Notes under the pieces: generated by a model
Seen by the model: only the letters and a program-made list of their open reading frames with translations
Database searches by the model: none
Told to the model about the DNA's origin: nothing
Made by a program: the position numbers and the translations under genes
Shown: piece after piece, positions 1-64,000 of the stretch
How the letters are laid out: every line of letters starts with the position of its first letter
Numbering within the stretch: position 1 is the first letter of the stretch
Assembly: GCA_964422165.1 (NCBI GenBank)
Contig: CAYQZX010000022.1
Coordinates: forward strand, 65,002 to 129,001
Reading direction: 5' to 3'
Length of the DNA: 64,000 nt
Source of the DNA: an uncultured Eubacteriales bacterium
GTDB lineage: Bacteria > Acidobacteriota > Aminicenantia > Aminicenantales > Saccharicenantaceae

Positions 1-431
1 GTGAAAGAGCTCTATTCGGGGAAGTAATCAATACTCTGGTTAATAAAAGGAAAATTAGTGCTCCCATTGTCATTGGACGTGACCATCTGGATACCGGTTC
101 GGTAGCCTCCCCCAACCGGGAGACCGAAAAGATGAAGGATGGTTCCGATGCCATCGCTGACTGGCCGATTTTAAACGCTCTGCTCAACGCCGTCTGTGGA
201 GCCAGCTGGGTTTCAGTCCATCACGGCGGGGGTGTGGGAATTGGTTATTCCATTCACGCAGGAATGGTCATTGTGGCTGACGGCTCGGCCGCTATGGCCC
301 GGCGTCTTCAAAGAGTGCTAACTGTAGATCCAGGAATAGGGGTAGTCAGACATGCCGATGCCGGATATGAAGAAGCCATATCCTGTGCCCGGAAAAACAA
401 AATTAAGATTCCGATGCTGCCCAAAAAATAG
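1..431 (+). CDS. hutU: Urocanate hydratase (urocanase), C-terminal fragment. The gene starts upstream of the window
   Basis: The reading frame is open to the window edge. The C-terminal sequence [35 protein letters not shown]....[15 protein letters not shown] matches the conserved urocanase C-terminus. Confidence 0.8.
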
Positions 432-545
432 AGGTCAGCTTAAGTAATTGAAAAGTCAGTTGATAAAAAACTTTTTACGCTGAGGTTTAATAATTTTCTG
501 GCCTGAAGCTTCAATTTTCATTATCCTTGAAGCCAGGGAGAAAAG

Positions 546-1241
546 ATGTTTTATTTTCCGGTAATCCTCTTTTTTCTGATTTTTTATTTTATCCTTCTCG
601 GGGGACTTTTCTTTTTTCTAAAGATAGGGCTTATCTCCATTGCCTTTCAGAAATTAGGTCTGCCTCCAGAGCTGGTTTTTCTGCTGTTGCTTTTCTGCCT
701 CCTTGGAAGCGGCCTCAACATTCCGGTAAAAAGATTGTATTCCGAAAACCTGGTATCCGAAAGAACCATAGAATTTTTCGGCTGGAAATTCGTAGTGCCT
801 GAGATCCGGTATCGAAATACCACCATCCTTGCGGTAAACCTTGGTGGAGCGGTTATTCCGGCTGGCTTAAGCTTTTTTTTGATTTTAAGATGGTGGCCTC
901 TGGTGTTGTATTTTGCTGCTGGAACTCTCATTGTGGCTCTTCTGGTTAACCGGGTAGCCAGGCCGATTAAGGGATTGGGAATTGCCACTCCAGCCCTTTT
1001 TCCGCCCTTTCTGGCGGCTCTGGTGGCTTTTCTTCTCGGGCTACTGAGTCCATCTGGCCTGGCCGCAACTCCGGTCATAGCTTATGTTTCTGGAACGCTC
1101 GGGACTTTGATTGGGGCTGATCTGATGAACCTAAAAAAGATAGCCGGGCTGGGAGCTCCGGTGGCTTCAATAGGAGGAGCCGGGACTTTTGACGGGGTTT
1201 TCCTGACCGGAATTCTGGCAGTAGTTCTCACCGGTTTTTAA
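546..1241 (+). CDS. Polytopic integral membrane protein, DUF1614-like, function unknown
   Basis: 231-aa ORF that is hydrophobic throughout with at least 6 predicted TM segments. It has Gly/Ala-rich helices and a GADL motif reminiscent of DUF1614, but no catalytic motif. Confidence 0.45.
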   Translation: MFYFPVILFFLIFYFILLGGLFFFLKIGLISIAFQKLGLPPELVFLLLLFCLLGSGLNIPVKRLYSENLVSERTIEFFGWKFVVPEIRYRNTTILAVNLGGAVIPAGLSFFLILRWWPLVLYFAAGTLIVALLVNRVARPIKGLGIATPALFPPFLAALVAFLLGLLSPSGLAATPVIAYVSGTLGTLIGADLMNLKKIAGLGAPVASIGGAGTFDGVFLTGILAVVLTGF

Positions 1242-1292
1242 TCTCTTGCTTAAAGTACAGGCTCTGGTTTTTTCTCCAGGAATTTACCCGGG

Positions 1293-4200
1293 TTAAGAGG
1301 AAAGTTTACTCTTAAATCGGGCTTTAACCTGCTCTACGAAAGCTTCCAGTCGGGTGAGTTCGCTGGCTGAGCCGGTTTCTCCAAAAACCAGGGTTGGGAG
1401 AGGAATGTGGTCAAAATCGTTTCTGATTCGGGCGGAGATGGCTGCTGAAGCCGTCCCTAACATGCAGTTAAAGCAGATGACGTTGATTATTCCATCAGCC
1501 CCTTTGCGGGCAAAATCAATCATCCTGGCCACATTCAGGAAGAGGGTCTGGTTATTGTTATAATCAAGGTAAGCGACTGCCGATTCTACAATTTCTTTAT
1601 AACCCGGCTCTCTGGTTTTAAGTTCAGAGATCTCCAGCTTTTTGACTACCTCTCGTCTCTTAACCTCTTTTACCAGGTTCAGTCCAGCCGACTTCAGAGC
1701 TTCGGCCAGGCTTCCGGAGGATAATTTGTTGTAAAATTCTCGGCTGAAACTGAAGTCTATTTCGTCAACCAGAAAAGGGGAAGGCCAGACTTCGCAGCCC
1801 AGCTTTTCCAGCTGATGGTAGAGATAATTGTTGGCAAACGGGTTCTGGCGGGTGTAGATATCGCCGGCTATGCCAATAACCGGACGTTTTTCAGCTCTGG
1901 TTTTGATCTTTTTCAACTGGCAGCTGATTTTTTGAAGGGTCTCGTCCAGCCGGTTTTCGGCCAGTCCAGCCTCTAAAGATTTAAGGCTTTCTCTGAAAGC
2001 CTGGTCAGTTTCCCCTCGGTTGATTTCGTAGGGGCGAGTCTGACAGGCAATTTTGATGAGTCGGTCGGTGGCCACCAGACCCTGCCACAGACTTTTCAGG
2101 CCTTCAAATCCGATGAGTTTCCAGAAGTAGTTTATAGTTGGAGTGAGGACCAGAAGACCGTTGAGATTAAGGTCGAAGAGCAGGTGTCTCATGGCCGGCC
2201 CGTATTGCTGCAGGAGACAGGAATACCTGGCTCCGGGGAAAAAGAAGACAGCAGGTTGCTTCTGATTATGGCTCATAGCAAACTTGAGCAGGTCGCCGAG
2301 GAGAAAAGAATAAGCATGACATTCCTTGCCGGACGAGTATTTTTCTCCCAGTTCCAGACTTTTTTCATCCGGGGGTGGCAGAACTTCAGCCTGAAAACCA
2401 CATTGCTTAAGCACTCCAGCGAAAACAACTGCATGGTCGGCAAAGTATGGAATAATAAAGCGGAAATTTTTTAGCTCTTCAGTTGGAAGAGTTTCCGGGT
2501 CTTGAACTTTTCTTTTTAAGCTGAGGCCCCGCCCGGCTAACTGATTTTGGGTGATTTCATCGGCAAAGGCTTCCAGTCTGGTAACAAGGCCGGCTTCACC
2601 GCGGTGCTCGTCAAATTCCAGAAAAAGATGCGGTTTGGCAGCAACCAGGTTTTTCAGATGCTTAATCGTAAACCCATCCAGCCCGCAACCGTAGCTGCTT
2701 AGAAAAACGGTCAGAGCCCGTTGTGACTGGCTGGACCAGAAAGCAGCTTTTAGCAGCTGGCGGGGATAACGCCACGGAGGCAGATCTGAAGGTTCTAACG
2801 GTAGATCAGAAAGAGAGACACTTTCTAATGGCAGGTAGTCAACCGGAATAGCTGTCACCCCTATCTTTTCCAGATGAAACCAGAGATTGAGGTTTAGGTA
2901 ATTATCATAAAGCAAATAAGGGCGTCCGGAGATTATCCAGAGATTTTTATCCCGGGACTGAGTTATAATCTCCTGACCGAGGGCTTTTAATTTCTCCTTG
3001 AATTCAAGATGAGCTTTCCACGAAGACTCCCAGGCCGCTTTTATTATTTCTTCAGGTTCTTTGAGCAGTCGGGATAGAGATTTTAAGTTGTCTTGAAGGC
3101 TGTTTTCATCTGGTTCCAGGTAAATATGGCAGGTCAGTAGTTTTGACCGGAGAGACTCCGGTAACATAGAAGGCAGATGCTCGGTGTAAGGACAAAAATA
3201 GTAAGAATCTGTTTTGCTCCGGTGGCTGTCTACAAACGATGGAAAGAAAACCAGATCTACTTCGGGATCGTTTTGGAGATAGCTTATATGCCCGAGAGCA
3301 ATTTTTACTGGCAGGCAGGTTTCGGCTGTTTGATGTTTTACTCCAGCTTCCAGTATTTCCTGATTGGTCTCCGGAGAGACTTTAACCCGGTAACCCAGAT
3401 GACGGAAAAATTTGAACCAGAAAGGCAGAAATTCCTGAAAAACTGAAGCCCGTGGAAGGCCGATAGTCAGCTGGTTGATTTTCTTTTCCTGGGGCTCGGT
3501 TAGCATTTCTTCAAGCAGCTTATTCCTGTAAATCAGCGGGTTATGATATTGAGTTCTGGAATCTTCCAGTTTGGACTGGGTGGTGAAACGTTCACAGATA
3601 TCTCCAAAGTAGACGGTTTCCTGGCCGGAAGAGATGGAAACCACCTGACAGCGGTTAGAGCAGTGACGGCACTCAAAGGAAGTCAGATTGAAGGGCTGAA
3701 GTAGTTTTTCTTTAATTTCTTCAGCCGATAAAGATTTCTTGCCGATTTTTCTAACTTTTTCTTTAGCTTCAAGAGCTGCTCCGATGGCTCCGGAAATACG
3801 GTTATAAGGATGAACTTTTATCTCTTTTCCCAGCAAATTAGAAAAAGCCCTGACTACCGCCTGGTTTGAAGCCACTCCTCCCTGGAAGATAATTTCTTTC
3901 CCAATCGGCCTTCTTTCAACTACTTTTTCCAGGTAGTTGCGGGCAATGGAATAAGCCAGTCCGGCCACCAGATCTGGTAGCGGGCAGTTCTGAGCTGAAG
4001 CCCTTATCAGCTCAGACTCCATAAAAACGGTACAGCGGCTTCCCAGGTCATAAGGACTGGTAGAAAGTGAGGCCAGACGGGCAAAATCCGTTTCTATTCT
4101 GAAACCCAGCTGGGCAGCCTGCTCTTCCAGGAAAGAACCGGTGCCAGCAGCGCAGATTTTGTTCAGGTTAAAGTCAACCACCCGGCCTTTTTCAACCTGG

Positions 4201-5489
4201 AGGTACTTGGAATCCTGCCCGCCTATTTCAAATATGGAGTCAGCCTCAGGAAAATAAAAACAGGCACTTCTTCTCTGACAGGTGATTTCGTTCTTAATAG
4301 AATCAGCTTTGACCAGACGTCCGGCCAGGTAGCGGCCGCTTCCAGTGGTTCCAATGCCCAGGATTTTTAAACCGGCCGGACAGCGAGCAAATAGGATTTT
4401 GAAGCCTTCCTTTAAAGCCTCTAAAGGCTGGCCGCGGGTAGGCAGGTAAACCCCAGTCAAGATTTTGTTGTTTTCGTCGAGTAAAACCAGGTTGGTGCTG
4501 ACCGAGCCGATGTCTATTCCCAGATAAGCTTCTACTGGGCCGGTCAGAGGCTTTTCAGGTTCAGAGGGAGGTTGGTTCATCAGCTGACCAAGCGGAGGCA
4601 GGAAACTGCTGGTTTTCTCCTGGCCAGGTTTTAATTCATCCAGGATGCTCTCCAGAGAGGAGTAAGACTCAGGCGACAGGTTTTTTCCTGCCAGAAGGGC
4701 CGCTCCGATTGCTGGAACAAAAGGCGAATCTTTGGAGTAAAAAACCTGATCTTCTCTGGCATTCAGGATGGTGGATAAGGCTCTGACCAGGCCGGCGTTT
4801 TTGGTAGTTCCACCGGACAGGGCCACTGGCAGCTCACAGGTTTTTCCCTTAAGCAAGGACGAGCTGACAGACCGGGCCAGGGCCAGGCAAACACCGTAAG
4901 CTATTTCTTCCACTGGAGTGCCCTTTTGCTGCAGATGAATCATATCCGATTTAGCAAAGACGCTACAACGGCCGGCAACCCGGGCTGCTTTTCTGGCCCG
5001 GCTGGCCAGTTCGGAAAATTTCTCCAGGGGCAGTTTCAGCCGGTAAGCCTGTTGCTCCAGGAAAAGGCCGGTACCGGCGGCACATCTTTCGTTAAAAGCA
5101 AATTCGGTAATTTCCGGTAAGAAGCTGTTATCAATTGCTGTACCGAACTGCACCCAGCGGGCAGTCTCGGCGCCTACGTCAAAAGCAGAGCGGGCTTGAG
5201 GGAAAAGATATCTAACGCCTGAGGCCAGGCAAGTTATCTCGTTTATTTTTTTTACCTGGTCAGGAAACAGGAGCCCAGAAGAACCTGACCCGGTTACTCC
5301 CACAGCTAAGGCCCCGTTGCCGAGGACAGAGCTATTTCTCTGAAGAATTCTCTTTAAAGCAACCCGAAGATTTCCCCGGACTGGTTCGTAATCCTTAGCG
5401 ATGATTTCTGACTTCCGGTCTAAGATGACCAGCTTAAGGGTACTGACACCAAGGTCCAGACCGACCATCATTCTTTCCATAAGTTGCAC
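1293..5489 (-). CDS. Giant fusion protein: two BadF/BadG/BcrA/BcrD(HgdC)-type activase ATPase domains plus a 2-hydroxyacyl-CoA dehydratase-like module (DUF2229 with an HgdB/BcrB-like domain)
   Basis: Two acetate/sugar-kinase-fold ATPase starts (VGLDLGVSTLKLVILD and LGIDIGSVSTNLVLLD), each with a CAAGTG(L/S)FLE motif. These are followed by Cys clusters (CRHCSNRC, CFNCMLGT) in a 780-aa C-terminal region typical of the dehydratase component. Confidence 0.75.
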   Translation of the reverse strand: MQLMERMMVGLDLGVSTLKLVILDRKSEIIAKDYEPVRGNLRVALKRILQRNSSVLGNGALAVGVTGSGSSGLLFPDQVKKINEITCLASGVRYLFPQARSAFDVGAETARWVQFGTAIDNSFLPEITEFAFNERCAAGTGLFLEQQAYRLKLPLEKFSELASRARKAARVAGRCSVFAKSDMIHLQQKGTPVEEIAYGVCLALARSVSSSLLKGKTCELPVALSGGTTKNAGLVRALSTILNAREDQVFYSKDSPFVPAIGAALLAGKNLSPESYSSLESILDELKPGQEKTSSFLPPLGQLMNQPPSEPEKPLTGPVEAYLGIDIGSVSTNLVLLDENNKILTGVYLPTRGQPLEALKEGFKILFARCPAGLKILGIGTTGSGRYLAGRLVKADSIKNEITCQRRSACFYFPEADSIFEIGGQDSKYLQVEKGRVVDFNLNKICAAGTGSFLEEQAAQLGFRIETDFARLASLSTSPYDLGSRCTVFMESELIRASAQNCPLPDLVAGLAYSIARNYLEKVVERRPIGKEIIFQGGVASNQAVVRAFSNLLGKEIKVHPYNRISGAIGAALEAKEKVRKIGKKSLSAEEIKEKLLQPFNLTSFECRHCSNRCQVVSISSGQETVYFGDICERFTTQSKLEDSRTQYHNPLIYRNKLLEEMLTEPQEKKINQLTIGLPRASVFQEFLPFWFKFFRHLGYRVKVSPETNQEILEAGVKHQTAETCLPVKIALGHISYLQNDPEVDLVFFPSFVDSHRSKTDSYYFCPYTEHLPSMLPESLRSKLLTCHIYLEPDENSLQDNLKSLSRLLKEPEEIIKAAWESSWKAHLEFKEKLKALGQEIITQSRDKNLWIISGRPYLLYDNYLNLNLWFHLEKIGVTAIPVDYLPLESVSLSDLPLEPSDLPPWRYPRQLLKAAFWSSQSQRALTVFLSSYGCGLDGFTIKHLKNLVAAKPHLFLEFDEHRGEAGLVTRLEAFADEITQNQLAGRGLSLKRKVQDPETLPTEELKNFRFIIPYFADHAVVFAGVLKQCGFQAEVLPPPDEKSLELGEKYSSGKECHAYSFLLGDLLKFAMSHNQKQPAVFFFPGARYSCLLQQYGPAMRHLLFDLNLNGLLVLTPTINYFWKLIGFEGLKSLWQGLVATDRLIKIACQTRPYEINRGETDQAFRESLKSLEAGLAENRLDETLQKISCQLKKIKTRAEKRPVIGIAGDIYTRQNPFANNYLYHQLEKLGCEVWPSPFLVDEIDFSFSREFYNKLSSGSLAEALKSAGLNLVKEVKRREVVKKLEISELKTREPGYKEIVESAVAYLDYNNNQTLFLNVARMIDFARKGADGIINVICFNCMLGTASAAISARIRNDFDHIPLPTLVFGETGSASELTRLEAFVEQVKARFKSKLSS

Positions 5490-5505
5490 CTCGTGAGAAA
5501 TCGAA

Positions 5506-6462
5506 TTAAGAAAGAAGTTTTAAGAGTCTGTAGTCGTCCTGGAAAATTAGCCTTTTGGGCTGAATCGCCATTTCGAGCGGTATCAATTCTATTTTTTCAT
5601 TTTTCAAGGAGACACATCTATCGGTATGACCAACTAAAAGAGCTTGAACTGCAGCCTCGCCCAGCCTGGTGCCAAGTATTCGGTCAAAGGCGGTCGGACG
5701 GCCTCCCCGCTGGATATGTCCGAGAACGGCAATTCTGGTTTCCAGACCGGTGAGCAAGGTGATAGCCGTGGCTACATCCTGGGCCCGGGCTTTGCCTTCA
5801 GCCACAATGATTATCCAGCTTACCTTGCCCTGGGCATTGCCCCGCTGGATTTCCCGACAGATTTCATTGAGGTCGAAATCCTGTTCAGGAAGGATGACGT
5901 CTTCACATCCACCAGCCAGAGCTACTTTCATGGCCAGATAACCACAGTCGCGGCCCATAACCTCGACCACAAAAATTCTTTCTAAACTGGTAGCTGTGTC
6001 CCTGATTTTGTCAAGGGCGTCAAGGGCCACGTTAACTGCGGTGTCCGCCCCAATGCAGAAATCAACCCCGTTAACATCATTATCGATGGTGGCCGGAATA
6101 CCCATCACTCTAAGGCCGTATTTAGTAGCCAGTAGATGGGCAGCGGTAAGCGAACCGTTCCCGCCTATGACTATAAGTCCGTCTATTTTGTTTTCTTCAA
6201 TAGTTTTTAAGGCCTGTTTCTGGCCTTCTTCAGTCAAAAATCTCTCCGAGCGGGCCGACTTAAGGATAGTACCTCCCTGGTTGATTATCCCGGAAACTGA
6301 ACGACGATCAAGCGGCTGGAGACGATTATCTATCAAGCCATCATAACCCCTGAGAATCCCAACTACTTCCACCTGATAGCCACTGGCTGTGCGGACCACA
6401 GCCCGTAAAGCAGCATTGACTCCAGCACAATCTCTGGTTATTACAGCAATCTTTTTGACCAT
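5506..6462 (-). CDS. pfkA: ATP-dependent 6-phosphofructokinase
   Basis: IGGNGS (the GGDGS equivalent), MGRDCGYLA, PATIDNDV and HIQRGG motifs; 318 aa. Confidence 0.85.
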   Translation of the reverse strand: MVKKIAVITRDCAGVNAALRAVVRTASGYQVEVVGILRGYDGLIDNRLQPLDRRSVSGIINQGGTILKSARSERFLTEEGQKQALKTIEENKIDGLIVIGGNGSLTAAHLLATKYGLRVMGIPATIDNDVNGVDFCIGADTAVNVALDALDKIRDTATSLERIFVVEVMGRDCGYLAMKVALAGGCEDVILPEQDFDLNEICREIQRGNAQGKVSWIIIVAEGKARAQDVATAITLLTGLETRIAVLGHIQRGGRPTAFDRILGTRLGEAAVQALLVGHTDRCVSLKNEKIELIPLEMAIQPKRLIFQDDYRLLKLLS

Positions 6463-6510
6463 CTTAATAACCCCAGACCTGAGTTTTGATGATAATACCA
6501 GATTTGGATT

Positions 6511-6828
6511 TCAGTTTAAAGACCGACCACAGTAGGGACAGAAGCTAAAATCCTTCTCTAGCCGGCCTCCGCAGTCAGGGCACAGCTCATTCTGCCTGGT
6601 GAAGTCATAAGGTTTGTCTTGAGTTTCCGAGATTGATTCCAGCCCGCAATTTTCGCAGCTGAAAAACGGTTTTCCCTTTTTTACCGGGAAGAGCGGTATG
6701 AAAAAAAGGTTAAGGTAATGATCAATTCTTATTCTGAAAAAAGAATGGTGGCCGCACCTCAGACAAACCCGGGGCAACTCATCCAGCTTCCTGACTTTCG
6801 GAGTAATCCCTCCAATGAAAAAAAACAT
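6511..6828 (-). CDS. Small zinc-ribbon domain protein
   Basis: Three CxxC-type pairs (CLRCGHH, CENCG, CPDCGG...CPYCG) in 105 aa. It lies directly downstream of the symporter in the same orientation. Confidence 0.4.
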   Translation of the reverse strand: MFFFIGGITPKVRKLDELPRVCLRCGHHSFFRIRIDHYLNLFFIPLFPVKKGKPFFSCENCGLESISETQDKPYDFTRQNELCPDCGGRLEKDFSFCPYCGRSLN

Positions 6829-6830
6829 CT

Positions 6831-8321
6831 TCAGTGGTGTCCTTTCATGTATTTCATAAATTCTTCAACTCGGGCTGGAGGCTCCGTTTTCAAGCTCACC
6901 AGGATTACTGCGATAAACGACAGAATAAAAGCTGGAACCCATTCTGAAACCATAGCTTTTAAGGGAGGAATCAGGTACCAGACAATTTCGGTGGTGGTGC
7001 CCACCAGAATGCCAGCGATAACTCCTTCCTTAGTTGTTTTTTTCCAGTATAAAGAAAGAAGCATGGCTGGTCCGAAAGCCGCTCCCAGACCACCCCAGGC
7101 GAAGAGAACCAGGTAAAATACCAGTTTGTCGGCATAGGCGGCAAAAAGCAGTGCTACCAGGGCAATGATTAAGGTGAAAGACCGGCTGATGAGGACCAGG
7201 GTTTTTTCTGAAAGCTGTTTATTCTTAGCCAGTATTTTCTGATAGGCATCGCGGACAAGGGCTGAAGAAGCAACCAGAAGCTGAGATGAAGCCGTAGACA
7301 TGATGGCCGCAAAAATGGCCGCTATGGTCAGACCGAACAGAAAAGGATGAAGATGCTGAGAGCCCAGAAGCGGATAGACATTCTCCGGGTCCTTTCCTGG
7401 CAGGTTGGCCACATCCTGATAAAGAGCCCGGCCTGCCAGGCCGATGAAAATTGCTCCCCAGGCCATGAGCACATTCCAAATAGTGCCAATGAGAGCGGTT
7501 TTATTCAGCTTTTCAGGGTCGTCGATGCTCATATACTTGTTAAGGATGTGGGGATTTCCGGGGGAACCGAAGCCGATGCCTACATAGCTGAGCCAGGCTC
7601 CAAAGGTAAGAGAAAAAGTGTCAAGGTATTTCGGGGAAAAAGCCTGCAGAATAGAAAGAAGCTGGCCCAGTCCTCCGAAATGAACAATGGCAATTATTGG
7701 AAGAATCATTAGGGCAAAAATCATGAACAGGGCCTGAAGGGTATCAGTCAAACAGACTGCGAGAAAACCACCCAGAACAGTGTAGAAAATGACTATTCCA
7801 GCGGTTATCAGGATTCCCTGAAGCGGGCTCAGGTTAAAGCTGGCAGCTAAGGATTTACCGCCGGCATTGAACTGAGCTGAGACATAGGCAGTCATGAAAA
7901 TGAGGATTGGGATTAAAGCGAAAATACGGAGCAGGTGTTTGTGATCTTCAAATCTGGACTCAAAATAATCGGGGATAGTAATATCGCCCATCTTACCGGT
8001 GAAATAGCGGAGTCTTTTACCGGGAAAGATGAACATAAAAAGCTCTACTACTATGTAGCCTGCTACTGCCCAGACGGCTGAGACCCCTCGGGTAAAAGCC
8101 AATCCCGAAACTCCTATTAGCAGCCAGGCGGAACGACCAGAAGTCACAGCGGCCATAGCTACCACAAAAGATTTCATCTGGCGTCCACCCAGGAAGAATT
8201 CTCCTATCCCTCTTGAAGAGAACCTGGCTGAAATGATGCCAACGGCAACCATCATCAATACATAGATGACAAAAGCGGCCAAAGACCAGGGATTGGTATT
8301 AAGGCTGAGGGCGTTCATTTT
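6831..8321 (-). CDS. Sodium:solute symporter family (SSS) transporter, PutP/PanF-like
   Basis: About 13 TM helices with an SSS-like N-terminal consensus region. I chose the start at Met 8321 (MNALSLN) because it follows the AAGGAGG RBS, whereas the longer ORF from 8429 has no SD. Confidence 0.75.
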   Translation of the reverse strand, partial: KMNALSLNTNPWSLAAFVIYVLMMVAVGIISARFSSRGIGEFFLGGRQMKSFVVAMAAVTSGRSAWLLIGVSGLAFTRGVSAVWAVAGYIVVELFMFIFPGKRLRYFTGKMGDITIPDYFESRFEDHKHLLRIFALIPILIFMTAYVSAQFNAGGKSLAASFNLSPLQGILITAGIVIFYTVLGGFLAVCLTDTLQALFMIFALMILPIIAIVHFGGLGQLLSILQAFSPKYLDTFSLTFGAWLSYVGIGFGSPGNPHILNKYMSIDDPEKLNKTALIGTIWNVLMAWGAIFIGLAGRALYQDVANLPGKDPENVYPLLGSQHLHPFLFGLTIAAIFAAIMSTASSQLLVASSALVRDAYQKILAKNKQLSEKTLVLISRSFTLIIALVALLFAAYADKLVFYLVLFAWGGLGAAFGPAMLLSLYWKKTTKEGVIAGILVGTTTEIVWYLIPPLKAMVSEWVPAFILSFIAVILVSLKTEPPARVEEFMKYMKGHH

Positions 8322-8542
8322 AGCCCTCCTTTTCTTAAAGTTAAAGCAAAGGCAATAATTAAAATGACTGCTGGCATGATGAATAAGCCGAAATAGGTTG
8401 ACAGCATAGTCACCTCCCTTAGATGGCATAAATTATCATAGCCCGATTTTATCTGCAATTGTTGGGTTCTTATTTGATTTTTATGGAAGAAAAGGCTGAT
8501 TTATGGTATGAATTAAATCTTATCTGTAAACGGAGGCTATTG

Positions 8543-10681
8543 ATGAAAGAGAAAAAAATGATAGTGGTAGTAATTTTCCTCAGCTTTATTTTATTGCTGG
8601 TAGCTTCTGCCTGCCGGCGGTCAGCTCAAGAGAAAGTCAACTATCCCCAGACCAGAAAGGAAGCAGTGGTGGATGATTATTTTGGAGTGGCTGTGCCCGA
8701 CCCCTACCGCTGGCTGGAGGATGATAATTCTGAGGAAACTAAAAAATGGGTAGAAGAACAGAATAAAGTGACCTTTGCTTTTCTGGAAAAAATTCCTTAC
8801 CGGGAGAAAATTAGGTCAAGGCTAAAAGAAATTTACAACTATCCCCGAATGAGCCAGCCTATCAGGGCCGGTGAGTATTATTTCTTCTACAAAAACGATG
8901 GACTTCAAAACCAGTCGGTTATTTACATCCAGAAGGGACTGGAGGGACAGCCTGAAGTTTTCATAGATCCTAACCAGCTCTCACCTGATGGGACGGTCAG
9001 CATTAGATTAGCCGGGTTCTCGCCAGACTTCCGTTATGTAGCTATAACCCGGTCCGAAGCCGGCTCGGATTGGTCAGAAATCAGGGTAATGGAGATTGCT
9101 ACCAGGAAAGAACTGCCGGATCGCATCCGGTGGATTAAATTTTCTGGTGCTGCCTGGTACCAGGATGGGTTTTTCTACAGCGGATATGATAAGCCGGCTC
9201 CAGGGGAGGAGCTTAAAGCCCGCAATGAATTCCAGAAGGTTTTTTACCACCGGCTTGGTGAACCACAGGAGAAAGATGTTCTGGTTTATGAAGACCGGAA
9301 TAACCCGCTTCGCTATTTTAACCTGGGTGTTACTGAAGACCAGAAATACGCCATTCTGGAGGTTTCAGCCGGTACCTCCGGTAACGAGCTTTACTGGAAG
9401 GACTTAAGTCAGAAAAAGGCGGATTTCAAACTTCTTATTCCCGGGTTTGAAAATGATAGCGAAGTCATTGACAACCTGGGCGATAAATTTCTGGTCAGGA
9501 CTAACATTGGCGCTCCTAATTACCGTCTGGTACTGGTAGACCCGAGAAACCCATCCCAGGAAAACTGGAAGGAAATTTTTCCTGAAAAACCAGAAGTGCT
9601 AACCGCGGCTCTGACGGCGGGTGGATATGTTTTTGGAGTTTATCTTCAGGATGCTCACACCAGGGTTTATCAGTATTTACCTGATGGTTCTCTGGTTAGA
9701 GAAGTGGAATTGCCGGCTATTGGGACGGCTTCTGGTTTTGGCGGCTGGCGGGATGATAAAGTGGTCTTTTACACCTTCCAGTCCTTTAACTATCCGCCGA
9801 CTATTTACAAATTTGACCTGGCTTCCGGTCAGTCAGAAATCTTTGCCAGACAGGAAGTAAAGTTCAGGCCAGAAGATTTTGAAGTCAAACAGGTTTTTTA
9901 TCAGAGCAAGGATGGGACCAGGGTACCGATGTTCATTGTTCATAAAAAGGGCCTGATGCTGGACGGCAAAAATCCGGCCTTTCTTACCGGTTACGGCGGT
10001 TTTAACATCAGCCTTCTGCCTTCATTCAACCCGTCGATCGTGCCCATTCTGGAAAACGATGGGGTTTTTGCCCAACCCAACCTCAGGGGTGGGGGTGAGT
10101 ACGGAGAAAACTGGCACCGGGCCGGGATGCTGGAGAACAAACAGAATGTTTTCGACGATTTTATCGCAGCTGCCGAATATTTGATAAAAGAAAAATATAC
10201 CTCTCCGAAGTACCTGGCTATTTCCGGGGCCTCAAACGGAGGTCTGCTTGTTGGAGCGGTAATGACCCAGAGGCCAGAGCTCTTCCGGGTAGCCTTTCCG
10301 GCAGTCGGAGTCCTGGATATGCTCCGCTACCACAAATTTACGGTCGGCTGGGGCTGGGTGGTTGAGTACGGGTCAAGTGAGCGGGAAGACCAGTTCCGAT
10401 ATCTTATAAAATATTCGCCGCTGCACAATGTCCGGGAAGGCGTATGTTATCCTGCCACGCTGATTACCACAGCTGACCATGACGACCGGGTAGTCCCGGC
10501 TCACTCTTTCAAGTTTGCAGCTACTCTTCAAGAAAAACAGAGCTGTCGCAACCCGGTTTTAATCCGAATAGAGACTCGCTCCGGACACGGTTCAAGCAAC
10601 ATCACCAAAGCCATAGATGAGCTGACGGATAAGTATGCTTTTATGTTCTATGTGATGGGACTGAGGCCTATCTACCGCTAA
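8543..10681 (+). CDS. Prolyl oligopeptidase (S9A family), secreted or membrane-anchored
   Basis: N-terminal signal-like hydrophobic segment, a beta-propeller region, and a C-terminal alpha/beta hydrolase with the GASNGGLL nucleophile elbow and catalytic Asp/His (ADHDDRV, SGHG). The start at 8543 is preceded by GGAGG. Confidence 0.85.
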   Translation: MKEKKMIVVVIFLSFILLLVASACRRSAQEKVNYPQTRKEAVVDDYFGVAVPDPYRWLEDDNSEETKKWVEEQNKVTFAFLEKIPYREKIRSRLKEIYNYPRMSQPIRAGEYYFFYKNDGLQNQSVIYIQKGLEGQPEVFIDPNQLSPDGTVSIRLAGFSPDFRYVAITRSEAGSDWSEIRVMEIATRKELPDRIRWIKFSGAAWYQDGFFYSGYDKPAPGEELKARNEFQKVFYHRLGEPQEKDVLVYEDRNNPLRYFNLGVTEDQKYAILEVSAGTSGNELYWKDLSQKKADFKLLIPGFENDSEVIDNLGDKFLVRTNIGAPNYRLVLVDPRNPSQENWKEIFPEKPEVLTAALTAGGYVFGVYLQDAHTRVYQYLPDGSLVREVELPAIGTASGFGGWRDDKVVFYTFQSFNYPPTIYKFDLASGQSEIFARQEVKFRPEDFEVKQVFYQSKDGTRVPMFIVHKKGLMLDGKNPAFLTGYGGFNISLLPSFNPSIVPILENDGVFAQPNLRGGGEYGENWHRAGMLENKQNVFDDFIAAAEYLIKEKYTSPKYLAISGASNGGLLVGAVMTQRPELFRVAFPAVGVLDMLRYHKFTVGWGWVVEYGSSEREDQFRYLIKYSPLHNVREGVCYPATLITTADHDDRVVPAHSFKFAATLQEKQSCRNPVLIRIETRSGHGSSNITKAIDELTDKYAFMFYVMGLRPIYR

Positions 10682-10956
10682 AGATTTTTAAGCCAGACCA
10701 GGTCTGGAAGCGATTCTCGGCCAGCCCCAGTATTACGAAATTTAAAATAGTAACACCGCTTATTATAAATCAGCTCGGGTCCCCGACCCTTTCTCTGGTA
10801 AGCCTGCTTAAAAAAATTGATTTGAGCTTTAATGGAGGTAAGAAAAGAGCTTCTGGTAGAAATGGCCTTCCTCAGGTCAGCAGTCTTAAAATTCTCTTCT
10901 CTCAAAAAATTAAGAGCCCGGGTTTACTTTTAAGATTTATCCCGTCGAGGCAACCC

Positions 10957-12582
10957 TCAATTTTTTATTTCCTTATCCTCGAGTAGCCTTCTCCATTTAT
11001 CCATCAGGGCTCTGTTGAGGTCAAGCGGGGGCTTAGCTTCTTCCGGGAGAAAAGATTTATAGGGGTGGGTCTTTATATATTCTTCGAACTCGGCTCTGAT
11101 TTTTTTGAGTTCTTCCGGTCTGGTCAGCAGATCGATGGCGGTAAGAGCCATAGCTTTAGCCCCGGCGTTTAAACCTTTCCAGGCTATGGAACCGTAGACC
11201 GAGGCTACTGTCGACCAGTGGTGGCCCACTGCTCCGGGCACGTTGGATGGAAAACGGACGGTGGCCGTGGGAGCTACCAGAGTAACTTCCCCGACATCTG
11301 TAGAACCGCCACCAATAAAAGCTTCTCGCGGTTCTCTAAGCTTGCTGACTTCTTTTTTGAGTCCTTCCTCTCTCGCCTGGAGTTCTTTCTGTAGTGCCCG
11401 GGCAAATTCTTCCTCCTCCTTATCCCAGAGCGGCATACCGGTCAATTCGATGTTTTTCTGCAGAAGTTCAGCCAGAGCCCTATTGCCGTGAAATTGATGG
11501 GTAGCACTCAGGACTTTGAACTCAGAGAGCTCGGTGCCAGTGGCTAGGGCAGCCGCCTTAGCGCAGTTAGTTACTCTTTCAAACATCTGTTCTAAATGCT
11601 CGTCGGTGTTCCTGATGTAATACCAGACTGAGGCTCTGTCCGGAACGACATTGGGGGCTTCTCCTCCCTCCATGATGATGTAATGCAGACGGTGGGCGGG
11701 ATTTAAGTGTTCCCGGAGGTAGTTGGTGGCCACATTCATAAGCTCCACCGCATCCAGGGCGCTTCGGCCGGCCCAGGGAGCACCGGCGCTGTGAGCAGTT
11801 TTGCCCTTAAAGGTGAAGACCACCGAAATAACAGCGTTGCCGGAAACTCCGTAAGAGGTACCGAAGTCGCTGGAGCTGTGGTTGTCGAGGACAGCCTCCA
11901 CGTCCTTAAATAGGCCGGCTCTGACCATATAAGGACGGCTGGCCAGGATTTCTTCTGCCGGTGAACCAAAAACTTTGATTGTCCCTTTTATCCCGAACCT
12001 TTCCATGGCCTTTTTGGTGGCAATAGCGGCGGCTACGGCGGCTGTGCCCATGGTGTTATGACCGCAACCATGTCCGGGAGCTCCTTCTATCAGCGGGTCT
12101 TTTTTGGGAATTCTCCCTTTCTGGGAAAGCCCGGGCAGGGCGTCAAATTCTCCCAGAAAACCGATAACCGGCCGGCCTTCTCCGTAAGTAGCCACAAAGC
12201 AGGTCGGAAGGCCGGCCAGACCTCTTTCCACCCGAAATCCTTCCTTTTCCAGGGTCTCGGCTAGGAGGGCTGAAGATTTATACTCCTGAAGTCCGAGCTC
12301 AGCGAAGCTCCAGATGCGGTCTGAAATCTTTCCAAAATACTCAATCTGTTCTGGCTGATTGAGCCATTCCAGGACATATTTTTTTCCCCGGCTGATATTT
12401 AGGGATTGCTTTTTGCTTTCAGCCTGAATCTTTTGAGCAGCCGACAGGTAATCCCCGGCAGTCAACAAAATTAGCAGTATCAGAAAAAAATTAATCAGTA
12501 AGAATCTATGTCCAGGTCTCCTGAAGCGAGGTTTAAAAATTTCCGGGATTTTCTTCTCTTCCAGAATTTTGATCAGGTTCAT
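10957..12582 (-). CDS. M20 family metallopeptidase/amidohydrolase (AbgB/aminoacylase-like), with an N-terminal membrane anchor or signal
   Basis: GHGCGHN metal-binding motif, M20 dimerisation-domain-like middle region and an N-terminal hydrophobic helix. Its 3' end overlaps the next gene by 4 bp. Confidence 0.75.
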   Translation of the reverse strand: MNLIKILEEKKIPEIFKPRFRRPGHRFLLINFFLILLILLTAGDYLSAAQKIQAESKKQSLNISRGKKYVLEWLNQPEQIEYFGKISDRIWSFAELGLQEYKSSALLAETLEKEGFRVERGLAGLPTCFVATYGEGRPVIGFLGEFDALPGLSQKGRIPKKDPLIEGAPGHGCGHNTMGTAAVAAAIATKKAMERFGIKGTIKVFGSPAEEILASRPYMVRAGLFKDVEAVLDNHSSSDFGTSYGVSGNAVISVVFTFKGKTAHSAGAPWAGRSALDAVELMNVATNYLREHLNPAHRLHYIIMEGGEAPNVVPDRASVWYYIRNTDEHLEQMFERVTNCAKAAALATGTELSEFKVLSATHQFHGNRALAELLQKNIELTGMPLWDKEEEEFARALQKELQAREEGLKKEVSKLREPREAFIGGGSTDVGEVTLVAPTATVRFPSNVPGAVGHHWSTVASVYGSIAWKGLNAGAKAMALTAIDLLTRPEELKKIRAEFEEYIKTHPYKSFLPEEAKPPLDLNRALMDKWRRLLEDKEIKN

Positions 12583-13937
12583 GGTTTTTTCTCCTTTTCC
12601 CGTCTCTTGAATTTTTCGAGCAGTTCAGTATAGCGGTTGCTCAGGTCAACCTCTTTCCCTTCAATGAAGACTTTTTCTATCCTGGTGCCCAGCTCCAGCA
12701 GGTCGCCATCGGCAAGGACAAGGTTAGCCAGTTTGCCCTTCTCCAGGCTTCCCAGATCTTTATCCACCCCGAAAATTTCAGCCGGGTAAATGGTTACTGC
12801 CTTAAGGGCTTCTTTTCGGTCAAGGCCAAAGGCAGCGGCTTTAGCTGCATGGTAGGGGAGATCCTTGGCAGCGCTTGAGCTTGAAGAGGAAAAAGCTATC
12901 TTTATCCCGGCTCTGTTAAGGATACCGGGGTTAAGGAAAAGCGCATCATAGCCATCTTCCCAGAGTGGCGGCAGTTCATAAAGAGAACCAATGAGGCAGG
13001 GGATGCCGGATTTTTTTATTTCTTCAGCCACCTTAAATCCCTGATGAACACCATAGAAAATAGCTTTTATTTTTTCTTCCTGAACGAACTTGATAGTCTG
13101 GATGATGTCCTTATCGGCCTGGACAGAGAAGATAACCGGTAGTTCACCTTTAACTACTGGTAATAAAAAATGAGAAGCTTCGTCGAAATCAGGTCTGGGC
13201 AGAAGCAGGTTTTTCTCTGCTTCAGCTCTTCTTTTTTCATACATCCGGGCTTTATGGAAGAGTTCTTTGAGTTCAGCCAGAGCCCGCTCGGTCGAGACTG
13301 CTCCTGGCTGTCCCATCCCCATAAATCCCCGGCGTCCACCTCTTATTCCAGGGAGCTCCACGACCATAGCCAGGCTTTCTTTTATGGCCATCTGCCGGTT
13401 GGTCCAGCCATGGAGCTTGATTAAGGTGCTCTGGCCGGAGATAAGTCCACCAGAAGGAGCCACTACCGCCGCTAAGATGCCGTTAGCCCTGGCAATCGGA
13501 ATGTGCATTGAATCATATTTTAAGGCTTCAATAGCCTTAACCTGGGGATTTATCCGGCCTGTTTCTCTGTTGTCCACTGTGGCTGCTACCCCACTTATTT
13601 CGACTAGCCCCATGGAGGAGTAACTGTCTATCATTCCAGGATAGGCGGTCAGTCCTTTAGCTTCCACTATTCTGGTTCCGGGTGGAATGGAGACTGTAGT
13701 TCCAATTTCTGCAATCCGACCATTTTTTATTAATATAGTTCCCTCGGGTATTTCCTCCCCAACCACCGGGACAATTTTGACCTTGACGATGGCCAAAACT
13801 TCGCTGTCTTCGGGCCCAGCCGCTTTTACAGGGTTAATCCCTCCCATCAGCAGCCCAACCAGCAGGATTGAATACAGGATAAGTCTGGAGTGGGAGGTTT
13901 TTTGTTTTATGGCTGATTTTATTTTCTTGAGGTTCAT
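12579..13937 (-). CDS. Secreted amidohydrolase-superfamily paralogue with a degenerate metal site (GMIDSYS in place of HxH)
   Basis: Signal peptide, then GLTAYPGMIDSYS at the position where paralogue 13937..15247 has GIIDTHTH. The C-terminal TIM-barrel segments are conserved. Start overlaps (ATGA) the end of the gene at 13937. Confidence 0.65.
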   Translation of the reverse strand: MNLKKIKSAIKQKTSHSRLILYSILLVGLLMGGINPVKAAGPEDSEVLAIVKVKIVPVVGEEIPEGTILIKNGRIAEIGTTVSIPPGTRIVEAKGLTAYPGMIDSYSSMGLVEISGVAATVDNRETGRINPQVKAIEALKYDSMHIPIARANGILAAVVAPSGGLISGQSTLIKLHGWTNRQMAIKESLAMVVELPGIRGGRRGFMGMGQPGAVSTERALAELKELFHKARMYEKRRAEAEKNLLLPRPDFDEASHFLLPVVKGELPVIFSVQADKDIIQTIKFVQEEKIKAIFYGVHQGFKVAEEIKKSGIPCLIGSLYELPPLWEDGYDALFLNPGILNRAGIKIAFSSSSSSAAKDLPYHAAKAAAFGLDRKEALKAVTIYPAEIFGVDKDLGSLEKGKLANLVLADGDLLELGTRIEKVFIEGKEVDLSNRYTELLEKFKRREKEKKP

Positions 13938-15247
13938 CAGTTTCCTCCTTTCTTAATAGCTGCGGCTTCTCTTTCCTGAAGCAACTTCTCCCGATCGAAA
14001 TAAACTTCACCCTCAATAATGGTCAGGTCGCAGCGAGTGTAGGCGCTCATCGGATGTTCGCTGAAGAGAGCCAAGTCGGCCTGTTTACCAATCTCAATAC
14101 TTCCGACTATCTGGTCCACTCCTAACTGTTTGGCGGCGTTTATGGTTATCATTTTCAGGGCTTCATCAGGAGTAACTCCGTATTTAACCGCCTTTCCGGC
14201 CTCGTTGAACAGCCGTCGAATTCTTTCGCTGCTATCGGAGTTAATAGAAACCAGAATACCTCTTTGAGCACAGTAGGCGGCGTTGTAGGCAATGCCTTCG
14301 GCCGCTTCCATTTTGTAGGCCCAGCTGTCGATGAAGACCGAAACCCCGACTCCAGCTTCCAGAAGTTCATCAGTAATTTTGTAAGCTTCCCAGGCGTGTT
14401 CAAAAGCCCCTATTTTGAAACCGAACTCCCTGGCCAGGTTCAAAAACTCCACCATCTCAGTAGCTACGTAGGCGTGACAGCGGGCAATCAGCCGGCCGCG
14501 GAGCAGTTCAGCCAGGGTTTCTAACCTCAGGTCTTTTCTCGGTGGAATCAGATTAGCCGGGGGATTTTTGGATTTTTTCAGTTTTTCATAGCGGTCCCAT
14601 TCTGCCATATAATCTCTGGCTTTAAGCAGCTCCCGGCGAATGATGGCATTTGCCCCCATTCTGGTAGCTGGATAACGCTGGGGCCGGCCAGGCAGAAGAG
14701 TTCGATTGGACTGTTTAACATTTTCCCCCAGGGCAAATTTCAGAGTAGGAAAAGCCTCTTTTACAATTAGCTCCTCGGATGGTTTCCCCCATTTAAGTTT
14801 CAGGACTACGTTGACTCCCCCGATGGGGTTGGCGCTCCCGTGCATGGTATGGACCATGGTCACTCCACCGGTTAGAGCGGTGAAAATTGAGGAGTCATCG
14901 GCGTTGATAACATCAGCCATTCTAACTTCGGGGGTGATGGCTTCAGTCCCTTCATTCGTTCCGGAAAGAGCGATATGGGTGTGAGTGTCAATAATCCCGG
15001 GAATAAGATACCGACCGTTGGCTTCAATCACTCTGGTGCCGGGTGGAGCTGTCAGGTTCTGGCCTATCTGTTTAATCATACCGTTGACAATTAAAACATC
15101 ACCTTTTGGTATCACTCCTGAAGTTACAGTCATCACAGTGGCGTTTTTTATCAGCAGGTTGCCTCCGGCCAGCAAGCTGGAAGCCGAAAAACCCAGAATG
15201 GTCAAAATGGTTGAAAGAACTACTATCTTTTTTAACGAGGTTCTCAT
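13937..15247 (-). CDS. Secreted amidohydrolase (metal-dependent hydrolase, intact HxH motif)
   Basis: Signal peptide, PGIIDTHTHIALSG (canonical first metal-binding HxH), and later His/Asp residues in TIM-barrel positions. Confidence 0.7.
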   Translation of the reverse strand: MRTSLKKIVVLSTILTILGFSASSLLAGGNLLIKNATVMTVTSGVIPKGDVLIVNGMIKQIGQNLTAPPGTRVIEANGRYLIPGIIDTHTHIALSGTNEGTEAITPEVRMADVINADDSSIFTALTGGVTMVHTMHGSANPIGGVNVVLKLKWGKPSEELIVKEAFPTLKFALGENVKQSNRTLLPGRPQRYPATRMGANAIIRRELLKARDYMAEWDRYEKLKKSKNPPANLIPPRKDLRLETLAELLRGRLIARCHAYVATEMVEFLNLAREFGFKIGAFEHAWEAYKITDELLEAGVGVSVFIDSWAYKMEAAEGIAYNAAYCAQRGILVSINSDSSERIRRLFNEAGKAVKYGVTPDEALKMITINAAKQLGVDQIVGSIEIGKQADLALFSEHPMSAYTRCDLTIIEGEVYFDREKLLQEREAAAIKKGGN

Positions 15248-16581
15248 TGACCTTTCTCCTCATAATTAAAAACAATACCATCAACCAAGACTCTGACCAC
15301 TTTGGCCTTTTCGTCGAATAACTCGCCGCGGGTCAGGATAAGGTTGGCGATTTTGCCTGGCTCCAGGGTTCCGAGCTGTTTCTCAAGACCAAGCCAGCGG
15401 GCCGGTTCTATGGTTAAGGCCCTCAGGGCAGCTTCCTGAGAAAGTCCAGCTTTAATCGCCATCCTGAGATTTTTCAAGAAGCTGGAGTCAGACAGCCCGA
15501 AGCTGGTCAGAGCAAAAGCAATTTTTTCCCGGTGCAGGATGGCGGCATTGGCTGGATAAATTTCAGCCTCTGCTCTTTTCCTGGCTGCATCACCCTGTTG
15601 TGCATAGAGGCTGGTGCTGGGTGGCCGGAAATCCAGGTTGAGGAGCAGGGGAACCCTGGAATTTTTTAGCAGCTCTAGAACCCTCCAGGCTTCATTACAT
15701 CCGGTGAGCAGTCCGTTCAGTCGGAATTCAGCAATCAGACGCAGAGCTCTTTTGATGTCTTCCTGATTGTTACACTGAAAAACTACTGGTTTCTTCTCGA
15801 CCACGAACGGAATGAGGGCTTCTAAAAACGGGTCAAATTCTGGCCGTTTCAGGTTCAGGGGATTAGAATTATACCTTTTCCAGTGGTCAGAATAATGAAG
15901 GGTGTCGTAAAATTTCTGCCTCAAAAAAGCTACTGTGCCCATCAGGCTTGAAGGATAAAGACCTCGTTCAGTAGTGAAATTGATATGTAAAGCCCAGGGC
16001 TGCTTTAAGACCATAGTCTGAAGCTGGTCGCCGTTAAGGTTTAGAACCACACTTTGTCCTTGAAAAATTCCCCGGTTGGGAGCCACCACCACAGTGGTAA
16101 TTCCAACCTTATGATAGGATTCTATGGTCTGCTTTTTTGGTTTAAGCTGTTTTAAAACCAGAAGTTCCGGAAATTGCTGAGGTTCGGCCGGCTGAGTCAG
16201 GGCCTGGAAAAAATCTTCCGGTTGCCGGGGCTCCGACGGCTCCGGTGCTTCCAGAAACAGGTTGGTATGAGCCGAGATCAAACCCGGATAGGCCGTCAGA
16301 CCCGAGGCCTCGATGACTTCAGCGTCGGGAGGAATTTTGATTTTATCAGCCGGGCCTACAGCCTCAATCAGCCCATCCCGAACCAGGATTGTACCTTTGT
16401 CCAAAATCGGGCCGGCAACCGGGATTATCCGGCAGTTAACCAGAGCGTAGGCTGGTTTGACTTCAGCATTGGCTGACTGAGCAACCCAGCTTAAAAAGGT
16501 CATCGCGGAGACGACCAGAATGAATATGACCAGTGCTCCCCGATTTCTCCGGGGCTTGGTTTTTTCAGATTGCATCTTCAT
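15244..16581 (-). CDS. Secreted amidohydrolase-superfamily paralogue with a degenerate metal site (ISAHTN in place of HxH)
   Basis: Signal peptide and GLTAYPGLISAHTN. It is most similar to 12579..13937. It is the first gene of the three-gene overlapping set. Confidence 0.65.
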   Translation of the reverse strand: MKMQSEKTKPRRNRGALVIFILVVSAMTFLSWVAQSANAEVKPAYALVNCRIIPVAGPILDKGTILVRDGLIEAVGPADKIKIPPDAEVIEASGLTAYPGLISAHTNLFLEAPEPSEPRQPEDFFQALTQPAEPQQFPELLVLKQLKPKKQTIESYHKVGITTVVVAPNRGIFQGQSVVLNLNGDQLQTMVLKQPWALHINFTTERGLYPSSLMGTVAFLRQKFYDTLHYSDHWKRYNSNPLNLKRPEFDPFLEALIPFVVEKKPVVFQCNNQEDIKRALRLIAEFRLNGLLTGCNEAWRVLELLKNSRVPLLLNLDFRPPSTSLYAQQGDAARKRAEAEIYPANAAILHREKIAFALTSFGLSDSSFLKNLRMAIKAGLSQEAALRALTIEPARWLGLEKQLGTLEPGKIANLILTRGELFDEKAKVVRVLVDGIVFNYEEKGQ

Positions 16582-17153
16582 GAACCTCCTTCTTGAAAAA
16601 GAATTTTCTCGGCCAGCTCTTAAAACCAGCGTTTAGAAGCAGAGAAGAGAGAATTCTTAAAGAGTAAATCTGAACGTTTTGGCAATACTGGTAAAGCCAC
16701 TGGTGGGAAATCGGACAGGTGACTTTAGCTCCCGTAAAAAAAAAATTGATAGAAGACTGGTTTTGTGGCCTTCTACTCCTGAGCTTCGAAATTAACGCCG
16801 GTTTCTGCATAAAATTCTTTAGAAAAAATATCTTATTTCTTGTCGCTTATTTGTCAATAAAAAAAATTCTTTCTGGTTGAGACAAAGACCAGGTTTTTAG
16901 GCCAGAAGGCTGAGCCTGAAAGAGGAAAGAGTTAAGGAAGCCTGGTTTTTGTGCCGGGAAGCAAGAAAAAAATTATTGAAAGATGAAGGGGAATAATAGG
17001 GAAACGGTAAAAAAAAATAAAGGAATCAAATTTGATTTTAGTGGTAAGATTATTTCGGTATGGCCAGTCTCTACTTGTCTTAACTTTACAAATAGAATAA
17101 AATTCAGGACAGTACCATAAAGTAGATAAACTTTCTGGTTAGAGGAGAACAGT

Positions 17154-17615
17154 ATGAAAAAAAAGATGGTTGTTCTCTTATTAATTTCTTTAGGCCTGCT
17201 TTTCATCAATCTGCCAGCTCAGGCCCAGCAGAACAAGTTTGGTCTCGGGATAATCCTGGGAGAACCAACCGGACTGATAGCCAAGTACTGGACCAGCCGA
17301 ACTACGGCCTTTGATGTGGCCGGGTCCTGGTCGTTTGAAGGGAAAAATTCCTTCCACCTCCATGCCGATTATCTTTTTCACAGTTTCAATCTGATAAAAG
17401 TGGACAGTGGTAAGCTGCCTTTCTACTATGGCTTCGGATTCAGGGTAAGCCTGAAAGATGATACTCGACTTGGTATCAGAATACCGGTCGGCTTGAGCTA
17501 TATGTTTGAAAAAACCCCGATTGACATCTTCATGGAGATCGGGCCGGTTATGGATATAATCCCGGCTACTGTATTTCGAGTTTCTGCTTTTATAGGGTTT
17601 AGGTATTATTTTTGA
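17154..17615 (+). CDS. Small outer-membrane beta-barrel protein
   Basis: Signal peptide ending AQA-QQ, alternating hydrophobic beta-strand pattern, and a C-terminal ...GFRYYF aromatic terminus typical of OMPs. Confidence 0.55.
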   Translation: MKKKMVVLLLISLGLLFINLPAQAQQNKFGLGIILGEPTGLIAKYWTSRTTAFDVAGSWSFEGKNSFHLHADYLFHSFNLIKVDSGKLPFYYGFGFRVSLKDDTRLGIRIPVGLSYMFEKTPIDIFMEIGPVMDIIPATVFRVSAFIGFRYYF

Positions 17616-17832
17616 TTGCCGGAATCTGAAAGCGACTGCCAGAGAAACAGTTTAATGATATAGTCGGTGGCGGGAATTAAATTGCAGTTGAGCCGGGCTA
17701 TATAAGATTCAAGGCTGCAGAGAGTCCCGGATAAAAGGTAAGTTATTAGTTTTTTTAATCTGACCTGATTATCTGGTTGATTTAAGTTCATAAATGGATA
17801 AAATCAGAAAAAAACTTTAATGGAGTTCTGGA

Positions 17833-19863
17833 ATGCTTTCCACAATTGAAAGAATTATCCTGGCCCTGGTGGTGGGGCTAACTTTCTTCCTGTTCTTTAT
17901 TCCGGTATTCCGGAGAATCTGGATTTTAACCCGTCTTAAAGCTGAAAACCGGTTCGATTCTCTTTTTCGCCGCTTTTTTTACACGCTGTCGCGGGTTTTT
18001 TTCCAGCTCTGCACCTTAAAAAACGAAAGGCCCTGGACCGGTTTAGCTCATGCCCTGATTTTCTATGGAGCCCTGACTTTTGACACCATGACCGTTAATC
18101 ATTTGATAGAGGGTTATGTTGATGGTTTCTACCTTTTTGGTTCGACCTGGTTCGGGAAGCTTTTTTCTGCTTCAGTGGAAGTCTTTTCCCTGATGGTACT
18201 GGCCGGATTGCTCTTTTTTATTTTCAAAAGGTTTGTTCTCAAACCAACCGCTTACAACACCGGCTCCAGAGATTCTGCCTTGATTTATCTTTTTATCTTT
18301 CTGGCTGTGTCTACCTATCTTTTGTTCAAAATGATGGTAGTGGTTCAGCATCCAACTGAAGGCAACTGGAGCTTTCTCAGCCAGTTTTTAGCCAGGCTCC
18401 TGAAGCTTTCAGATTTTTCCGGCGAAGCTCTGGAGTTTTACCTGAAGTTTGCCTACTGGCTTCACACCCTGGTGGTTTTAGCCTTTATCTCTTATGTGCC
18501 TCATTCAAAGTATTTTCATCTTTTCGCCGGGCCGGTTAATCTTTTTTTCCGAAAACACCGTCCCACTGCTGAAATGCCAGTCCTGGACCTGGAAGCAGCC
18601 GAAAATTTCGGAGTTGAGAGGGTGAACGATTTTACCTGGAAAGACGGACTGGATGCCCTGGCCTGTGTGGAGTGCGGTCGCTGTCAGGATGTCTGCCCGG
18701 CTTTTTTGAGCGGGAAAGCCCTCTCACCCAAGATGGTCATAGTTAATCTGGAAAAACATCTTCTGGCTTCATATCCGAAGTTAAAAGCAGGGAAAGCACA
18801 AGAGCTTCCGACTCTTGTCCCTCAGGTTTTCAAGGAAGAGGAAATCTGGACCTGTACTACCTGCGGAGCCTGCCTTCACGTCTGTCCTTTTGACATTGAA
18901 CATCCACCAAAGCTCCTCAGTCTGAGACAGAATCTGGTCCTGGCTAAGGGTCATTTTCCCGTCGAACTTAAAAGTTTCTTCCAGAAGCTGGAAACTTTCG
19001 GAAATCCATGGGGATTTCCCCCTTCTAAGAGAGCAGAACTGGCCTCTGAGCTTGGGGTTCCGACCTTAAGCCAGTTTCCGCAAGCTGACTACCTTCTCTG
19101 GCTGGGCTGTTTTGGTTCCTTTGATGAGCATGGCCAGAAAACAACCAGAGCCATGGTGAAGATTCTTAAGGAAGCCGGGTTAAAATTCGCCATCCTAGGA
19201 GAAGAAGAGCACTGCTGTGGCGATTCCGCCCGTAGGCTGGGCAATGAATACCTGTTTCAATGCCTGGCTCTCAAAAACCTGAAAACTCTGGCCAGAAAAA
19301 GAATTTCCAGGCTGATTACTTTCTGCCCCCACGGCTACAATACTTTCAAGAATGAATATCCTGCCTTACTGGAGATACTGCCAGATTTTAGTTGCGAGGA
19401 AAAAGAGAATCTCAGAGCCATAAAAGTCATTTCTCATGTGGAACTGCTGGCAGAATTGATAAGGAAGAAGAGGGTAAGGCTTAAAGTCGTAGGTGAAGGG
19501 GAAACCTATACTTTTCATGATTCCTGTTATTACGGACGTCATAACGGGCTTTTCAGCCAGCCCAGAGAAATTCTGGCGACAGCTCTGGGAGGTCGGATTA
19601 AAGAACTCGGCCGTTCGAGAGAGCACAATTTTTGCTGTGGAGCTGGTGGCGGTTTGATGTGGACCGAAGAGAAAGCGGGAAAGCGAATCAATCACCTGCG
19701 GAGCGAGGAGATAATAAGAAACGGCAGCCAGCTGGTTGCCACCTCCTGTCCCTTCTGCCTGACCATGCTTCAAGACGGGTTGCGAGATAAAGGAGCTGAA
19801 AATATCAGGGTGCTGGATGTAGCTCAGGTTATGGCTCAGGCGATAGACCGTGATGAAAATTAA
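17833..19863 (+). CDS. Membrane-anchored iron-sulfur oxidoreductase: N-terminal 5-TM His-containing (NarI/HdrE/DsrM-like) domain fused to an HdrD/DsrK/GlpC-like module (2x[4Fe-4S] plus 2 CCG domains)
   Basis: TM helices in residues 1-230 with conserved His. CVECGRCQDVCP and CTTCGACLHVCP ferredoxin motifs. CCGDSARR and CCGAGGG plus CPFC cysteine-rich CCG repeats. Confidence 0.7.
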   Translation: MLSTIERIILALVVGLTFFLFFIPVFRRIWILTRLKAENRFDSLFRRFFYTLSRVFFQLCTLKNERPWTGLAHALIFYGALTFDTMTVNHLIEGYVDGFYLFGSTWFGKLFSASVEVFSLMVLAGLLFFIFKRFVLKPTAYNTGSRDSALIYLFIFLAVSTYLLFKMMVVVQHPTEGNWSFLSQFLARLLKLSDFSGEALEFYLKFAYWLHTLVVLAFISYVPHSKYFHLFAGPVNLFFRKHRPTAEMPVLDLEAAENFGVERVNDFTWKDGLDALACVECGRCQDVCPAFLSGKALSPKMVIVNLEKHLLASYPKLKAGKAQELPTLVPQVFKEEEIWTCTTCGACLHVCPFDIEHPPKLLSLRQNLVLAKGHFPVELKSFFQKLETFGNPWGFPPSKRAELASELGVPTLSQFPQADYLLWLGCFGSFDEHGQKTTRAMVKILKEAGLKFAILGEEEHCCGDSARRLGNEYLFQCLALKNLKTLARKRISRLITFCPHGYNTFKNEYPALLEILPDFSCEEKENLRAIKVISHVELLAELIRKKRVRLKVVGEGETYTFHDSCYYGRHNGLFSQPREILATALGGRIKELGRSREHNFCCGAGGGLMWTEEKAGKRINHLRSEEIIRNGSQLVATSCPFCLTMLQDGLRDKGAENIRVLDVAQVMAQAIDRDEN

Positions 19864-19934
19864 GGGCCGGTCGGAGGGCAAAGCCAGGCCTCCTTGCCTT
19901 AGGATAGAAAATCAGCTATAAATATAAAATCAGT

Positions 19935-20008
19935 GCGCCTGTAGCTCAGTTGGATAGAGCGACGGACTCCGGATCCGTAGGTCGCGCGTTCGAATCGCGC
20001 CAGGCGTA
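19935..20008 (+). tRNA. tRNA-Arg (anticodon CCG)
   Basis: Cloverleaf folded by hand: acceptor GCGCCUG/CAGGCGU, D-arm GCUC-AGUUGGAUA-GAGC, anticodon stem ACGGA/UCCGU with loop CUCCGGA, T-arm GCGCG-UUCGAAU-CGCGC, discriminator A, followed by a T-run. Confidence 0.85.
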
Positions 20009-20088
20009 CTTTTTTTATGGGGTTTATATCCGGTCTTAGGCTGAAATTTTTTGACATAAAAGCTGGTTTTAAGTAGCCTTTAAGTGAA

Positions 20089-20997
20089 ATGGCTTTTCTG
20101 GATGGCAAAAGCTGGTGTCTGAAGGCAAGGGGTGGAGGTGGATTGTCCGCTTCAGGCCAGCGAAGTCGGGGTTTTTTAGTCTGTTCAAGTGTTGTGGTCT
20201 TATTTTTTTCTTTTTGGTTTATTTTTCTAAATTTTGGCCATAGACCTTTTACTTTGATGCTGGCAGTTTTGGGGAACGACCAGGGGTCAGGGGCTTTGAT
20301 TGACCTGCCTGAAGTGGCTCAAGAAGTGATTTTTGAAAATGGACTTAAGACCTGGGAAGATAAAAATCAGTACTCCAGGAAAAAACTATACCGGGTTATC
20401 CGGGTGGCTGACGGAGATACCCTGGAACTGGAGGGCAAAGGTGTTGTAAGGTTAATCGGTGTGGACACTCCTGAACTCTCTCATCCCCTTAAACCAGTTC
20501 AGTATTATGCCCGGGAAGCTACTGATTTTGTCAGAAAGCTGGTCGACAAATCTAAGGTCTGGCTGCGTTACGACCAGGAGAGGACTGACAAATATGGTCG
20601 CACCCTGGCTTATGTTTATTTAGAGGATGGGCGCTGTTTGAATGAGGAGATCATCAAAAATGGTTATGGCTTTGCTCTGACCAGGTTTCCCTTCAAAGAT
20701 TTACTTAAATATAAAAGGCTGGAAGAAGAAGCTAAAAAGAAAGAGCTCGGACTCTGGGCCAATCAGGGGCTGGATGAATTTCGCTGGGTTCTGGAGCAGA
20801 AAGTTTTGCCTTATGAAATTTACGAACTGGCCAACAATCTGTGGGCTATAAAGTATAAAAATTATGTCAGGCTACGACTTACGACTGAAGAGCTGGGCAA
20901 AGTGGTTCGTGACCTGAGACAATGGACCGGCGAATTTTCTGACCGCGACCTGGAGAAAACTCTTCTTGACAATGGCTGGCTTAAGGTTAGGCGATGA
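20089..20997 (+). CDS. Staphylococcal-nuclease-like (SNase/thermonuclease) domain protein with an N-terminal hydrophobic anchor. Start codon is uncertain
   Basis: RVADGDTLEL...VRLIGVDTPE...QYYAREAT...KYGRTLAYVY SNase catalytic core. A hydrophobic segment (VVVLFFSFWFIFL) lies upstream. The true start may be downstream, for example Met at 20257. Confidence 0.7.
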   Translation: MAFLDGKSWCLKARGGGGLSASGQRSRGFLVCSSVVVLFFSFWFIFLNFGHRPFTLMLAVLGNDQGSGALIDLPEVAQEVIFENGLKTWEDKNQYSRKKLYRVIRVADGDTLELEGKGVVRLIGVDTPELSHPLKPVQYYAREATDFVRKLVDKSKVWLRYDQERTDKYGRTLAYVYLEDGRCLNEEIIKNGYGFALTRFPFKDLLKYKRLEEEAKKKELGLWANQGLDEFRWVLEQKVLPYEIYELANNLWAIKYKNYVRLRLTTEELGKVVRDLRQWTGEFSDRDLEKTLLDNGWLKVRR

Positions 20998-21836
20998 GAA
21001 AGAAAGCTTTCTGGTCAGTGATTCTTCTGGCTCTAATTTTTTCCGTGTCTAGGCTGGTTTTTATTTTCTCTCAGGAAAAAGTAATTTCCTGGGAAAAAGC
21101 AGGGGATTATGTCGGTCAAACGGTTACGGTTGAAGGAGTTATAGTCAGAGCTCATAATTCGGGCCGGGCCTGTTTTTTAAATTTTCATCCTGATTACCAG
21201 AAGTATTTGAGCCTGGTGATATTTGCTTCAGATTTTAACCGGTTTCCTTCGCAACCAGAAAAATATTATCTTAATAAAAAAGTCAGGGTTAAAGGCCGAG
21301 TATTAATTTACCGGGGCCGACCTGAAATAATCCTGAGCTCACCGGAGCAGATAAAATTGGTCTCCGGGACCGGTCGGGTAGGATTTCCATCAGATCAGAT
21401 GAAGGGCCAGGCTGGACAGGAAGAAGAGGAAACGGTCAAAAAACCGACCCTTCCGGCGACCTCAAAGACTGCAGGCAGTAAAGAGGTCTCACCTGAAAAT
21501 TCTTCCCAGAAAATTTCAGGAGAGGACCGGTTTGCGAGAGCAGTCAAAGAAATATCCTGGGAAGAGGCGACCGATTATCTCGGTCAGACAGTTTGGGTTC
21601 GGGGAAAAGTGGTGGCTACTCACAATTCTGGTAAAGCCTGCTTTTTGAATTTTCACCGCAACTGGCGAAGATATTTCACAGTGGTGATCTTTGCCAGCAA
21701 TTTCCATCTCTTTCCGAAACGGCCAGAAGACCTCTTTCTTAACCGGGAAATAAGGGTTTATGGGCAGATACGGGAGTATCAGGGCAAACCGGAGATTATC
21801 GTGGAAAGCCCTGAACAGATAGAGATTATTCGTTAG
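20994..21836 (+). CDS. Tandem OB-fold (nucleic-acid-binding-like) domain protein, translationally coupled to the SNase gene
   Basis: Two roughly 95-aa internal repeats (ISWE.A.DY.GQTV.V.G.VV..HNSG.ACFLNFH...VIFAS.F..FP..PE......V.G....Y.G.PEII..SPEQI) separated by a Glu/Lys-rich linker. N-terminal signal or anchor. 4-bp ATGA overlap with the upstream gene. Confidence 0.5.
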   Translation: MRKKAFWSVILLALIFSVSRLVFIFSQEKVISWEKAGDYVGQTVTVEGVIVRAHNSGRACFLNFHPDYQKYLSLVIFASDFNRFPSQPEKYYLNKKVRVKGRVLIYRGRPEIILSSPEQIKLVSGTGRVGFPSDQMKGQAGQEEEETVKKPTLPATSKTAGSKEVSPENSSQKISGEDRFARAVKEISWEEATDYLGQTVWVRGKVVATHNSGKACFLNFHRNWRRYFTVVIFASNFHLFPKRPEDLFLNREIRVYGQIREYQGKPEIIVESPEQIEIIR

Positions 21837-22845
21837 AACAGCTCAGCCCAAGTTTCTTTTGATAATACTTCTGGTGATATTCTTCCGCCCGATAAAAGCC
21901 GCGAAAAGGTGCTATTTCAGTAACGATTTTTTTCCGGTATTTTCCATTCTGCTGAAGTTCAGCTTTTACTTTTTCGGCGATTTTTTTCTGCTCCTGGTCA
22001 TGATAGAAGATGGCTGAGCGATAGTTGGGACCAACATCAGGTCCTTGACGGTTGTACTGGGTGGGGTCGTGAAACTCGAAGAACTTTCTAATTAATTGCT
22101 CATAGGAAATTACGGTTGGGTCAAAAACTACTTGGACTGCTTCGGCGTGCCCGGTTCTGCCGGTCAGTACCTGCTGGTAGGTGGGGTTGATGACTTTGCC
22201 TCCACTATAGCCGACGGTTGTTTCCAGGACTCCTTTTATCTGGCTTAGGGAATACTCCACTCCCCAGAAACAGCCGGCCGCCAAAGTGGCCACCTGAGGC
22301 AGCTCCTTTCTGGCATCTTCAGCCGGTTTGAAATTTAAGGCAACCGAATTGATGCAGTAATGTTTACCTGTGGGAGCCGGACCGTCGTAAAACAGGTGTC
22401 CGAGATGAGCCCCACAGCCACCACATCTGACTTCAATCCGATGGGTGCCCAGGGATAAGTCATCATGATATTCAAGATAAGCTTCGGCAAATGATTCCTT
22501 AAAGCTGGGCCAACCAGTCCGGTGGTCATACTTATCTTCAGAACGGAACAAGGGATTACCGCAGGCAACACAGAGGTAGATTCCTTCTTCCCAGAAATCA
22601 TTGTATTTTCCCGAAAAGGGCCTTTCTGTTCCTTTCTGAAACATTACCCGGAACTGTTCAGGGGTCAGCTCTTTTTTCCATTCCTCCAGTGATTTATTAA
22701 CTTTTTTCATGGTTTGTTCCTCGAGTGACTGATTAAGAGCTGAGGAAGCGCTTTGATAAAAAAGGGCATTAAGGCCCTTCCAGCCAGCCCAGGACAGAAG
22801 CAGGCTCAGTCCCAGAATTATGGCTTTTTGATAAAACTTTAGCAT
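21826..22845 (-). CDS. msrAB: Bifunctional peptide-methionine sulfoxide reductase MsrB-MsrA fusion, secreted or periplasmic
   Basis: N-terminal signal peptide. The MsrB domain has CxxC...CGWP-like motifs (CVACGNP, RCGGCGAHLGH). It is followed by MsrA (GCFWG active site, HAE, FHDPT). Confidence 0.85.
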   Translation of the reverse strand: MLKFYQKAIILGLSLLLSWAGWKGLNALFYQSASSALNQSLEEQTMKKVNKSLEEWKKELTPEQFRVMFQKGTERPFSGKYNDFWEEGIYLCVACGNPLFRSEDKYDHRTGWPSFKESFAEAYLEYHDDLSLGTHRIEVRCGGCGAHLGHLFYDGPAPTGKHYCINSVALNFKPAEDARKELPQVATLAAGCFWGVEYSLSQIKGVLETTVGYSGGKVINPTYQQVLTGRTGHAEAVQVVFDPTVISYEQLIRKFFEFHDPTQYNRQGPDVGPNYRSAIFYHDQEQKKIAEKVKAELQQNGKYRKKIVTEIAPFRGFYRAEEYHQKYYQKKLGLSCSNE

Positions 22846-23212
22846 CTAAGAACTCCGTTTTCTTTCAAATCCTACAATTCCAATATACATTAAACTAAAC
22901 CAGAGAGTAATGACCATCTGAAAATCTTCTGGTTGCGGGCAGGGCTTTTAAGCAGTAAGAAATTGACCTCAGAAGCTAACCGGCTTCTGGCTTTTCAAGA
23001 TCTCAGGGTCTGATTCTGGCTCTACTGAAAGGAGGAAAACCCATAGTTAGAAAGGCGACTGGAGCCCTTCTTTATTTAAAAATCTTTGCTGTTTTAAACC
23101 TGAGTTTTTCCACAGATTGACCCGTAAAGAGCAAATGAAAGTCTTGGATTCCGACCGTTGTTATCTTAGAATAGGCTAACCAGTAGTTTAGGAAGTATCA
23201 AGGAGGCTTTGA

Positions 23213-23635
23213 ATGTCTCAGGCCCTCAGGTATTTAGTTTTGTGGATTGCTACCCTGATTCTTTTCAGTCTGGCCGATGCGGCCTGGCATTTTCTGATTT
23301 TTGGCCGGGCCTATAGGGAAGATTTCAGGGTGTTGGCTTTGGTGAAGCAAGACCGAATTGTCTTCAGGAAGTTTTATGGATTTCTGGCTCAATTTGTTCT
23401 TGTTTCCTGTTTGATTTTGTTGATTTTGCTCTGCAGCCCGGAAAACTTGAAAATTTCGATTTTGGTCGGTGCTCTGGCTGGGCTTCTGGCCATCACCGTC
23501 TACGGTCTGACCAATTATGCTTTGATGAAGGATTGGAGTTTCAGGCTGACTCTGCTTGAAGTTTTCTGGGGACCGGTTCTCGGAGCCTGGGGTGGGCTGG
23601 TAGTCAGCATTCTTTATCGCTGGCTGTTCTTTTAA
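23213..23635 (+). CDS. Small 4-TM membrane protein, unknown function
   Basis: 140 aa with four hydrophobic helices and no recognisable catalytic motif. Confidence 0.4.
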   Translation: MSQALRYLVLWIATLILFSLADAAWHFLIFGRAYREDFRVLALVKQDRIVFRKFYGFLAQFVLVSCLILLILLCSPENLKISILVGALAGLLAITVYGLTNYALMKDWSFRLTLLEVFWGPVLGAWGGLVVSILYRWLFF

Positions 23636-23700
23636 TTCGGCTTTAATCTTTAATTCAAAGAAATAACGGCTCCCTTCAAGATTTTGGCTGCGGGCTGCTA

Positions 23701-24489
23701 TTACCGTCTTTTTGGTGGAAGGGGTATAAAGGCGCTGGTAACTCTTTTATAAGATTCAAATTCCCGGTTGCCCAGGTATTTTTTTTCAAGAAGGGGGACT
23801 CCTGAAACTTTAACCAGAAGGAAGGTTATGGTCAGGGGGCTGATAATCCCCACCCAGCCTGCAGAGGTGTTAAGGCCGATGAGGAATATTCCCCACCACA
23901 TCATTGCTTCACCAAAATAATTGGGATGGCGGGAGTAGCGCCAGAGGCCGGTTTGTTTGATTTTCCCTTTATTCTCCGGATTCTGCTTGAATTTTTTAAG
24001 CTGCTGGTCAGCTATGGCTTCCAGCAGAAAGCCAGTTAGCCAGACCAGCAGTCCCAGATTATCAAGCCAGTTCCAGTCGGAATGATGGCTTTTCATGATA
24101 AATAAGCCCGGCAGGATGATTAAAAACATAAAAAGACCCTGAAGCAGGAATATCTGAAAATAACCTCTAATAATGAAATACTTTCCCCATTTCTGCCGCC
24201 AGGTGGCATAGCGAAAATCTTCAGGCTTGCCTTTATTCCGCTTGTATATGTGCCAGGAGAGCCTCAGTGCCCAGGTGGTAATCAGTAATAGTGCTAAGAA
24301 TTGGCGGCCGCCGGGGAAATTTTGAAAGTCAGAAACTGACAGGTAGGAACTAATTATTACCAGGGCAAAGCCAGCTCCCCAGGCTATATCCACAATGGAA
24401 GCGTCTTTCTTAATCAGGGAGAGAATAAATACCAGGTTCATATATATGAATATCAGCCAGCCTGCTAACCAAAAGATGTTCACGTTCAA
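23701..24489 (-). CDS. Polytopic membrane protein of the DUF1295 / ICMT / steroid-reductase-like superfamily
   Basis: Multi-TM protein with a C-terminal RHPNYFGE....WWG motif characteristic of DUF1295 and isoprenylcysteine-carboxyl-methyltransferase-like enzymes. Confidence 0.5.
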   Translation of the reverse strand: MNVNIFWLAGWLIFIYMNLVFILSLIKKDASIVDIAWGAGFALVIISSYLSVSDFQNFPGGRQFLALLLITTWALRLSWHIYKRNKGKPEDFRYATWRQKWGKYFIIRGYFQIFLLQGLFMFLIILPGLFIMKSHHSDWNWLDNLGLLVWLTGFLLEAIADQQLKKFKQNPENKGKIKQTGLWRYSRHPNYFGEAMMWWGIFLIGLNTSAGWVGIISPLTITFLLVKVSGVPLLEKKYLGNREFESYKRVTSAFIPLPPKRR

Positions 24490-24540
24490 GGATTCCCCTG
24501 GTTGTATTAAAGGCTAACCTGGTAAAATATATATGAATGA

Positions 24541-26319
24541 TTATTCATATGATAGACAGATCCCCACCGAGCCTATCCCGTTGTGCACTCCGACTACGGG
24601 TGAAGTGTCCAGGATGAAGCTAACCGGTTTCCCGCAGATATTTTCAATCTCCCGGGCATAAGCTTGGGCCCGGTCCGGTTCGCTTACATGGACTATAGCA
24701 AAGGAGTGAATAGGATGCTGACGGTGTTTCTCTCTTACCATTTTCAGAATCTTTTTGAAATTCTGCTTTCGGCTGAAGGACTTGCCGGCCGAAGTGGCTT
24801 TGCCTTCTTCGTTCAGGGTGATAATGGGTTTTATATTCAGAAGTTTAGCCAGCAGGCCTTTAGCCGGGCTCACCCGGCCTCCCTTGACCAGGTATTTTAA
24901 TGTTTTAACGTCAACCAGAAGTTCGGTCTTAGCTGAGAGCTCCTCGGCTTTTTTAGCCAGTTCATCCACTTCCTGATTGCCGGGCCAATCATCCAGCAGA
25001 CGCTTGACTATCAGGCCAAAAGTGCCAGACAGATGACGAGTGTCAACCACCCGGATTTTTTTATCGGTAAATGTTTCAGCCACTTTTTTTACCAGATGGT
25101 GATAACCGGAAAGCCCGCTGGAAATGGTCAGGACCAGGATGGACTCAAAATGACTGCTCAGAAAGGAAAACCAGTTTTCTAAGGTTTTGGGAGACGGCTG
25201 AGCACTCCGGGGCAGGATTTCTCCCTGACTCATCAGCTGGTAGAGTTTATCCGGAGTGATGGTCAGCTTGTCAAGAAAAACCTGATCGCCGATGTTGATC
25301 AGGAAGGGTATTACCACTACCTGGTACTGTTCAAGCCAATGAGCGGGTAAATCGCAGGAAGAATCCACTACCAGAGCTACCCGGCTATTTGGTCTTAGAC
25401 TTATTTCAGCTTGAAGCTTCATGTCTTCAACCTTGGGCTGAACGATGGTGCCTAAATCTTTCAGGGCATAGAACAATTCAGCTGGGTGGTTGGTATGGAC
25501 ATGAAAACGGGCTTTGGACTCAGAACCGCCGATAATGGCTGAATCTCCGGCCTGGACTACAATTTTCTTGATTGTTTCTAAATCCAGAGCTTCACCTTGA
25601 ATCAGGGCTTCGGTACAGTAGCGATAAGTTAGATTTTCCCGAATTTTATGGGGAGTTTCCTTTAATTCAATCTCAGGCAGTTCATCTTTAATAATGCTTT
25701 TCAGATTGCCCTGTCTGATAAAGTTGACTACACCCTCAATGAAATCAACAAAACCTCTGGCCCCGGCATCTACCACCCCGGCCTTTCTCAGTACGGCCAG
25801 CTTTTTAGGGGTTTCCTGGAGAGCAGCCCTGGCTCTTTCCAGTGAATGATGAAGCAGCTCCTGGTAGTCGGCGAAGCGGTGCCGGTTATGATAAACTTCA
25901 TCAGCCCACTCCCGGATGAGGGTTAGCATGGTTCCCTCCTGAGGATGAGCGATGGCATTGTAAGCGTAACGGACAGCGTTGCGGACAGATTCTCCAAAAC
26001 GAGAGGTGGTTACCCTGATTTCATTTCCGAGTTCCCTGCTGAGGCCGTAAATGAACTGAGCGAAGATTATTCCCGAGTTACCCCGGGCTCCCGTTAGAGC
26101 GGCTTCGGCAATGGAATGGAGAACTTCTTTAATTGAGCGGGCCGGTCGGGCCTGCTCGGCAATGGCTTTCATGGTTGAAGCCAGGTTGGTTCCAGTGTCG
26201 CCATCAGGGACTGGAAAAACATTAATCTGGTTCAGATAAGCAAAATCTTTGATAACGGCTTTACCCCCCGCCAGGAAAGCAAGATAAAATCTTTTTCCGT
26301 CCAGATATTTAATTTTCAT
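24541..26319 (-). CDS. DAK2-domain fusion protein (YloV family) with a DegV-like C-terminal domain
   Basis: N-terminal DAK2 motif (PVPDGDTGTNL...RGNSG) and C-terminal DegV-like segment (ALVVDSSCDLP.......VVIP). Confidence 0.7.
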   Translation of the reverse strand: MKIKYLDGKRFYLAFLAGGKAVIKDFAYLNQINVFPVPDGDTGTNLASTMKAIAEQARPARSIKEVLHSIAEAALTGARGNSGIIFAQFIYGLSRELGNEIRVTTSRFGESVRNAVRYAYNAIAHPQEGTMLTLIREWADEVYHNRHRFADYQELLHHSLERARAALQETPKKLAVLRKAGVVDAGARGFVDFIEGVVNFIRQGNLKSIIKDELPEIELKETPHKIRENLTYRYCTEALIQGEALDLETIKKIVVQAGDSAIIGGSESKARFHVHTNHPAELFYALKDLGTIVQPKVEDMKLQAEISLRPNSRVALVVDSSCDLPAHWLEQYQVVVIPFLINIGDQVFLDKLTITPDKLYQLMSQGEILPRSAQPSPKTLENWFSFLSSHFESILVLTISSGLSGYHHLVKKVAETFTDKKIRVVDTRHLSGTFGLIVKRLLDDWPGNQEVDELAKKAEELSAKTELLVDVKTLKYLVKGGRVSPAKGLLAKLLNIKPIITLNEEGKATSAGKSFSRKQNFKKILKMVREKHRQHPIHSFAIVHVSEPDRAQAYAREIENICGKPVSFILDTSPVVGVHNGIGSVGICLSYE

Positions 26320-26458
26320 TCCTGATTTTCTATCCTCTCTACGATAAAAAAATAAACAGCTTTATTCTACCAGATTATGGGAAGGTTTACCATAAAAAAT
26401 TAGAGTTTGCTCCCTGAATCCGACATCTGACTGTTACCCCTACCCCGGGTTTAATTTC

Positions 26459-27337
26459 TCAGCTTCTCGGTTTTTCCCTGAGATGCCGGGGCAGATAGAA
26501 CATCGATAGATGAGTCTGGCCGTCATAAAAGCGTAAGTTCCCTTTGACTCTCTCTGAAATTTTACGGTCTATTTCCTCAGCCGGAAGAATCGGGCTGGTA
26601 TGGTCTTTGAAGGCCATCAGAAACCCCCATGAGCTGTCATAGGAAGGAATATAAGTCTGATAAGAATAAACCTTTTGAAAAACTGTGGCCAGATTGTTTT
26701 TTATGAAAAAATGGTGGTTTTCCTGACCGGGGCGGGTGGTTTCTCCCTGGGTGACCAGGATTCCGTCTGGACTCATTTTTTCCCAGGCTAGGCGGTAGAA
26801 TTCGGCGGTGTAAAGCCGGTATGCTGGAGTGTCCGGATAAGGTTCAGGCAGGTCTATTATGATGACGTCAAAAACTTCCTCGGTCTGACGGATAAAATCC
26901 CAGCCATCCTGAAGAACCAGTTGAAAGTAGGGATGGCTAAGGGCCCCGTGGTGCCAGGGCTCCAGATACTTCCGGGAAAATTCAATCATCTCGGCATCTA
27001 TATCCACCCCAGTGATTTTAAGGCTGTCGTATTTTAAAAGTTCCCTGAGGGTAGCTCCTTCACCTACACCCATTACCAGAACCTTACGGGGATGAGGATG
27101 CAGCAGCAGGGGAGGATGAACCAGAGCTTCATGGTAGATGAATTCGTCTTTTTCGGTGGATTGGATCTTACCGTCTATGATAAGGCACTTACCCAGGCTT
27201 TCGATTTCTACAATCTGGATTCTCTGGTAGGTAGATTGGTAGTCAATCAAAACCTTCTTTATTCCGAAGGCATGGAGCTGGTCAGCCTCAATTCGGTCTA
27301 TAAACCAATGAGAGAAAGTTCTGTTTTCCATAGCCAC
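26459..27337 (-). CDS. speE: Spermidine synthase (polyamine aminopropyltransferase)
   Basis: VLVMGVGEGATLRE SAM/dcSAM-binding glycine-rich motif, a VIIIDLPEP acidic motif and an N-terminal tetramerisation region. Confidence 0.8.
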   Translation of the reverse strand: MAMENRTFSHWFIDRIEADQLHAFGIKKVLIDYQSTYQRIQIVEIESLGKCLIIDGKIQSTEKDEFIYHEALVHPPLLLHPHPRKVLVMGVGEGATLRELLKYDSLKITGVDIDAEMIEFSRKYLEPWHHGALSHPYFQLVLQDGWDFIRQTEEVFDVIIIDLPEPYPDTPAYRLYTAEFYRLAWEKMSPDGILVTQGETTRPGQENHHFFIKNNLATVFQKVYSYQTYIPSYDSSWGFLMAFKDHTSPILPAEEIDRKISERVKGNLRFYDGQTHLSMFYLPRHLREKPRS

Positions 27338-27814
27338 CTCCTTACCGACAGTGCCTTTTTAAGATCTTGAAATTCTGAAGAAATATAATTTATTCAGGAG
27401 CCCGAATAGCAATCCAGTCAGTTCTTAAGCTTTTGATATTATACAAAATAATAGGTCCTGAGGCTATTTTTTTAAAACTATAATCCTGTTTTTCCCCGAG
27501 CGAACAAGCTGGGAAATAGATGATGATAGATAATTTTTGAGTTTGTAAATAAAATAATTATTCCAGCCAGAGCTCCTAAGATTTTAAGTGGTGTTTTTGA
27601 TGGTCTAATTCAATTGACAATGATTAAAAAAGTTTACTGCCCTGGAAAAAATGCTTTTAAGTGCTTTTTTGCCGCAGGCAAATTAAGAAAATCTTTCCAC
27701 AGGCCAACAAACCGGATCTCGGGCCCCATCTGACTTATTTTTTTACCTTTCCTCTATTTATCTGCCAGAAAAATGACCTGTACTTTTCTGGGGTCGAGAT
27801 TCTGCTTTTCTTCT

Positions 27815-30800
27815 TTAGCGGATTACCTGATAAATTTCCCTCCAGGACCTGATACGCAGTAAGGCTCCTACCGGTTGTTCCAGCTTTTCTATGGTGGAGT
27901 CGTATTCTTGGATGTAAACATCCTGCTTGTAGGAACCCCCAACCCTCTGTCTTTCACCAACCGTAACTGCGGTTCGGGCTTTGCTGGCCAGAGCTAAATA
28001 GTCCAGGGCCTGCCCCTGAGCGTTTTTAAGGGCACTTCCGCCTACCGGCACACCCAGAACAGGCTGGATGAACCGGGCATACAGCCGGCCGAAGTCACCT
28101 AAGTTCTGGCAGGGGTCGGCGGCTTCTATGCTGCCTTTTAAGGTGCTGAAGTAAACTATGTAATTGGCTATTACCGGGTCGGCCCAGATTTTCTCCCCAG
28201 CCTCTAAGGAGCCTACGAATTTAGCGCTTCCGAGACCAGTCTCGGCGACATTGCCCATGTACCATTCAAGTTCCACTTCAGGATTGTCGGTCCGGAGGTT
28301 TCCATTTTTATCCAGATAAACCTTATCTATTAAAGCGACAAAGGAATAGCTTCTATCAGCCGGAGCACTTTCATGCCCGCCTGTTCCAAAATAAATCCTG
28401 GGGTAGTTGGAGCCTGAAGCGGAAAAACCCAGCCAGATAGCTGGTTTGGTGATTATCGGATAGAGACAACGGTCGCGGAATATTTCCGTCATCCTCCAGC
28501 TACCAGGATTTTGAGAGGTGACATCCAGACGCCAGATCCTTCCATCCAGGTCGGCAATATAAACACAGTCCACATATCCATCTTTGTTTAAGTCCGAGCC
28601 GTTAGGGGAACCTGGAAGGGAAACATAAATGTTGGGAAAAGGATTGCCGGACCGTCTTCGGTCTGAAGAGTTTAGGTCAGAAATTCTGGTTGACCAGAGT
28701 ACTCTACCGTCTTCAATGTTGATGGCGGCGAGGGTATTGCCGATGTAAGCCTGATAGCCAGCATCTACAGGATGGCAATAACCTGAACCGACAAAAGCCA
28801 CCCAGGTTGGATTCCCTGAGACATTAACCCTGGCTATGTAGGGAACTGACCAGGTTTGACCGTTGGTCATATTATAATTCTGGCCCTGTCTTCTAATTCT
28901 ATCACCGGCGAATTCCCACATCGGGATGGGATTTTCCGGGTCAGTAACATCAAGAGCAAAATAGTAATAATGATAATTCTGGGTTTGACCGTTGTTGAAG
29001 CCATCAGGAGCCTGTCCCTGGCCTTCTCCCTGGCCACAGACCAGAACTGTTCGCCACTGACCATTTATGAAAACATCGGAGACAGAAGGTGAGCTGTCCA
29101 CATAAGCTTTTCTGGAAAAGTATCTGAGTTTTCTAGCCTGGTCAACCGGCCACATTTCCTTTAACCGGGAAAGCTGGTTATAGGGTATAAAGGCCCAGAG
29201 CTCCTCTCCGCTGGAAGCGTCAAAGCAATGCAACATACCGTCGTTAGCTCCAATATAGACGACTTTCCTTCTGTCTGATAATGCCTGTTTAAATTCAGCA
29301 TAGCCGCTTCCCATCAAACGCGGGTCTTCCTGCGGTGGCCCGACCACGGCCGGGGTGGAGTGGTTGATGTCCCCCAGTCTCCAGTAGCGGCCGTGCCCCC
29401 TGACGAAAAGAATTAAGCCTTCCTCGTTGTTCTGATAATCTCTAAGGATAGGTCTTAAAAGTTCCAGGTTGGCCAGGTTAAATTCAACCCTCTGAAGGTT
29501 TCCAGAAGCTGGTCTGTTAGGATTTATGGCAGTGTAGATAGTTCGGGTCCTGGGGTCGCGGTCCATCAAAAGTTCTCCTGCATCCCAGAGCAGCTCCACT
29601 CCCTCTGCCAGCCAGCGTCCGGTATCAGACCCTAGCTCTGAGGCAGTAACGGTCCGCAGGTTGGAATAATTATTTTGAACAGCTCTCATTCCGGTTACAT
29701 CGTAAGCTCTCAAGTGCCCTTCCCAGCCTGGATAGATAAACGAAGCTGCGATTATTAGCTTGCGGTTCTGCCCGAGCCTGTCAATCAACGATGTGGCTAC
29801 TGAGGAGCGGGAATATTCTCTTCTGCTCACATAGGTGAACTCAATGGTCAGCTGTCTGATTAGGGGTGTGTCATAGGAAGCTCCTGTGTATTCAGCCATT
29901 TGATCTTCCTGGGCTTCCAACACCGCTTTCCAGCGGAGGTCACCTCCAAAATTGCTAAAAACATGCCAATCCGAATCTGACCAAGGACGGATGTCACTGC
30001 CTTCAAAAGTCCGGTATCGTTCCCAGTGCAGACCGCCATCGTTAGAGAGATAATAGGTTATCATGAGCCCGGAAGAAGAGCCGCTCACTCCCTGATTCAG
30101 GTTAATGATTCTGGCTTTGGTAATGGCATATTGTCTCGGGTTTATCAGATTGCTCACCACGTTGGTAGAAACAGCTTCACCGTAAAGCACATAGACATCT
30201 GCTAAGAGGTTTATTACCAGATAGTAGTCTCCTGAATGGTTGGCATCAGCCAAAATCAGGTCGTAGTCACCATCACTGTCGTAATCCGTTACGCAAGCAA
30301 TATCCACGTCATAATCAGGAGGGATAATGGGTTGACAGTTATTTTCGCACTTAAAAATCCAGTTAATTTCATAATAGGTTTCTTCTTCTCCAGTTTCCGG
30401 ATTGGTTACAGTGACTGGTGTTCTGCCCATGTTACGCAGCCACCAGATTTTTGCCCGGTTGCCGGCATTCCAGCGGTCAGTGGCTACAAAAATATCTTTC
30501 CAGCCGTTTTGGTCGAAATCAGCCACGGCGATGGCTACTGTTCCAGTGCAGGTTGGGTCCGGGATGGGGATTTCACTGCGGATGAATTTGCCTGTTCCAT
30601 CATTCTGGTAATAGACCAGAAAAGGCCAGCCGTTGACTGACCCGCAGACTACATCAATATCTCCATCCAGGTCAAAATCAGCGGCGGCTACAGCCGAAGT
30701 TCCGCGGTCAGTAAAACCACCAGCCGGTAACGGGGCTTTATAACCTGTTCTCTGGTTATAATTAAGCTCTTCTACTGACCACTCAGAGAGAGAAAAGCGC

Positions 30801-31576
30801 AAGGGCCCGGGATTTCTCATCAGAAAAATTTTATCCTGGCTGGCCACCAGTATATCCAGGTCGCCATCTTTATCTATGTCAACTGTGTAAAGGTGGTTAG
30901 CGGCCCAGTTGCAATAAATTCCCTTATTCATGAAAATGTTGGTGAAATTAAGATTTCTGGGGTCTGTTCGGGGATAAAAAACCGGGTCGGTGGCCGATCC
31001 CTGATTTATATACATAACAGCCACAAAGTTAGAATAGCTGAAACTGTCGTTTCCGTTTTTATAGAAAAAGAAATCCAGCAAACCGTCTCCGTTATAATCA
31101 CCAACGGTGATGGCAGCCGGGCCACAGGTCAGCCCGGAGTCAAAGATTTTTGAATTGTCAACCTGGTAGATTATGCCATCATCATCCCTTCCATCACCAT
31201 TAACATCATTGTAAAAATTACGGATTAGCTTCAGACTGTAATTGGCTCCGCTGCTTATATCCAGCCCCACCAAATCTGGTTTACCGTCTCCGTCAAAATC
31301 GCCGGCATCGCAAACGTATATTCTGGCGCCCATCCCAGTAGGTACAGTTATATCAAAGTTGGCTCCCAATCGGTTGAGCTTTACCGGGCCAGGTGGCCAG
31401 TTGGCGGCCGTGGTGTTATCCACATCTTTGAAATCAATATTGTTAAAATTTTCTGTAAATCTGAAGGTTATTTCAATACACTGCTGAGGTTGAGGCTGCT
31501 GAGCGCTGAATTTCAGGGCGGCCAGAACGGTAGCTATAATCAGCAAGCTTATTAAAAAGCATTTTTTTCTTATCAT
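27815..31576 (-). CDS. pilY1: PilY1-like type IV pilus tip adhesin / biogenesis factor with an FG-GAP-repeat N-terminal half
   Basis: Signal peptide. At least six FG-GAP/integrin-like Ca-binding loops ([54 protein letters not shown]). The C-terminal beta-propeller carries the PilY1 signature [25 protein letters not shown]. It is the last gene of the minor-pilin operon. Confidence 0.7.
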   Translation of the reverse strand: [1253 protein letters not shown]

Positions 31577-31654
31577 TTCACTTCTCCTCTTCCCGATTCC
31601 TTCGGGATTTCAAATTGCTTTTTTTCTTTTAATCTCGTTGTTTTTTTAAGCAAT

Positions 31655-32338
31655 TTATAACTCCGGAGTTTCAACTTCTATTTCCAAACGACAGGTAGCC
31701 AGAATTCTATCGGTCAGCCTCGGACCAGACCTAACCACACCGATACAGACCATAAGGACATCTCTCGGATCCGAAGCCTGTCCGGTGCCGGCCTCATCAT
31801 CTATCAGGAAAACAGTGTATCGATAACGGAGGTCGAGGTTTCCGTTTCGGTCAAGGATGAATGGTTGCTCAAAAAAGACCACCTGTTGAGGATTATCAGC
31901 CAGACCGTCTCCGTCCTGGTCTAAAAGCCTTATAATCTGTTCATCGGTCAGGCGGCGGAAGTAAAGTGGATTGGGTGTTCTGGGGTCGTCATTTAAAAAT
32001 GGGATATCAATTCCTGTTGGCTGAGTCAGATAGTGATCTCCAAAATTAGCCCATTGTCCGCTGCCAAAGAAATCCTCAATGGTGGCCCGGGCTGCATCAA
32101 AGCCCGCCTCAGCGGCATTAAAGGCTTCTTCCTGGTAGCGCATGGTGGCTGAAACTTTTGGACCAGAGCTGGTTACGGTCAGCACAGCCACTCCTACCGT
32201 CATCATGAAAGCCAGGACCAGAATGACTACTACCAGGCCAGAACCTGCGGGCTTATTTTTATTTTTACCGTTACCTGTTTCTTTCATTTCCGGCTCTCCC
32301 AGAAAATTTTGCTGAAAAACATTATGGTTCATTTTCAT
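31655..32338 (-). CDS. pilX: PilX-like minor pilin / pilus assembly protein
   Basis: Single N-terminal TM helix (LVVVILVLAFMMTVGVAVL) after a basic leader, in the operon position between pilW and pilY1. Start overlaps the pilW stop by 4 bp. The start codon is uncertain. Confidence 0.55.
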   Translation of the reverse strand: MKMNHNVFQQNFLGEPEMKETGNGKNKNKPAGSGLVVVILVLAFMMTVGVAVLTVTSSGPKVSATMRYQEEAFNAAEAGFDAARATIEDFFGSGQWANFGDHYLTQPTGIDIPFLNDDPRTPNPLYFRRLTDEQIIRLLDQDGDGLADNPQQVVFFEQPFILDRNGNLDLRYRYTVFLIDDEAGTGQASDPRDVLMVCIGVVRSGPRLTDRILATCRLEIEVETPEL

Positions 32339-33495
32339 CTCTGCCCGGTATTATAAATATTCAGATTAAGATTCCTGATGTTAACCGTAGTCTCCAGGAC
32401 AAAGCGGCGGTGGTAATCATCAGCTGTAGCCCCAGGAGAATCAGATACAGCTGGCCTTCGGTAGTTATGGATGTTGGCGGGCACTCTGCCTGAGACCGAG
32501 ACAAAACGATTGGGAGTGCGGCCGACCAAAATTATTCTTATCTGGCGAATTCGCGAAACTTCATCATCTGTCCAATCCGACCGCCAGGGCCTGAAACCAT
32601 CAAGTTCCCCATTGTCGTTAAAATCTCCGTTGTATTCAAACTGCAGGTTTTCAATGTTTTGAGCCAGGGGTAGATGAATGCCATTATTGGTACAGTAGAG
32701 TATGCCTGGTTCTCCCACGTATCCATTCTGCCCCGGAGTTAGTCCGGAATATTGACCGGTAACATCAAGCCAGAATTCTTTGACATTGGGAAACATTATG
32801 TATCCCCCGTCATAATTGTTAGGATCACATTCAGTGCCTGCGGTTAATCCACGGGGCGGATTGAGGTCTGGAGCCTGTCCGGGTGGGAAATTCATTTTGC
32901 TTGATGAAAATTCAACATTATGGATGTATCTAGTAACGGCTGTTCGGCACGGTGATTGAGGATTGGGAAAAATAATCACCACTCTTCTTTCGTAAAATGC
33001 TTCAGGGTAGGGATAGGAGGCAAAAGCTCCGGCTTCAATTTCAACCACAGCGGCTGCTCCCTGATAATTTTCTATTCTTAAAACCAGAGGGTCATCAATA
33101 TTTCCCAGAATTCTCAACCGGTCTGGTTCGACTTCTCCTCCCTGATTTTCATTATTCCATCCTTCCAGGAAAAACATTTCAAATCCGGCGGGCATACCCA
33201 CACCAGTCATCCTGATGTCCCTGGTCATCAGGAAAAGGGCGGAGCGGACATCGTGCTGAAGCTCGGCGTACTGCTGCTGGTCTACTGAGATCTGGTTGCT
33301 TCGAGAATAAAGCGCCATAGCTCCAATTATTACTACTAACATAATGGCCGACGCTACCAGGACTTCAATCAGGGTGAAACCCGGTGTTTTTTGCTTTTTG
33401 GTATTCATTTTTTTATTCTTGAAAAATTTTTTTCTGATATAAATCACAGTTTTCTCCGTCTCTCTTTTATAAAAATCAGGAAAAGTCCTGTTCAT
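32335..33495 (-). CDS. pilW: PilW-like minor type IV pilin
   Basis: Prepilin motif KTPG|FTLIEVLVA followed by a hydrophobic helix; 386 aa. The start at 33495 has an AGGAGA RBS, but an internal Met at 33408 would give a conventional 9-aa leader. Confidence 0.6.
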   Translation of the reverse strand: MNRTFPDFYKRETEKTVIYIRKKFFKNKKMNTKKQKTPGFTLIEVLVASAIMLVVIIGAMALYSRSNQISVDQQQYAELQHDVRSALFLMTRDIRMTGVGMPAGFEMFFLEGWNNENQGGEVEPDRLRILGNIDDPLVLRIENYQGAAAVVEIEAGAFASYPYPEAFYERRVVIIFPNPQSPCRTAVTRYIHNVEFSSSKMNFPPGQAPDLNPPRGLTAGTECDPNNYDGGYIMFPNVKEFWLDVTGQYSGLTPGQNGYVGEPGILYCTNNGIHLPLAQNIENLQFEYNGDFNDNGELDGFRPWRSDWTDDEVSRIRQIRIILVGRTPNRFVSVSGRVPANIHNYRRPAVSDSPGATADDYHRRFVLETTVNIRNLNLNIYNTGQR

Positions 33496-33504
33496 TTTTT
33501 TCTC

Positions 33505-33990
33505 CTATCTGCTGATAATGGTATGAATCTGAGCCCGGGCCCGGTAGCGGTCAGGATTAGCAATTAGCTGGGCGGCGGCAACGTTTTGAGCAGAAATGGG
33601 AAAAACCAGAACCTGAACATCAAAACCGACCGTACCAATGGCTAATGAAGAATTTATAGTTGTAATTCTCCTGAAATCCAGGGTCCCATCCCCATTAATA
33701 TCTATCAGCTCATCTGCAGGCCGATTAGTTAAGGCTGTGAGCTCATCTGAGGTCAGAGTTCTCAGAAAGTCAATCTGCTGCTGGGCCAGAAAAATAGCGT
33801 TACTCATCTCATTGGATCGGAGATTTTGCATCACTGCCAGGGTGAAAAGCTGGGCTAAACTTACAAAAACTACTGTTACCAGAGCTAGGCTGATGATGGT
33901 TTCTATAAGGGTAAAACCCTCTTTTTTTGGTTTATTAAAGCAGCTTTTAACCTTTTTACTCTTTCTTATTATTTGAATGATTGATTTCAT
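33505..33990 (-). CDS. pilV: PilV-like minor type IV pilin
   Basis: KEG|FTLIETIISL prepilin cleavage/methylation motif, a hydrophobic N-terminal helix, and the size and operon position typical of PilV. Confidence 0.6.
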   Translation of the reverse strand: MKSIIQIIRKSKKVKSCFNKPKKEGFTLIETIISLALVTVVFVSLAQLFTLAVMQNLRSNEMSNAIFLAQQQIDFLRTLTSDELTALTNRPADELIDINGDGTLDFRRITTINSSLAIGTVGFDVQVLVFPISAQNVAAAQLIANPDRYRARAQIHTIISR

Positions 33991-34010
33991 GCTTTCTTAC
34001 CCCTTCTCCC

Positions 34011-34541
34011 TTAACTTCTTGCTTTGCGGTAGCCAATTGAACCACCAGCGTAAATGGTTATAATCCTTTGGTCCTCCTGAGCTAAATTTTTTAATTTTTG
34101 ACTCTGGAGGACAATTCGAAAATTCTGGGGGGTAGTAAAGCTGTAGTTAGCTACCATTCCGAGTGGAGAAAAAACGATAGTCCTGTCGACAACATTTTCC
34201 AGGATTACAGGATTAAATTTTCTGGGGATGGTTTTCTGGATGAATTTTGGTACCGGCTTCCAGGCAAAAGTGGGAGTATTCCCGGTTAATTCTCCTTCTT
34301 CTACCTCGATGAGATAACGCCAGTCATTGTTTTCCTGGAAAAACCGCACCCGGCAGTGGACTTTTTCGTTCACTGCAATGTAGCGGGCAGCTTCTAAGGT
34401 AGTGAGCAGCTCCCGTGCGGCACTGTCCAGAGACCTGTTTTCGAGAATGTTTAAGATGCTGGGGTAGGAAGCAGCCAGAATGATTCCAATTATCCCCAGA
34501 ACAACGATGATTTCAATAAGAGTAAACCCTTCTTTTTTCAT
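34011..34541 (-). CDS. fimU: FimU/FimT/GspH-like type IV minor pilin, first gene of the operon
   Basis: MKKEG|FTLIEIIVVLGIIGIILA is a textbook class III signal peptide with a 5-aa leader, Gly-1, Phe+1 and Glu+5. Confidence 0.7.
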   Translation of the reverse strand: MKKEGFTLIEIIVVLGIIGIILAASYPSILNILENRSLDSAARELLTTLEAARYIAVNEKVHCRVRFFQENNDWRYLIEVEEGELTGNTPTFAWKPVPKFIQKTIPRKFNPVILENVVDRTIVFSPLGMVANYSFTTPQNFRIVLQSQKLKNLAQEDQRIITIYAGGSIGYRKARS

Positions 34542-34974
34542 GCAATTATTCCTGCTGGTTCATTCTTTGGCTTAATTTTACCTTAGTTACAGAAAAAAAA
34601 GCAATAAAATGGGCAAAAATAACATTGAGAAAAAATTGTTCTCCGGAAAGGAAGCCGGAGGTGGGGTGGTAATCTCGGCCTGGATTAAAAGCCAGAAAGC
34701 CGGAAAAGAAATTCCTGCTGCCCAAAGAGATTTCGCCTCCTAAGAAAACCTAAATCAGGGATTATTTTATGGCAATAATCTCCAAGGGTGAATTGAGGGG
34801 TGATTCTGGACTGGTCAGGGCGCTATTTGTGGCTGGATTAGAAAACTATCAGCACAACCATTCAAAGGCTGATTATCTATTCAATAATTAATTTCTTACT
34901 CCACTTTACAAAAGCCTGGCCTTCTGGCCTTTATCATAATTCCTGTTTTAGCAAGAATGCAGGTGTAGGCAATT

Positions 34975-35027
34975 ATTAAAATAAATAAAAGAGAAGCAGA
35001 CAACCCCTAATAAACTTTCTGCTTCTT
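34975..35027 (-). terminator. Rho-independent terminator candidate downstream of the DPP4-like gene
   Basis: On the minus strand, a GAAGCAGA(A)...loop...TCTGCTTC 8-9 bp inverted repeat (34992-35026) is followed by a T-rich run (TTTTATTTATTTTAAT, 34975-34990). Confidence 0.5.
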
Positions 35028-35046
35028 CCAATTATGTCCAGATTTT

Positions 35047-37164
35047 TTACCTATTGAGAATCAGGTTCTCAATGAAGAATTCCATCATTCGGTCCAATCT
35101 GAGGCTGGTGTGTCCCAGGTCCGGACCAACCTGAACTTCAAAGCTCTTATTAGCTCTCTGCAGAGCCTGGATGAGCTGCATAGCGTTGTTGGGATGGACA
35201 TTATTATCAGCAGTCCCGTAGTAAATCATCAGCCGGCCTTTAAGGTTGTTAATATAATTCATGGCATTGCCGTTTTTGTATCCTTCCTTGTTCTCCTGAG
35301 GAATCCACATATAGCGTTCGGTGTAAATAGTGTCGTAGTGCTCCCAGGCGGTCACAGGAGAGGAGGCACAGGCGGCGGCAAAAACATCAGGGTATCTGAG
35401 TAGAGCCATGATGGAAGCATAACCTCCGTAAGAGGTACCAAAGATACCCACTCTGGAGCCGTCTACATAGGGCCTCTGGCTTAAAGCCTTAACTCCAGTT
35501 GCCTGGTCGTCTATTTCTACTACCCCGAGTTTCTGGTAGATAGCGTCCAGAAAGCGCTTGCCCCGGCCTCCAGCGCTTCTGGAGTCAAGGGAAGCTACCA
35601 GAAACCCAAATTCGGTTATCGGGTTTGGAGTGATGAAGGTTTCTCTGGCGCCGTTGGTACCCGGCCCAGCATAGACGCTGACCAGTAGCGGGTATTTTTT
35701 GCTCGGGTCAAAATTAGAAGGAAACTGGAGAAGACCGTAAAGCTCGGTCTGACCATCGGCTGCCTTAAATGTAAAAAGTTCGGCTTTCTTCAGCCCCAGA
35801 GCTTCAAATTTGCTCAGGTCTGACCTGGCCAGCTCAGCTACCAGGCGGCCATCAGTGGTATAAACTCTGGTAAAAGGTGGCAGGTTGTGAGTTTGAGCCA
35901 CCGTTACAAAATGCTTAAAATCGGGGGATAAATCTATCTGATGGTTATAAGTTGGGTCAGTCAAACGGCGGTCGTTTTTTCCGCTCAGGGCGACCCGGTG
36001 AAGTTGAACTTTCATGTGATTGTCGCCGCTTCTGGCAGTGTAGTAAACCTGGCCAGCAGCTTCGTCCACTCCAATGACATTAACCACGTCAAATTGATGT
36101 CTGGTCAGAGTAGCCAGGAGTTTTCCGCTTAAATCATAGAGATAAAGGTTTTTAAAACCGGTTCTTTCGGAAACCAGAATGAATCTCTTTCCGTCTTTAA
36201 GCCAGGTGATGGCTGGCGAATTTTCTGTCCAGGAAGGAGGCCATTCTTCTCGCACCACCAATCTTGTTTTTCCTGTTTCCGGGTCGGCAGCAACCAGCTC
36301 AGTTATATTCTGGCGGCGGTTAGCTCGGAAGAAAAGAATCTCACGCCCGTCTTTTGTCCAGTTGATGCCGTAGACATAGTGGCCCACCACCTCATCAGAA
36401 AAAGGTTGACCGTCACGAACGTCAATAATTGTCATCTTCTTGGTTTTGAGGTTATACACCAGAACATCTACCACAGGATTGGGTTCACCGGCCTTGGGGT
36501 AAGGCTCAATGTCCATTTTGCTGTAGAGCTTTGTCTGGTCTAACTGAAGAAAATAGTCGGGCACTTTTTTTTCGTCAAATCTGTAGAAAGCCAGCTTCTG
36601 GCTATCTGGTGACCACCACATAGAAGTAATCTGGTCGAGCTCCTCACCATAAACCCAGGAAGCTGTTCCGTATTTTATTCGGTTTTTATCCGAACCGTCG
36701 GTGGTGATGGCAGTCTCAGTTTGAGTGGCCACATCCACCAGGTAAACATTCCGGTCCTTGTAGATGGCTTTGAATTTTTTATCGGGAGATTCGTAGGTAG
36801 TAAACTGGCGTCCCCTTTCTGGCATTCCTGCCCGACGCCCAAAGGGTCCGGGCGGCTGTTCCTGAGATTTTCCTATTTCGGTGAGTTTTTTGGTTTTCAG
36901 CTCAAAACGCCATTGTTTTCCATCCCTGACAAATTCAAGGGCCTGGCCGTTATCCTTCCAGGTAACCCTGAGCGCTCCAGATTTAACGGCTTCCCTTATT
37001 TCTCTGGAAATTCTTTCGTAACGGTCATAGTTCGGATAGGTTTTGAGTCGGTCCTGGGGAAAAAGGGAAGATGACAGAATTGTTAGCTGGAGAATTAATG
37101 CTGTAATGAGAAAAAAGAAGGCTTTGCTGGCTGTCAGCAGCCGGGATTCGTTTTTGTGGTTCAT
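35047..37164 (-). CDS. Dipeptidyl-peptidase IV-like serine peptidase (S9B family), secreted
   Basis: N-terminal signal/anchor, DPP4-type beta-propeller, and a C-terminal alpha/beta hydrolase with GTSYGGY nucleophile elbow and Asp/His (YGTADNNVH, LGHT). I chose the start at Met 37164 after a GGAGGT RBS. Confidence 0.8.
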   Translation of the reverse strand: MNHKNESRLLTASKAFFFLITALILQLTILSSSLFPQDRLKTYPNYDRYERISREIREAVKSGALRVTWKDNGQALEFVRDGKQWRFELKTKKLTEIGKSQEQPPGPFGRRAGMPERGRQFTTYESPDKKFKAIYKDRNVYLVDVATQTETAITTDGSDKNRIKYGTASWVYGEELDQITSMWWSPDSQKLAFYRFDEKKVPDYFLQLDQTKLYSKMDIEPYPKAGEPNPVVDVLVYNLKTKKMTIIDVRDGQPFSDEVVGHYVYGINWTKDGREILFFRANRRQNITELVAADPETGKTRLVVREEWPPSWTENSPAITWLKDGKRFILVSERTGFKNLYLYDLSGKLLATLTRHQFDVVNVIGVDEAAGQVYYTARSGDNHMKVQLHRVALSGKNDRRLTDPTYNHQIDLSPDFKHFVTVAQTHNLPPFTRVYTTDGRLVAELARSDLSKFEALGLKKAELFTFKAADGQTELYGLLQFPSNFDPSKKYPLLVSVYAGPGTNGARETFITPNPITEFGFLVASLDSRSAGGRGKRFLDAIYQKLGVVEIDDQATGVKALSQRPYVDGSRVGIFGTSYGGYASIMALLRYPDVFAAACASSPVTAWEHYDTIYTERYMWIPQENKEGYKNGNAMNYINNLKGRLMIYYGTADNNVHPNNAMQLIQALQRANKSFEVQVGPDLGHTSLRLDRMMEFFIENLILNR

Positions 37165-37354
37165 GTTACCTCCAGGCTTAAAAGTTTCACTAAAATTAGA
37201 TGAAATTATACTCATCAGCCCCAAAAAAATCAGCAAAAAATTAAATCCGTAGATCAGTATAAAAAAGGAGAAAACCAAATTTATCCAGGAAAAAGAGCCA
37301 GCTCCGGTCAGTTGACAACTGGCTGTCCTTAAATTAAACTTAAAAAGAATTTCT

Positions 37355-37427
37355 GGCCCGTTAGCTCAACAGGTAGAGCAGCGGACTCTTAATCCGCGGG
37401 TTGAAGGTTCGAGTCCTTCACGGGTCA
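37355..37427 (+). tRNA. tRNA-Lys (anticodon CTT)
   Basis: Hand fold: acceptor GGCCCGU/ACGGGUC, D-arm GCUC-AACAGGUA-GAGC, anticodon stem GCGGA/UCCGC with loop CUCUUAA, T-arm GAAGG-UUCGAGU-CCUUC, discriminator A. Confidence 0.85.
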
Positions 37428-37447
37428 TTTCCCTCCTGGAGGTTTAA

Positions 37448-37822
37448 GTGCGGGGGAGAGGCGCTCTGGTAATCCTTATTCTGGCTCTGGTTGTAATTTA
37501 TTTTTTCTATTATATGAAAACGGATAAGAAAGCCCCGGTGGAAGAGCAGGTTTCCCGGTTCAACCAGACCCGGGCCGAGCTGACTGCGGTCAACCTGGAA
37601 CAGGTGGCCCGGGCCGTTCAGGAATGGATGGCTGACCATGAGGGCCGGGCTCCGGAATCACTCCGTGAACTTCAGGGCGGACGAAGTTACGGACTCAGTC
37701 TGTCTGATGGCTGGGGCCGAAACATCAGGTATCAGAAACTCTCAGAGTCAGAGTTTGAGCTGCGCTCAGCCGGTGAAGACGGGCAATTTGAGACTGAGGA
37801 CGATATTATCCGGATCTATTAA
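37448..37822 (+). CDS. T2SS-GspG-like C-terminal domain protein with an N-terminal TM helix and no prepilin cleavage motif
   Basis: C-terminal DGWGRNIRY......ELRSAGEDGQFETEDDII matches the pseudopilin G conserved core (DPWG..Y.Y......F.L.S.G.DG..G...DDI). The N-terminus is a plain TM helix (ALVILILALVVIYFFYY) lacking G|FTLIE. Confidence 0.5.
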   Translation: MRGRGALVILILALVVIYFFYYMKTDKKAPVEEQVSRFNQTRAELTAVNLEQVARAVQEWMADHEGRAPESLRELQGGRSYGLSLSDGWGRNIRYQKLSESEFELRSAGEDGQFETEDDIIRIY

Positions 37823-37858
37823 ACCCTTCTCAAAAATTTTAAATTCCCCGGTTTTTAT

Positions 37859-37885
37859 CCAGACCTGAATATGGATCTGGTTTTA
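37859..37885 (+). terminator. Possible intrinsic terminator after the GspG-like gene
   Basis: CCAGACC-tgaatat-GGATCTGG imperfect hairpin followed by TTTTA. Confidence 0.35.
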
Positions 37886-38000
37886 AAAATTAAACCAGAA
37901 GCATTACGAGTGGGTTGCAAGCCGTCCTCAAAACGCTCCAGGTCAAGATTGGCTCGGAAATAGATTGGGGATTTGGTTGAATTTCGGACTGATACTATTT

Positions 38001-39371
38001 TCAGAGTTCCGGGTGCCTGGCCTTCATTTCTTTCAGTCGTTTGGCCAGAACGCCTGACAGCAACAGCAGTCCTATAAGATTGGGGAAAGCCATGAAAGCA
38101 TTGGCGATATCTCCCATGAAAAAGACAATCTCAATCGAGACCACCGCTCCGATAAAGGTCAGAGCAATGAAGACCAGGCGGTAGGGCATAGCTATCTTAA
38201 TGCCGAACAGATACTTTAAGCACTGTTCTCCGTAGTAGCACCAGCCGATAAGGGTGGTGTAGCCGAAAAAGAAAGAGCAGACTGAGACAATTAAGCCGCC
38301 GACATGGGGCAGGGTCCTGGAAAAGGCGGTTACGGTCATGGCCGAACCAGAAACCCCGCTGGTCCAGACTCCAGACGACAGGTTGATAAGGGCGGTAAAG
38401 GTGCAAACCAGGATGGTGTCGATGAAGACTTCCATCACGCCGATGAGACCCTGGTGGAGGGGGCTGGGAGTCTGAGCCGCAGCATGAGCAATGGGGGCGC
38501 TGCCCAGTCCGGCTTCGTTGGACAGGATGCCGCGCCTGGCCCCGAACTGGATGGCATTTTTAATGGTGGCTCCGAGAAAGCCGCCCATAGCCGCAGCTGG
38601 AGTAAAGGCATATTCAAAAATCAGGAAAAAGGCTTTAGGCAGAGCCCCTATATTATCGATGAGAACTATAATTCCGGCTCCGAGATAAAGAACAATCATA
38701 GCCGGAACCAGCCTTTCGGCTACCGCCCCTATTCTTTTGATCCCGCCAATTATCACCAGTCCAACAAAAAAGGTTATTATCGAGCCAGTAATAGCCGGCG
38801 GAATACCGAATTGAGTCTTAAAGGCCAGGGACATCTGATTGCTCTGCATCATATTTCCGGTGCCGAAGAGTGAAGCAAAAGCCCCGCAAACAGCAAAGAA
38901 TCCGGCCAGGAAAATAGCAAATCTGGTCCTGTTTAGACCGTTTTTTATGTAGTACATTGGCCCGCCGGCGATGGTGCCATCAGGATGTTTTTCCCGGTAA
39001 AGGACCCCGAGGAAAGCTTCAGAAAATTTGGTAGCCATGCCCAGGAAGCCGCAGACCCACATCCAGAAAATGGCTCCCGGCCCACCCCAGTAAAGGGCAG
39101 TGGCTACTCCAGCAATGTTTCCATTCCCTACAGTAGCAGCCAGAGCAGTGGAGACCGCGGCAAATGGAGAAACATCACCTTCACCACCACCTTTTCTGGA
39201 ACGTCGGCTAAACATCACCTTAAAAGAAGTACCAAGCCTGGTGAACTGAAGGAAGCCGATTCTTATGGTCAGCAGAAGACCAACGCCAAACAGGATGGGA
39301 ACCATGATGGTCCAGATATTGGAAGCAGTTTTGTCCAGGAAGGAAGCCAGGCTTTCCAGAAATTTTTCCAT
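38001..39371 (-). CDS. Alanine/glycine:cation symporter (AGCS family)
   Basis: The N-terminal PILFGVGLLLT...GEGDVSPFAAVSTALAATVGNGNIAGVATA is the AGCS hallmark; 456 aa; about 11 TM helices. Confidence 0.8.
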   Translation of the reverse strand: MEKFLESLASFLDKTASNIWTIMVPILFGVGLLLTIRIGFLQFTRLGTSFKVMFSRRSRKGGGEGDVSPFAAVSTALAATVGNGNIAGVATALYWGGPGAIFWMWVCGFLGMATKFSEAFLGVLYREKHPDGTIAGGPMYYIKNGLNRTRFAIFLAGFFAVCGAFASLFGTGNMMQSNQMSLAFKTQFGIPPAITGSIITFFVGLVIIGGIKRIGAVAERLVPAMIVLYLGAGIIVLIDNIGALPKAFFLIFEYAFTPAAAMGGFLGATIKNAIQFGARRGILSNEAGLGSAPIAHAAAQTPSPLHQGLIGVMEVFIDTILVCTFTALINLSSGVWTSGVSGSAMTVTAFSRTLPHVGGLIVSVCSFFFGYTTLIGWCYYGEQCLKYLFGIKIAMPYRLVFIALTFIGAVVSIEIVFFMGDIANAFMAFPNLIGLLLLSGVLAKRLKEMKARHPEL

Positions 39372-39619
39372 GTTTTGAGCTCCTAAGTTTTATTCTGAAG
39401 ATGAATTATCCAGTGCTTCTCCAGTCAAACAGTAAGAAAAATTGTTTAACACAGGCTAACCTCAGGAGTCAATTGAAAATTTTAGGGCTTTTTTCAAGCG
39501 GATGCGGTCAATTGTAAATAAGACTGGCTGCCTGTATGGGTTGCCCTTGATATTCCATTCGGATTTTGCTATCCTTTAAGCCTGTTTCTATTTAGCTTCT
39601 TAGAAGGAGATAATCACCT

Positions 39620-40015
39620 TTGAAAGAAAATACCTTTGACAGCAAATTTCGCTTTGTTATAGTGGCAGCTCAGAGGGCCAAACAACTTCTTAAGGGTGAA
39701 ACCCCGAAAATTAAAACCAGAAGCCGCAATCCCATCAGGATTGCTCAAGATGAAGTTCGGTCAGGAGCCATTAAGTATGAAATTTTACCCTTCAGGAGAG
39801 AGGAAGGTTTTGAGGAAGAAGAAGTCCTCTTGACTGAAGCCATACCTTTAGAAGCCGCAGAAGCTGAAGTTGAGCCTGAGTTTGAAGGTCAAGAGCTGGA
39901 GGAGCTTGAGGAAGAACTGCTCGAAGAAGGGGAAGAGGAACTCGAAGAACTTGAAGATTTAGAACTTGAAGATCTGGAGCTCGAAGAGGAAGGCGGCCTG
40001 GATGAGGAAGACTGA
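39620..40015 (+). CDS. rpoZ: DNA-directed RNA polymerase omega subunit with a long acidic (Glu/Leu-repeat) C-terminal extension
   Basis: N-terminal SKFRFVIVAAQRAKQL...NPIRIAQDEVRSGAI matches the RpoZ core (NRFDLVLVAARRARQ....VIALREI.EG). It is followed by about 60 aa of EELEEL-type repeats. Confidence 0.7.
   Translation: MKENTFDSKFRFVIVAAQRAKQLLKGETPKIKTRSRNPIRIAQDEVRSGAIKYEILPFRREEGFEEEEVLLTEAIPLEAAEAEVEPEFEGQELEELEEELLEEGEEELEELEDLELEDLELEEEGGLDEED
39880..40000. repeat. Short tandem coding repeats (GAAGAACTC/GAAGAGCTG-type 9-12 nt units)
   Basis: Read directly from the sequence: gaagaactgctcgaagaaggggaagaggaactcgaagaacttgaagatttagaacttgaagatctggagctcgaagaggaa. Confidence 0.55.
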
Positions 40016-40530
40016 TATTCCTTCAGCCTTTTTTCTTTAATCATCTGCCCGTAATCCATCTTTATAAAATCCCTGCGGGCAAAGCCCAGTTTTCTGGCCA
40101 GCCTGACGATATCGCTTCTTTTTCCTTCCAGTTCCAGAAAGTGCCCGACTTCGGTTTCATCCAGGCAAATCTTAACTCTATCTTTTCTCAGTAGCATTCT
40201 TTTTTTCCGGTATTCGAAGACAGGTCTTAAACCGAGTTTCTTAAGGATTTTCTTGAAGTGACGTATGTTTTTGACTTCCGATTCATATTCTTCTCTGACC
40301 TTAAAGGACCTTGATTTCAGTGGTTGTCCTTTAAAAGTTATGAATGCTTTGCGACCAAAGCGTCTGAGCCTTAAAGCTTGGTGGCTTTTTTCCAGCCGGC
40401 CATCAGCAAAATCATAGAAGGCATTCCATTCGCGGTAGAAATCGCGGTCAACAGTACAGCCCAGTTCCAGAAGCTTTTTTCTGATTTCTCTGGGGTCAGA
40501 GATTCTAAGTTTGACTTCTACTTCAATCAT
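39889..40530 (-). CDS. CYTH-domain protein (class IV adenylate cyclase CyaB / thiamine-triphosphatase-like). The annotated 3' end runs antisense through the rpoZ acidic repeats, producing a poly-Ser tail
   Basis: N-terminal EVEVKLRI (ExExK motif) and a roughly 165-aa CYTH core. The last 45 aa or so are Ser-rich because they are the reverse complement of GAA/GAG repeats. Confidence 0.65.
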   Translation of the reverse strand: MIEVEVKLRISDPREIRKKLLELGCTVDRDFYREWNAFYDFADGRLEKSHQALRLRRFGRKAFITFKGQPLKSRSFKVREEYESEVKNIRHFKKILKKLGLRPVFEYRKKRMLLRKDRVKICLDETEVGHFLELEGKRSDIVRLARKLGFARRDFIKMDYGQMIKEKRLKEYQSSSSRPPSSSSSRSSSSKSSSSSSSSSPSSSSSSSSSSSS

Positions 40531-40558
40531 TTTATTTTTCGTCTTTTCCTATTCTTTA

Positions 40559-41587
40559 TCATTTTTTTCGGTAAAGCACAAAGTCTACAAGTTCAAGGAG
40601 GGATTGTCGATATGGAGAAGGCTGGAGCTTCTTAACAGCCGAGCGGGCCTGGTCGGCAATTTCTTGAGCCAGCTTGAAGCTGAGTTGCAAAGAACCAGTA
40701 TTTTCCATTACTTTGAGTAAACTTAGAAAGTTATTCTGGTTAGGACTCTTTCGGTTATTTATTCTGAGCAGCAATTGCTTAAAGCCTTTTTTTGTTTTCG
40801 GGTCAGCTTTTTTCAGAGCTAGGATAAATGGAAGAGTGATTCTCCCTTCTTTCAGGTCCGAAAATCTTGGTTTTCCTGTTTCCCGAGGATTGCCCACCAG
40901 GTCCAGGAGGTCGTCGACAATCTGGAATACCAGCCCCAGGTTAAGACCGTATTTTCTTAAGGCTTTTTTTTCTTTTTCTGGAGCCTGGCTCAGAAGGCAG
41001 GCAATTTCGCAGCCGGTCTGGAAAAGCCTGGCTGTCTTTTTTTCGATAATTCGGAAATACTGAGATTCTTTTAAGTTGAGGTTGAAACTATTAGCCAGTT
41101 CTTCGATTTCACCTTCAACCATAAGTCGGGTTGACTCTACCAACTTCTTGGTAATTTTTCTATCTGTTAGGTTTAGAAAACTATTGATGGACTGAAGAAA
41201 CAGAAAATCCCCCAGCAGAAGGCTGAATTCAAGCCCAAATATGGTTAAGGCTGTTTTCTGTCCGCGTCGCAGGGTGGAGCCATCTATGATGTCGTCGTGA
41301 ATCAGGCTGGCCAGATGGATGGTTTCCAGAGCTGAAGCGGCGGCTATTTCTCTTCGACCGCGGTGGCCATAGTGACTGGCTATGAGCAACATAATTCCGG
41401 GCCGGATTAATTTTCCCTGACGGATGACAACTTTTCTGACCACCTTTTTTAAGACCGGACTGGTCCCTTTGCCGAGGGCAGTCAGACATTTTTGAACAGA
41501 CTTGAGCTGCCTGGCTACCGGGGAGAAGATTTTCTCCAGATTAAGAGGATTTGGTGGCTGGGGTTTGGCTCTGCAGTGTTTAGGCAT
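40559..41587 (-). CDS. Polyprenyl diphosphate synthase (hepta/octaprenyl type, IspB/HepT-like)
   Basis: First DDxxD (LIHDDIIDGSTLRRGQ) and second (FQIVDDLLD) aspartate-rich motifs. Confidence 0.8.
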   Translation of the reverse strand: MPKHCRAKPQPPNPLNLEKIFSPVARQLKSVQKCLTALGKGTSPVLKKVVRKVVIRQGKLIRPGIMLLIASHYGHRGRREIAAASALETIHLASLIHDDIIDGSTLRRGQKTALTIFGLEFSLLLGDFLFLQSINSFLNLTDRKITKKLVESTRLMVEGEIEELANSFNLNLKESQYFRIIEKKTARLFQTGCEIACLLSQAPEKEKKALRKYGLNLGLVFQIVDDLLDLVGNPRETGKPRFSDLKEGRITLPFILALKKADPKTKKGFKQLLLRINNRKSPNQNNFLSLLKVMENTGSLQLSFKLAQEIADQARSAVKKLQPSPYRQSLLELVDFVLYRKK

Positions 41588-41640
41588 TATTATTTTTTGG
41601 TGGGTAGAGTAGCATAATGGTGAATATTAGCACCACTTAA

Positions 41641-42462
41641 CTATTTTTTCAATTTAAACAGCCGGAAAAAATTATTGGTGGTAATTTCAGCCATTTCTTC
41701 AAGACTCAGGTTATGGAGCCGGGCTAAGGTTCGAGCAGTTGAGACTACCAGAGCCGGCTCATTTCTTTTCCAGGTTTTCTTCTCTGGCCAGGGAGTTAGA
41801 TAGGGAGCATCAGTTTCTACTAATAGGGTTTCAACCGGGAGCTGACTGGCAATTTCCCTCAAATAAGCCGCTGGCCGGTAAGTCAGAATACCTGAAAAGG
41901 AAATCAGAAAACCCTGGTCCAGCATGGTTCTGGCCAGTTCCCGGTTTTCAGTGAAGCAGTGCAGGATCCCTCTTTGTTTGAAGCCGGTAGATTTAATGGC
42001 CTCAATTATTTTCCCGGCTGCCTGCCGACTGTGGATGATGACCGGAAGTCCGAGCTCAGCAGCCAGAAGCAGCTGTAGACTGAAAGCTTCCATTTGCTTT
42101 TTTTCTGGTGAAAAATTGTAGTAAAAGTCAAGCCCTATTTCCCCGATGGCCAGAATTTTTTTTTCTTCAGCCAGCTTTTTTATTGAATTGAGATGCTCAG
42201 GTGAAAGCCTATCGGCTTGATGGGGGTGAACTCCAGCCGCCAGGTAAATACCAGAAAATTTTTGCCGGAGCTCGAGGCCATTTTTAAGACTTTCTTCAGA
42301 ACAAAGATCTAACGGACAGAGTACCCATTTAACTGAGTTTTGCCTGGCTCTAGCTATTACTTCAGCCCGGTCAGAATTGAAATCGGCCATGTCCAGATGA
42401 GCGTGAGAGTCAACAAGACCGGCGACAATTTCTTCAACTGGTTCCAGGGAATTAGCTGGCAT
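41641..42462 (-). CDS. tatD: TatD family metal-dependent hydrolase/DNase
   Basis: VDSHAHLD N-terminal motif, conserved His/Glu/Asp spacing, about 270 aa. Confidence 0.8.
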   Translation of the reverse strand: MPANSLEPVEEIVAGLVDSHAHLDMADFNSDRAEVIARARQNSVKWVLCPLDLCSEESLKNGLELRQKFSGIYLAAGVHPHQADRLSPEHLNSIKKLAEEKKILAIGEIGLDFYYNFSPEKKQMEAFSLQLLLAAELGLPVIIHSRQAAGKIIEAIKSTGFKQRGILHCFTENRELARTMLDQGFLISFSGILTYRPAAYLREIASQLPVETLLVETDAPYLTPWPEKKTWKRNEPALVVSTARTLARLHNLSLEEMAEITTNNFFRLFKLKK

Positions 42463-42540
42463 GATTACATTTATACTTTAAGGTTAGGAATAAAAAAATA
42501 AGGAGGAGAAATCATCAGAATTTCTCCTCCCTTGAAAGAC

Positions 42541-44301
42541 TTAATTTATAACCCGGCTTCTGAGCTGAACAATGGGAACAGCTCCGTTTGATATAAGCCT
42601 GGCGATAAACTCAGCCCGATTGAAAGCCTGTCCTTTGGTTCTCTGGGCATCCTTTTCCAGGTCCAGGATTTCCTGAAGACCTACATAAGGCAGAGCTCCC
42701 ATTCCGGGATTGAGTACCAGATAATCCCACTTTCTTTCAGCTTCAGCTTCAGTCTGAAAGCCCTGAACAGTGAGATAGCGAATAACCTGCTCTTTTGTCA
42801 TTCCGCCCTGGTGAATGTTGAGATCAATGATAAAGTCCATGGCTGTTTTGAGCATCAATTTTAACTGATTTAACCTGATTCTCAGGTCATAATCGCCATA
42901 GCCGGCTGCGATCAGATTTTCCTGAAGGTAAACTGGCCAGCCCAGGAGCAAGGCCTGGTTGGGGAAAACGCGGGAAATCAGGCTAGAGGCCTTCTTGGTA
43001 ATGGTCAGGGGAACGAAAGTTCCAGGGAAAACTTTCTGAGCGGTCAGCACTTCCAGGTAAAAGTTATTGTATTCTTCCAGAAAGTTTTTGACTTTTTCTT
43101 CAGACCAGTCTGGGGGAATGGGCATAATTTCCAGTGCGTAATTGCCATGAGTTTCGTAAGCTCCGGGGCCAATCAGGCGAGTGGGGGAAACTCCGGAAAA
43201 GTAAGCCGGCATCGGTCTAATGGTTAAATTTTCTGCTGGAACGGGGAAAGTTTTGGTTTCCTCAGCAAACTTCCTAAGCTTCTCGGCCACTGCTGCAATG
43301 GAGGAAACCAGCTGGTCTCTGGTTGGATGGAAAGCTTTGATTTTATCAAACACGTTCCTTATCACCCGGTTCCAGATGGTATCCTGATCTCCCTGCAATT
43401 GTTCGAGATCAATTTCCGGATACATCATCTTATGAAGTGGGATGCAGACCAGAAACATCTCTCGGCGGATGTTTTTAACATCGGCCGTGGCTCTGGCAAT
43501 CAGTTCTTCCTGGCTGATAGCCGAGCCAGAAAGCCTTTGAATCATTCGGCGGTGAACTTCCTGAACCCGGAAATTGCCGGTGGACCTGGGCAGCAGTTCG
43601 TTTCTGAGATATCTCTGGTAATCTTCAAGCAGAGCCACCACTTTGTTGAGTTCGGCGAGGAAAGCTTGTTTGGTAACTTCTGATGCTTCAGCCACCAGAT
43701 TCGGGGCTTCGGTCTTGTAGAAATCGATGATATAGGGCATCTGCCTGAGAGCGGTTTCAGTGTAAGCCTGAGCTGGGGTCTTTAAATTTTCTCTAGCCCT
43801 TTTGATAAGAGTTGGCATTTGCTTGGCTCTTTCTGTGGCACTTTTAACTCTGGCCTCAAGAGGAGCGAAATCACTGGTTAGCAGGCTATGAATGCTGTTG
43901 ATGATTATGTCGTTGTAAAATAGAGGGTTGTAGTCCCAGGGCAGAAGGTTTTCCAGTCTAATAATCTCGAGGTCTATGTAATCGAAGAGGATATTCAGAG
44001 CCTGTTGATTCTCGGCTGAAAGTTTTGACCGGTCAAGTTTAATGATGTCGCCGTTTATTTTCTTTATAAGATCGTCTCTTTTATCAACGTTTGATTGACT
44101 GGGGTCTTCTAGCTTGTCGTTGTATTTGTAGTAGCCGGCCAGAGTAGCTTGAGTCGGATAAAATTTCCAGTATTCATCCAGATAAGTTTCCAGAATTTTC
44201 TGGAATTTGCCGTCTTCAGCACTCTGAGCCAGAGCCTGCCCGAAAGGATGAAGCAGGATTAAAATGGCGGCACTTAAAAGCAGCAATTTTGATTTCTTCA
44301 T
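42541..44301 (-). CDS. Secreted DUF885-family protein (putative lipoprotein or peptidase-like)
   Basis: Signal peptide, then YLDEYWKFYP..AT..G...YNDKL, the characteristic DUF885 N-terminal motif; 586 aa. Confidence 0.55.
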   Translation of the reverse strand: MKKSKLLLLSAAILILLHPFGQALAQSAEDGKFQKILETYLDEYWKFYPTQATLAGYYKYNDKLEDPSQSNVDKRDDLIKKINGDIIKLDRSKLSAENQQALNILFDYIDLEIIRLENLLPWDYNPLFYNDIIINSIHSLLTSDFAPLEARVKSATERAKQMPTLIKRARENLKTPAQAYTETALRQMPYIIDFYKTEAPNLVAEASEVTKQAFLAELNKVVALLEDYQRYLRNELLPRSTGNFRVQEVHRRMIQRLSGSAISQEELIARATADVKNIRREMFLVCIPLHKMMYPEIDLEQLQGDQDTIWNRVIRNVFDKIKAFHPTRDQLVSSIAAVAEKLRKFAEETKTFPVPAENLTIRPMPAYFSGVSPTRLIGPGAYETHGNYALEIMPIPPDWSEEKVKNFLEEYNNFYLEVLTAQKVFPGTFVPLTITKKASSLISRVFPNQALLLGWPVYLQENLIAAGYGDYDLRIRLNQLKLMLKTAMDFIIDLNIHQGGMTKEQVIRYLTVQGFQTEAEAERKWDYLVLNPGMGALPYVGLQEILDLEKDAQRTKGQAFNRAEFIARLISNGAVPIVQLRSRVIN

Positions 44302-44412
44302 TCTGATAACCTCCTTGTGTCTTTTGTCTCCGGCTAATGCCTTAATTTAATTCTAACTTTTTATATTACCACAGCCTGATTATTAATATCAATTTTTATT
44401 TGATAAAATCTT

Positions 44413-45414
44413 TTACCACCTGATGAAGGCTGAACCCCAGGTAAAACCGGCTCCGAAGGCGGTGAGAGCTATGAGCATACCTTTTTGAATTCGGCCGTCT
44501 TTTACGGCTTCTGAGAGAGCAATCGGAATGGAAGCAGCCGTGGTGTTGCCGTATTTATCTATGTTTCTGATAACCTTCTCTTCCGGAATTTTCAGTCCTC
44601 GGGCCACCATCTGAGAAATGCGGTCGTTGGCCTGATGGGGAATTAAATAATCGATGTCATTTACTGTCAGGCCCAGGTGCTGAAGACCCTGCAGCACAGC
44701 CTGAGGCATTTTTTCGGAAGCGTTTTTAAAAACAGTCCGGCCATTCATTCGGGGATAGAATGCTCCCTGCTCAAAAAATTCAGGTCTGAAGGTTGGGTTA
44801 TCTTTTGAGGATGGCTTTTCCATCCAGAGCTCGCTGACGAACCGACCGTCTGAAAAAAGATGACAGGAAAGAACGCCTCGGCCATCACCTGAATCGTTTG
44901 GCTCAAGAATAACCGCTCCGGCTCCATCTCCAAAAAGAACAGCCATGTCCCGGCCTTCGTCAGAAAAATCCAGATTGGCCGATTGAAGCTCGGCAGCCAC
45001 CAGAAGTATCTTTTTATAAGTACCGGTCTTTATGTACTGGTCGGCTACGGAAAGAGCATAGATGAATCCGGAACACTGGTTTCTGATGTCAAGGGCTCCT
45101 ATTTCTTTTAACCCGAGCTTGGCCTGGACCATCACTCCTATTCCCGGGAAATAGTGGTCGGGAGAAAGAGTGGCTGCAATGATGAAATCGATTTCTGACC
45201 TGTCTATTCCGGCATCTTCTATAGCTCTAAGGGCAGCTTCCGTGGCTAGGTCTGAAGTCCCCACCCCCGGTTCAGCCCAGTGACGCTGGATAATACCTGT
45301 TCGTTCTCTTATCCACTCATCAGAGGTGTTCATCATTTTTTCCAGGTCAAAATTAGTTACCACTTTAGGTGGAACATAATGTCCAATCCCTGTTATTACT
45401 GTTTTTCTTTCCAT
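44413..45414 (-). CDS. fabH: 3-oxoacyl-ACP synthase III (KAS III)
   Basis: C-terminal GFGAGFTWGS, an active-site Cys region (NQCSGFIYAL), and His/Asn motifs. I chose the start at Met 45414 after a GGAG RBS. Confidence 0.8.
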   Translation of the reverse strand: MERKTVITGIGHYVPPKVVTNFDLEKMMNTSDEWIRERTGIIQRHWAEPGVGTSDLATEAALRAIEDAGIDRSEIDFIIAATLSPDHYFPGIGVMVQAKLGLKEIGALDIRNQCSGFIYALSVADQYIKTGTYKKILLVAAELQSANLDFSDEGRDMAVLFGDGAGAVILEPNDSGDGRGVLSCHLFSDGRFVSELWMEKPSSKDNPTFRPEFFEQGAFYPRMNGRTVFKNASEKMPQAVLQGLQHLGLTVNDIDYLIPHQANDRISQMVARGLKIPEEKVIRNIDKYGNTTAASIPIALSEAVKDGRIQKGMLIALTAFGAGFTWGSAFIRW

Positions 45415-45504
45415 TTTATGATTACTCCATTTGTTTTGTTTATTTATGGGCATTAAATTATAAATGAAATTTTAATAGAGATAAAATAAAAAATTATTAT
45501 TTCT

Positions 45505-46479
45505 CTACAGCCAGCCTTGCTTTTGGTACCAGGTGAGGGTTTCTCTCAGCGCCTTCTGAAAATCCCAGACGGTCTCAAACTCCAGTTCCCGCTTGATTTT
45601 AGAAACATCAGCCACCCAGGAGAGTTTTTCCAGATCCTGACATTTACTGAGGTTCAAAGTGCTGGGTTTTTTTGAAAATCTGGAAAGAAGTTCAGAACAT
45701 CCGGCCACTCCTCTGGCCGCCCAGAGGGGCACTCTAATTGTCGTTACCTTTCTCCCCAAAATTCTGGCCGATTCCAGCCCTATCTCTTCCCAGCTTCTGG
45801 GCACAGGGTCTGCTACATTGTAAATTTCTCCACTCTTTAGACCAGGCTGGGCGGCTTTAAGCAATGCCCTTACCAGGTCATCCACATAGCAAAGGCTCAT
45901 CAAAATCGGCCTGGTAAAAGATAGCAATAAGCCCCTCTTAATTAGCTGAAAGAACTGTAAGAAATCTAGGTCACCAGGTCCGTAGACAGCTGCAGCCCGC
46001 AGGATTATGACCTGGAGCTCATTTTTCTTTTTTAAGACTTCAGCCTCAGCCTGCAGCTTGCTGTGGCCGTAGGGCGAAGCCGGGCAGGGAGAAGAGTCTT
46101 CACTAACCGGTTCTCCTGAGGAAGAAGGTCTTCCGGCGGCCAGGCTGCTCAGATGCACAAACCTCGGTCTGAGTCCACTGCGCAGCAGAGAGAGGAGTAA
46201 GCTTGCCGTTCCCTTCTGGTTTACAGTATAATAATCAGCTGGACTCAGAGCTTTGGTCAGTCCAGCTAAGTGAAAGACCACTTCACAGTCACCTGGAAGG
46301 GACGGAAGCGACAGGAGGTCTCCTTTTAAAAGGTAGAGGTTGTTGAATGATTTGAGCCGGTTCAGTTTAGCGGGGTTTCTGACGAGGGCATAAACTTGGT
46401 TCTGAGGATTGCTGGAGAGCAAATGTTCGACCAGGCGGGTACCGATGAATCCGGTGGCACCGGTAACCAGGGCAATCAT
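45505..46479 (-). CDS. NAD(P)-dependent epimerase/dehydratase-family SDR protein
   Basis: N-terminal Rossmann VTGATGFIG; a YxxxK-type catalytic region (YGHSK); 324 aa. Confidence 0.7.
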   Translation of the reverse strand: MIALVTGATGFIGTRLVEHLLSSNPQNQVYALVRNPAKLNRLKSFNNLYLLKGDLLSLPSLPGDCEVVFHLAGLTKALSPADYYTVNQKGTASLLLSLLRSGLRPRFVHLSSLAAGRPSSSGEPVSEDSSPCPASPYGHSKLQAEAEVLKKKNELQVIILRAAAVYGPGDLDFLQFFQLIKRGLLLSFTRPILMSLCYVDDLVRALLKAAQPGLKSGEIYNVADPVPRSWEEIGLESARILGRKVTTIRVPLWAARGVAGCSELLSRFSKKPSTLNLSKCQDLEKLSWVADVSKIKRELEFETVWDFQKALRETLTWYQKQGWL

Positions 46480-46598
46480 GCTCTGATTTTAGACCAAGCC
46501 TTCGGGCCGGTCAATCAATCTTGAAAAAAGTTTAAGAAAAGAGTAAAAAGTTATAACCATTAATTAGAAAGAGTTTGAAAATATTTCAGGAGGACAGA

Positions 46599-47783
46599 AT
46601 GGATATTTTTGAAAAGTGCTATGCTTATACCAAAGATGAGGAGGCAAAAGCTCTCGGACTTTATCCCTACTTCACTCCAATTTCTGAAGCTAAAGGCAAC
46701 AGAGTCAAGGTGCACGGGAAAGATATGATTCTGGTTGGGTCCAATAATTATCTTGGATTGATTGACCATCCCAAAGTTAAAAAGGCTGCTCAGGAAGCCA
46801 TTGACCGCTACGGCGTGGCTACCTGCGGTTCCAGGTTTCTGACCGGAACCATCGACCTGCACGAGGTCCTGGAGGAGAGATTGGCCAGGTTCATGAGGAA
46901 AGAAGCAGCCGTCACTTTCTCCACCGGATATCAAACTAACCTGGGCATAATTACCTCACTGGCTGGCAAGGACGATTGTATCATTACTGACCGCATGGAC
47001 CATGCCAGTATTATAGATGCCTGCCGGATGTCCAGGGCTGAGGTTAAGAAATACAGGCATAACGATATGGAAGACCTGGAAAAAGTCCTGTCCGAGATTC
47101 CGGCTGAAAAAGGGAAGCTAATTGTGGTTGATGGAGTCTTCAGTATGGAAGGTGACATTGTGGATTTGCCCGGAGTGGTTAAGCTGGCTAAAAAATACCG
47201 GGCCCGCATTCTGGTTGATGATGCTCATGGTCTTGGAGTCCTTGGCCAGAACGGCCGTGGTACAGCCGAACATTTTGGACTGGAAGATGAAGTTGACCTA
47301 ATCATGGGTACCTTTAGCAAATCTTTTGTTTCTATCGGTGGCTTTGTTGCTGGAGAGAAAAAAGTTGTTAACTACATCAAACACAATGCCCGACCGTTGA
47401 TTTTCAGCGCTGCAGCGACTCCGGCCTCAGTGGCCACAGTTCTGGCTGCTCTCGAGGTCATCGAAACCGAACCGGAAAGAAGAGAAAGACTCTGGCAGAT
47501 TACCAGGTTTATGCGGGAAAGCTTCCAGAAGATGGGTTTCGATACTGGACCAAGCCAGACACCCATAATTCCTATCATTATCGGTCATTTTGAAAAGTGT
47601 TTTGCCATGTGGAAGGCTCTTAAAGAAGCCGGAATTTTCACAACGCCGGTAATTCCGCCGGCCGTTCCAGCCGGTCAGGAACTGATCAGAACCAGTTATT
47701 CAGCCAACCATACCGATGAAGAACTCCATCAGATTCTGGCAGCCTTTGAAATGTGCGGCAAAGCTCTGGGCATAATTCATTGA
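46599..47783 (+). CDS. Alpha-oxoamine synthase family PLP enzyme, serine-palmitoyltransferase-like (alternatively BioF/Kbl)
   Basis: PLP-lysine motif GTFSKSFVSIGGFVAG, plus DDAHG and SNNYLGL motifs of class II aminotransferases of the AONS/Spt/Kbl group. Start at 46599 after a CAGGAGGA RBS. Confidence 0.7.
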   Translation: MDIFEKCYAYTKDEEAKALGLYPYFTPISEAKGNRVKVHGKDMILVGSNNYLGLIDHPKVKKAAQEAIDRYGVATCGSRFLTGTIDLHEVLEERLARFMRKEAAVTFSTGYQTNLGIITSLAGKDDCIITDRMDHASIIDACRMSRAEVKKYRHNDMEDLEKVLSEIPAEKGKLIVVDGVFSMEGDIVDLPGVVKLAKKYRARILVDDAHGLGVLGQNGRGTAEHFGLEDEVDLIMGTFSKSFVSIGGFVAGEKKVVNYIKHNARPLIFSAAATPASVATVLAALEVIETEPERRERLWQITRFMRESFQKMGFDTGPSQTPIIPIIIGHFEKCFAMWKALKEAGIFTTPVIPPAVPAGQELIRTSYSANHTDEELHQILAAFEMCGKALGIIH

Positions 47784-47802
47784 GTCAATAATATTTAAGC
47801 GG

Positions 47803-49644
47803 GTGACCTTTATGCAAATTTATAAAGCCCGATGGCAGCTTAAATCTGCAGCTCTGGTTCTTATCCTGTGGTTCATCTTTGTTTCTTCTCTTGAAGCTTC
47901 CAGCCGCATCCTACCGCTTTCCCAGATTAAGCCCGGGATGAAGGGAATTGGAAGAAGCGTTTTTTCTGGCAGCCAGGTCGAAGAGTTTGAGGTGGAAATT
48001 CTGGGAGTGGTTGAGAACCAGCAGCCCCGGAGGAGCTGGATTCTGGCTAGGCTTAAAGGGCGGGGACTGGAAAGTACCGGGGTGATTTCCGGGATGAGCG
48101 GCAGCCCGGTTTACATTGACGGGCAGCTAATAGGGTCTGTGGCTTTCAGCTATGCTTTCACTAAAGAAGCTGTGGCTGGGCTAACCCCGATTGAAGAGAT
48201 GCTGGAAATCCCGGCCAGAGTTCAGGGAAAGAGAATTCAGTTTAGCACAGCTAAGGATTTACTCGCTGAAAGTTTGATTCAGGAGCATTTAGGGCAGACC
48301 TTTATTACCCTCAGCTCCCGTCAGGAGGAAGCCTGGAATCATGACCAGGGTATAATTCCCGTCAGAGTACCGCTAATTTTTTCCGGATTTTCAGAAAGAG
48401 CTTTTCAGGCTTTCAAACCTTTTTTCAGCGACCGGAATTTTCAACCGGTCTTAAGTTCCACAGAGGCCACTCCTCAGAGCTTAAAGCTGAGCCCTCAACC
48501 TGTTGTATTTAAAGAAGGTGAGGCCGTTGGGGTTCAGCTTATGACTGGAGACTTGGATCTGACTGCTGTGGGCACGGTAACCTACGTTGATGGGAACAGA
48601 ATCCTGGCTTTTGGCCATCCTTTTTATAATCTTGGTCCAGTAGATTACGGCCTGACCAGGGCTGAGATTCTGGGAGTGGTCCCGAGTCTTCAGAGCTCTT
48701 TTAAGCTGGCTTCGACAGGCCAGCTAGTCGGAAGGGTGGTTCAGGACAGAACCTCTGGGGTGCTGGGAGAAATTGGAGTTTTGCCCCGTTATGTCCCTGT
48801 CAATGTTGAAATTCAACGAAGCCCACTGAATCTGAAACAGTTCAAGTTGCGGCTGGTTAATGACCAGATTTTAACTCCAGCCCTCCTGAATCTCGGGCTT
48901 TATACCCTGATGAGCAGTGAAGAAAGGTCTTACGGAAACCTCTCTGTGGATTTTGAAGCCGATTTGTTTTTGGAACAGGGACTGAGTGTCCGCCTTGAAG
49001 ACCTGTTCACCGGAAATCTTGATAACCCCATCACCAGCCTTTCCAGCCTGGTAGCAGCTGTAGTTTATCTCTTAAAAAATAACGAATTCAAAGAAGTTGC
49101 CATCAACCAGGTTGAAATAAAAATCAAGGTTGTGGAGGAAATCCGGACGGCCACCCTGGAAAAAGTTTTGCTTGATAAATATGAAGTTTCTCCTGGAGAA
49201 ATAGTCAAGGTAAAAACCTATTTTCGCACCTTCAGCGGAGAGGTCAAAACTGAAGAGGTGGAGTTTATGACTCCGGCTCTTCCTTCAGGTTCAGAGTTTG
49301 AACTGGTGGTAGCTGAGGCCAGCTACATCCAGCAGTTAGAAAGAGAGCTTTATCGAGTCCAGGATTTTACCCCCCGCAACCTCAGTCAATTAATAAGGAT
49401 TCTCGGCAATCTGAGAAAAAACAACCGCATTTATTTTAGAATAATCGCTCCCCGGTCCGGGCTGTTTTTGAAAGGGGAAGAGCTGCCAAATTTACCACCA
49501 AGCTTCAAGAATATGTTCATCTCGCCGAGAGCCTCGACCGTTAATCTAATTGAGCTGAACCGTTCAACCCTGAGTGAGTACCAGCTGCCGATTCCTTATG
49601 TATTTAAAGGGGCTCTGACAGTTCCGATAAAAATAAAAAAGTAA
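47803..49644 (+). CDS. Secreted protein carrying SpoIVB/S55-peptidase-like motifs (GMSGSPV Ser motif and AFGHP His motif) in an unusual order
   Basis: Signal/anchor helix. VISGMSGSPVYIDGQLIGSV sits near residue 100 and AVGTVTYVDGNRILAFGHPF near residue 270. The roughly 330-aa C-terminal region has no recognisable motif. Confidence 0.4.
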   Translation: MTFMQIYKARWQLKSAALVLILWFIFVSSLEASSRILPLSQIKPGMKGIGRSVFSGSQVEEFEVEILGVVENQQPRRSWILARLKGRGLESTGVISGMSGSPVYIDGQLIGSVAFSYAFTKEAVAGLTPIEEMLEIPARVQGKRIQFSTAKDLLAESLIQEHLGQTFITLSSRQEEAWNHDQGIIPVRVPLIFSGFSERAFQAFKPFFSDRNFQPVLSSTEATPQSLKLSPQPVVFKEGEAVGVQLMTGDLDLTAVGTVTYVDGNRILAFGHPFYNLGPVDYGLTRAEILGVVPSLQSSFKLASTGQLVGRVVQDRTSGVLGEIGVLPRYVPVNVEIQRSPLNLKQFKLRLVNDQILTPALLNLGLYTLMSSEERSYGNLSVDFEADLFLEQGLSVRLEDLFTGNLDNPITSLSSLVAAVVYLLKNNEFKEVAINQVEIKIKVVEEIRTATLEKVLLDKYEVSPGEIVKVKTYFRTFSGEVKTEEVEFMTPALPSGSEFELVVAEASYIQQLERELYRVQDFTPRNLSQLIRILGNLRKNNRIYFRIIAPRSGLFLKGEELPNLPPSFKNMFISPRASTVNLIELNRSTLSEYQLPIPYVFKGALTVPIKIKK

Positions 49645-49699
49645 GGTTGAAGGAGAAAGCTTTCTAACGGGGCTTTGCTCCAGATAAGGCAGGTTAGAG

Positions 49700-51892
49700 A
49701 TGAAAGAAATCTTAAAACTGAGTTTAAAATTGTTTTTGGTTTTTATGCTGGTGACCAGTCTTCAGGCTGTCTCTCCCAGGCAGTGGGAGTTGAGGAGTCG
49801 GGAGGATTTTCTGAAAGGTAAATTCTCAGGAACCTCTCTTTCTTCAGATGGAGTTCTTTCCATAGGCTTCCGGATTGAAAAGATCGAACTTCCGGTCGAG
49901 GAATTTTATCTCTCAATAGCTAATGGTCCAGATGGCAGCCTGTATGTTGGTACTGGACATGGGGGCCGGGTTTATCGAATAGGTCGGGACAGGAAAGCTG
50001 AACTTTATTTTCAGGCTGCGGAAATGGATGTTACCTGCCTGGCGGTTGACCCTAAGGGTATTCTTTATGTCGGGACCTCGCCCAATGGCAAAATCTACAA
50101 GGTAACTTCGAAGAATAAGGGAGAGGTATTTTTTGACCCCCAGGAAAAATACCTCTGGGATCTACTGCTCACCGATAAAGGCAATCTGCTGGCTGCGGTG
50201 GGTGAAAGTGCCGGTGTCTATGAGATTACGCCATCAGGTTCCGGTAAAATGTTGTTTAAGGCCCGGGATAATCATATCCTGCGTCTTGTCTTAAGCCGGA
50301 ATGGTGAACTACTGGCCGGCAGCGGAGGACGGGGTCAGCTCTATAAAGTTTCTTTAAGTGGTCGGGTGAGTGTGGTTTTCGATTCCGGTTACGAAGAAAT
50401 CAGAAACATAGTCCAGACCCGGGAAGGCTATATCTATGTCAGCGCCTCAGGCCAGCCTTCAAGAATGGTAGCCACAGTTTCTACTGCTTCTGAAACCGAG
50501 CCGGTCAGAATCGACACTGAAGTCAGTCTGGTGGTTTCCACATCTGGAGCAGCCAGGGTGGCGTCCGAAACCGCTCCGGCTCGAGCCGAGAAGAAGCCTG
50601 TCGGGACTGTTTCCGGGGCCGTCTTTGAGATATCTCCTGAAGGCTTAAGCCGGAAAATCTGGAGTTCTGCTGAGGAAATGGTTTACAGCCTGATACCGGA
50701 CAGTGACCGATTGCAATTGCTTCTCGGCACCGGTAATCAGGGCCGAATCTATGGTCTGGACACTCGCGGCCAGTTTGAACTTCTGGCTCAGGAAAGCTCG
50801 GAGCAAATTTTTGAGTTGTATCGTCTGGACAATCAAATTCTGGTTCTCGGCAACAATCCCTGTTTTCTGGGAATTCTCCAGCCCGGTCAGAATTTTTCCG
50901 GCGAGTATTTGAGCCCGGTGCTGGATGCCAGAATTCTTTCTAACTGGGGCCGGATAAGCTGGGAAGCCGAATTTATTCCAGGCTCCACAGTTCAGGTGCA
51001 ATCCCGGAGCGGCAACACCGCTGAGCCAGACGAAACCTGGAGTGACTGGTCGCCACCTTATGCTCGTCCCGATGAAAAGATTTTAAGTCCAGCCGGCCGT
51101 TACCTTCAGCTTAAGGTCAATTTAAAAGGTCAGGGAGGGAAAGCCCTGCCAAGGGTTCAGCGAGTTCTGGTGTTTTACCAGCAGAACAACGTAGCCCCTG
51201 AAATTACCCGGCTGGAAATCCTTCCACCCAACCAGGTTTTTATCAAGCCACCAGAGCAGGATGAGGCCATCCTGGGCCTGGATCAGGCTTCACGTGAATC
51301 AGCCAGAAAAAAAGATGAATCAGACTTTTACCTGACCCCCAAAAAAGGGAAGCGTCAGGGATTCAGGACATTAAAATGGGAAGCTTCGGATGAGAATGAA
51401 GATGACCTCACCGCCAGCATTTACCTCAGAAAAGAGGGAGAAACGGACTGGAGGTTGATGCAGGAAAACCTAACCGATAAGGTTTTTTCTTTTGACACCC
51501 GCAATTTTCCGGATGGAACCTACTGGCTTAAAGTGGAGGTAACCGACCTTCCTTCTAATCCCCCAGGGACTGAAAAAAAAGCGGAAAAAACCAGTCCTCC
51601 TGTGGTAATAGACAATTCTTTACCGGTGATTAAAAATTTACAGGTTGCAAGAACAGGAGAGAGGTTGGAAGTTTCCTTCACAGCTGAAGATGCCTATTCC
51701 TACATAGCTGAGGTCAAATACTTAGTTAAATCGGATGACTGGAAGCTGGTTTTTCCGGTGGATGGTATTTGTGATTCTCGGAGTGAAAATTTTAAGTTCA
51801 ACCTGAAACTCCCCCAGGCTTCAGATAACCTTCTGATAATTCGCGTCAAAGACAGCTTTGGTAATGTTGGGGTTTATCATCACCGTTTTTAA
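49700..51892 (+). CDS. Secreted beta-propeller repeat protein with a C-terminal Ig/Fn3-like domain
   Basis: Signal peptide ending LQA. Repeated G..G.(I/V)Y(K/R)(V/I) blade motifs (GHGGRVYRI, SPNGKIYKV, SAGVYEI, GRGQLYKV). The C-terminal region resembles Y_Y_Y/Ig-like sensor domains (FPDGTYWLKVEVTD). Confidence 0.45.
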   Translation: MKEILKLSLKLFLVFMLVTSLQAVSPRQWELRSREDFLKGKFSGTSLSSDGVLSIGFRIEKIELPVEEFYLSIANGPDGSLYVGTGHGGRVYRIGRDRKAELYFQAAEMDVTCLAVDPKGILYVGTSPNGKIYKVTSKNKGEVFFDPQEKYLWDLLLTDKGNLLAAVGESAGVYEITPSGSGKMLFKARDNHILRLVLSRNGELLAGSGGRGQLYKVSLSGRVSVVFDSGYEEIRNIVQTREGYIYVSASGQPSRMVATVSTASETEPVRIDTEVSLVVSTSGAARVASETAPARAEKKPVGTVSGAVFEISPEGLSRKIWSSAEEMVYSLIPDSDRLQLLLGTGNQGRIYGLDTRGQFELLAQESSEQIFELYRLDNQILVLGNNPCFLGILQPGQNFSGEYLSPVLDARILSNWGRISWEAEFIPGSTVQVQSRSGNTAEPDETWSDWSPPYARPDEKILSPAGRYLQLKVNLKGQGGKALPRVQRVLVFYQQNNVAPEITRLEILPPNQVFIKPPEQDEAILGLDQASRESARKKDESDFYLTPKKGKRQGFRTLKWEASDENEDDLTASIYLRKEGETDWRLMQENLTDKVFSFDTRNFPDGTYWLKVEVTDLPSNPPGTEKKAEKTSPPVVIDNSLPVIKNLQVARTGERLEVSFTAEDAYSYIAEVKYLVKSDDWKLVFPVDGICDSRSENFKFNLKLPQASDNLLIIRVKDSFGNVGVYHHRF

Positions 51893-52148
51893 GGTAGTTA
51901 ATTTGAAAAAATGGGGTCAGAGTCAGTGTGTGGCTTTGATTCAGGTTCCAGTAAATAGCCCTGACTGGTAATTTGATTTCCAGCTTTAATTCGTTTTTGT
52001 AAACCGGAGAGGGGATTATCGTCGGAGATAAATTTATTAATAACGGAGGGGCTTTCTCTGTTAATAACAAAATAAACCTTAAAGAGACACTGGCATTGAA
52101 GCAAAAAAAGATTTTGCCGGCTGAATTTTGATCGGTTTTGACCAGTTT

Positions 52149-52715
52149 TTATCTGGTTTTTACCCTTTCCAGATACTTGTCTTCTCTGGTATCGACTCTG
52201 ATGACATCACCTTCTTTGATGAACTGAGGAACCTGGATGACCAGTCCGGTTTCCAGTTTGGCCGGCTTGGAACTGGCGCTCTGAGTAGCTCCTTTAAGCA
52301 TCGGTTCTGTTTCTACCACGGTTAAATCCACGGTGTTGGGCAGCCTGATGCCGACCGGCTGTCCTTCATACATTTCTATTGTCAGAACTAGGTCGGGAAT
52401 TAAGTAGTTTAGGCCGTCACCGATAGCTTCCAGGTCCAGCTTAATCTGTTCGTAGGTCTGGAGGTTCATGAAGTAGAATTCGTCACCGCTGCGATAAAGA
52501 TAGACCATCTCCACTTCTTCTAAATAAGCCTGTTCCACTCGGTCTTCAGAGCGGAATCGGTATTCTAACTGAGAATTGTCCTTGATATTGCGGAGTTTGG
52601 TCTGAACCATGGCCTTCCAGCGGCCCGGGGTGATTAGCTGGCAATCCAGAACTCGGTAAAGTTGTCCTTCCAGCTTGATGATCATTCCTCTGCGAATTTT
52701 GGTGGCATCAATCAT
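52149..52715 (-). CDS. efp: Translation elongation factor P with Arg at the position of the modified Lys/Arg (loop TPGRW)
   Basis: Full-length alignment to EF-P (KOW-like domain I, OB domains II and III; C-terminal VPQFIKEGDVIRVDTR..YLERV). The loop reads ITPGRWKAM where E. coli has VKPGKGQAF. Confidence 0.85.
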   Translation of the reverse strand: MIDATKIRRGMIIKLEGQLYRVLDCQLITPGRWKAMVQTKLRNIKDNSQLEYRFRSEDRVEQAYLEEVEMVYLYRSGDEFYFMNLQTYEQIKLDLEAIGDGLNYLIPDLVLTIEMYEGQPVGIRLPNTVDLTVVETEPMLKGATQSASSKPAKLETGLVIQVPQFIKEGDVIRVDTREDKYLERVKTR

Positions 52716-52825
52716 CGAGCCTCCTTGCGAGAAAAGAAAATTACTCTTCCCGTTTAGACAGGAAAGATCTCTGGTAAGGTTAGATTATTATTTTACAAAA
52801 AATTCCTGGTTTGTCTATTTAGCCA

Positions 52826-53947
52826 CTAAAATTTTCGTCTTTCCAGGCTCAGTCCCCGGTCAACTCTCACAAGGTAAGCCCGGCCGCCGACTTTTTCTAT
52901 GGCTCTGGCTACACCTTCGGCATTCTCGGGAGCGTAGGCAAACATACAGCCGCCGCCACCTGAACCGTTGATTTTTCCGCCGAGGGCTCCATTTTCCAGA
53001 GCGGCCTGGAGCATCCGGTCTATTTTGGGAGTGGAGATGCCTACCAGTTCTCTCAGCACTTTCTGATGCTCGGTGAGCAGGCGGCCGAATTCCTGATGGT
53101 CAAAGTTTTTTTGCTGAAAGAGTTTAAGACCTTCTCTGGTAATCTCCCGGTTCAGCACAGCTCCGCAGAGAGGGTTTTTAATTTCCGGTGGCAAGTCCTG
53201 ACTGAACTTTAATATTTCTGCTTCGGATAAAGTTTGAAGGTCCAGGTCCGGAAGCTTTTTTTTGATGATTTCAAGTCCGGCCCTGACCCTTTCCCGGACA
53301 GAGCCCAGAAGACCGGTGGTGTTCTTCTTTTCCAGAGAATCTCCGAGGACAAAACTGCCGAAGTCCTCGCGCAGGCGAGTAATTTTGAGTTCCCCGGCAA
53401 ACTGAATCCAGAGTACTCCACCTAAAGCTGAGGTGTAATGGTCCATTTTTCCGCCTGGTTCCTGAAACTCCACTACTTCTGCCTGATGAGCCAGCTCTGC
53501 TACAGCTTCTGGTGAAGGAGCCAGGTCAGTCCGACTACAGATTTCCAGCAGGAACCGGGTCCAGGCCACCACCATAGCCGAGGAACTGGAAGTGCCGGCG
53601 TTTATCGGGATCTCACCGCGCAGGGTACATTCCCAGCCGTTCTTAAACTCACAGCCCAGCCTCAACAGCAGGTTAAAGGTGCTCCGCAGGTAATCCCGGT
53701 CTTTCTGGTAAGGGAGCTCACTTTCAGGAACTATTCTTTCTTCCTCTCCGATATCCGGAAGATGAATCAAGAAATCTGGACTTCTTCTGGGTTTTCCTGA
53801 GACGTAAAACCTCAGACTGATAGCTGCGGCCACTACCGGCAGGCCCAGGTAATCCTGGTGCTCACCAAAAAGGCAAATTCTTCCGGGGGATGAAATCAAC
53901 AAGGTTTCTTCGATCATCTTCTCTTCCATCTGTCTTAGTTTAGCCAT
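52826..53947 (-). CDS. GHMP-family sugar kinase (galactokinase-like)
   Basis: SSPGRICLFGEHQDYLG (galactokinase signature), PINAGTSSSSA (GHMP ATP-binding motif 2) and NGSGGGGC (motif 3). Confidence 0.7.
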   Translation of the reverse strand: MAKLRQMEEKMIEETLLISSPGRICLFGEHQDYLGLPVVAAAISLRFYVSGKPRRSPDFLIHLPDIGEEERIVPESELPYQKDRDYLRSTFNLLLRLGCEFKNGWECTLRGEIPINAGTSSSSAMVVAWTRFLLEICSRTDLAPSPEAVAELAHQAEVVEFQEPGGKMDHYTSALGGVLWIQFAGELKITRLREDFGSFVLGDSLEKKNTTGLLGSVRERVRAGLEIIKKKLPDLDLQTLSEAEILKFSQDLPPEIKNPLCGAVLNREITREGLKLFQQKNFDHQEFGRLLTEHQKVLRELVGISTPKIDRMLQAALENGALGGKINGSGGGGCMFAYAPENAEGVARAIEKVGGRAYLVRVDRGLSLERRKF

Positions 53948-54170
53948 AATATCTATCCTTTTCCAGATGGTCTGTCAATCCGACTGTTCTTTCAGGCTTA
54001 GCTTCTCGCTGGCAGATAGCGGCTGACTGGTGTTACGAAAAATAAATAAATAACACTGAATTTAGAAAAATTGCAAAGTAAATGACCGGAAAGATTCCAC
54101 TTAGTCTTTCCCGTTGATTTATTCCTGAAAATTATTTATAAAGAACTCCTACCACGCTTGAAGGCAGCCA

Positions 54171-54938
54171 ATGAGAATAATTTTTCTGGGTACCGGTGGG
54201 GCTGTGCCCACGGCCCACCGGGATAACACCAGTTTTTTAATAGAAAGCAGCGGTCGGCTTATTCTGGTTGATTCTCCAGGGTCCTTAACCCAGAAAATCC
54301 TGAAAGCAGGCTGTTCTCCTCGACAGGTTTCGGCCGTTTTCCTCAGTCATATTCATGCTGATCATGTTTACGGACTGCCTTCGTTTATCCACAGCTTAAT
54401 GCTGGAAAATCAGACTGTTCTGCTTTTCGGTTCGGAAGAAACTATCTCTTTCTGTCTCCAGCTGTTGGACCTGTTTAATCTCAGAAAAGAAAAAATATTG
54501 TGCCGGGTAGAGCCGCGGGTTCTTCATCCTGAAATCAGGTCTGAAATTTTCCCGGGCCTGGCTGTGACCGGCTTTATAGTGCCTCATCATTCTTCTTCTC
54601 TGGCATTTCTGTTTGAGACTCAGGAAAGAAAGATTCTTTACTCTGGCGATACTCCGGTTTACCCGCCTTTATTTGAGATAGCTTCCCGGGCTGACATTCT
54701 GGTGCATGACTGCAGCGTTCCTTTCCGCTATTTTGAATTGCTCCCATTTCTCAAATCCAGGCACAGCAACTCCTTAGAACTTGGAAAGACAGCCCGGGCT
54801 TACGGGGTGAAATATCTGGTGCCCTGCCATTTTTTTAGCGACCTGGATTTTTCTATGGAGGAAATAGAGGCGGAAATCAGAGAAAATTATGAGGGACAGC
54901 TCTTCCTCCCGAGTGATTTTTCTGAATTGGAATGGTAG
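54171..54938 (+). CDS. MBL-fold metallo-hydrolase (RNase Z / PhnP-like)
   Basis: LSHIHADHVYGL (HxHxDH) motif, a downstream His, and a later Asp/His (HDCS, CHF). Confidence 0.7.
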   Translation: MRIIFLGTGGAVPTAHRDNTSFLIESSGRLILVDSPGSLTQKILKAGCSPRQVSAVFLSHIHADHVYGLPSFIHSLMLENQTVLLFGSEETISFCLQLLDLFNLRKEKILCRVEPRVLHPEIRSEIFPGLAVTGFIVPHHSSSLAFLFETQERKILYSGDTPVYPPLFEIASRADILVHDCSVPFRYFELLPFLKSRHSNSLELGKTARAYGVKYLVPCHFFSDLDFSMEEIEAEIRENYEGQLFLPSDFSELEW

Positions 54939-55075
54939 GGAAAAAATGGAGACACAATCTATATTTCCTATTTTTGCAATAGATTTTCTATGAAAGTATG
55001 AAAGTGAGAAGATTGACTGTGCTGTCTCTGATTTGAATCTGATTTTATTTAGGTTGTCATCAGAAAGGAGGTGCC

Positions 55076-56677
55076 ATGGCTGAGATAGCTTTGATAAATG
55101 GACGGGTCTGGACTGCTAACCCTGTTCAGCCTGAGGCTGAAGCCCTGGCTGTAGCCCATAATAGAATAATTAAAGTAGGAGCGACCTCTGAAATTAAGAA
55201 GCTAATTGGTTCAAAAACCAGAGTAATTGACCTTAAGGGGGCACTGGTACTTCCAGGCTTTATAGATGCCCATACCCATTTCTTAAAAGGCGGGTTGTCT
55301 CTGCGTTCAGTTCAGCTGCGGGATTGTCGCACCCGCCAGGAGTTCATAAGCCGGATTAAAGATCGAGCCAGAGAATTACCCCCGGGTTCCTGGATATTAA
55401 ATGGTGACTGGGATCATGAACAGCTGGAATCACCTGAGCTGCCCTCAAAAGACTGGATAGATGCCGTAAGCCCAGCTCATCCGGTCTGTGTAAACCGGTT
55501 TGACGGCCACATGGTTCTGGTTAATAGCCTGGCTCTGAAACTGGCTAAAATTGACCGAAACACTATTTCCCCTCCAGGTGGCGAAATCGTCAAAGACCCT
55601 GAGACCGGAGAACCAACGGGTATTCTGAAGGAGGCTGCCGCTGAGTTGGTTTACCGCATTATTCCTGAACCGACCTTAAGTGAAAAAATTGAGGCCGTCA
55701 AGGCGGCTTGCCAGGAAGCTGGCCGCTACGGAGTTACTTCAATTCACGACATGTCTGAGGCCACCAGTTTTGAAGTCTACCAGGAGCTACTGAGGTCCGG
55801 TCAGCTGACAGCCCGGCTTTATGTCTATATCCAGATAACGGAGATTGAAAGTTTCCTGCGGCTCAGACTGAAATCGGGCTTCGGACATCCTTTTTTAAGG
55901 CTGGCCGGTTTGAAAGGTTTTGTAGACGGTTCTCTGGGTTCCAGCACGGCCCTGTTTTTTGAGCCCTACAGCGACAATCCAGAGTCTTATGGTCTGCTGG
56001 CTTCTCATATGTTTCCTGAAGGAATTATGGAGAAAAGACTCCGCCAGGCTGATCAGGCCGGACTTCAGGTAGCCATTCACGCCATAGGCGACCGGGCCAA
56101 CGCTCTGCTTCTTGATATGATGGAAAAAATCATTCAGGAAAACGGGGAAAGAGAGCGGCGGTGGCGGGTGGAGCATGCTCAGCATTTAAGAGCTACTGAT
56201 ATAGAACGCTTTGGCCGTTTGAAACTCATCGCTTCGATTCAACCCTATCATGCTATAGATGATGGCTGTTGGGCTGAGCGAAAAATAGGCCCGGAAAGAG
56301 CCAGAACCACTTATGCTTCAAACTCCCTGAATCGGGCCGGAGCCGTTCTGGTGTTTGGTTCGGACTGGACCGTAGCTCCTCTTAACCCCCTCACCGGTAT
56401 TTACGCAGCTGTAACCAGAAGAACCCTGGATGGCCGAAATCCTGACGGCTGGATTCCTGAAGAAAAAATATCAGTTGAGGAAGCCATTAAGAGCTACACC
56501 ATCAGGGCAGCCTATGCTGAATTTTCCGAAAAAGAGAAAGGTTCGCTGGAGCCCGGCAAACTGGCTGACCTGGTGGTCATAGACCGCGACCTCTTCCAAA
56601 TCCCCCCTGAAGATATTCTTAAAGCCAGAGTTATCCTGACCATGGTCGACGGCCGGGTTATCTATGATATTCTATGA
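55076..56677 (+). CDS. Amidohydrolase-3 family metal-dependent hydrolase (YtcJ-like)
   Basis: LPGFIDAHTHF HxH motif, VAIHAIGD, and the FGSDW C-terminal Asp motif. Confidence 0.75.
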   Translation: MAEIALINGRVWTANPVQPEAEALAVAHNRIIKVGATSEIKKLIGSKTRVIDLKGALVLPGFIDAHTHFLKGGLSLRSVQLRDCRTRQEFISRIKDRARELPPGSWILNGDWDHEQLESPELPSKDWIDAVSPAHPVCVNRFDGHMVLVNSLALKLAKIDRNTISPPGGEIVKDPETGEPTGILKEAAAELVYRIIPEPTLSEKIEAVKAACQEAGRYGVTSIHDMSEATSFEVYQELLRSGQLTARLYVYIQITEIESFLRLRLKSGFGHPFLRLAGLKGFVDGSLGSSTALFFEPYSDNPESYGLLASHMFPEGIMEKRLRQADQAGLQVAIHAIGDRANALLLDMMEKIIQENGERERRWRVEHAQHLRATDIERFGRLKLIASIQPYHAIDDGCWAERKIGPERARTTYASNSLNRAGAVLVFGSDWTVAPLNPLTGIYAAVTRRTLDGRNPDGWIPEEKISVEEAIKSYTIRAAYAEFSEKEKGSLEPGKLADLVVIDRDLFQIPPEDILKARVILTMVDGRVIYDIL

Positions 56678-56967
56678 GAGTATGACTGCTAATCAGGGGT
56701 AAGAACTAAAGGAAAAGCAACCGGCCTTAAGACAACAGATAATTCTCACTCTGGCCGATTTTTCTGATAGATTTATCCATAGATGTTTGAGATAAAAAAA
56801 CGGGTCTTTTTAAGGTCTTTATTCCTGTCAAAAAGCTGAGAGATTCAAGCAATTGGCCTGTCCTGAGGTTTCTGGTTTTCATTAGAGCTATTAATTTTTT
56901 TGACAGTCTGTGTCATAATCACACAGGAATTTAATATGATTTAAATCAAACAAGGAATATAAGGTTA

Positions 56968-57636
56968 ATGAAACAGGAAGAGCTCTTTTCCCCTGAAGCC
57001 GGGCACGTAGGAACTGACGAGTCCGGAAAAGGTGATTATTTCGGTCCACTGGTGGTGGCTGGTTTTTTCCTGCCTGATGGGCAGGAAGGAGTACTGCAGG
57101 AACTGGGGGTGCGGGATTCCAAGAAAATCTCCGACAGCCGGGTACTGGAAATTGCCAGGGCCATCAGGAAAGCTTATCCCTGTTCAGTGGTAGTTATAGG
57201 TCCCGAACGCTATAATTCTCTTTATAATAGCCTGAGAAACCTGAACCGGCTTCTGGCCTGGGGTCATGCCCGGGCTATTGAAAATATTCTGGAGCAGGTT
57301 AACTGTGCGGTGGCTCTGACTGACCAGTTTGGCGATGAGAAGTTTGTCCGGCAGGCTCTGATGAAAAAGGGCAAACAGGTTGAGCTGATTCAGAGAACCA
57401 GAGCTGAAGAAGACCTGGCCGTAGCCGCCGCTTCCATCCTGGCCCGGGCCCAGTTTCTTACCAGACTGAAGGCTCTTTCAGAAGAATATGGTCTGGAACT
57501 ACCGAAAGGAGCTTCACCTCTGGTAGAAGAAGCCGGGGTCAGGCTGGTTAGAAAATACGGGACTGAGGTCTTAAACAGGGTGGCTAAAATCCACTTTAAG
57601 ACTACTGAAAGAATTCTTAAAATTGCCGGAGGCTAA
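56968..57636 (+). CDS. RNase HII/HIII-family ribonuclease (HIII-like catalytic domain without the N-terminal TBP-like domain)
   Basis: GTDESGKGDYFGPLVVA (DEDD first motif with the GKGD spacing typical of HIII), DSK, and downstream acidic residues; 222 aa. Confidence 0.6.
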   Translation: MKQEELFSPEAGHVGTDESGKGDYFGPLVVAGFFLPDGQEGVLQELGVRDSKKISDSRVLEIARAIRKAYPCSVVVIGPERYNSLYNSLRNLNRLLAWGHARAIENILEQVNCAVALTDQFGDEKFVRQALMKKGKQVELIQRTRAEEDLAVAAASILARAQFLTRLKALSEEYGLELPKGASPLVEEAGVRLVRKYGTEVLNRVAKIHFKTTERILKIAGG

Positions 57637-57640
57637 AAAA

Positions 57641-58861
57641 ATGGCTGATTACCAGAACGGATTTCAACCCACCATCAGGCTTTATTATGAGGATGCTTAT
57701 CTTCAAGAATTCACCGCCAGAGTTGTCGGCCGGGTGAACAGGGAAGGCTTTCCGGTGGTCATTCTGGACCGGACTGCTTTTTATCCTGAATCCGGGGGGC
57801 AGCCTCACGACACTGGCTGGCTGAATGAAGTTCGAGTTATCAGAGTTGAAGAAGAAGAGGGTCTGATTCTACATTTTTTGGAAAAAGAAATAACCAGCGA
57901 GGAAGTTGCTGGAAAGATTGACTGGCCAAGACGTTTTGACCATATGCAACAGCATACCGGACAGCATATTCTTTCTCAGGCTTTTTATGAATTGCTCAAG
58001 GGTGAAACCCTGTCCTTCCATCTCGGACAGGAAGATTCCACAGTGGAGATTGGTTTACCTGCGATTAAAGATGAAGCACTGGGAAGAGTGGAAGAGTTAG
58101 CTAACCGGATTGCTTTTTCTAACCTGGAGGTTAAAAATTATTTCCTTTCAGATGAAGAGGTGAGTCGAATCCCACTCCGCAAACCACCAAAAAAAGCTGG
58201 TTTAATCAGAGTGGTTGAGATTGCTGGCTTTGACTATTCAGCCTGTGGTGGAACCCACTGCCGCCAGACAGGAGAAGTGGGCTTAATTAAAATTCTAAAG
58301 CAGGAAAAAATCAGAGGTAACCTGAGGTTTTCCTTTGTCTGCGGCTTCCGAGCACTCAGGGAGTTTGAGAAACGCCGGAGCTGGCTTCAGGGCACAGCCC
58401 GGCTTTTTTCTTCTGAAGAATCTGAAGTGTTTTCTTGTGCCGAAAAGAATCTAGCCGAGCTTAAAAATCTAAAAAAGAAGCAGAAAAAGCTGGAAGAAAA
58501 ACTATCCCAGTATGAAGCCAGAGAAATTTTAAATAGCAACCAATCGAAGATAATTCGGGGCTTATTTTCTGAAAAATCTCCCGAAGAGATTAAATACCTG
58601 GCTCTGCATCTGGTGCATCAGGCTGAGGTAATGACCGCTTTGGCGGCCTTGGGCCAAGACCACTTTCACCTGGTCCTGGCTGCTTCTGATAAAATTGGGG
58701 TCGACCTGAGAGAGGTACTTAAAGAGTTGAGGGGAAAAATTGAGCTTAAGGGAGGTGGAAGCTCAACTCTGGTAGAGCTGGTAGGGATTAAAAAAGAAAG
58801 GGCTGAAGAAGCTCTGCGCCTGGCAGTGGAAATACTCGTTCAGAAAACAGGTCTTCAATAA
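57641..58861 (+). CDS. alaX: AlaX-L type alanyl-tRNA editing protein (AlaRS editing domain plus DHHA1-like C-terminus)
   Basis: HTGQHILSQA (HxxxH zinc motif) and CGGTHC (second zinc motif). Start at 57641 follows a GGAGG RBS. Confidence 0.75.
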   Translation: MADYQNGFQPTIRLYYEDAYLQEFTARVVGRVNREGFPVVILDRTAFYPESGGQPHDTGWLNEVRVIRVEEEEGLILHFLEKEITSEEVAGKIDWPRRFDHMQQHTGQHILSQAFYELLKGETLSFHLGQEDSTVEIGLPAIKDEALGRVEELANRIAFSNLEVKNYFLSDEEVSRIPLRKPPKKAGLIRVVEIAGFDYSACGGTHCRQTGEVGLIKILKQEKIRGNLRFSFVCGFRALREFEKRRSWLQGTARLFSSEESEVFSCAEKNLAELKNLKKKQKKLEEKLSQYEAREILNSNQSKIIRGLFSEKSPEEIKYLALHLVHQAEVMTALAALGQDHFHLVLAASDKIGVDLREVLKELRGKIELKGGGSSTLVELVGIKKERAEEALRLAVEILVQKTGLQ

Positions 58862-58874
58862 TTTTGTTGCTATT

Positions 58875-60125
58875 CTATTCATATCTCAGACAGACAATGG
58901 GGTCAAGGTGAGCAGCCTTCTGGGCTGGAAAAATTCCAAAGAATAGACCGACGGCCATAGAAACCGAAAGCCCCATCAGCACTGACCACCAGGAGACTGC
59001 GGCTGGTAGCGGAGTGGCAGCCTTGATGATTAAAGCAATGCCGAAACCCACCAGAATTCCCAGAATTCCCCCAAGACTGGTGAGGACCATGGCTTCTACT
59101 AAAAACTGCTTGATTATGTCTCGGGCTCTGGCTCCGATGGCCTTGCGGATGCCGATTTCTCTGGTTCTCTCTTTGACAGCCACCAGCATTATGTTCATCA
59201 CTCCTATTCCGCCCACCAGTAAGCCGATGGACGAAATTACAATCATCACAATGAAGGCCGCTCCGGTAATCTGGTTGTAAAGATTCAACAGGCTTTCCTG
59301 GGTGAAAATGGCAAAATCGTTGGGCTTATTGGGCGGGACCTTTCTTCTCACCCGGAGCAGATTGATAACCTGTTCCATGGTCTCCTCAATCGTGGCCGAA
59401 TCCCTGGGCACCACGGTCAGCTGCAGCGAGCTCTTATCATAGGGAAAATATTTCATCAAGCTGGTGTAGGGGATGACTACCAGGTTATCCCGACTCTGAC
59501 CGAACATCTGCCCCCGCTTACCCATGACACCAATTACTGTAAAGTTTTCCGGCCCAATCCTGATTTCTTTGCCCACCGGGCTCGAATGAGGAAAGAGGGC
59601 TTCAGCCACCTCGGTTCCGATCAGGCAAACCCTGGCGCTGTGTCTGATTTCGGCGGCAGTGAAACTGCGGCCTTCCTTTGGCAGATAAACGGCGTAAACG
59701 TAGTTAAAATTCTCGTCGGCCCCAAAAACTATGGCGTTATCACTCTTCAGGTTCTGATATTTTACTTCCGGAAGCTTTAGGAAATCAGGACTGATCTGAA
59801 TGGTCAGGGCACCAACCAGCGGACAACCATTTCTGATGGCTTCAGCATCTTCAATGGTCAGGTCTTTTCTCTGCCGTTCTTCATCACTCCGGCTTCCTAT
59901 CTGGATGGGTTCAAATTTCTGAATCATAATAAGGTTGCTGCCTATTCGCTCTATTTCTCCGGCGATGCTCCTGTTTAAGCCCTGAATGACCGAAACCATG
60001 GCGATTACTGTCATGACACCGATGATAATTCCCAGGGTAGTCAGGAAAGAGCGCAATTTATGGCTTCTGATAGACTCCAGGGCCATGGAGATGGTTTCCA
60101 GCAGCAGTCTGGTTCTGAATTTCAT
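58875..60125 (-). CDS. MacB/FtsX-family ABC transporter permease (MacB_PCD periplasmic domain plus 4 TM)
   Basis: N-terminal ALESIRSHKLRSFLTTLGIIIGV helix, a roughly 220-aa periplasmic domain, and a C-terminal three-TM FtsX domain. Confidence 0.75.
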   Translation of the reverse strand: MKFRTRLLLETISMALESIRSHKLRSFLTTLGIIIGVMTVIAMVSVIQGLNRSIAGEIERIGSNLIMIQKFEPIQIGSRSDEERQRKDLTIEDAEAIRNGCPLVGALTIQISPDFLKLPEVKYQNLKSDNAIVFGADENFNYVYAVYLPKEGRSFTAAEIRHSARVCLIGTEVAEALFPHSSPVGKEIRIGPENFTVIGVMGKRGQMFGQSRDNLVVIPYTSLMKYFPYDKSSLQLTVVPRDSATIEETMEQVINLLRVRRKVPPNKPNDFAIFTQESLLNLYNQITGAAFIVMIVISSIGLLVGGIGVMNIMLVAVKERTREIGIRKAIGARARDIIKQFLVEAMVLTSLGGILGILVGFGIALIIKAATPLPAAVSWWSVLMGLSVSMAVGLFFGIFPAQKAAHLDPIVCLRYE

Positions 60126-61363
60126 TGTTCAGACCTCAAGGCTTCTACCGGGTTTAGCCGGGCAGCCTGGTTGGCCGGGTAAATACCAAAAAATAATCCC
60201 ACCATAGTGGACATCAGAATGGCTACCAGGATGGATACCGGGTCTACGCTTGAGGGCAGGGAAGTGGTAGCCGTTACCACCCGGGCAATCGTATAGCCCA
60301 GAATGATCCCGATTATTCCACCCAGACCTGAAAGCAAAGCCGATTCTATCAAAAATTGAATCAGGATGTCCCGGCGGCGGGCTCCTACTGCCATCCTGAT
60401 ACCGATTTCTTTGGTCCTTTCGGTTACCGAAACCAGCATAATGTTCATGATGACAATTCCCCCAACCAGCAAGGCGATGGAAGAGATAGCTATCATGGCA
60501 AAATAAATTCCGGAAGTGGCTGATTTGTAGAACTGAATAAAGGTTTCTGATGTCTGGAAGGCGAAGTCATCCGGCTGGTTGTAAGTCCTTTTTCTGGCTG
60601 AGCGGAGAATGGTCCGGACCTCTTCCATAGCCCTGTTCATTGCCTCCTGGGAAGAAGTGTGAATATTAATGGTCACCGTGCGCCGGCTGCCGTAAATCTT
60701 CATGAAAGTTGAGATCGGAATCCAGGCGTAGTTGTCCTGACTAAAGCCGAGGATTTTGCCCTTCCTCTGACCCAGTCCTATTATCTGAAAATTCTGGCTG
60801 CCAATCTTTACCCAGCGGCCTATCGGGTCTAAGCCCGGGAAAAGGTTATCAGCTACATCGGCTCCGATTATGCAGACATAGCGGGAGCGGTCTTCATCAT
60901 CCTGCAGGAAGAAGCGGCCGCTCTGTAGCTCCAGGACTGAACCTATCATATGGTCAACGGAAGTTACTCCTCTTATGGAAACATTCTTTATGGAGCGGTT
61001 ACCGTATTTGAGGTCTTGGGTGGTTTCAACTGAGGCGCCAACCAGCTCGCAGGAGCGGCACAGGGTCCTGATTATTCTCATCTCTTCCAGGGTCAGGTCC
61101 TTTCGCTTCAACTGTTCAGTGTATTCTTTGATGGTTGAGATAAAAGGCGAAAATTTGGAAACGGCAAAGTCGTTGGCTCCGTAAAATGACATCTTGGTGT
61201 AAACGTAATTATTAAGGCCCTGAATTACCGAAACCACGGCAATTATAGTTAAAACTCCTATGATAACTCCGAGCAAGGTCAGAAAAGTTCGAAGCTTGTT
61301 TGCCCGGAGGGAAGATAGAGCCATGTTCAGGGACTCGCTGAAGTACAGGCTGCTTTTCTTCAT
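60122..61363 (-). CDS. MacB/FtsX-family ABC transporter permease, a paralogue coupled to the downstream permease (ATGA overlap)
   Basis: ALSSLRANKLRTFLTLLGVIIGV and the same architecture as the neighbouring permease. Confidence 0.75.
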   Translation of the reverse strand: MKKSSLYFSESLNMALSSLRANKLRTFLTLLGVIIGVLTIIAVVSVIQGLNNYVYTKMSFYGANDFAVSKFSPFISTIKEYTEQLKRKDLTLEEMRIIRTLCRSCELVGASVETTQDLKYGNRSIKNVSIRGVTSVDHMIGSVLELQSGRFFLQDDEDRSRYVCIIGADVADNLFPGLDPIGRWVKIGSQNFQIIGLGQRKGKILGFSQDNYAWIPISTFMKIYGSRRTVTINIHTSSQEAMNRAMEEVRTILRSARKRTYNQPDDFAFQTSETFIQFYKSATSGIYFAMIAISSIALLVGGIVIMNIMLVSVTERTKEIGIRMAVGARRRDILIQFLIESALLSGLGGIIGIILGYTIARVVTATTSLPSSVDPVSILVAILMSTMVGLFFGIYPANQAARLNPVEALRSEQ

Positions 61364-61603
61364 AATTTACGTGACTTCTTAACAATCTCAATAAAAGTTT
61401 ACATCATTTTATACGAAAGGGTAAGCCCATCGTTTTAAGACTGTGCAATTTCGCAAGCTGGTTTTGAGATAATTAGCCAGATTAGGGGTTTCAGGTTTAG
61501 GTGGTAGATGAATCTGGAAGCGGAAAATCTCCCCAAAATAACTTGACCTCTCCGCTGTCTCAAATAATAATTTGGTAAATAAATAAAAGATAAGGAGAGA
61601 GTC

Positions 61604-62221
61604 ATGTATCAGTTTAACCTCAAAGCCGAAGCGGAAAGTGTCTCCTGTCTCTACTTTGACCGGCCTGGAGAGGTTAACACCGAAGCCACCCTGAAAAGGG
61701 CGGCTATCCGGGCCGAGGAGCTTAAAATAAAAAAAGTAATCATCGCCTCCGCTTCCGGAGAAACGGCGATTAAAGCTCTGGATATCTTCCACGATTGTCA
61801 GCTGGTGGTGGTTACCCATTCTACCGGTTTTTATCGGCCGAACTTTCAGGAAATGCCGGCTGAAGTCCGAAAAAAACTGGAAGAGAGGGGTGCGAAAGTC
61901 TTAACCTGCCAGCATGCTTTTGGTGGAGTTAACCGGGCGGTTCGTAGGAAGCTCGGAACCTACGAGCTGGATGAAATCATTGCCTATACTTTAAGAGCTT
62001 TTGGTGAGGGAATGAAAGTGGCAATTGAAATAAGTCTGATGGCGGCCGATGCCGGTCTGGTAGAAACCGGAGTGCCTTGTATCTCCCTTGGCGGGACCGA
62101 GAAAGGCGTTGATACGGCGATAGTTTTGAAACCGGTTAACGCTCAGAACTTTTTCGACCTGCGGGTGATGGAAATACTGGCCAAACCAGGTTTCTGGCAG
62201 GAAGAAGAAAGGAAAAAATGA
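61604..62221 (+). CDS. Pyruvate-kinase C-terminal (alpha/beta) domain-like protein, stand-alone
   Basis: About 200 aa with a KKVIIASASGETAIKAL...VVVTH... pattern resembling the PK_C domain fold. No catalytic PK barrel. Confidence 0.45.
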   Translation: MYQFNLKAEAESVSCLYFDRPGEVNTEATLKRAAIRAEELKIKKVIIASASGETAIKALDIFHDCQLVVVTHSTGFYRPNFQEMPAEVRKKLEERGAKVLTCQHAFGGVNRAVRRKLGTYELDEIIAYTLRAFGEGMKVAIEISLMAADAGLVETGVPCISLGGTEKGVDTAIVLKPVNAQNFFDLRVMEILAKPGFWQEEERKK

Positions 62222-62411
62222 AGAGTTAAAAACCTCGCTATTACCGGGGGAAATTTTTTAGCCTGAATATTCAATTTGTATTACCCTAGATGATAGTTTA
62301 CCACCGTCTCCGGCCTGCATCTTTTGGACAATGATCATGTTCGCAGACTTCCGTGATGGCCATCATTTCTGCTAAAATTAAACTAATAGTTATAGAGAAG
62401 GGAGGACAGAA

Positions 62412-63137
62412 ATTCTAAGACTGAATAAGTTTCTGGCTCAATCTGGAGTGGCTTCCAGGCGGGAAGCTGATAGGATGATAGAAGAAGGAAGGGTTCGGGT
62501 AAACGGTCAGGTAGTCACCAGACTCGGTCAGAAAATAGACGAAAAGAAAGACCGGGTGGAGGTAGATGGCCGGCCGGTCCGTCTGCCCTCTATTTTGGTA
62601 TACCTCCTTTTGAATAAGCCTTCTGGTTATATTGTAACTATGGATGACCCGCAGAAACGCAAGACAGTGGTGGAACTCCTTCCTTCTCTTCCGGTCAGGG
62701 TCTTTCCGGTTGGCCGTCTTGATGGAGAAAGTGAAGGGGTCCTGCTATTTACCAACGACGGGGAACTGGCTCACCGGCTGACGCATCCCCGCTATAAGGT
62801 AAAGAAAATCTATGAAGTCAGAGTAAAGGGTTATGTAGAAGACAGGAGCCTGCTCAGGCTGGAAAAGGGTGTTTTTATCGATGGACGGAAAACCTCACCG
62901 GCCCGGACAAAAATAATCTACCGAAACCGGGAAAACTCTCTTCTTCAGCTTGAGATTCATGAAGGGCGAAAGCACGAGGTACGTAAGATGCTGTATGCTC
63001 TTGGCTTTGAGGTTAAGAAGCTACGTCGAATTTCTTTTGGCGGAATTACCATTAAGGGTTTAAGAAAGGGCTTCTGGCGGCACTTAAAACCCGAAGAGGT
63101 GGAGCGACTCAAGAAGTTGACCGGTCTGATGGTCTGA
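62412..63137 (+). CDS. RsuA/RluB-family 16S/23S rRNA pseudouridine synthase (S4 domain plus catalytic domain). Probable non-ATG start
   Basis: The S4 motif LRLNKFLAQSGVASRREADRMIEEGRVRVNG requires translation to start upstream of the first GTG (62448). A catalytic VGRLDGESEGVLLFTNDG Asp motif is present. A GGAGGA RBS lies at 62401-62406 and ATT at 62412. Confidence 0.7.
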   Translation: MLRLNKFLAQSGVASRREADRMIEEGRVRVNGQVVTRLGQKIDEKKDRVEVDGRPVRLPSILVYLLLNKPSGYIVTMDDPQKRKTVVELLPSLPVRVFPVGRLDGESEGVLLFTNDGELAHRLTHPRYKVKKIYEVRVKGYVEDRSLLRLEKGVFIDGRKTSPARTKIIYRNRENSLLQLEIHEGRKHEVRKMLYALGFEVKKLRRISFGGITIKGLRKGFWRHLKPEEVERLKKLTGLMV

Positions 63138-63198
63138 AATCTCAGGGCTGGACAGAAGATTAAAACATCTACGCTGATTCTTTATTAGCAGTTAGTTT

Positions 63199-64000
63199 TT
63201 ACTCGGATTTGACGGTTTCTTTTTCTTGCTCCGAGGAGCTGTCCTCAGCTGAGAATTCTTCCCAGACCCGGTTCAGTTCCAGAAGTCTGGCATCGACCAG
63301 AGCGTTGATTGTTCCAGGTTCGTAAGTGCCGTCTGCCAGCCTTTCTCCAGCTCTGACCCCGGTCAGTATCTCCATTCCTTCGTCTACTGTTTTTATCGGA
63401 TAGATATGGAATTTGCCTTCAGCCACCGCCTGGACCACTTCTTCTTTCAGCATCAGGTTCTTGACGTTTTGGTATGGGATAATGACTCCCTGGGTCCCGG
63501 TGAGTCCCCGGGCTTTGCAGACTTCAAAAAAGCCTTCTATTTTTTCATTAACTCCGCCAATGGGCTGAATTTCACCTTTCTGATTGATGGAGCCGGTCAC
63601 GGCCAGATCCTGCCTCAGGGGCAGCCCGGAGAGGCTGGAAAGTATGGCGTAGGCTTCAGTGGAAGAAGCACTATCCCCATCCACCCCAGAGTAAGACTGT
63701 TCAAAGGCAATGCTGGCGGAAAGGGCGAAAGGTTTATTCTGGGCATATTTCCCACGGAGATAGCCAGACAGAATCAGAACTCCCTTATTATGGGTTCGCC
63801 CGCTCAAACCAGCTTCTCTTTCTATATTGATAACCCCAGCTCTTCCGGTAGAAGTGCGGGCCGTTATCCTGGTAGGCTTACCGAAAGTTAGCTCTCCGGT
63901 GTCATAAACAGCAAGGCCGTTCACCTGACCGACCACCGCTCCTTCGGTATCTATAAGTATGGTCCCTTCGTCAATCATCTCCTGGATTTTTCTTTCTATT
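63199..64000 (-). CDS. Lon-like (S16) protease proteolytic domain; the gene continues beyond the window end
   Basis: GVDGDSASSTEAYAILSSL (Ser nucleophile in a GDSAS context) and a downstream Lys region. The frame is open to the window edge upstream of Met 63978. Confidence 0.65.
   Translation of the reverse strand, partial: IERKIQEMIDEGTILIDTEGAVVGQVNGLAVYDTGELTFGKPTRITARTSTGRAGVINIEREAGLSGRTHNKGVLILSGYLRGKYAQNKPFALSASIAFEQSYSGVDGDSASSTEAYAILSSLSGLPLRQDLAVTGSINQKGEIQPIGGVNEKIEGFFEVCKARGLTGTQGVIIPYQNVKNLMLKEEVVQAVAEGKFHIYPIKTVDEGMEILTGVRAGERLADGTYEPGTINALVDARLLELNRVWEEFSAEDSSSEQEKETVKSE

What the first reader, a model, noticed from the sequence alone, without database searches (positions are those of the whole stretch)
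12579..16581. Three tandem, translationally coupled secreted amidohydrolase paralogues, of which only the middle one keeps the HxH metal site
The three consecutive genes overlap by ATGA. All three products have signal peptides and align over their full length. At the canonical first metal-binding position the middle gene (13937..15247) has GIIDTHTHIAL, while the flanking paralogues have GMIDSYSSMGL (12579..13937) and GLISAHTNLFL (15244..16581). Both flanking paralogues therefore lack the two His ligands of the binuclear metal centre. This pattern suggests one catalytic subunit flanked by two catalytically dead, possibly scaffolding or substrate-binding, pseudo-enzyme subunits. Such a heteromeric extracellular amidohydrolase complex, embedded in a peptidase operon, is not a textbook arrangement.
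Basis: seen in the sequence. Interest (0 to 1): 0.6.

Follow-up and report, generated by a model that had tools for sequence, protein, structure and literature searches.

The report
Split three-module amidohydrolase, one live module
Three adjacent genes encode related secreted amidohydrolase-fold proteins of which only the middle one keeps its metal site, and the same three modules occur in the same order, often fused into one protein, across at least four bacterial phyla, so they most likely work as one uncharacterised enzyme.

Summary
The genes are on the minus strand, in transcription order A (16581..15244), B (15247..13937), C (13937..12579), then a fourth coupled gene D (12582..10957, M20 amidohydrolase). 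A/B and C/D overlap by ATGA. B/C overlap by one base (TGATG). B keeps every canonical ligand position (H89, H91, K170, H258, H284, D338). C has none of them. A keeps only the first His of the HxH motif.

- The A-B-C order recurs in essentially all of 80 related genome loci from Acidobacteriota and Gemmatimonadota, while the flanking genes vary.
- Of the 148 best cluster representatives, 41 are single-chain A-B-C fusions and 38 are A-B fusions, always in that order. Named examples come from Planctomycetota, Armatimonadota and Vicinamibacterales.
- The B module keeps all five scored ligands in 70/70 split and 76/78 fused copies. A and C modules never do, and they carry no conserved replacement.

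So this is the split form of a widespread three-module secreted amidohydrolase with one catalytic and two degenerate modules. Physical association, stoichiometry and substrate are untested. No curated family or paper covering it was found.

The parts
16830..16857 (-). Promoter-like site (TTGACA, 16-nt spacer, TAAGAT) about 250 nt upstream of gene A. It is a possible operon promoter.
   Evidence: 10 of 12 consensus matches. It is a consensus match only, and the number of such sites in the region is not above the shuffle expectation.
15244..16581 (-). Gene A: first module, a degenerate amidohydrolase-fold protein (445 aa from 16581; the likelier start is the ATG at 16575, giving 443 aa). It has a signal-peptide-like N-terminus ending ...SANA/EV. 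The HxH position reads H105-T-N107 (16261..16269), with Q269, G294 and S360/F361 at the other ligand positions. Residues 113-136 (16174..16245) are a disordered Pro/Glu/Gln-rich insert.
   Evidence: Amidohydro_1, 44 bits against a cutoff of 25; AF2 pLDDT 83; best PDB match 3ooq, TM-score 0.85 normalised to the target.
13937..15247 (-). Gene B: second module, the catalytic amidohydrolase (436 aa), with a signal-peptide-like N-terminus. Ligand candidates are D87-T-H89-T-H91 (14975..14989), K170 with E175 and N176 (14720..14740), H258 and Y260 (14468..14476), H284 (14396..14401) and D338 (14234..14242). It overlaps A by ATGA.
   Evidence: 70.6 bits; full-length match to 3ooq, E 1e-58 and 7e-67; all these residues invariant in 70/70 orthologues.
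12579..13937 (-). Gene C: third module, a degenerate amidohydrolase-fold protein (452 aa), with a signal-peptide-like N-terminus. The HxH position reads Y106-S-S108 (13614..13622), with S271, G296 and S352 at the other ligand positions. Residues 109-151 (13485..13613) are highly conserved within the C family but were modelled with low confidence. The gene shares one base with B (TGATG).
   Evidence: 43.4 bits; pLDDT 70; best PDB match 3ooq.
10957..12582 (-). Gene D: secreted M20-family amidohydrolase (541 aa; a member of its 90% cluster is named 'aminobenzoyl-glutamate utilization protein B' by JGI, i.e. AbgB-like). It overlaps C by ATGA. It is a lineage-specific fourth gene of the operon, not part of the conserved trio.
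   Evidence: Peptidase_M20 plus M20_dimer; TIGR01891, 221 bits against a cutoff of 154; present after C in only 9 of the 80 related loci.

Best explanation
Genes A, B and C encode the three parts of one exported amidohydrolase.

B is the only catalytic part. By alignment it has the ligand set of a binuclear amidohydrolase-superfamily centre: HxH, an invariant Lys (probably the carboxylated bridging ligand), two His and an Asp.

A and C are ancient paralogues of B. They keep the barrel plus beta-sandwich fold but have lost the metal centre and most polar active-site residues. They act as permanent non-catalytic partners, for assembly, stability or substrate access, probably in 1:1:1 ratio.

In this Saccharicenans-like Aminicenantes bacterium the three modules are separate polypeptides. 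They are made from translationally coupled genes, and each carries its own signal peptide. In many other bacteria the same modules are fused in the same order into one chain with a single signal peptide.

In this lineage a coupled M20 amidohydrolase (D) follows the trio. A prolyl oligopeptidase and a PutP-like proline symporter lie next to the operon. This suggests the substrate is a peptide or an N-acyl or C-terminal amino-acid amide.

Shown: paralogy, ligand loss, conserved order, fusions, export signals.
Inferred: physical complex, stoichiometry, metal content, inactivity of A and C, substrate.
For: - Paralogy and shared fold. All three best match the same solved structure, 3ooq, over full length. 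The AF2 models of A and C match it too.
- Ligand pattern. B keeps H89, H91, H258, H284 and D338 in 70/70 split orthologues and 76/78 fused copies. A and C keep them in 0/77 and 0/44 fused copies, and in no genuine split copy. Three apparent exceptions among split A are A-B fusion ORFs that were aligned through their B part.
- Polar versus fold-determining residues. Of 46 polar columns invariant in B, only 8 are kept in A and 6 in C. Of 36 apolar, Gly or Pro columns, 16 and 18 are kept.
- Rate of change. B evolves more slowly: median identity to the window copy is 48%, against 37% for A and 38% for C.
- Conserved block. A-B-C order on one strand is found in essentially all 80 loci from several classes of Acidobacteriota and from Gemmatimonadota. 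No flanking gene family is present in more than 12 loci.
- Fusions in genomes. A-B single ORFs occur in L058, L068 and L078, and a B-C single ORF occurs in L080. Each has one signal peptide and a low-complexity linker.
- Fusions in the protein library. Among the 148 best 50%-identity cluster representatives there are 41 A-B-C, 38 A-B and 3 B-C fusions, all in the same order. Some are named from Vicinamibacterales, Gemmataceae, Phycisphaerales and Armatimonadota.
- In Phycisphaerales the A-B fusion is followed by a separate 442-aa amidohydrolase gene in the position of C (that gene was not classified with the A/B/C profiles).
- Translational coupling and good Shine-Dalgarno sequences in the window.
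- Export signals on all three proteins and on their orthologues.
- Local context: M20 gene, S9 prolyl oligopeptidase, PutP-like symporter.
Against: - No experiment or complex model shows that A, B and C bind one another. Both structure-prediction jobs were single-chain.
- The closest solved relative, 3ooq, is a single-module protein with intact ligands, so the fold does not need partners in principle.
- The C model is only moderately confident (pLDDT 70).
- K170 as a carboxylated bridging ligand rests on invariance and on alignment to 3ooq, not on a characterised enzyme.
- The substrate inference rests on neighbours that are conserved only within this lineage, and on family matches far below their cutoffs.
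- The window's A keeps one His (H105).
Confidence: 0.75

Rival explanations
1. A and C are accessory factors rather than permanent subunits. For example, they could be dedicated maturation or chaperone proteins for folding or metal loading of B after Sec export, or substrate-capture proteins that hand substrate to B and associate only transiently.
For: A and C keep the fold but not the chemistry. All three are exported separately, so B must fold and load metal outside the cytoplasm. C has a strongly conserved segment, residues 109-151, that is poorly modelled in isolation. This would fit a region that becomes ordered only on binding a partner or ligand.
Against: Covalent fusion in a fixed order is frequent: 79 of the 148 representatives are A-B or A-B-C fusions. 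This argues for permanent 1:1 proximity rather than catalytic or transient action. The active-site pockets of A and C are not conserved, which argues against a shared small-molecule binding function.
Confidence: 0.13
2. The three proteins are independent enzymes acting on different substrates. A and C would use a non-canonical, metal-poor or metal-free catalytic mechanism.
For: All three exceed the Pfam Amidohydro_1 threshold. The window's A keeps H105. Some amidohydrolase-superfamily members work with one metal or none (own knowledge).
Against: No ligand-position column is conserved within A or within C across phyla, apart from a Gly at the H284 position. Only 8 (A) and 6 (C) of the 46 polar columns invariant in B survive. 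In these data A and C are not seen apart from B, and they are often fused to it.
Confidence: 0.05
3. A and C are functionless relics of tandem duplication that are drifting towards loss.
For: They have lost the catalytic residues and evolve faster than B.
Against: Intact full-length ORFs with signal peptides are maintained across several phyla at 20-40% identity. 36 (A) and 51 (C) columns remain at least 93% conserved. The modules are retained inside fused proteins.
Confidence: 0.03

Closest known systems
PDB 3OOQ, 'amidohydrolase from Thermotoga maritima MSB8' (structural-genomics entry with no published function found)
   Same: It is the best and only full-length solved relative of all three proteins: B at E 1e-58 (7e-67 with a profile), A at 7e-28, C at 2e-27. 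The AF2 models of A and C superpose on it with TM-scores of 0.85 and 0.80, normalised to the target. It shares B's HxH, K, H, H and D positions, and an N-E-x-T...TP-x-V loop after strand 1.
   Different: It is a single-module protein of 396 aa with no evident signal peptide; the match to B starts at its residue 6. Its ligands are intact. Nothing in the entry indicates degenerate partner modules. Its function is unknown, so it gives no substrate.
COG1228-type amidohydrolase peptidases: Cc2672 (L-Lys/L-Arg carboxypeptidase, 3mtw), Sgx9260b/c prolidase and carboxypeptidase (3feq, 3n2c, 3mkv, 3be7), Caulobacter Xaa-Pro dipeptidase (NCBIfam NF051886), and ochratoxin amidohydrolase ADH3 (8ihq)
   Same: Same superfamily, with the same beta-sandwich plus barrel layout. 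They are among the nearest functionally characterised structures by sequence and fold. They hydrolyse C-terminal amide or peptide bonds, which fits the peptidase-rich neighbourhood here.
   Different: The matches are local or weak. NF051886 scores 47-59 bits against a cutoff of 500, and TM-scores are about 0.5. Those enzymes are, to my knowledge, homo-oligomers of active subunits with no degenerate paralogous partners.
Pseudomonas PyrC', an inactive dihydroorotase-like subunit of the aspartate transcarbamoylase complex (own knowledge)
   Same: It is an amidohydrolase-fold paralogue that has lost its metal ligands and serves as an obligatory structural subunit of an enzyme complex.
   Different: PyrC' partners an unrelated enzyme (PyrB) in the cytoplasm. 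Here the dead modules partner their own active paralogue, there are two of them, they are exported, and they are often fused to it.
CRMP/DPYSL proteins, dihydropyrimidinase-like and non-catalytic (own knowledge; they appear as N-terminal matches)
   Same: Amidohydrolase-fold proteins that lack the metal ligands, are non-enzymatic and form hetero-oligomers among paralogues.
   Different: They are eukaryotic cytoskeletal signalling adaptors. They are not partners of an active hydrolase and have no operon or fusion relationship.
AbgA/AbgB, the M20 p-aminobenzoyl-glutamate hydrolase (relevant to gene D only)
   Same: D matches TIGR01891 above its cutoff. A member of D's 90% cluster is named aminobenzoyl-glutamate utilization protein B by JGI.
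   Different: There is no AbgA-like partner here. D carries a signal-peptide-like N-terminus and is coupled to the A-B-C trio only in this lineage.

Membership tests
Amidohydrolase superfamily (Pfam Amidohydro_1, PF01979) | Sequence match above Pfam's gathering score. | tested here: met
   A 44.4, B 70.6 and C 43.4 bits, against a cutoff of 25.
Amidohydrolase superfamily (Pfam Amidohydro_1, PF01979) | Beta/alpha barrel with an N-/C-terminal beta-sandwich, resembling solved members. | tested here: met
   (A: pLDDT 83, 3ooq TM-score 0.85 normalised to the target). (C: pLDDT 70, TM-score 0.80). B aligns with 3ooq over residues 30-420.
Catalytically competent binuclear amidohydrolase (HxH, bridging Lys, His, His, Asp) | All metal-ligand positions occupied, tested in protein B. 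| tested here: met
   H89, H91, K170, H258, H284 and D338 are present and invariant in 70/70 orthologues. Their identity as ligands is inferred from alignment to 3ooq and from general knowledge of the superfamily. Metal content was not tested.
Catalytically competent binuclear amidohydrolase (HxH, bridging Lys, His, His, Asp) | All metal-ligand positions occupied, tested in proteins A and C. | tested here: not met
   A has H105 and N107, no Lys at the K170 column, then Q269, G294 and S360/F361. C has Y106 and S108, no Lys at the K170 column, then S271, G296 and S352. In fused homologues 0/77 A domains and 0/44 C domains carry the five-ligand set.
Pseudoenzyme partner of an active paralogue | Retained fold, lost catalytic residues, and conservation elsewhere in the protein. 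| tested here: met
   36 (A) and 51 (C) columns are at least 93% conserved across phyla, while the ligand columns vary.
Pseudoenzyme partner of an active paralogue | Demonstrated lack of catalytic activity, and physical association with the active paralogue. | not testable with these tools
   Only indirect evidence is available: conserved gene order and fusions in the same order. No multimer prediction or experiment was possible.
Xaa-Pro dipeptidase / Cc2672-type carboxypeptidase (NCBIfam NF051886 and relatives) | Score above the equivalog cutoff. | tested here: not met
   48, 59 and 47 bits against a cutoff of 500. Fused homologues also score far below it.
Imidazolonepropionase HutI (the name JGI gives to many members) | TIGR01224 score above its cutoff of 298. 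| tested here: not met
   38-58 bits.
M20 'amidohydrolases' subfamily TIGR01891 (gene D) | Score above the curated cutoff, plus an M20 dimerisation domain. | tested here: met
   (221.5 bits against 153.75). (M20_dimer, 42.9 bits against 21).

The most novel reading that the evidence does not exclude
A-B-C would be a widespread but undescribed class of exported 'three-in-one' amidohydrolases found in at least Acidobacteriota, Gemmatimonadota, Planctomycetota and Armatimonadota. In this reading the two dead modules are not mere scaffolds: they build a composite substrate channel or active site with B. One candidate element is the strongly conserved loop of C (residues 109-151), which is unstructured when C is modelled alone. 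It retains the N-x-E-T...P-x-V motif shared with B and 3ooq, and it might reach into B. The family would then act on a substrate class not yet assigned to the superfamily.
Probability: 0.3. Interest if true: 0.7.

Novelty: new variant of a known kind. Interest (0 to 1): 0.6.

Why it matters
Amidohydrolase-superfamily proteins are usually annotated one gene at a time as 'amidohydrolase family protein' or 'imidazolonepropionase-like'. The results here show that in a large group (1,904 cluster representatives at E <= 1e-30) the functional unit is probably a fixed triplet of paralogous modules, only one of which can do the chemistry.

Four consequences follow:
- It changes how these genes should be annotated and counted in metabolic reconstructions of soil and sediment Acidobacteriota, Gemmatimonadota and Planctomycetota.
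- It warns that expressing B alone may fail.
- It adds a prokaryotic case of an enzyme keeping dead copies of itself as partners, with split and fused forms available for direct comparison.
- It marks an abundant exported enzyme family whose substrate is still unknown.

Tried and rejected
- Literature. Seven full-text searches found nothing on this family, on 3OOQ, or on two-domain secreted amidohydrolases. The phrase 'Secreted enzyme, contains two amidohydrolase related domains' appears only as a database name on one B orthologue.
- Curated families. No NCBIfam model comes near its cutoff for A, B, C or the fused forms.
- An apparent B-C fusion, P0295 (720 aa), was rejected. Its C part breaks into out-of-frame sequence, and the matching locus L012 shows C split by a frameshift.
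- Three 'A' sequences that seemed to carry all five ligands are the A-B fusion ORFs of L058, L068 and L078, aligned through their B half. They were excluded.
- A conserved neighbour that might reveal the substrate was sought, but none is shared by more than 12 of the 80 loci.
- A profile of B against the PDB was run to anchor K170 on a characterised enzyme. Only 3ooq aligns over the barrel.
- A complex prediction was not possible. Only single-chain jobs are offered and both were used.
- Foldseek against AFDB50, intended to find cultured organisms with fused forms, was unavailable.
- dN/dS was not attempted. The orthologues with DNA in hand are too diverged, and the near-identical copies are uninformative.

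Full report
WHAT IS THERE

The interval holds three ORFs on the minus strand. In transcription order they are A (16581..15244, 445 aa), B (15247..13937, 436 aa) and C (13937..12579, 452 aa). A fourth ORF follows directly: D (12582..10957, 541 aa).

A/B and C/D overlap by ATGA. B/C share one base (TGATG). Each start is preceded by a good Shine-Dalgarno sequence. For A, the spacing from AAGGAGG favours the second ATG, at 16575, and other gene callers also give 443 aa. A promoter-like TTGACA-16-TAAGAT lies at 16857..16830; this is a consensus match only.

The window is identical over these genes to a 298-kb JGI metagenome contig. The nearest named relatives are Candidatus Saccharicenans / Aminicenantes, in Acidobacteriota.

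PARALOGY, FOLD AND EXPORT

The three proteins align over nearly their whole length. Identities are A-B 24% (E 1e-21), A-C 29% (2e-41) and B-C 27% (2e-27). All pass the Pfam Amidohydro_1 threshold.

All three have the same best and only full-length solved relative: 3OOQ, an uncharacterised Thermotoga maritima amidohydrolase. E-values are 1e-58 for B, 7e-28 for A and 2e-27 for C.

The AF2 model of A has pLDDT 83 and that of C has pLDDT 70. Both superpose best on 3ooq, with TM-scores of 0.85 and 0.80 normalised to the target.

A, B, C and D all begin with a basic stretch followed by a hydrophobic segment. So do 111/114, 108/108 and 112/112 close orthologues of A, B and C (this is a heuristic). 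Export is therefore likely. Whether the destination is the periplasm or the medium is not known.

THE METAL SITE

B carries D87-T-H89-T-H91, K170 (with E175 and N176), H258 (with Y260), H284 and D338. These align with the same residues of 3ooq.

A reads S-A-H105-T-N107, then Q269, G294 and S360/F361. C reads D-S-Y106-S-S108, then S271, G296 and S352.

That His is not conserved among A orthologues. It is present in 58 of 105 close orthologues and 28 of 82 across phyla.

In 70 B orthologues from two phyla, every one of the ten B residues listed above is invariant. In A and C the same columns vary freely. The one exception is a Gly at the H284 position, conserved in both, which suggests that A and C descend from one already-degenerate ancestor. 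Consistent with this, a distance tree places 3ooq with B, C forms a single clade, and A-C distances are smaller than A-B or B-C distances (the tree did not recover an exclusive A+C clade, so this grouping is tentative).

Of 46 polar columns invariant in B, A keeps 8 and C keeps 6. Of 36 apolar, Gly or Pro columns, they keep 16 and 18. The fold has been kept and the chemistry lost. B also evolves more slowly, with median identity to the window copy of 48% against 37% and 38%.

IS THE TRIO CONSERVED?

A scan of one genome per GTDB species with an A-family profile found 389 relatives, and the best 80 loci were kept. ORFs in these loci were classified with profiles built for A, B, C and D.

Every locus with enough downstream DNA has A, then B, then C on one strand. 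This holds in Aminicenantes, Pyrinomonadaceae/Blastocatellia, Vicinamibacteria, Terriglobia, Bryobacterales/Solibacteraceae, Thermoanaerobaculia and Gemmatimonadota, with A identity as low as 32-35%. The exceptions are L080, which has the order B-C-A, and L067 and L076, where the third gene scores about equally as A or C.

No flanking gene family occurs in more than 12 of the 80 loci. The M20 gene D follows C in only 9 loci. Another Aminicenantes lineage instead has a secreted D-aminoacylase-like protein there. The trio is therefore the conserved unit, and the peptidase context is local to this lineage.

FUSIONS

In L058, L068 and L078 (Terriglobia and Solibacteraceae), A and B are a single ORF. 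It has one N-terminal signal peptide and an acidic linker, and the B part has no signal peptide of its own. C follows as a separate gene. In L080 (Vicinamibacterales), B and C are one ORF joined by an Ala/Pro-rich linker.

A search of 1.84 billion cluster representatives with the A profile gave 1,904 hits at E <= 1e-30. Of the best 148, 64 are A alone, 41 are A-B-C single chains (1266-1589 aa), 38 are A-B (850-1200 aa) and 3 are B-C. All are in the gene order seen here.

In these fused proteins the B domain keeps all five scored ligands in 76 of 78 cases. A domains do so in 0 of 77 and C domains in 0 of 44.

Named examples come from Vicinamibacterales, Gemmataceae, Phycisphaerales and Armatimonadota. 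In Phycisphaerales the A-B fusion is followed by a separate 442-aa amidohydrolase gene in the position of C (I did not classify that gene with the profiles).

Fusion of the same modules in the same order in many lineages is classical Rosetta-stone evidence that the separate proteins act together.

MOST LIKELY MECHANISM

B is the catalytic module, probably with a binuclear centre bridged by carboxylated K170. That assignment is inferred. A and C are permanent non-catalytic partner modules, probably in 1:1:1 ratio, and are needed for assembly, stability or substrate access. In this organism they are exported separately and must assemble after export.

The substrate is unknown. Three observations point weakly to peptides or N-acyl / C-terminal amino-acid amides:
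- The nearest characterised relatives, all distant, are carboxypeptidase- or dipeptidase-type amidohydrolases.
- The locally coupled gene is an M20 amidohydrolase.
- The neighbours are an S9 prolyl oligopeptidase and a PutP-like sodium/proline symporter, which scores 411 bits, below its 515-bit cutoff.

Confidence is about 0.75 that A, B and C form one functional unit with only B catalytic, and about 0.3 for the substrate class.

RIVALS

- A and C as transient maturation or capture factors: about 0.13. The frequent fusions argue against this.
- Three independent enzymes with unusual chemistry in A and C: about 0.05. No catalytic constellation is conserved in either.
- Decaying relics: about 0.03. 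Conservation across phyla, intact ORFs and retention inside fusions argue against this.

COMPARISON WITH WHAT IS KNOWN

All three proteins meet the tests for membership of the amidohydrolase superfamily and of the 3ooq-like subgroup. The tests for HutI and for Xaa-Pro dipeptidase / Cc2672-type families are not met.

The principle of a dead amidohydrolase-fold paralogue serving as a structural subunit is known from Pseudomonas PyrC' in the aspartate transcarbamoylase complex and from CRMPs (own knowledge).

What differs here is that two dead modules accompany their own active paralogue, in a fixed order, exported, and either split or fused. Seven literature searches and the curated family libraries gave no description of this arrangement. 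Only a database name on one orthologue hints at it: 'Secreted enzyme, contains two amidohydrolase related domains'.

I rate it a new variant of a known kind, with interest 0.6. It is not revolutionary, but it is a real, widespread and apparently undescribed architecture. It has direct consequences for annotation and for anyone trying to express these enzymes.

LIMITS

- No multimer modelling or experiment was possible, so association is inferred.
- Signal peptides were judged by a simple heuristic.
- Only the best 80 loci and the best 148 representatives were inspected.
- Cluster representatives may over-represent long, fused members.
- The C model is of moderate quality.

Noticed in passing
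window 16174..16245 (A residues 113-136): A carries a Pro/Glu/Gln-rich insert (PEPSEPRQPEDFFQALTQPAEPQQ) after strand 1, modelled as disordered (pLDDT below 50). It sits where B, C and 3ooq have a conserved N-E-x-T...(I/V)-x-P-x-V loop, so A alone has lost that loop.
   Followed up: partly
window 13485..13613 (C residues 109-151): This segment of C is among the most conserved in the C family, with many invariant residues in 36 orthologues. Several, including D122, E125, G127, N130 and R150, stay conserved across phyla. AF2 nevertheless models it with pLDDT below 50. It may become ordered only against a partner module.
   Followed up: partly
L014, L017, L019, L021, L024, L026-L029, L031-L055 and others; P0089 residues 431-543: In many lineages A has an extra C-terminal domain of about 110 aa, with a weak Big_10 / Ig-like Pfam hit (E 0.006). 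It is homologous to the A-B spacer in at least 7 fused proteins. The window's A lacks it.
   Followed up: partly
L017, L018, L021-L024, L027, L029, L046 and L080, immediately downstream of C: Another Aminicenantes lineage has a secreted protein of about 610 aa right after C, where this window has the M20 gene. It is D-aminoacylase-like by resemblance; Pfam gives only Amidohydro_3, and its HTH motif is intact. Different downstream amide hydrolases seem to be swapped in behind the same trio.
   Followed up: partly
window 6831..10681: A PutP-like sodium/proline symporter lies on the minus strand (best NCBIfam match TIGR02121, 411 bits, below its 515-bit cutoff). It is divergent from an S9 prolyl oligopeptidase on the plus strand, which converges on the operon. 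The S9 gene's true start is probably downstream of the listed TTG at 8459: the JGI call is 712 aa, and an MKEKKM... start is followed by a signal- or lipoprotein-like stretch. Together these look like a proline-peptide utilisation neighbourhood, shared by only about 8 related loci.
   Followed up: partly
window 55043..56674 (+): A further, distantly related amidohydrolase-family ORF lies elsewhere in the window (E 1e-9 to 6e-11 against the A, B and C profiles). It was not examined.
   Followed up: no
window 17154..17615 (+) and 17833..19863 (+): Divergent from the operon are two genes. One is a small 153-aa protein with a signal-peptide-like N-terminus and a DUF3996 match. The other is a 676-aa protein with precomputed Pfam hits to a NarI-like membrane domain (weak), 4Fe-4S ferredoxin domains and CCG domains, in the manner of HdrD-like oxidoreductases. 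Neither is obviously related to the trio.
   Followed up: no
L012 (CAVTOI010000003.1), about 9736..10949; protein P0295: The 720-aa 'B-plus-C' protein in the database comes from a gene call that runs from B through part of C into out-of-frame sequence, on a contig where C is split by a frameshift. It is an assembly or gene-calling artefact, not a real fusion.
   Followed up: yes

Follow-up and report, generated by a model that had tools for sequence, protein, structure and literature searches.

A single gene in an Aminicenantes bacterium resembling "Ca. Saccharicenans" joins a cytochrome b-like membrane domain to iron-sulfur domains of the heterodisulfide reductase type, which raises the question of what reaction such a fused protein serves and from which donor to which acceptor it passes electrons. 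The open reading frame (ORF) encodes 676 aa from an ATG start and lies at 17833..19863 on the plus strand of the window, the whole 64,000-nt stretch of DNA that was analysed. In public databases the protein and its relatives carry only the names "Fe-S oxidoreductase", "(Fe-S)-binding protein" or "heterodisulfide reductase-related", and the nearest relatives belong to entries named Candidatus Saccharicenans and Aminicenantes. The features of the locus, all on the plus strand, are as follows.

17777..17804, plus strand: putative promoter, TTGATT-16 nt-TAAAAT, from a consensus scan, 29 nt 5' of the start codon
17822..17825, plus strand: GGAG ribosome-binding site, read from the sequence, 7 nt 5' of the ATG
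17833..19863, plus strand: probable emo/etfD-type gene, ORF of 676 aa plus stop, with a full-length match to 9OJN
17833..18552, plus strand: membrane domain, residues 1-240, from Pfam PF02665, the AlphaFold2 helices and the positive-inside rule
18610..19032, plus strand: HdrC-like ferredoxin domain, residues about 260-400, from motifs, Pfam Fer4_8 and other models
19075..19860, plus strand: HdrB-like non-cubane-cluster (2xCCG, NCB) domain, residues about 415-676, from Pfam and alignment to 9OJN and HdrB
20031..20053, plus strand: terminator-like stem-loop and T-run, from a consensus scan, in the gap that separates the stop codon from the next gene (20089)

The ORF is a genuine and conserved gene rather than a chance feature. 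At E<=1e-30, a library of 1.84 billion representatives contains 1671 clusters (50% identity) that match it, and the initial M1 and L2 are kept in 45/45 homologs. A 171-aa antisense ORF inside the gene (19366..19881) was set aside as a shadow ORF. Upstream, the TAAAAT -10 element and the flanking AAAATG are kept in four of five Saccharicenans-type loci, while GGAG and ATGCT are unchanged across the alignment of all five; the promoter-like site is thus a consensus match plus conservation, short of functional proof. The downstream stem is weak, with five pairs, so its assignment as a terminator is suggestive only. The gene accordingly has transcription signals of its own, promoter-like and terminator-like by consensus.

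The N-terminal part of the protein is predicted to be a NarI/HdrE-like cytochrome b with five transmembrane (TM) helices. Pfam recognises Nitrate_red_gam/NarI on residues 117-242 with a score that exceeds the gathering threshold (E 7.5e-6), and the AlphaFold2 model (pLDDT 85, pTM 0.83) contains five long TM helices (4-33, 66-93, 106-136, 145-172 and 197-224) together with two short connecting helices, in an N-out/C-in topology that agrees with the distribution of Lys and Arg. All 45 close homologs keep H73, H211 and H229. HMMER alignment to 9OJN, the Mycobacterium smegmatis enzyme (Ms), equates H73 with Ms H78, H211 with Ms H223, H229 with Ms H241, R133 with Ms R137 and R283 with Ms R306; the published counterparts of the three His in the Syntrophus aciditrophicus enzyme (Sa) are H87, H233 and H251, respectively. 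The predicted haem ligands are therefore H73 and H229 at the proximal position and H211 at the distal position, with R133 as a putative propionate contact. Among 150 representatives at 34-50% identity, 134 have these three His and R133 as well as the five Cys of the proximal cluster. Three further residues at the periplasmic helix ends, E6, H90 and E93, are invariant in the Aminicenantes-type lineage and not general in the family, and by the alignments they appear to be lineage-specific. A link between these three residues and the distal-site signature described below held in a first set but failed across the 21 representatives with CCCCHG, and it was rejected as a family rule.

The soluble part resembles HdrD, that is, HdrC and HdrB in succession. 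A 4Fe-4S dicluster domain (Pfam, residues 275-355) contains two CxxCxxCxxxC motifs, C278/C281/C284/C288 and C341/C344/C347/C351, which form two cubane [4Fe-4S] sites and correspond to Ms C301/304/307/311 and C412/415/418/422. It is followed by two CCG domains (Pfam, E 3e-27) with their CCG motifs at C461-C462 and C601-C602. The distal site is made up of C426, C461, C462, C498 and G501, and the proximal site of H500, C565, C601, C602, C639 and C642. All eight cubane Cys and H500 are present in 150/150 representatives (34-50% identity), and the haem and cluster ligands known from publications are all present and invariant in the 45 close homologs. Within the first CCG domain the CxxC element reads C498-P-H500-G501, as against C-N-G-C in HdrB, C-P-H-C in MsEtfD and H534/G535 at the corresponding place in SaEMO. 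Domain models, predicted structure and motifs therefore agree with the architecture that the first-pass annotation had read from the DNA, namely a five-TM NarI/HdrE-like domain with conserved His followed by two [4Fe-4S] and two CCG modules, and the three His of the membrane domain map onto the haem His of EtfD and SaEMO.

Family placement relied on curated-HMM scores, ranking of PDB sequences and ranking of folds. Among PDB sequences, phmmer matched M. smegmatis EtfD (9OJN) at E 3.2e-107 over query residues 7-324 and 333-673, with 30% identity, and the next matches were HdrC and HdrB at about 20-26 bits. Foldseek with the AlphaFold2 model likewise returned 9OJN as the sole full-length match (E 2e-35, TMq 0.83 over 744 columns), followed by LutA and HdrB (TMq 0.30, CCG domain only) and NarI (0.19, TM domain only). 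None of the NCBIfam curated models reaches its cut-off, the best being TfrB at 134 bits vs 385. The architecture, the full-length sequence and fold homology to a solved EtfD, the presence and invariance of the ligands, the His in place of the Hdr substrate, the missing Hdr catalytic Cys and the CC...CPHG distal signature are direct observations, and on this basis the gene probably encodes an ETF:(methyl)menaquinone oxidoreductase of the EMO/EtfD type. The first-pass claim that the enzyme interacts with quinone is thus supported by homology. EMO and its complex with EtfAB (by cryo-EM) have already been characterised biochemically and structurally, and EMO is reported from all (M)MK-containing fatty-acid degraders. 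The gene is therefore an ordinary, poorly annotated member of a characterised family. Its one-polypeptide form, which had been taken as unusual, is the defining architecture of this very large family, and the partner described as unknown is, for EMO/EtfD, EtfAB.

Two members of the family allow a residue-level comparison. SaEMO, the ETF:methylmenaquinone oxidoreductase of S. aciditrophicus (bioRxiv 10.64898/2026.08.18.745454; Agne et al. 2021 cited there), shares with the query a single polypeptide (706 aa vs 676 aa), five TM helices with two short connecting helices, HdrC-like and HdrB-like domains, three conserved His at similar spacings (146/18 vs 138/18 in the query), the CC...C-P-H-G distal signature and a His ligand on the proximal cluster. 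The distal site of SaEMO (CC...CPHG, H534/G535) holds a [4Fe:5S] cluster, and its twin-haem pocket and distal quinone site involve E187 and A101 as twin-haem residues and E22 and H109 as proton donors (bioRxiv 10.64898/2026.08.18.745454). AlphaFold3 with haem ligands is reported in that preprint to yield both the tri-haem and the mono-haem states. Judged by the residues quoted in that preprint, the CC...CPHG element of the query is assigned to the SaEMO variant, and its distal cluster would be [4Fe:5S]-like. The SaEMO sequence itself was found neither among the PDB sequences nor in a residue-fingerprint search of the 150 representatives, of which the 706-aa P0189 is a different protein. The two proteins differ in setting: the query belongs to an Aminicenantes bacterium, which is not a known syntroph, and its gene stands alone. 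In S. aciditrophicus (locus tag SYN_02638) and S. wolfei the emo gene presumably adjoins etfAB.

EtfD (MsEMO) of Mycobacterium smegmatis/tuberculosis (PDB 9OJN; EMBO J 2026, PMC13083937) is the full-length homolog (E 3e-107, TM-score 0.83) and has identical haem, cubane and proximal non-cubane ligands. It differs at the distal site, where C-T...C-P-H-C binds a linear [3Fe-4S] cluster in place of the C-C...C-P-H-G of the query, and in its length of 1042 aa, about 265 of which form a disordered extension at the C-terminus that the query lacks. The quinone-stacking F85 of MsEtfD corresponds to A80 in the query, whereas the equivalent of F230 is kept as F218. Mitochondrial and proteobacterial ETF-QO (ETFDH) shares the proposed role of passing ETF electrons to quinone, but it is not homologous, being a monotopic FAD/[4Fe-4S] protein.

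The first-pass annotation had proposed a self-contained quinol:disulfide oxidoreductase, a fused analogue of HdrED, DsrMK or HmeCD. Its substrate, a heterodisulfide or a DsrC-like trisulfide, would be reduced at the CCG clusters with electrons from the quinol pool. The fold and domain order do match HdrE plus HdrD, there are weak matches to the HdrB and HdrC sequences and to the HmcF, DsrK and TmcB models, and the first CCG motif retains both Cys (C461/C462) as in Hdr. HdrDE of Methanosarcina has three equivalent modules in an equal spatial arrangement, including non-cubane cluster domains, and DsrMK, HmeCD, TmcBC and HmcEF likewise pair a NarI-like cytochrome b with an HdrD-like CCG protein. 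These are, however, separate subunits, two polypeptides in HdrDE, in contrast to the fused query, which also has no dsr genes nearby and whose nearest relatives are Aminicenantes rather than methanogens with CoM/CoB. HdrDE transfers electrons from methanophenazine to CoM-S-S-CoB, the opposite physiological logic, at an open catalytic site with ten Cys in its CCG domains, whereas the query has nine Cys and one His, with CPHG in place of CxxC. The HdrB-type pattern of ten Cys in two CX31-39CCX35-36CXXC motifs is accordingly broken, as the first motif of the query ends in C-P-H-G. H500 occupies the Hdr CoM position and G501 replaces the bridging, catalytic Cys, both invariantly. In EtfD/EMO this His fills the CoM site as a ligand of the proximal cluster and thereby keeps it from catalysis; with the Hdr substrate site blocked and the catalytic Cys lost, the reduction of a disulfide is disfavoured. 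EtfD is the closer match by many orders of magnitude, the clusters are shielded and non-catalytic in both solved EMOs, and the curated scores lie far below their NCBIfam cut-offs (DsrK 63 vs 400, HmcF 69 vs 750 and TmcB 62 vs 735 bits). The flanking sequence speaks the same way and bears out the earlier statement that dsr, hdr and apr genes are lacking: of the 47 window ORFs listed with 150 aa or more, 44 were scanned and no dsr, hdr, apr or qmo gene was found among them. The scan covers PilY1 (27815..31576) through its Pfam hits and leaves out the gene itself and two ORFs taken as antisense shadows. Disulfide reduction is hence highly improbable as the function of this protein.

Still more remote is an Fe-S subunit of the GlpC/LutA/GlcF/LdhH type that has gained a membrane anchor, the parent enzyme being a dehydrogenase of glycerol-3-phosphate, lactate or glycolate. 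LdhH and GlpC give partial NCBIfam matches and LutA ranks second in Foldseek, but these scores fall well short of the cut-offs (LdhH 128 vs 800, GlpC 55 vs 278 and GlcF 22 vs 333 bits), so that DsrK, HmcF, TmcB, GlpC and GlcF together span 22-69 bits against cut-offs of 278-750, and the LutA match is confined to the CCG domain. Known proteins of this type have no five-TM haem domain, neither glpAB, lutBC, glcDE nor an FAD-dehydrogenase partner is adjacent, and only EtfD matches over the full length. Grouping with a family of ordinary function, which the earlier annotation had named as grounds for giving up its reading, did come about in spirit; the family is EMO/EtfD rather than GlpC/LutA.

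As an EMO/EtfD-type enzyme, the protein would take part in the following sequence. Acyl-CoA dehydrogenases of fatty-acid or amino-acid catabolism would reduce EtfAB, which would then dock on the cytoplasmic HdrB-like domain and hand single electrons to the two non-cubane Fe-S clusters, serving here for electron transfer and not for catalysis. From there electrons would pass through the two cubane [4Fe-4S] clusters to haem b of the five-TM NarI-like domain and on to menaquinone. In the opposite direction, quinol could supply electrons for enoyl-CoA. ETF as the donor in the Aminicenantes host and menaquinone as the acceptor are both predicted from the characterised homologs. A distal haem site may in addition couple quinone chemistry to pmf, the arrangement of S. 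aciditrophicus. Such coupling is the least certain element, since the distal His is also kept in the single-haem mycobacterial enzyme.

The genomic context bears mainly on the donor. With sequences from distant loci as queries, tblastn (E<=1e-5) against the window and 86 loci detected no etfA, etfB, acyl-CoA dehydrogenase (ACAD), thiolase or 3-hydroxyacyl-CoA dehydrogenase gene in the 64-kb window, nor within +/-10 kb in 60-odd non-Bacillaceae loci, mostly of the Aminicenantes type; matches among the 86 loci lie only outside Aminicenantes. There the partners do adjoin the gene (loci L072, L068, L080 and those of Bacillaceae), with the order ACAD-EtfB-EtfA-EMO in a Methylomirabilis locus, EtfA-EMO in a Thermoplasmata locus, and EMO-thiolase-3-hydroxyacyl-CoA dehydrogenase-ACAD and then a further ACAD, a TetR gene or both in 14 Bacillaceae loci. 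In the window, as in the remaining Aminicenantes-type loci, the gene stands alone, and because etf and beta-oxidation genes are not found locally, the functional link rests on homology and distant relatives. Mycobacterium tuberculosis, where etfAB (rv3028c/29c) and etfD (rv0338c) are not linked, provides a precedent for a stand-alone gene. A complex I (nuo) operon adjoins the gene in divergent orientation in Aminicenantales relatives, and a polyprenyl synthetase gene lies at 40559..41587 in the window; both hint at a quinone-pool context.

An EMO-fold enzyme that feeds the quinone pool of Aminicenantes with electrons not from EtfAB but from some other flavoprotein, a ferredoxin or a protein linked to NAD(P)H is unlikely, although several observations point towards it. 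Neither in the window nor in the non-Bacillaceae loci, which are mostly of the Aminicenantes type, do etf or beta-oxidation genes ever adjoin the gene, and the lineage has its own invariant residues on the periplasmic side (E6, H90 and E93). An Lpd-like pyridine-nucleotide-disulfide oxidoreductase gene also occurs within +/-10 kb in 22 Aminicenantales-type loci, in those displayed either directly upstream on the opposite strand or one gene away. This divergent neighbour was considered as a partner; common as it is in Aminicenantales loci, it is missing from the Saccharicenans clade and so is not a conserved partner, and no other donor is consistently co-encoded. Against a changed donor it also counts that mycobacterial genes are unlinked as a rule, yet ETF is the donor there, and that the ETF-facing NCB domain, with the SaEMO signature, is the best-conserved part of the protein. 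The papers found describe Aminicenantes as fermentative, which counts against the EMO reading, as do the low identity (30%) to the solved EtfD and the lack of a curated NCBIfam model that claims the protein; the literature consulted on Aminicenantes/Saccharicenans, which did not extend to the Saccharicenans genome paper, contained nothing specific on ETF, beta-oxidation or menaquinone.

With the EMO/EtfD label, Aminicenantes/Saccharicenans gain a predicted entry of ETF-borne electrons to the quinone pool, which bears on the question of whether these bacteria, abundant in the subsurface and in digesters, are purely fermentative. The understanding of the EMO/EtfD family itself is unchanged. A more far-reaching proposal, namely that Aminicenantes possess either a pmf-coupled SaEMO-type enzyme in which a distal haem site accompanies a [4Fe:5S] cluster, or an enzyme whose donor has been re-wired from ETF, is doubtful, though not negligible. 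If the SaEMO-type, pmf-coupled form were true, enoyl-CoA respiration or a reverse redox loop dependent on menaquinone would operate in the lineage, and Aminicenantes would be cryptic syntrophic or respiratory oxidisers of acyl-CoAs derived from fatty acids or amino acids.

Across the family, the distal Fe-S site falls into several discrete signature classes: CT..CPHC, CC..CPHC, CC..CPHG, CN/CS..CPHC and a Bacillaceae class without ligands. The CC...CPHG signature of the query occurs in 21 of the 150 representatives, and these classes could steer the choice of members for structural work.

The ORF reported by the first-pass annotation lies exactly at 17833..19863 (+), and its 676-aa product is a member of the EMO/EtfD family. 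The best solved-structure match is 9OJN_A ("Iron-sulfur-binding reductase", E 3.2e-107), which spans both the membrane and soluble halves and corresponds to Mycobacterium smegmatis EtfD (MsEtfD) (PMC13083937); HdrC and HdrB follow at 20-26 bits only. When a confident AlphaFold2 model (from 45 homologs; pLDDT 85, pTM 0.83) was searched with Foldseek, 9OJN was the sole full-length match (E 2e-35, TM-score 0.83, 744 aligned columns), and NarI matched the membrane domain only (TM 0.19). EtfD and the ETF:methylmenaquinone oxidoreductase (EMO) of Syntrophus aciditrophicus (SaEMO) constitute one family, in which a 5-TM NarI-like cytochrome b, an HdrC-like module with two cubane clusters and an HdrB-like non-cubane cluster (NCB, 2xCCG) domain form a single polypeptide (PMC13083937; bioRxiv 10.64898/2026.08.18.745454). 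Because two structure papers describe this three-module chain, the single-gene fusion, earlier regarded as unusual, is a defining trait of EMO/EtfD. The proposed architecture itself (membrane domain, 2x[4Fe-4S] and 2xCCG in one chain) is confirmed by the model, by Pfam (NarI-type domain PF02665, residues 117-242; 4Fe-4S dicluster domain, residues 275-355; two CCG domains, E 3e-27) and by two CxxCxxCxxxC and two CCG motifs. Among 1.84 billion representatives, the family is very large, with 1671 clusters (50% identity) under an E<=1e-30 cut-off and 5946 when this is relaxed to E<=1e-10. Public annotation of the query and its relatives is generic, and the query is a new, unremarked member, in a candidate lineage, of a family already structurally characterised.

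Published ligands were placed on the query through a HMMER alignment to MsEtfD.

Ligand residues of the query and their published counterparts
Proximal haem His: query H73, H229; MsEtfD H78, H241; SaEMO H87, H251
Distal His: query H211; MsEtfD H223; SaEMO H233
Haem propionate contacts: query R133, R283; MsEtfD R137, R306
Cubane clusters: query C278/281/284/288, C341/344/347/351; MsEtfD C301/304/307/311, C412/415/418/422
Proximal non-cubane cluster: query H500, C565, C601, C602, C639, C642; MsEtfD H583, C637, C672, C673, C709, C712; SaEMO H534
Distal cluster: query C426, C461, C462, C498, with G501; MsEtfD C503, C538, T539, C581, C584; SaEMO G535 at the G501 position

All mapped query ligands, including the haem pair H73/H229 and H211, are invariant across 45 homologs (52-74% identity); the earlier reading had suggested predicting His-ligand positions. 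In a set of 150 more distant representatives (34-50% identity), every one has H500 and all eight cubane Cys, and 134 keep the three His, R133 and five proximal Cys. [quoted passage not shown]

The first-pass annotation had read the protein as a quinol:disulfide oxidoreductase resembling HdrED, DsrMK and HmeCD. The first CCG motif ends in C-P-H-G in the query, whereas the aligned HdrB motif ends in C-N-G-C. In EMO/EtfD, this His takes the place of CoM and rounds off the ligand set of the proximal cluster, rendering it non-catalytic, and the Cys at the query's Gly position is the bridging/catalytic Cys81 of Hdr (PMC13083937; bioRxiv 10.64898/2026.08.18.745454). Since H500 occupies the CoM site and the catalytic Cys is replaced by G501, the disulfide-reductase reading is argued against directly. 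The scores likewise do not place the query with GlpC/LutA, the ordinary function that had been considered: the curated GlpC model scores 55 bits (cut-off 278), and the Foldseek matches to LutA and HdrB are confined to the CCG domain (TM 0.30). The remaining curated models also fall far below their cut-offs, namely GlcF (22/333), LdhH (128/800), DsrK (63/400), HmcF (69/750) and TmcB (62/735).

The best explanation, which we judge quite probable, is an ETF:menaquinone oxidoreductase mechanism. Reduced EtfAB would dock via EtfB on the NCB domain, the mode of docking described for the SaEMO-EtfAB complex (bioRxiv 10.64898/2026.08.18.745454), and give single electrons to the non-cubane clusters; by way of the two cubane clusters these would reach haem b and, finally, menaquinone. 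Cofactors in EtfD lie 4-9 Å apart (PMC13083937). The chain would be reversible, as in enoyl-CoA respiration. For this organism, we infer which donor and acceptor are used from homology and from gene neighbourhoods in distant relatives. Peptidases and amino-acid transporters are abundant in the window, which also encodes one large CoA-enzyme-activase-type protein, a gene content that would fit acyl-CoAs from amino acids as the electron source. With regard to the proposed acceptor, a polyprenyl synthetase (40559..41587, -) could provide a menaquinone with its isoprenoid side chain, although such an enzyme is not specific to menaquinone.

The proximal cluster, H500 and cubane ligands are near-universal in the family, unlike the distal Fe-S site, which varies in discrete signature classes. 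These were read at query positions 426/461/462/498/500/501 in homologs from genomic loci L007-L086 and in the 150 representatives (P0121-P0270).

Distal-site signatures among the 150 representatives
C-C-T-C-H-C: 49, MsEtfD type, linear [3Fe-4S]
C-C-C-C-H-C: 45, full Cys set
C-C-C-C-H-G: 21, the query's class
C-C-N-C-H-C: 19
C-C-S-C-H-C: 8

Bacillaceae homologs have lost every distal ligand (S/N/S/D/A). The query shares with SaEMO, judged by its published residues, the CC...CPHG signature and a similar size; the disordered ~265-aa extension at the MsEtfD C-terminus is absent from it. In SaEMO this signature (H534/G535) accompanies an extra sulfide, giving a [4Fe:5S] cluster; the enzyme also has a twin haem and a pmf-coupled distal quinone site, for which the distal His is no marker in the query, since single-haem MsEtfD keeps it as well (bioRxiv 10.64898/2026.08.18.745454). 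Residues E6, H90 and E93, at periplasmic helix ends, are invariant in the query's lineage and not family-wide. The bacteria that carry this SaEMO-type enzyme are generally described as fermentative, and ETF is its presumed donor there.

Set off from its neighbours by spacers of 217 bp and 225 bp, the emo gene looks monocistronic.

Features of the emo gene
17833..19863, +: emo/etfD-type ORF, ATG start, 676 aa
17777-17804, +: promoter-like TTGATT-16-TAAAAT (consensus scan); -10 element kept in 4/5 aligned Saccharicenans-type loci
7 nt 5' of the ATG, +: GGAG ribosome-binding site; GGAG and ATGCT start kept in 5/5 of these loci
From 20031, +: weak terminator-like hairpin 3' of the gene (consensus scan)

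A 171-aa antisense ORF (19366..19881, -), almost wholly within the gene, was treated as a shadow ORF.

The surrounding genes encode three paralogous amidohydrolases, an M20 peptidase, a small DUF3996 protein, an SNase-like nuclease, an OB-fold protein, MsrBA, DUF1295 and a Dak2-DegV fusion. When the remaining ORFs of the window with 150 aa or more were scanned (all but two antisense shadow ORFs), none proved to be an etf, acyl-CoA dehydrogenase (ACAD), dsr, hdr, apr or qmo gene, bearing out the reported absence of flanking dsr/hdr/apr genes. In M. tuberculosis, etfD (rv0338c) and etfAB (rv3028c and rv3029c) are unlinked, a precedent for a stand-alone emo gene. The nearest homologs carry the names Candidatus Saccharicenans and Aminicenantes (Acidobacteriota); an identical protein with the same neighbours occurs on a 298-kb JGI contig, and synteny is also kept in a Saccharicenans genome.

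A species-genome scan yielded 80 loci, whose flanking ORFs were clustered and Pfam-annotated, from Aminicenantes to Omnitrophota, Zixibacteria, Fraserbacteria, Bipolaricaulota, one Thermoplasmata archaeon, Methylomirabilis and many Bacillaceae. In 14 Bacillaceae loci (L073-L086), the homolog heads a conserved EMO-thiolase-3-hydroxyacyl-CoA DH-ACAD operon, in which another ACAD and/or a TetR gene comes next. Methylomirabilis carries ACAD-EtfB-EtfA-EMO and the Thermoplasmata archaeon EtfA-EMO (contexts listed under L072, L068 and L080). None of these etf/beta-oxidation-type genes lies within 10 kb in 60-odd non-Bacillaceae loci, most Aminicenantes-type. In Aminicenantales, the homolog is often divergent from an adjoining pyridine-nucleotide-disulfide oxidoreductase (Lpd-like) flavoprotein gene and a complex I (nuo) operon, as in L004-L006 (53% identical homolog); the Lpd-like gene occurs in 22 loci and is absent from the Saccharicenans clade.

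Several other genes of the window merit description. The 1398-aa protein at 1293..5489 (-), with two BcrAD_BadFG ATPase and two DUF2229 domains, is a giant activase-like fusion of the CoA-enzyme (2-hydroxyacyl-CoA dehydratase) type, a possible sign that the organism carries out radical chemistry on acyl-CoAs. The 592-aa protein at 24541..26319 (-), kept in Saccharicenans loci, joins Dak2, a FakA-like middle domain and DegV, and is presumably fatty-acid-kinase-like, uniting a FakA-type with a FakB-type module in a single chain. At 10957..16581 (-), a tight operon, syntenic in relatives and preceded upstream by a prolyl oligopeptidase and an SSF transporter, encodes the three amidohydrolases (445, 436 and 452 aa; stop/start codons overlapping) and the M20 peptidase, all with an N-terminal hydrophobic segment in translation. 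The SNase-domain gene of the 20089..21836 (+) pair overlaps by 4 bp the gene for a 280-aa protein, whose translation reveals an internally duplicated OB-fold-like module. The MsrB-MsrA fusion (SelR+PMSR; 21826..22845, -) has an N-terminal hydrophobic segment in translation; this methionine sulfoxide reductase is probably exported or anchored. Lastly, 27815..34541 (-) holds a type IV pilus tip/minor-pilin cluster, whose products are a PilY1/FG-GAP protein of 1253 aa, a PilW-like protein and GspH/N-methyl pilins.

Follow-up and report, generated by a model that had tools for sequence, protein, structure and literature searches.

In Caulobacter crescentus, three protein families, Spt, bCerS, and CerR (CC_1162, CC_1154, and CC_1164, respectively), occur in one genome, and the same three families occur together as spt, aca, and epi in Sphingomonas and in E. 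coli B. The order epi-acpR-spt...aca was published for S. paucimobilis (PMC9386255) and agrees with that on a plasmid of Sphingomonas parapaucimobilis, where an NAD(P)H-binding protein, an ACP, Spt, four genes, and an N-acetyltransferase follow one another. A Klebsiella plasmid carries aca/aasR-epi-acpR-spt, i.e., the arrangement published for E. coli BL21. The CerR of Caulobacter is reported to be periplasmic (PMC11087976). In Bacteroidota, spt does not cluster with either bCerS or CerR, and 3-KDS reduction has been proposed for a classical SDR, BT_0972 (PMC11087976; PMC11334938). Bacterial sphingolipids were once held to be limited to a few groups, and recent work has extended Spt-like genes to ~40 phyla, although this extension rests almost wholly on metagenomes, without biochemistry. 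Our literature search found no paper linking Aminicenantes to serine palmitoyltransferase (SPT), and the supplement of PMC11334938 mentions neither Aminicenantes, Acidobacteriota, nor Nitrospirota.

The DNA analyzed here, a stretch of 64,000 nucleotides (hereafter, the window), comes from an uncultured hot-spring bacterium. A preliminary description had placed three open reading frames in it, for a FabH, an SDR, and a divergently transcribed alpha-oxoamine synthase (AONS), and all three were recovered in that arrangement:

44413-45453, minus strand: open reading frame for FabH (KAS III); 333 aa, 44413-45414, in public gene calls
45505-46479, minus strand: open reading frame for an extended SDR of the CerR family, 324 aa, with the NAD(P)-binding TGATGFIG at residue 6 and a catalytic S-Y-K set (SSLAA, YGHSK)
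46480-46598, no strand: SDR/AONS divergent intergenic region, 119 bp; consensus matches only
46599-47783, plus strand: Spt-like AONS, 394 aa, with PLP lysine K241 in GTFSKS
47803/47812-49644, co-directional with AONS and downstream of it: Peptidase_S55-like gene
49700-51892, co-directional with AONS and downstream of it: Reg_prop-like gene

The start of AONS was assigned to the ATG at 46599 (394 aa) rather than the TTG at 46575; 7 nt ahead of this ATG is a ribosome-binding site, AGGAGG, and an exact-product look-up showed that public assemblies record the 394-aa product, the 402-aa (TTG) product being absent from them. By consensus match only, the intergenic region contains a promoter-like site for the SDR (46514 to 46486, minus strand). 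No Rfam families were found in 43500-52500, and terminator-like sites were no commoner than in shuffled sequence. As judged from sequence, 45505-47783 probably constitutes the Spt-CerR core of a bacterial ceramide pathway in Candidatus Saccharicenans (Aminicenantes), with a bCerS-type GNAT gene 18 kb downstream.

The preliminary description had recognized an Spt-like, rather than Kbl- or BioF-like, PLP-lysine context in AONS. Indeed, GTFSKS occupies residues 236-241 (K241 codon, 47319-47321), at the alignment position where the E. coli enzymes read GTLGKA (Kbl) and VTFGKG (BioF), and the motif has been named as characteristic of SPT (PMC10196870). Among NCBIfam families, AONS scored highest on NF047600, "serine palmitoyltransferase" (CFB, Bacteroidota), with 534 bits, leading by 100 bits over the remaining models (434 for a BioF/Kbl-related model, 413.5 for BioF, and 409 for Kbl). 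It fell below the cut-offs of three NCBIfam Spt equivalogs (NF047600, 534/640; NF047599, 399/500; NF047603, 360.5/670), each of which was built for a single phylum, and since 534 bits is less than the curated cut-off of 640, NCBI's own rule would not name AONS Spt. Its best PDB match was the SPT of Sphingobacterium multivorum (427.7 bits, a lead of ~105 bits). Lower scores were obtained with Sphingomonas SPTs (~312-322 bits) and Kbl (278-292), and, by PDB scores only, with ALAS (164-216), CqsA (133), and CapB (267). Identity reached 50.8% with S. multivorum SPT (gapless over 376 residues) and 49.5% with P. distasonis Spt, compared to 39-40% with Kbl; with BioF it was 30% for the E. coli protein and 43% for that of Alicyclobacillus. 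In a neighbor-joining tree with few outgroups (200 bootstraps; Spt, Kbl, and BioF references), AONS fell in a clade with the Spt of S. multivorum and P. distasonis with 86% support, leaving Kbl and BioF outside; support was 54% once Sphingomonas Spt joined this clade. This tree, which covers part of the comparison proposed in the preliminary description, groups AONS with characterized Spt enzymes.

Active-site residues agreed with the NCBIfam, PDB, and tree results in favoring Spt over Kbl or BioF. Of 17 active-site-neighborhood residues derived from the S. multivorum structures, 14 were identical in AONS (N52, Y54, G80, S81, F83, H138, S185, D210, A212, H213, T241, S243, K244, and F272; S. 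multivorum numbering). All of these except F83 and F272 bind PLP or L-serine in the structures of S. multivorum SPT, and that binding set is conserved in full. Kbl carries S-V at positions 80/81 together with GTLGKA, and AONS has neither. By these measures AONS is a serine-palmitoyltransferase-type enzyme, and would be predicted to catalyze that reaction. The same chemistry could conceivably be performed on another amino acid and yield a non-canonical long-chain base in place of serine-derived sphinganine and ceramide; alanine or glycine would give, e.g., a 1-deoxy base, and cysteate a sulfonolipid-type one. AONS departs from the S. multivorum enzyme at three of the 17 positions (S53N, A79C, and M271I), bacterial SPT also accepts alanine and glycine with low efficiency (PMC10196870), and 1-deoxyceramides and other unusual sphingolipids have been attributed to anaerobes with Spt-like genes (PMC11334938). 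However, the residues holding the serine hydroxyl and carboxylate are retained (N52, G80, S81, S243, and H138), cysteate-C-fatty acyltransferase structures scored far lower than SPT (267 and 252 vs. 428 bits), and we saw no cysteate synthase in the window's Pfam labels. We consider a base of this kind unlikely, and a serine-derived product the better expectation.

The preliminary description had noted that the SDR is of the same epimerase/dehydratase family as CerR, which also pairs with Spt, and homology supported the link to CerR. An HMM trained on 44 SDRs from SDR-Spt-GNAT operons gave it 304.5 bits, and gave reference orthologues 172.5 (Sphingomonas "epi"), 180.4 (Klebsiella), and 241 bits (Rubrobacter). 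BLASTP against the Sphingomonas and Klebsiella epi/CerR orthologues, which were picked by published gene order (PMC9386255) and stand in for the Caulobacter proteins, gave 82-102 bits, with an identity of only 28-29% along the entire protein (~320 aa). The TGATGFIG, SSLAA, and YGHSK motifs recur in the Sphingomonas, Rubrobacter, and operon homologues. Its scores on other families were 95.5 bits for HpnA (cut-off, 367.65), 67 for the GalE model, and 62 for dTDP-glucose dehydratase, and its best PDB match reached 63 bits over 225 aa. Its similarity to the epi/CerR orthologues therefore exceeds that to sugar epimerases. These results place it in the CerR ("epi", CC_1164) reductase family, with a predicted role in 3-keto reduction.

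No bCerS-type gene was found inside the window by tblastn and HMM searches of all six-frame ORFs of at least 100 aa. The preliminary description had recommended searching the genome for a bacterial ceramide synthase, and a gene of that type was found on the same contig, outside both the interval it had flagged and the window. The 298-kb contig Ga0212092_1000005, which matches the window at 99.99% identity, carries a 373-aa GNAT that starts 18.0 kb after the end of AONS and ~1.8 kb beyond the right end of the window. This protein scored 463.9 bits on the operon-GNAT HMM and was 31% and 37% identical over its full length to the aca products of Sphingomonas and Klebsiella, respectively. It is conserved throughout Aminicenantes, where the longest contigs with GNAT homologues agree in length with those bearing AONS and SDR homologues. 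On sequence grounds it is of the bCerS (CC_1154/"aca"/YghO) type and a putative ceramide synthase. All three known bacterial ceramide-backbone genes are therefore present, with their activities predicted. A dedicated ACP gene was not seen near the SDR/AONS pair.

To evaluate gene linkage, we compared 80 species genomes found with an AONS homologue (61 non-Aminicenantes and 19 Aminicenantes loci). An SDR homologue directly adjoined the AONS homologue in 65 of them, in two orientations and in at least seven phyla, including Aminicenantes, Nitrospirota, Thermodesulfobacteriota, and Zixibacteria. Outside Aminicenantes, the SDR was upstream and co-directional at 46 of the 61 loci and divergent at three; in Aminicenantes, it was divergent at 16 of 19. 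A GNAT of ~368 aa followed AONS at 54 of the 61 non-Aminicenantes loci. The usual setting of the pair is thus an SDR-Spt-GNAT operon, although the trio does not form a single operon in this genome. As a practical rule, the comparison identifies the SDR-Spt-GNAT trio as a conserved module, and ACP, AasR, and FabH as lineage-specific neighbors. PAP2_3 head-group-type enzymes come after the GNAT in several operons, and a FabF-like KAS lies near some Nitrospirota operons. The window contains no homologue of the FabF-like KAS, PAP2_3, PHP-like, or DnaJ/TPR neighbors of the Nitrospirota operons. A Priestia plasmid AONS (52.5% identity) had no SDR or GNAT neighbor. Plasmid-borne AONS of Thioclava and Streptomyces were rejected as references, as they belong to PKS-type clusters.

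FabH had been included in the locus by the preliminary description, a proposal that our comparison did not sustain. A three-gene locus, in which FabH would be a dedicated primer-supplying enzyme, e.g., providing a special acyl chain for the long-chain base, is suggested by its position on the strand of the SDR, 51 bp downstream of it (90 bp if the called start is used), by the presence of this adjacency across most Saccharicenans-like genomes as well as in Aminicenantes farther removed, and by the FabF-like KAS near some Nitrospirota operons. Nevertheless, FabH was absent within 10 kb of AONS at all 61 non-Aminicenantes loci and missing from the site in L015 and L018, while in L007, L009, and L023 an ORF on the opposite strand lies between it and the SDR. 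Where AONS is absent, FabH remains beside the SDR (L009, L103, and L104) and is kept with a whole housekeeping block (DUF885, TatD, polyprenyl synthase, RpoZ, and EF-P), of which it is the most conserved gene (83-93% identity vs. 79-86% for AONS and 61-69% for the SDR). It also exceeds both curated FabH cut-offs (NF006829, 392 vs. 249; TIGR00747, 368.3 vs. 292.1). A dedicated role is accordingly improbable. Since FabH adjoins the pair in Aminicenantes only, is displaced or missing in some members, and stays in place in an AONS-less subclade, it is most likely a canonical, housekeeping KAS III kept by lineage synteny, and does not appear to belong to the conserved ceramide module. We likewise read as lineage synteny the two co-directional downstream genes, whose products, described earlier as secreted, do have hydrophobic signal-like N-termini when judged by eye.

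Against the ceramide reading, the AONS-less Aminicenantes subclade (L009, L103, L104, and L106) has an intact SDR at the same site, implying either that AONS was relocated or that the SDR is able to do something else. Since the SDR is retained, always beside FabH, after loss of Spt from the site, it could reduce another 3-keto lipid intermediate, and Aminicenantes might then make sphingolipids from scattered genes and use a CerR-family SDR in a second, Spt-independent role. A metagenome scan using an AONS-less SDR (P0205) returned only four close relatives. We regard such a second role as improbable; if it exists, the FabH-SDR neighborhood would point to a lipid route not yet described.

SDR-type threonine dehydrogenases share the epimerase/dehydratase superfamily with the SDR and typically occur with kbl as a pair. 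A threonine-degradation pair (Kbl plus a GalE-like, SDR-type L-threonine 3-dehydrogenase) or a stray BioF is nonetheless highly improbable: the Kbl and BioF scores of AONS, 409 and 413.5 bits, lie 120 bits under the Spt model and below curated cut-offs (NF005394, 409.3 vs. 460; TIGR01822, 335 vs. 493; TIGR00858, 413.5 vs. 426.45), the Kbl-specific S80-V81 and GTLGKA are absent, the SDR scores only 24-28 bits against solved threonine dehydrogenases (7cgv and 3a1n), the partner GNAT and the cross-phylum operon fit a ceramide pathway, and, among all genes called in the window, the Pfam labels show neither tdh nor, as described earlier, any bio gene (bioA, bioB, and bioD among them).

For the ceramide pathway, family membership, conservation of active-site residues, and cross-phylum gene linkage are established directly; substrates, product, and expression are inferred. 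The Spt-like PLP enzyme would join L-serine (possibly also alanine or glycine) to a long-chain acyl thioester, forming 3-ketodihydrosphingosine. Since no dedicated ACP or acyl-ACP synthetase is nearby, the acyl group probably comes from acyl-CoA, as it does with the related enzyme of Sphingobacterium. The GNAT would then N-acylate the long-chain base and the SDR reduce the 3-keto group with NAD(P)H to give dihydroceramide, although the order of acylation and reduction is not readable from the genes. The locus adds the uncultured, mostly anaerobic, thermophilic Aminicenantes (Candidatus Saccharicenans), with a full Spt, bCerS, and CerR set, to the candidate sphingolipid producers. If made, the lipids could serve as biomarkers for Aminicenantes in hot springs and subsurface sediments and would bear on how an outer membrane is constructed at high temperature.

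Compared to the described systems, Candidatus Saccharicenans is a new host of a known pathway, the pathway itself being unchanged. As in Caulobacter, Sphingomonas, and Klebsiella/E. coli B, the reductase lies directly beside spt, and the SDR and GNAT cross-score strongly with the Sphingomonas and Klebsiella orthologues. Unlike these proteobacterial systems, however, neither AcpR nor AasR is next to spt, the bCerS-type gene lies among housekeeping genes at a distance of 18 kb, and AONS sits on the Bacteroidota-like branch (~50% identity) rather than the proteobacterial Spt branch (38-39%). Whereas the Caulobacter CerR is reported to be periplasmic (PMC11087976), the SDR sequence opens directly with its Rossmann motif at residue 6. 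AONS shares GTFSKS and the catalytic and substrate-binding residues with S. multivorum SPT (PDB 3A2B and 8GUH), and both are soluble proteins of ~395 aa. In contrast to Bacteroidota, spt is here paired with an extended SDR of the CerR family, and AONS scores under the CFB cut-off (534 vs. 640). The closest AONS outside Aminicenantes (57-65% identity) belong to the uncharacterized SDR-Spt-GNAT operons of Nitrospirota (Thermodesulfovibrionia), Thermodesulfobacteriota, Zixibacteria, and Rubrobacter, which relate to the proposal of an "Spt-like clade B" (Ding et al. 2024). Their SDRs and GNATs belong to the same families as those described here, at 32-40% and 42-48% identity, respectively. All three genes run in one direction in those operons, a few to a few tens of bases apart, whereas Aminicenantes have a divergent SDR and an unlinked GNAT.

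All three proteins of the interval have their nearest named relatives in Candidatus Saccharicenans and other Aminicenantes, and a 298-kb contig (Ga0212092_1000005) of the JGI hot-spring metagenome 3300022548 matches the window at 99.99% identity. The genes were called as follows:

44413-45453, minus strand: FabH (KAS III); public annotations start it at 45414 (333 aa)
45505-46479, minus strand: SDR of the extended, epimerase-family type, 324 aa
From ATG 46599, plus strand: AONS (alpha-oxoamine synthase), 394 aa, divergent from the SDR

Since AGGAGG lies just 5' of ATG 46599 and public assemblies record only the 394-aa product, a TTG start at 46575 was rejected for AONS.

Judged by sequence, AONS is predicted to be a serine palmitoyltransferase (Spt), and the earlier assignment as Spt-like rather than Kbl- or BioF-like was borne out by family models, structures, phylogeny and active-site residues. 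Among NCBIfam models, AONS scores highest on the Bacteroidota ("CFB") equivalog for serine palmitoyltransferase; its 534 bits fall short of the cut-off there (640) and lead the BioF/Kbl-related, BioF and Kbl models by 100 bits. The top solved structure is Sphingobacterium multivorum SPT (427.7 bits, gapless across 376 residues), followed by Sphingomonas SPTs (~312-322), Kbl (278-292) and cysteate-C-fatty acyltransferase (267); ALAS structures (164-216) and CqsA (133), which were compared by structure score, lie lower still. Identity to Spt is 50.8% for S. multivorum, 49.5% for Parabacteroides and 39% for Sphingomonas, against 39-40% for Kbl; for BioF it is 30% with the E. coli enzyme and 43% with that of Alicyclobacillus. 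In a neighbor-joining tree with a small reference set of Spt, Kbl and BioF, AONS grouped with two Bacteroidota Spt enzymes in 86% of 200 bootstraps, with Kbl and BioF outside. Every residue that holds PLP and L-serine in the S. multivorum SPT structures (PMC10196870) is retained, as is the G-T-F-S-K-S motif, while Kbl has other residues at positions 80 and 81 and a different lysine motif.

With AONS as query, a scan of a single genome for each species yielded 80 loci from Aminicenantes, Nitrospirota/Thermodesulfovibrionia, Thermodesulfobacteriota and other "delta" lineages, Zixibacteria, WOR-3, Stahlbacteria and Chloroflexota; gaps between adjoining genes were derived from tblastn boundaries. 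In 65 of the 80 loci, the direct neighbor of AONS is a gene for a full-length homolog of the window SDR, with 32-40% identity to the window protein outside the Saccharicenans group. Among the 61 non-Aminicenantes loci, the SDR is co-directional and immediately upstream of AONS in 46 and divergent in 3, whereas it is divergent in 16 of the 19 Aminicenantes loci. Since the pairing survives changes of orientation across phyla, these results indicate that the two genes share a function and are not chance neighbors. A Chloroflexota locus (L082, 5514-6362) carries a classical 282-aa SDR upstream of AONS in place of the extended CerR-type SDR, and several Stahlbacteria and WOR-3 loci (L044, L047, L048, L062, L066, and L068) have AONS and an acyltransferase gene without an adjoining SDR.

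To stand in for the Caulobacter proteins, two plasmids that share their gene order with published sphingolipid clusters supplied the reference reductases. That of Sphingomonas parapaucimobilis encodes, in order, an NAD(P)H-binding protein, ACP, Spt, four genes and an N-acetyltransferase, matching the epi-acpR-spt...aca order described for S. paucimobilis, where epi (reductase) and aca (acyltransferase) are the counterparts of Caulobacter CC_1164 and CC_1154 (PMC9386255). The second, from Klebsiella, carries aca/aasR-epi-acpR-spt, the arrangement reported for E. coli BL21. We take CC_1164 and CC_1154 to be CerR and bCerS, via locus tags CCNA_01222 and CCNA_01212, respectively. The window SDR could be aligned over its full length with either epi protein, at 28-29% identity; between the two epi proteins, identity is just 35%. 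An HMM trained on 44 SDRs from the operons gave the window SDR 304.5 bits, the two epi proteins 172.5 and 180.4, and a Rubrobacter homolog 241. Across the loci and the six-frame ORFs of the window, no other full-length protein exceeded 16 bits, the sole further match being a member of this family cut off at a contig edge. Models for sugar epimerases and related enzymes scored the window SDR far lower (HpnA 95.5 bits, GalE 67, dTDP-glucose dehydratase 62); its top PDB match reached 63 bits over two-thirds of its length, and SDR-type threonine dehydrogenases reached 24-28. The NAD(P)-binding motif and catalytic Ser-Tyr-Lys are intact. The proposal of a CerR-family partner for Spt thus stands, and the SDR is predicted to belong to that family and with AONS.

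Downstream of AONS, after a gap of a few to ~140 bases, 54 of the 61 non-Aminicenantes loci carry a GNAT (N-acyltransferase) of ~368 aa. Since this operon protein is 34% identical to the Sphingomonas aca protein (E 1e-75) and its HMM scores the Sphingomonas, Klebsiella and Rubrobacter proteins at 312, 339 and 411 bits, it is assigned to the bCerS type. No bCerS-type GNAT gene lies inside the window, nor within 10 kb of AONS in any of the 19 Aminicenantes loci. However, following the contig past the window's right end, in line with the search for bCerS that the preliminary description had proposed, did find one:

~65784-66905 (window-equivalent coordinates), same 298-kb contig: bCerS-type GNAT, 373 aa

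It begins 18.0 kb past the end of AONS and follows the gene for Lon protease, of which the window ORF 63199-63978 forms the C-terminal end. The GNAT HMM gives this protein 463.9 bits, and it shares 42-48% identity with the operon GNATs. Homologs at ≥61% identity occur throughout Aminicenantes, and for several the longest contig is as long as that for the AONS and SDR homologs, which suggests that they share contigs. With AONS, SDR and the 373-aa GNAT on one contig, the genome therefore has each of the three genes that form the core of bacterial ceramide synthesis as it is known. Outer-membrane biogenesis genes also occur near the ceramide synthase gene: two MacB/FtsX-type permease genes at 58875-61363 and, beyond the window (L118, 16956-20663), genes for another FtsX permease, an ABC ATPase and a BamA-like protein after the bCerS-type GNAT-ribH-nusB-tRNA synthetase stretch.

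By family membership, Spt would form 3-ketodihydrosphingosine by condensing L-serine and a long-chain acyl thioester. The acyl donor is likely acyl-CoA, since no gene for AcpR or AasR is nearby and the closest characterized enzyme uses palmitoyl-CoA. The GNAT would N-acylate the long-chain base and the SDR would reduce the 3-keto group; the order of these two steps is debated even for Caulobacter (PMC11087976). Ala or Gly are possible alternative substrates, which would give 1-deoxy bases.

FabH, which had been counted as a member of the locus, is probably not part of the conserved ceramide module. It exceeds canonical FabH cut-offs and is the best-conserved gene of the block. Among the 80 loci, it lies near AONS in Aminicenantes only. 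It is missing at the site in two Saccharicenans-like genomes (L015 and L018), and an opposite-strand ORF intervenes before the SDR in L007, L009, and L023. One subclade (L009, L103, L104, and L106) has the genes for EF-P, GHMP kinase, S55 peptidase, propeller protein, SDR, FabH, DUF885, TatD, polyprenyl synthase and RpoZ in this order, but no AONS where it would stand, between the S55 peptidase and SDR genes (a gap of ~100 bp). SDR and FabH are kept (SDR at L009 10001-10975), so that an intact CerR-family SDR stands without an adjoining Spt gene. Since this subclade retains the whole housekeeping block, the FabH-containing arrangement shows lineage synteny. AONS is missing from this site in assembly GCA_040960625.1. 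A small secreted protein of ~165 aa, without a Pfam match and missing from the window, is encoded between SDR and FabH in several Aminicenantes (L007 8409-8912, L009 10980-11477, L021, and L023) and directly upstream of AONS, in the SDR's usual place, at L050 991-1470.

Elsewhere in the window, the RpoZ gene (39620-40015, plus strand), with a long acidic Glu/Leu-rich tail, overlaps the convergent CYTH-domain gene (39889-40530, minus strand) by 127 bp, and the poly-serine C-terminus of the CYTH protein arises from the reverse complement of RpoZ's GA-rich repeat; the L007 versions are shorter (106 and 179 aa) and do not overlap. A 592-aa protein (23701-26319) with Dak2, FakA-like and DegV domains perhaps combines the A and B parts of fatty-acid kinase in a single chain, and its gene adjoins one for a DUF1295/steroid-reductase-like membrane protein; as far as can be told, both are lipid-related and unconnected to the ceramide genes. 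The window also encodes a 1398-aa protein (1293-5489) in which DUF2229 is combined with two BcrAD_BadFG ATPase domains, and three tandem amidohydrolases with an M20 peptidase (10957-16581).

In other lineages, a gene for a PAP2_3 membrane enzyme joins some of the operons, and an LTA-synthase-family gene joins the Rubrobacter cluster; both fit head-group attachment. The PAP2_3 protein is encoded downstream of the bCerS-type gene in Thermodesulfobacteriota-type operons (L063, L071, L083, L088, and L090), and the Rubrobacter radiotolerans plasmid (L094, 9431-11500) carries AONS, bCerS-like, CerR-like and LTA-synthase/sulfatase-family genes in that order; the PAP2_3 and LTA-synthase/sulfatase proteins look like head-group transferases for phosphosphingolipids.

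Our literature search found no paper linking Aminicenantes to sphingolipids. According to Ding et al. (2024; PMC11334938), MAGs of 38 phyla encode Spt-like proteins, often with bCerS and CerR located elsewhere, and the Spt, bCerS and CerR pathway is itself already known. In the Aminicenantes case, the Spt is Bacteroidota-like, the reductase paired with it is of the proteobacterial type, and the ceramide synthase gene is unlinked.
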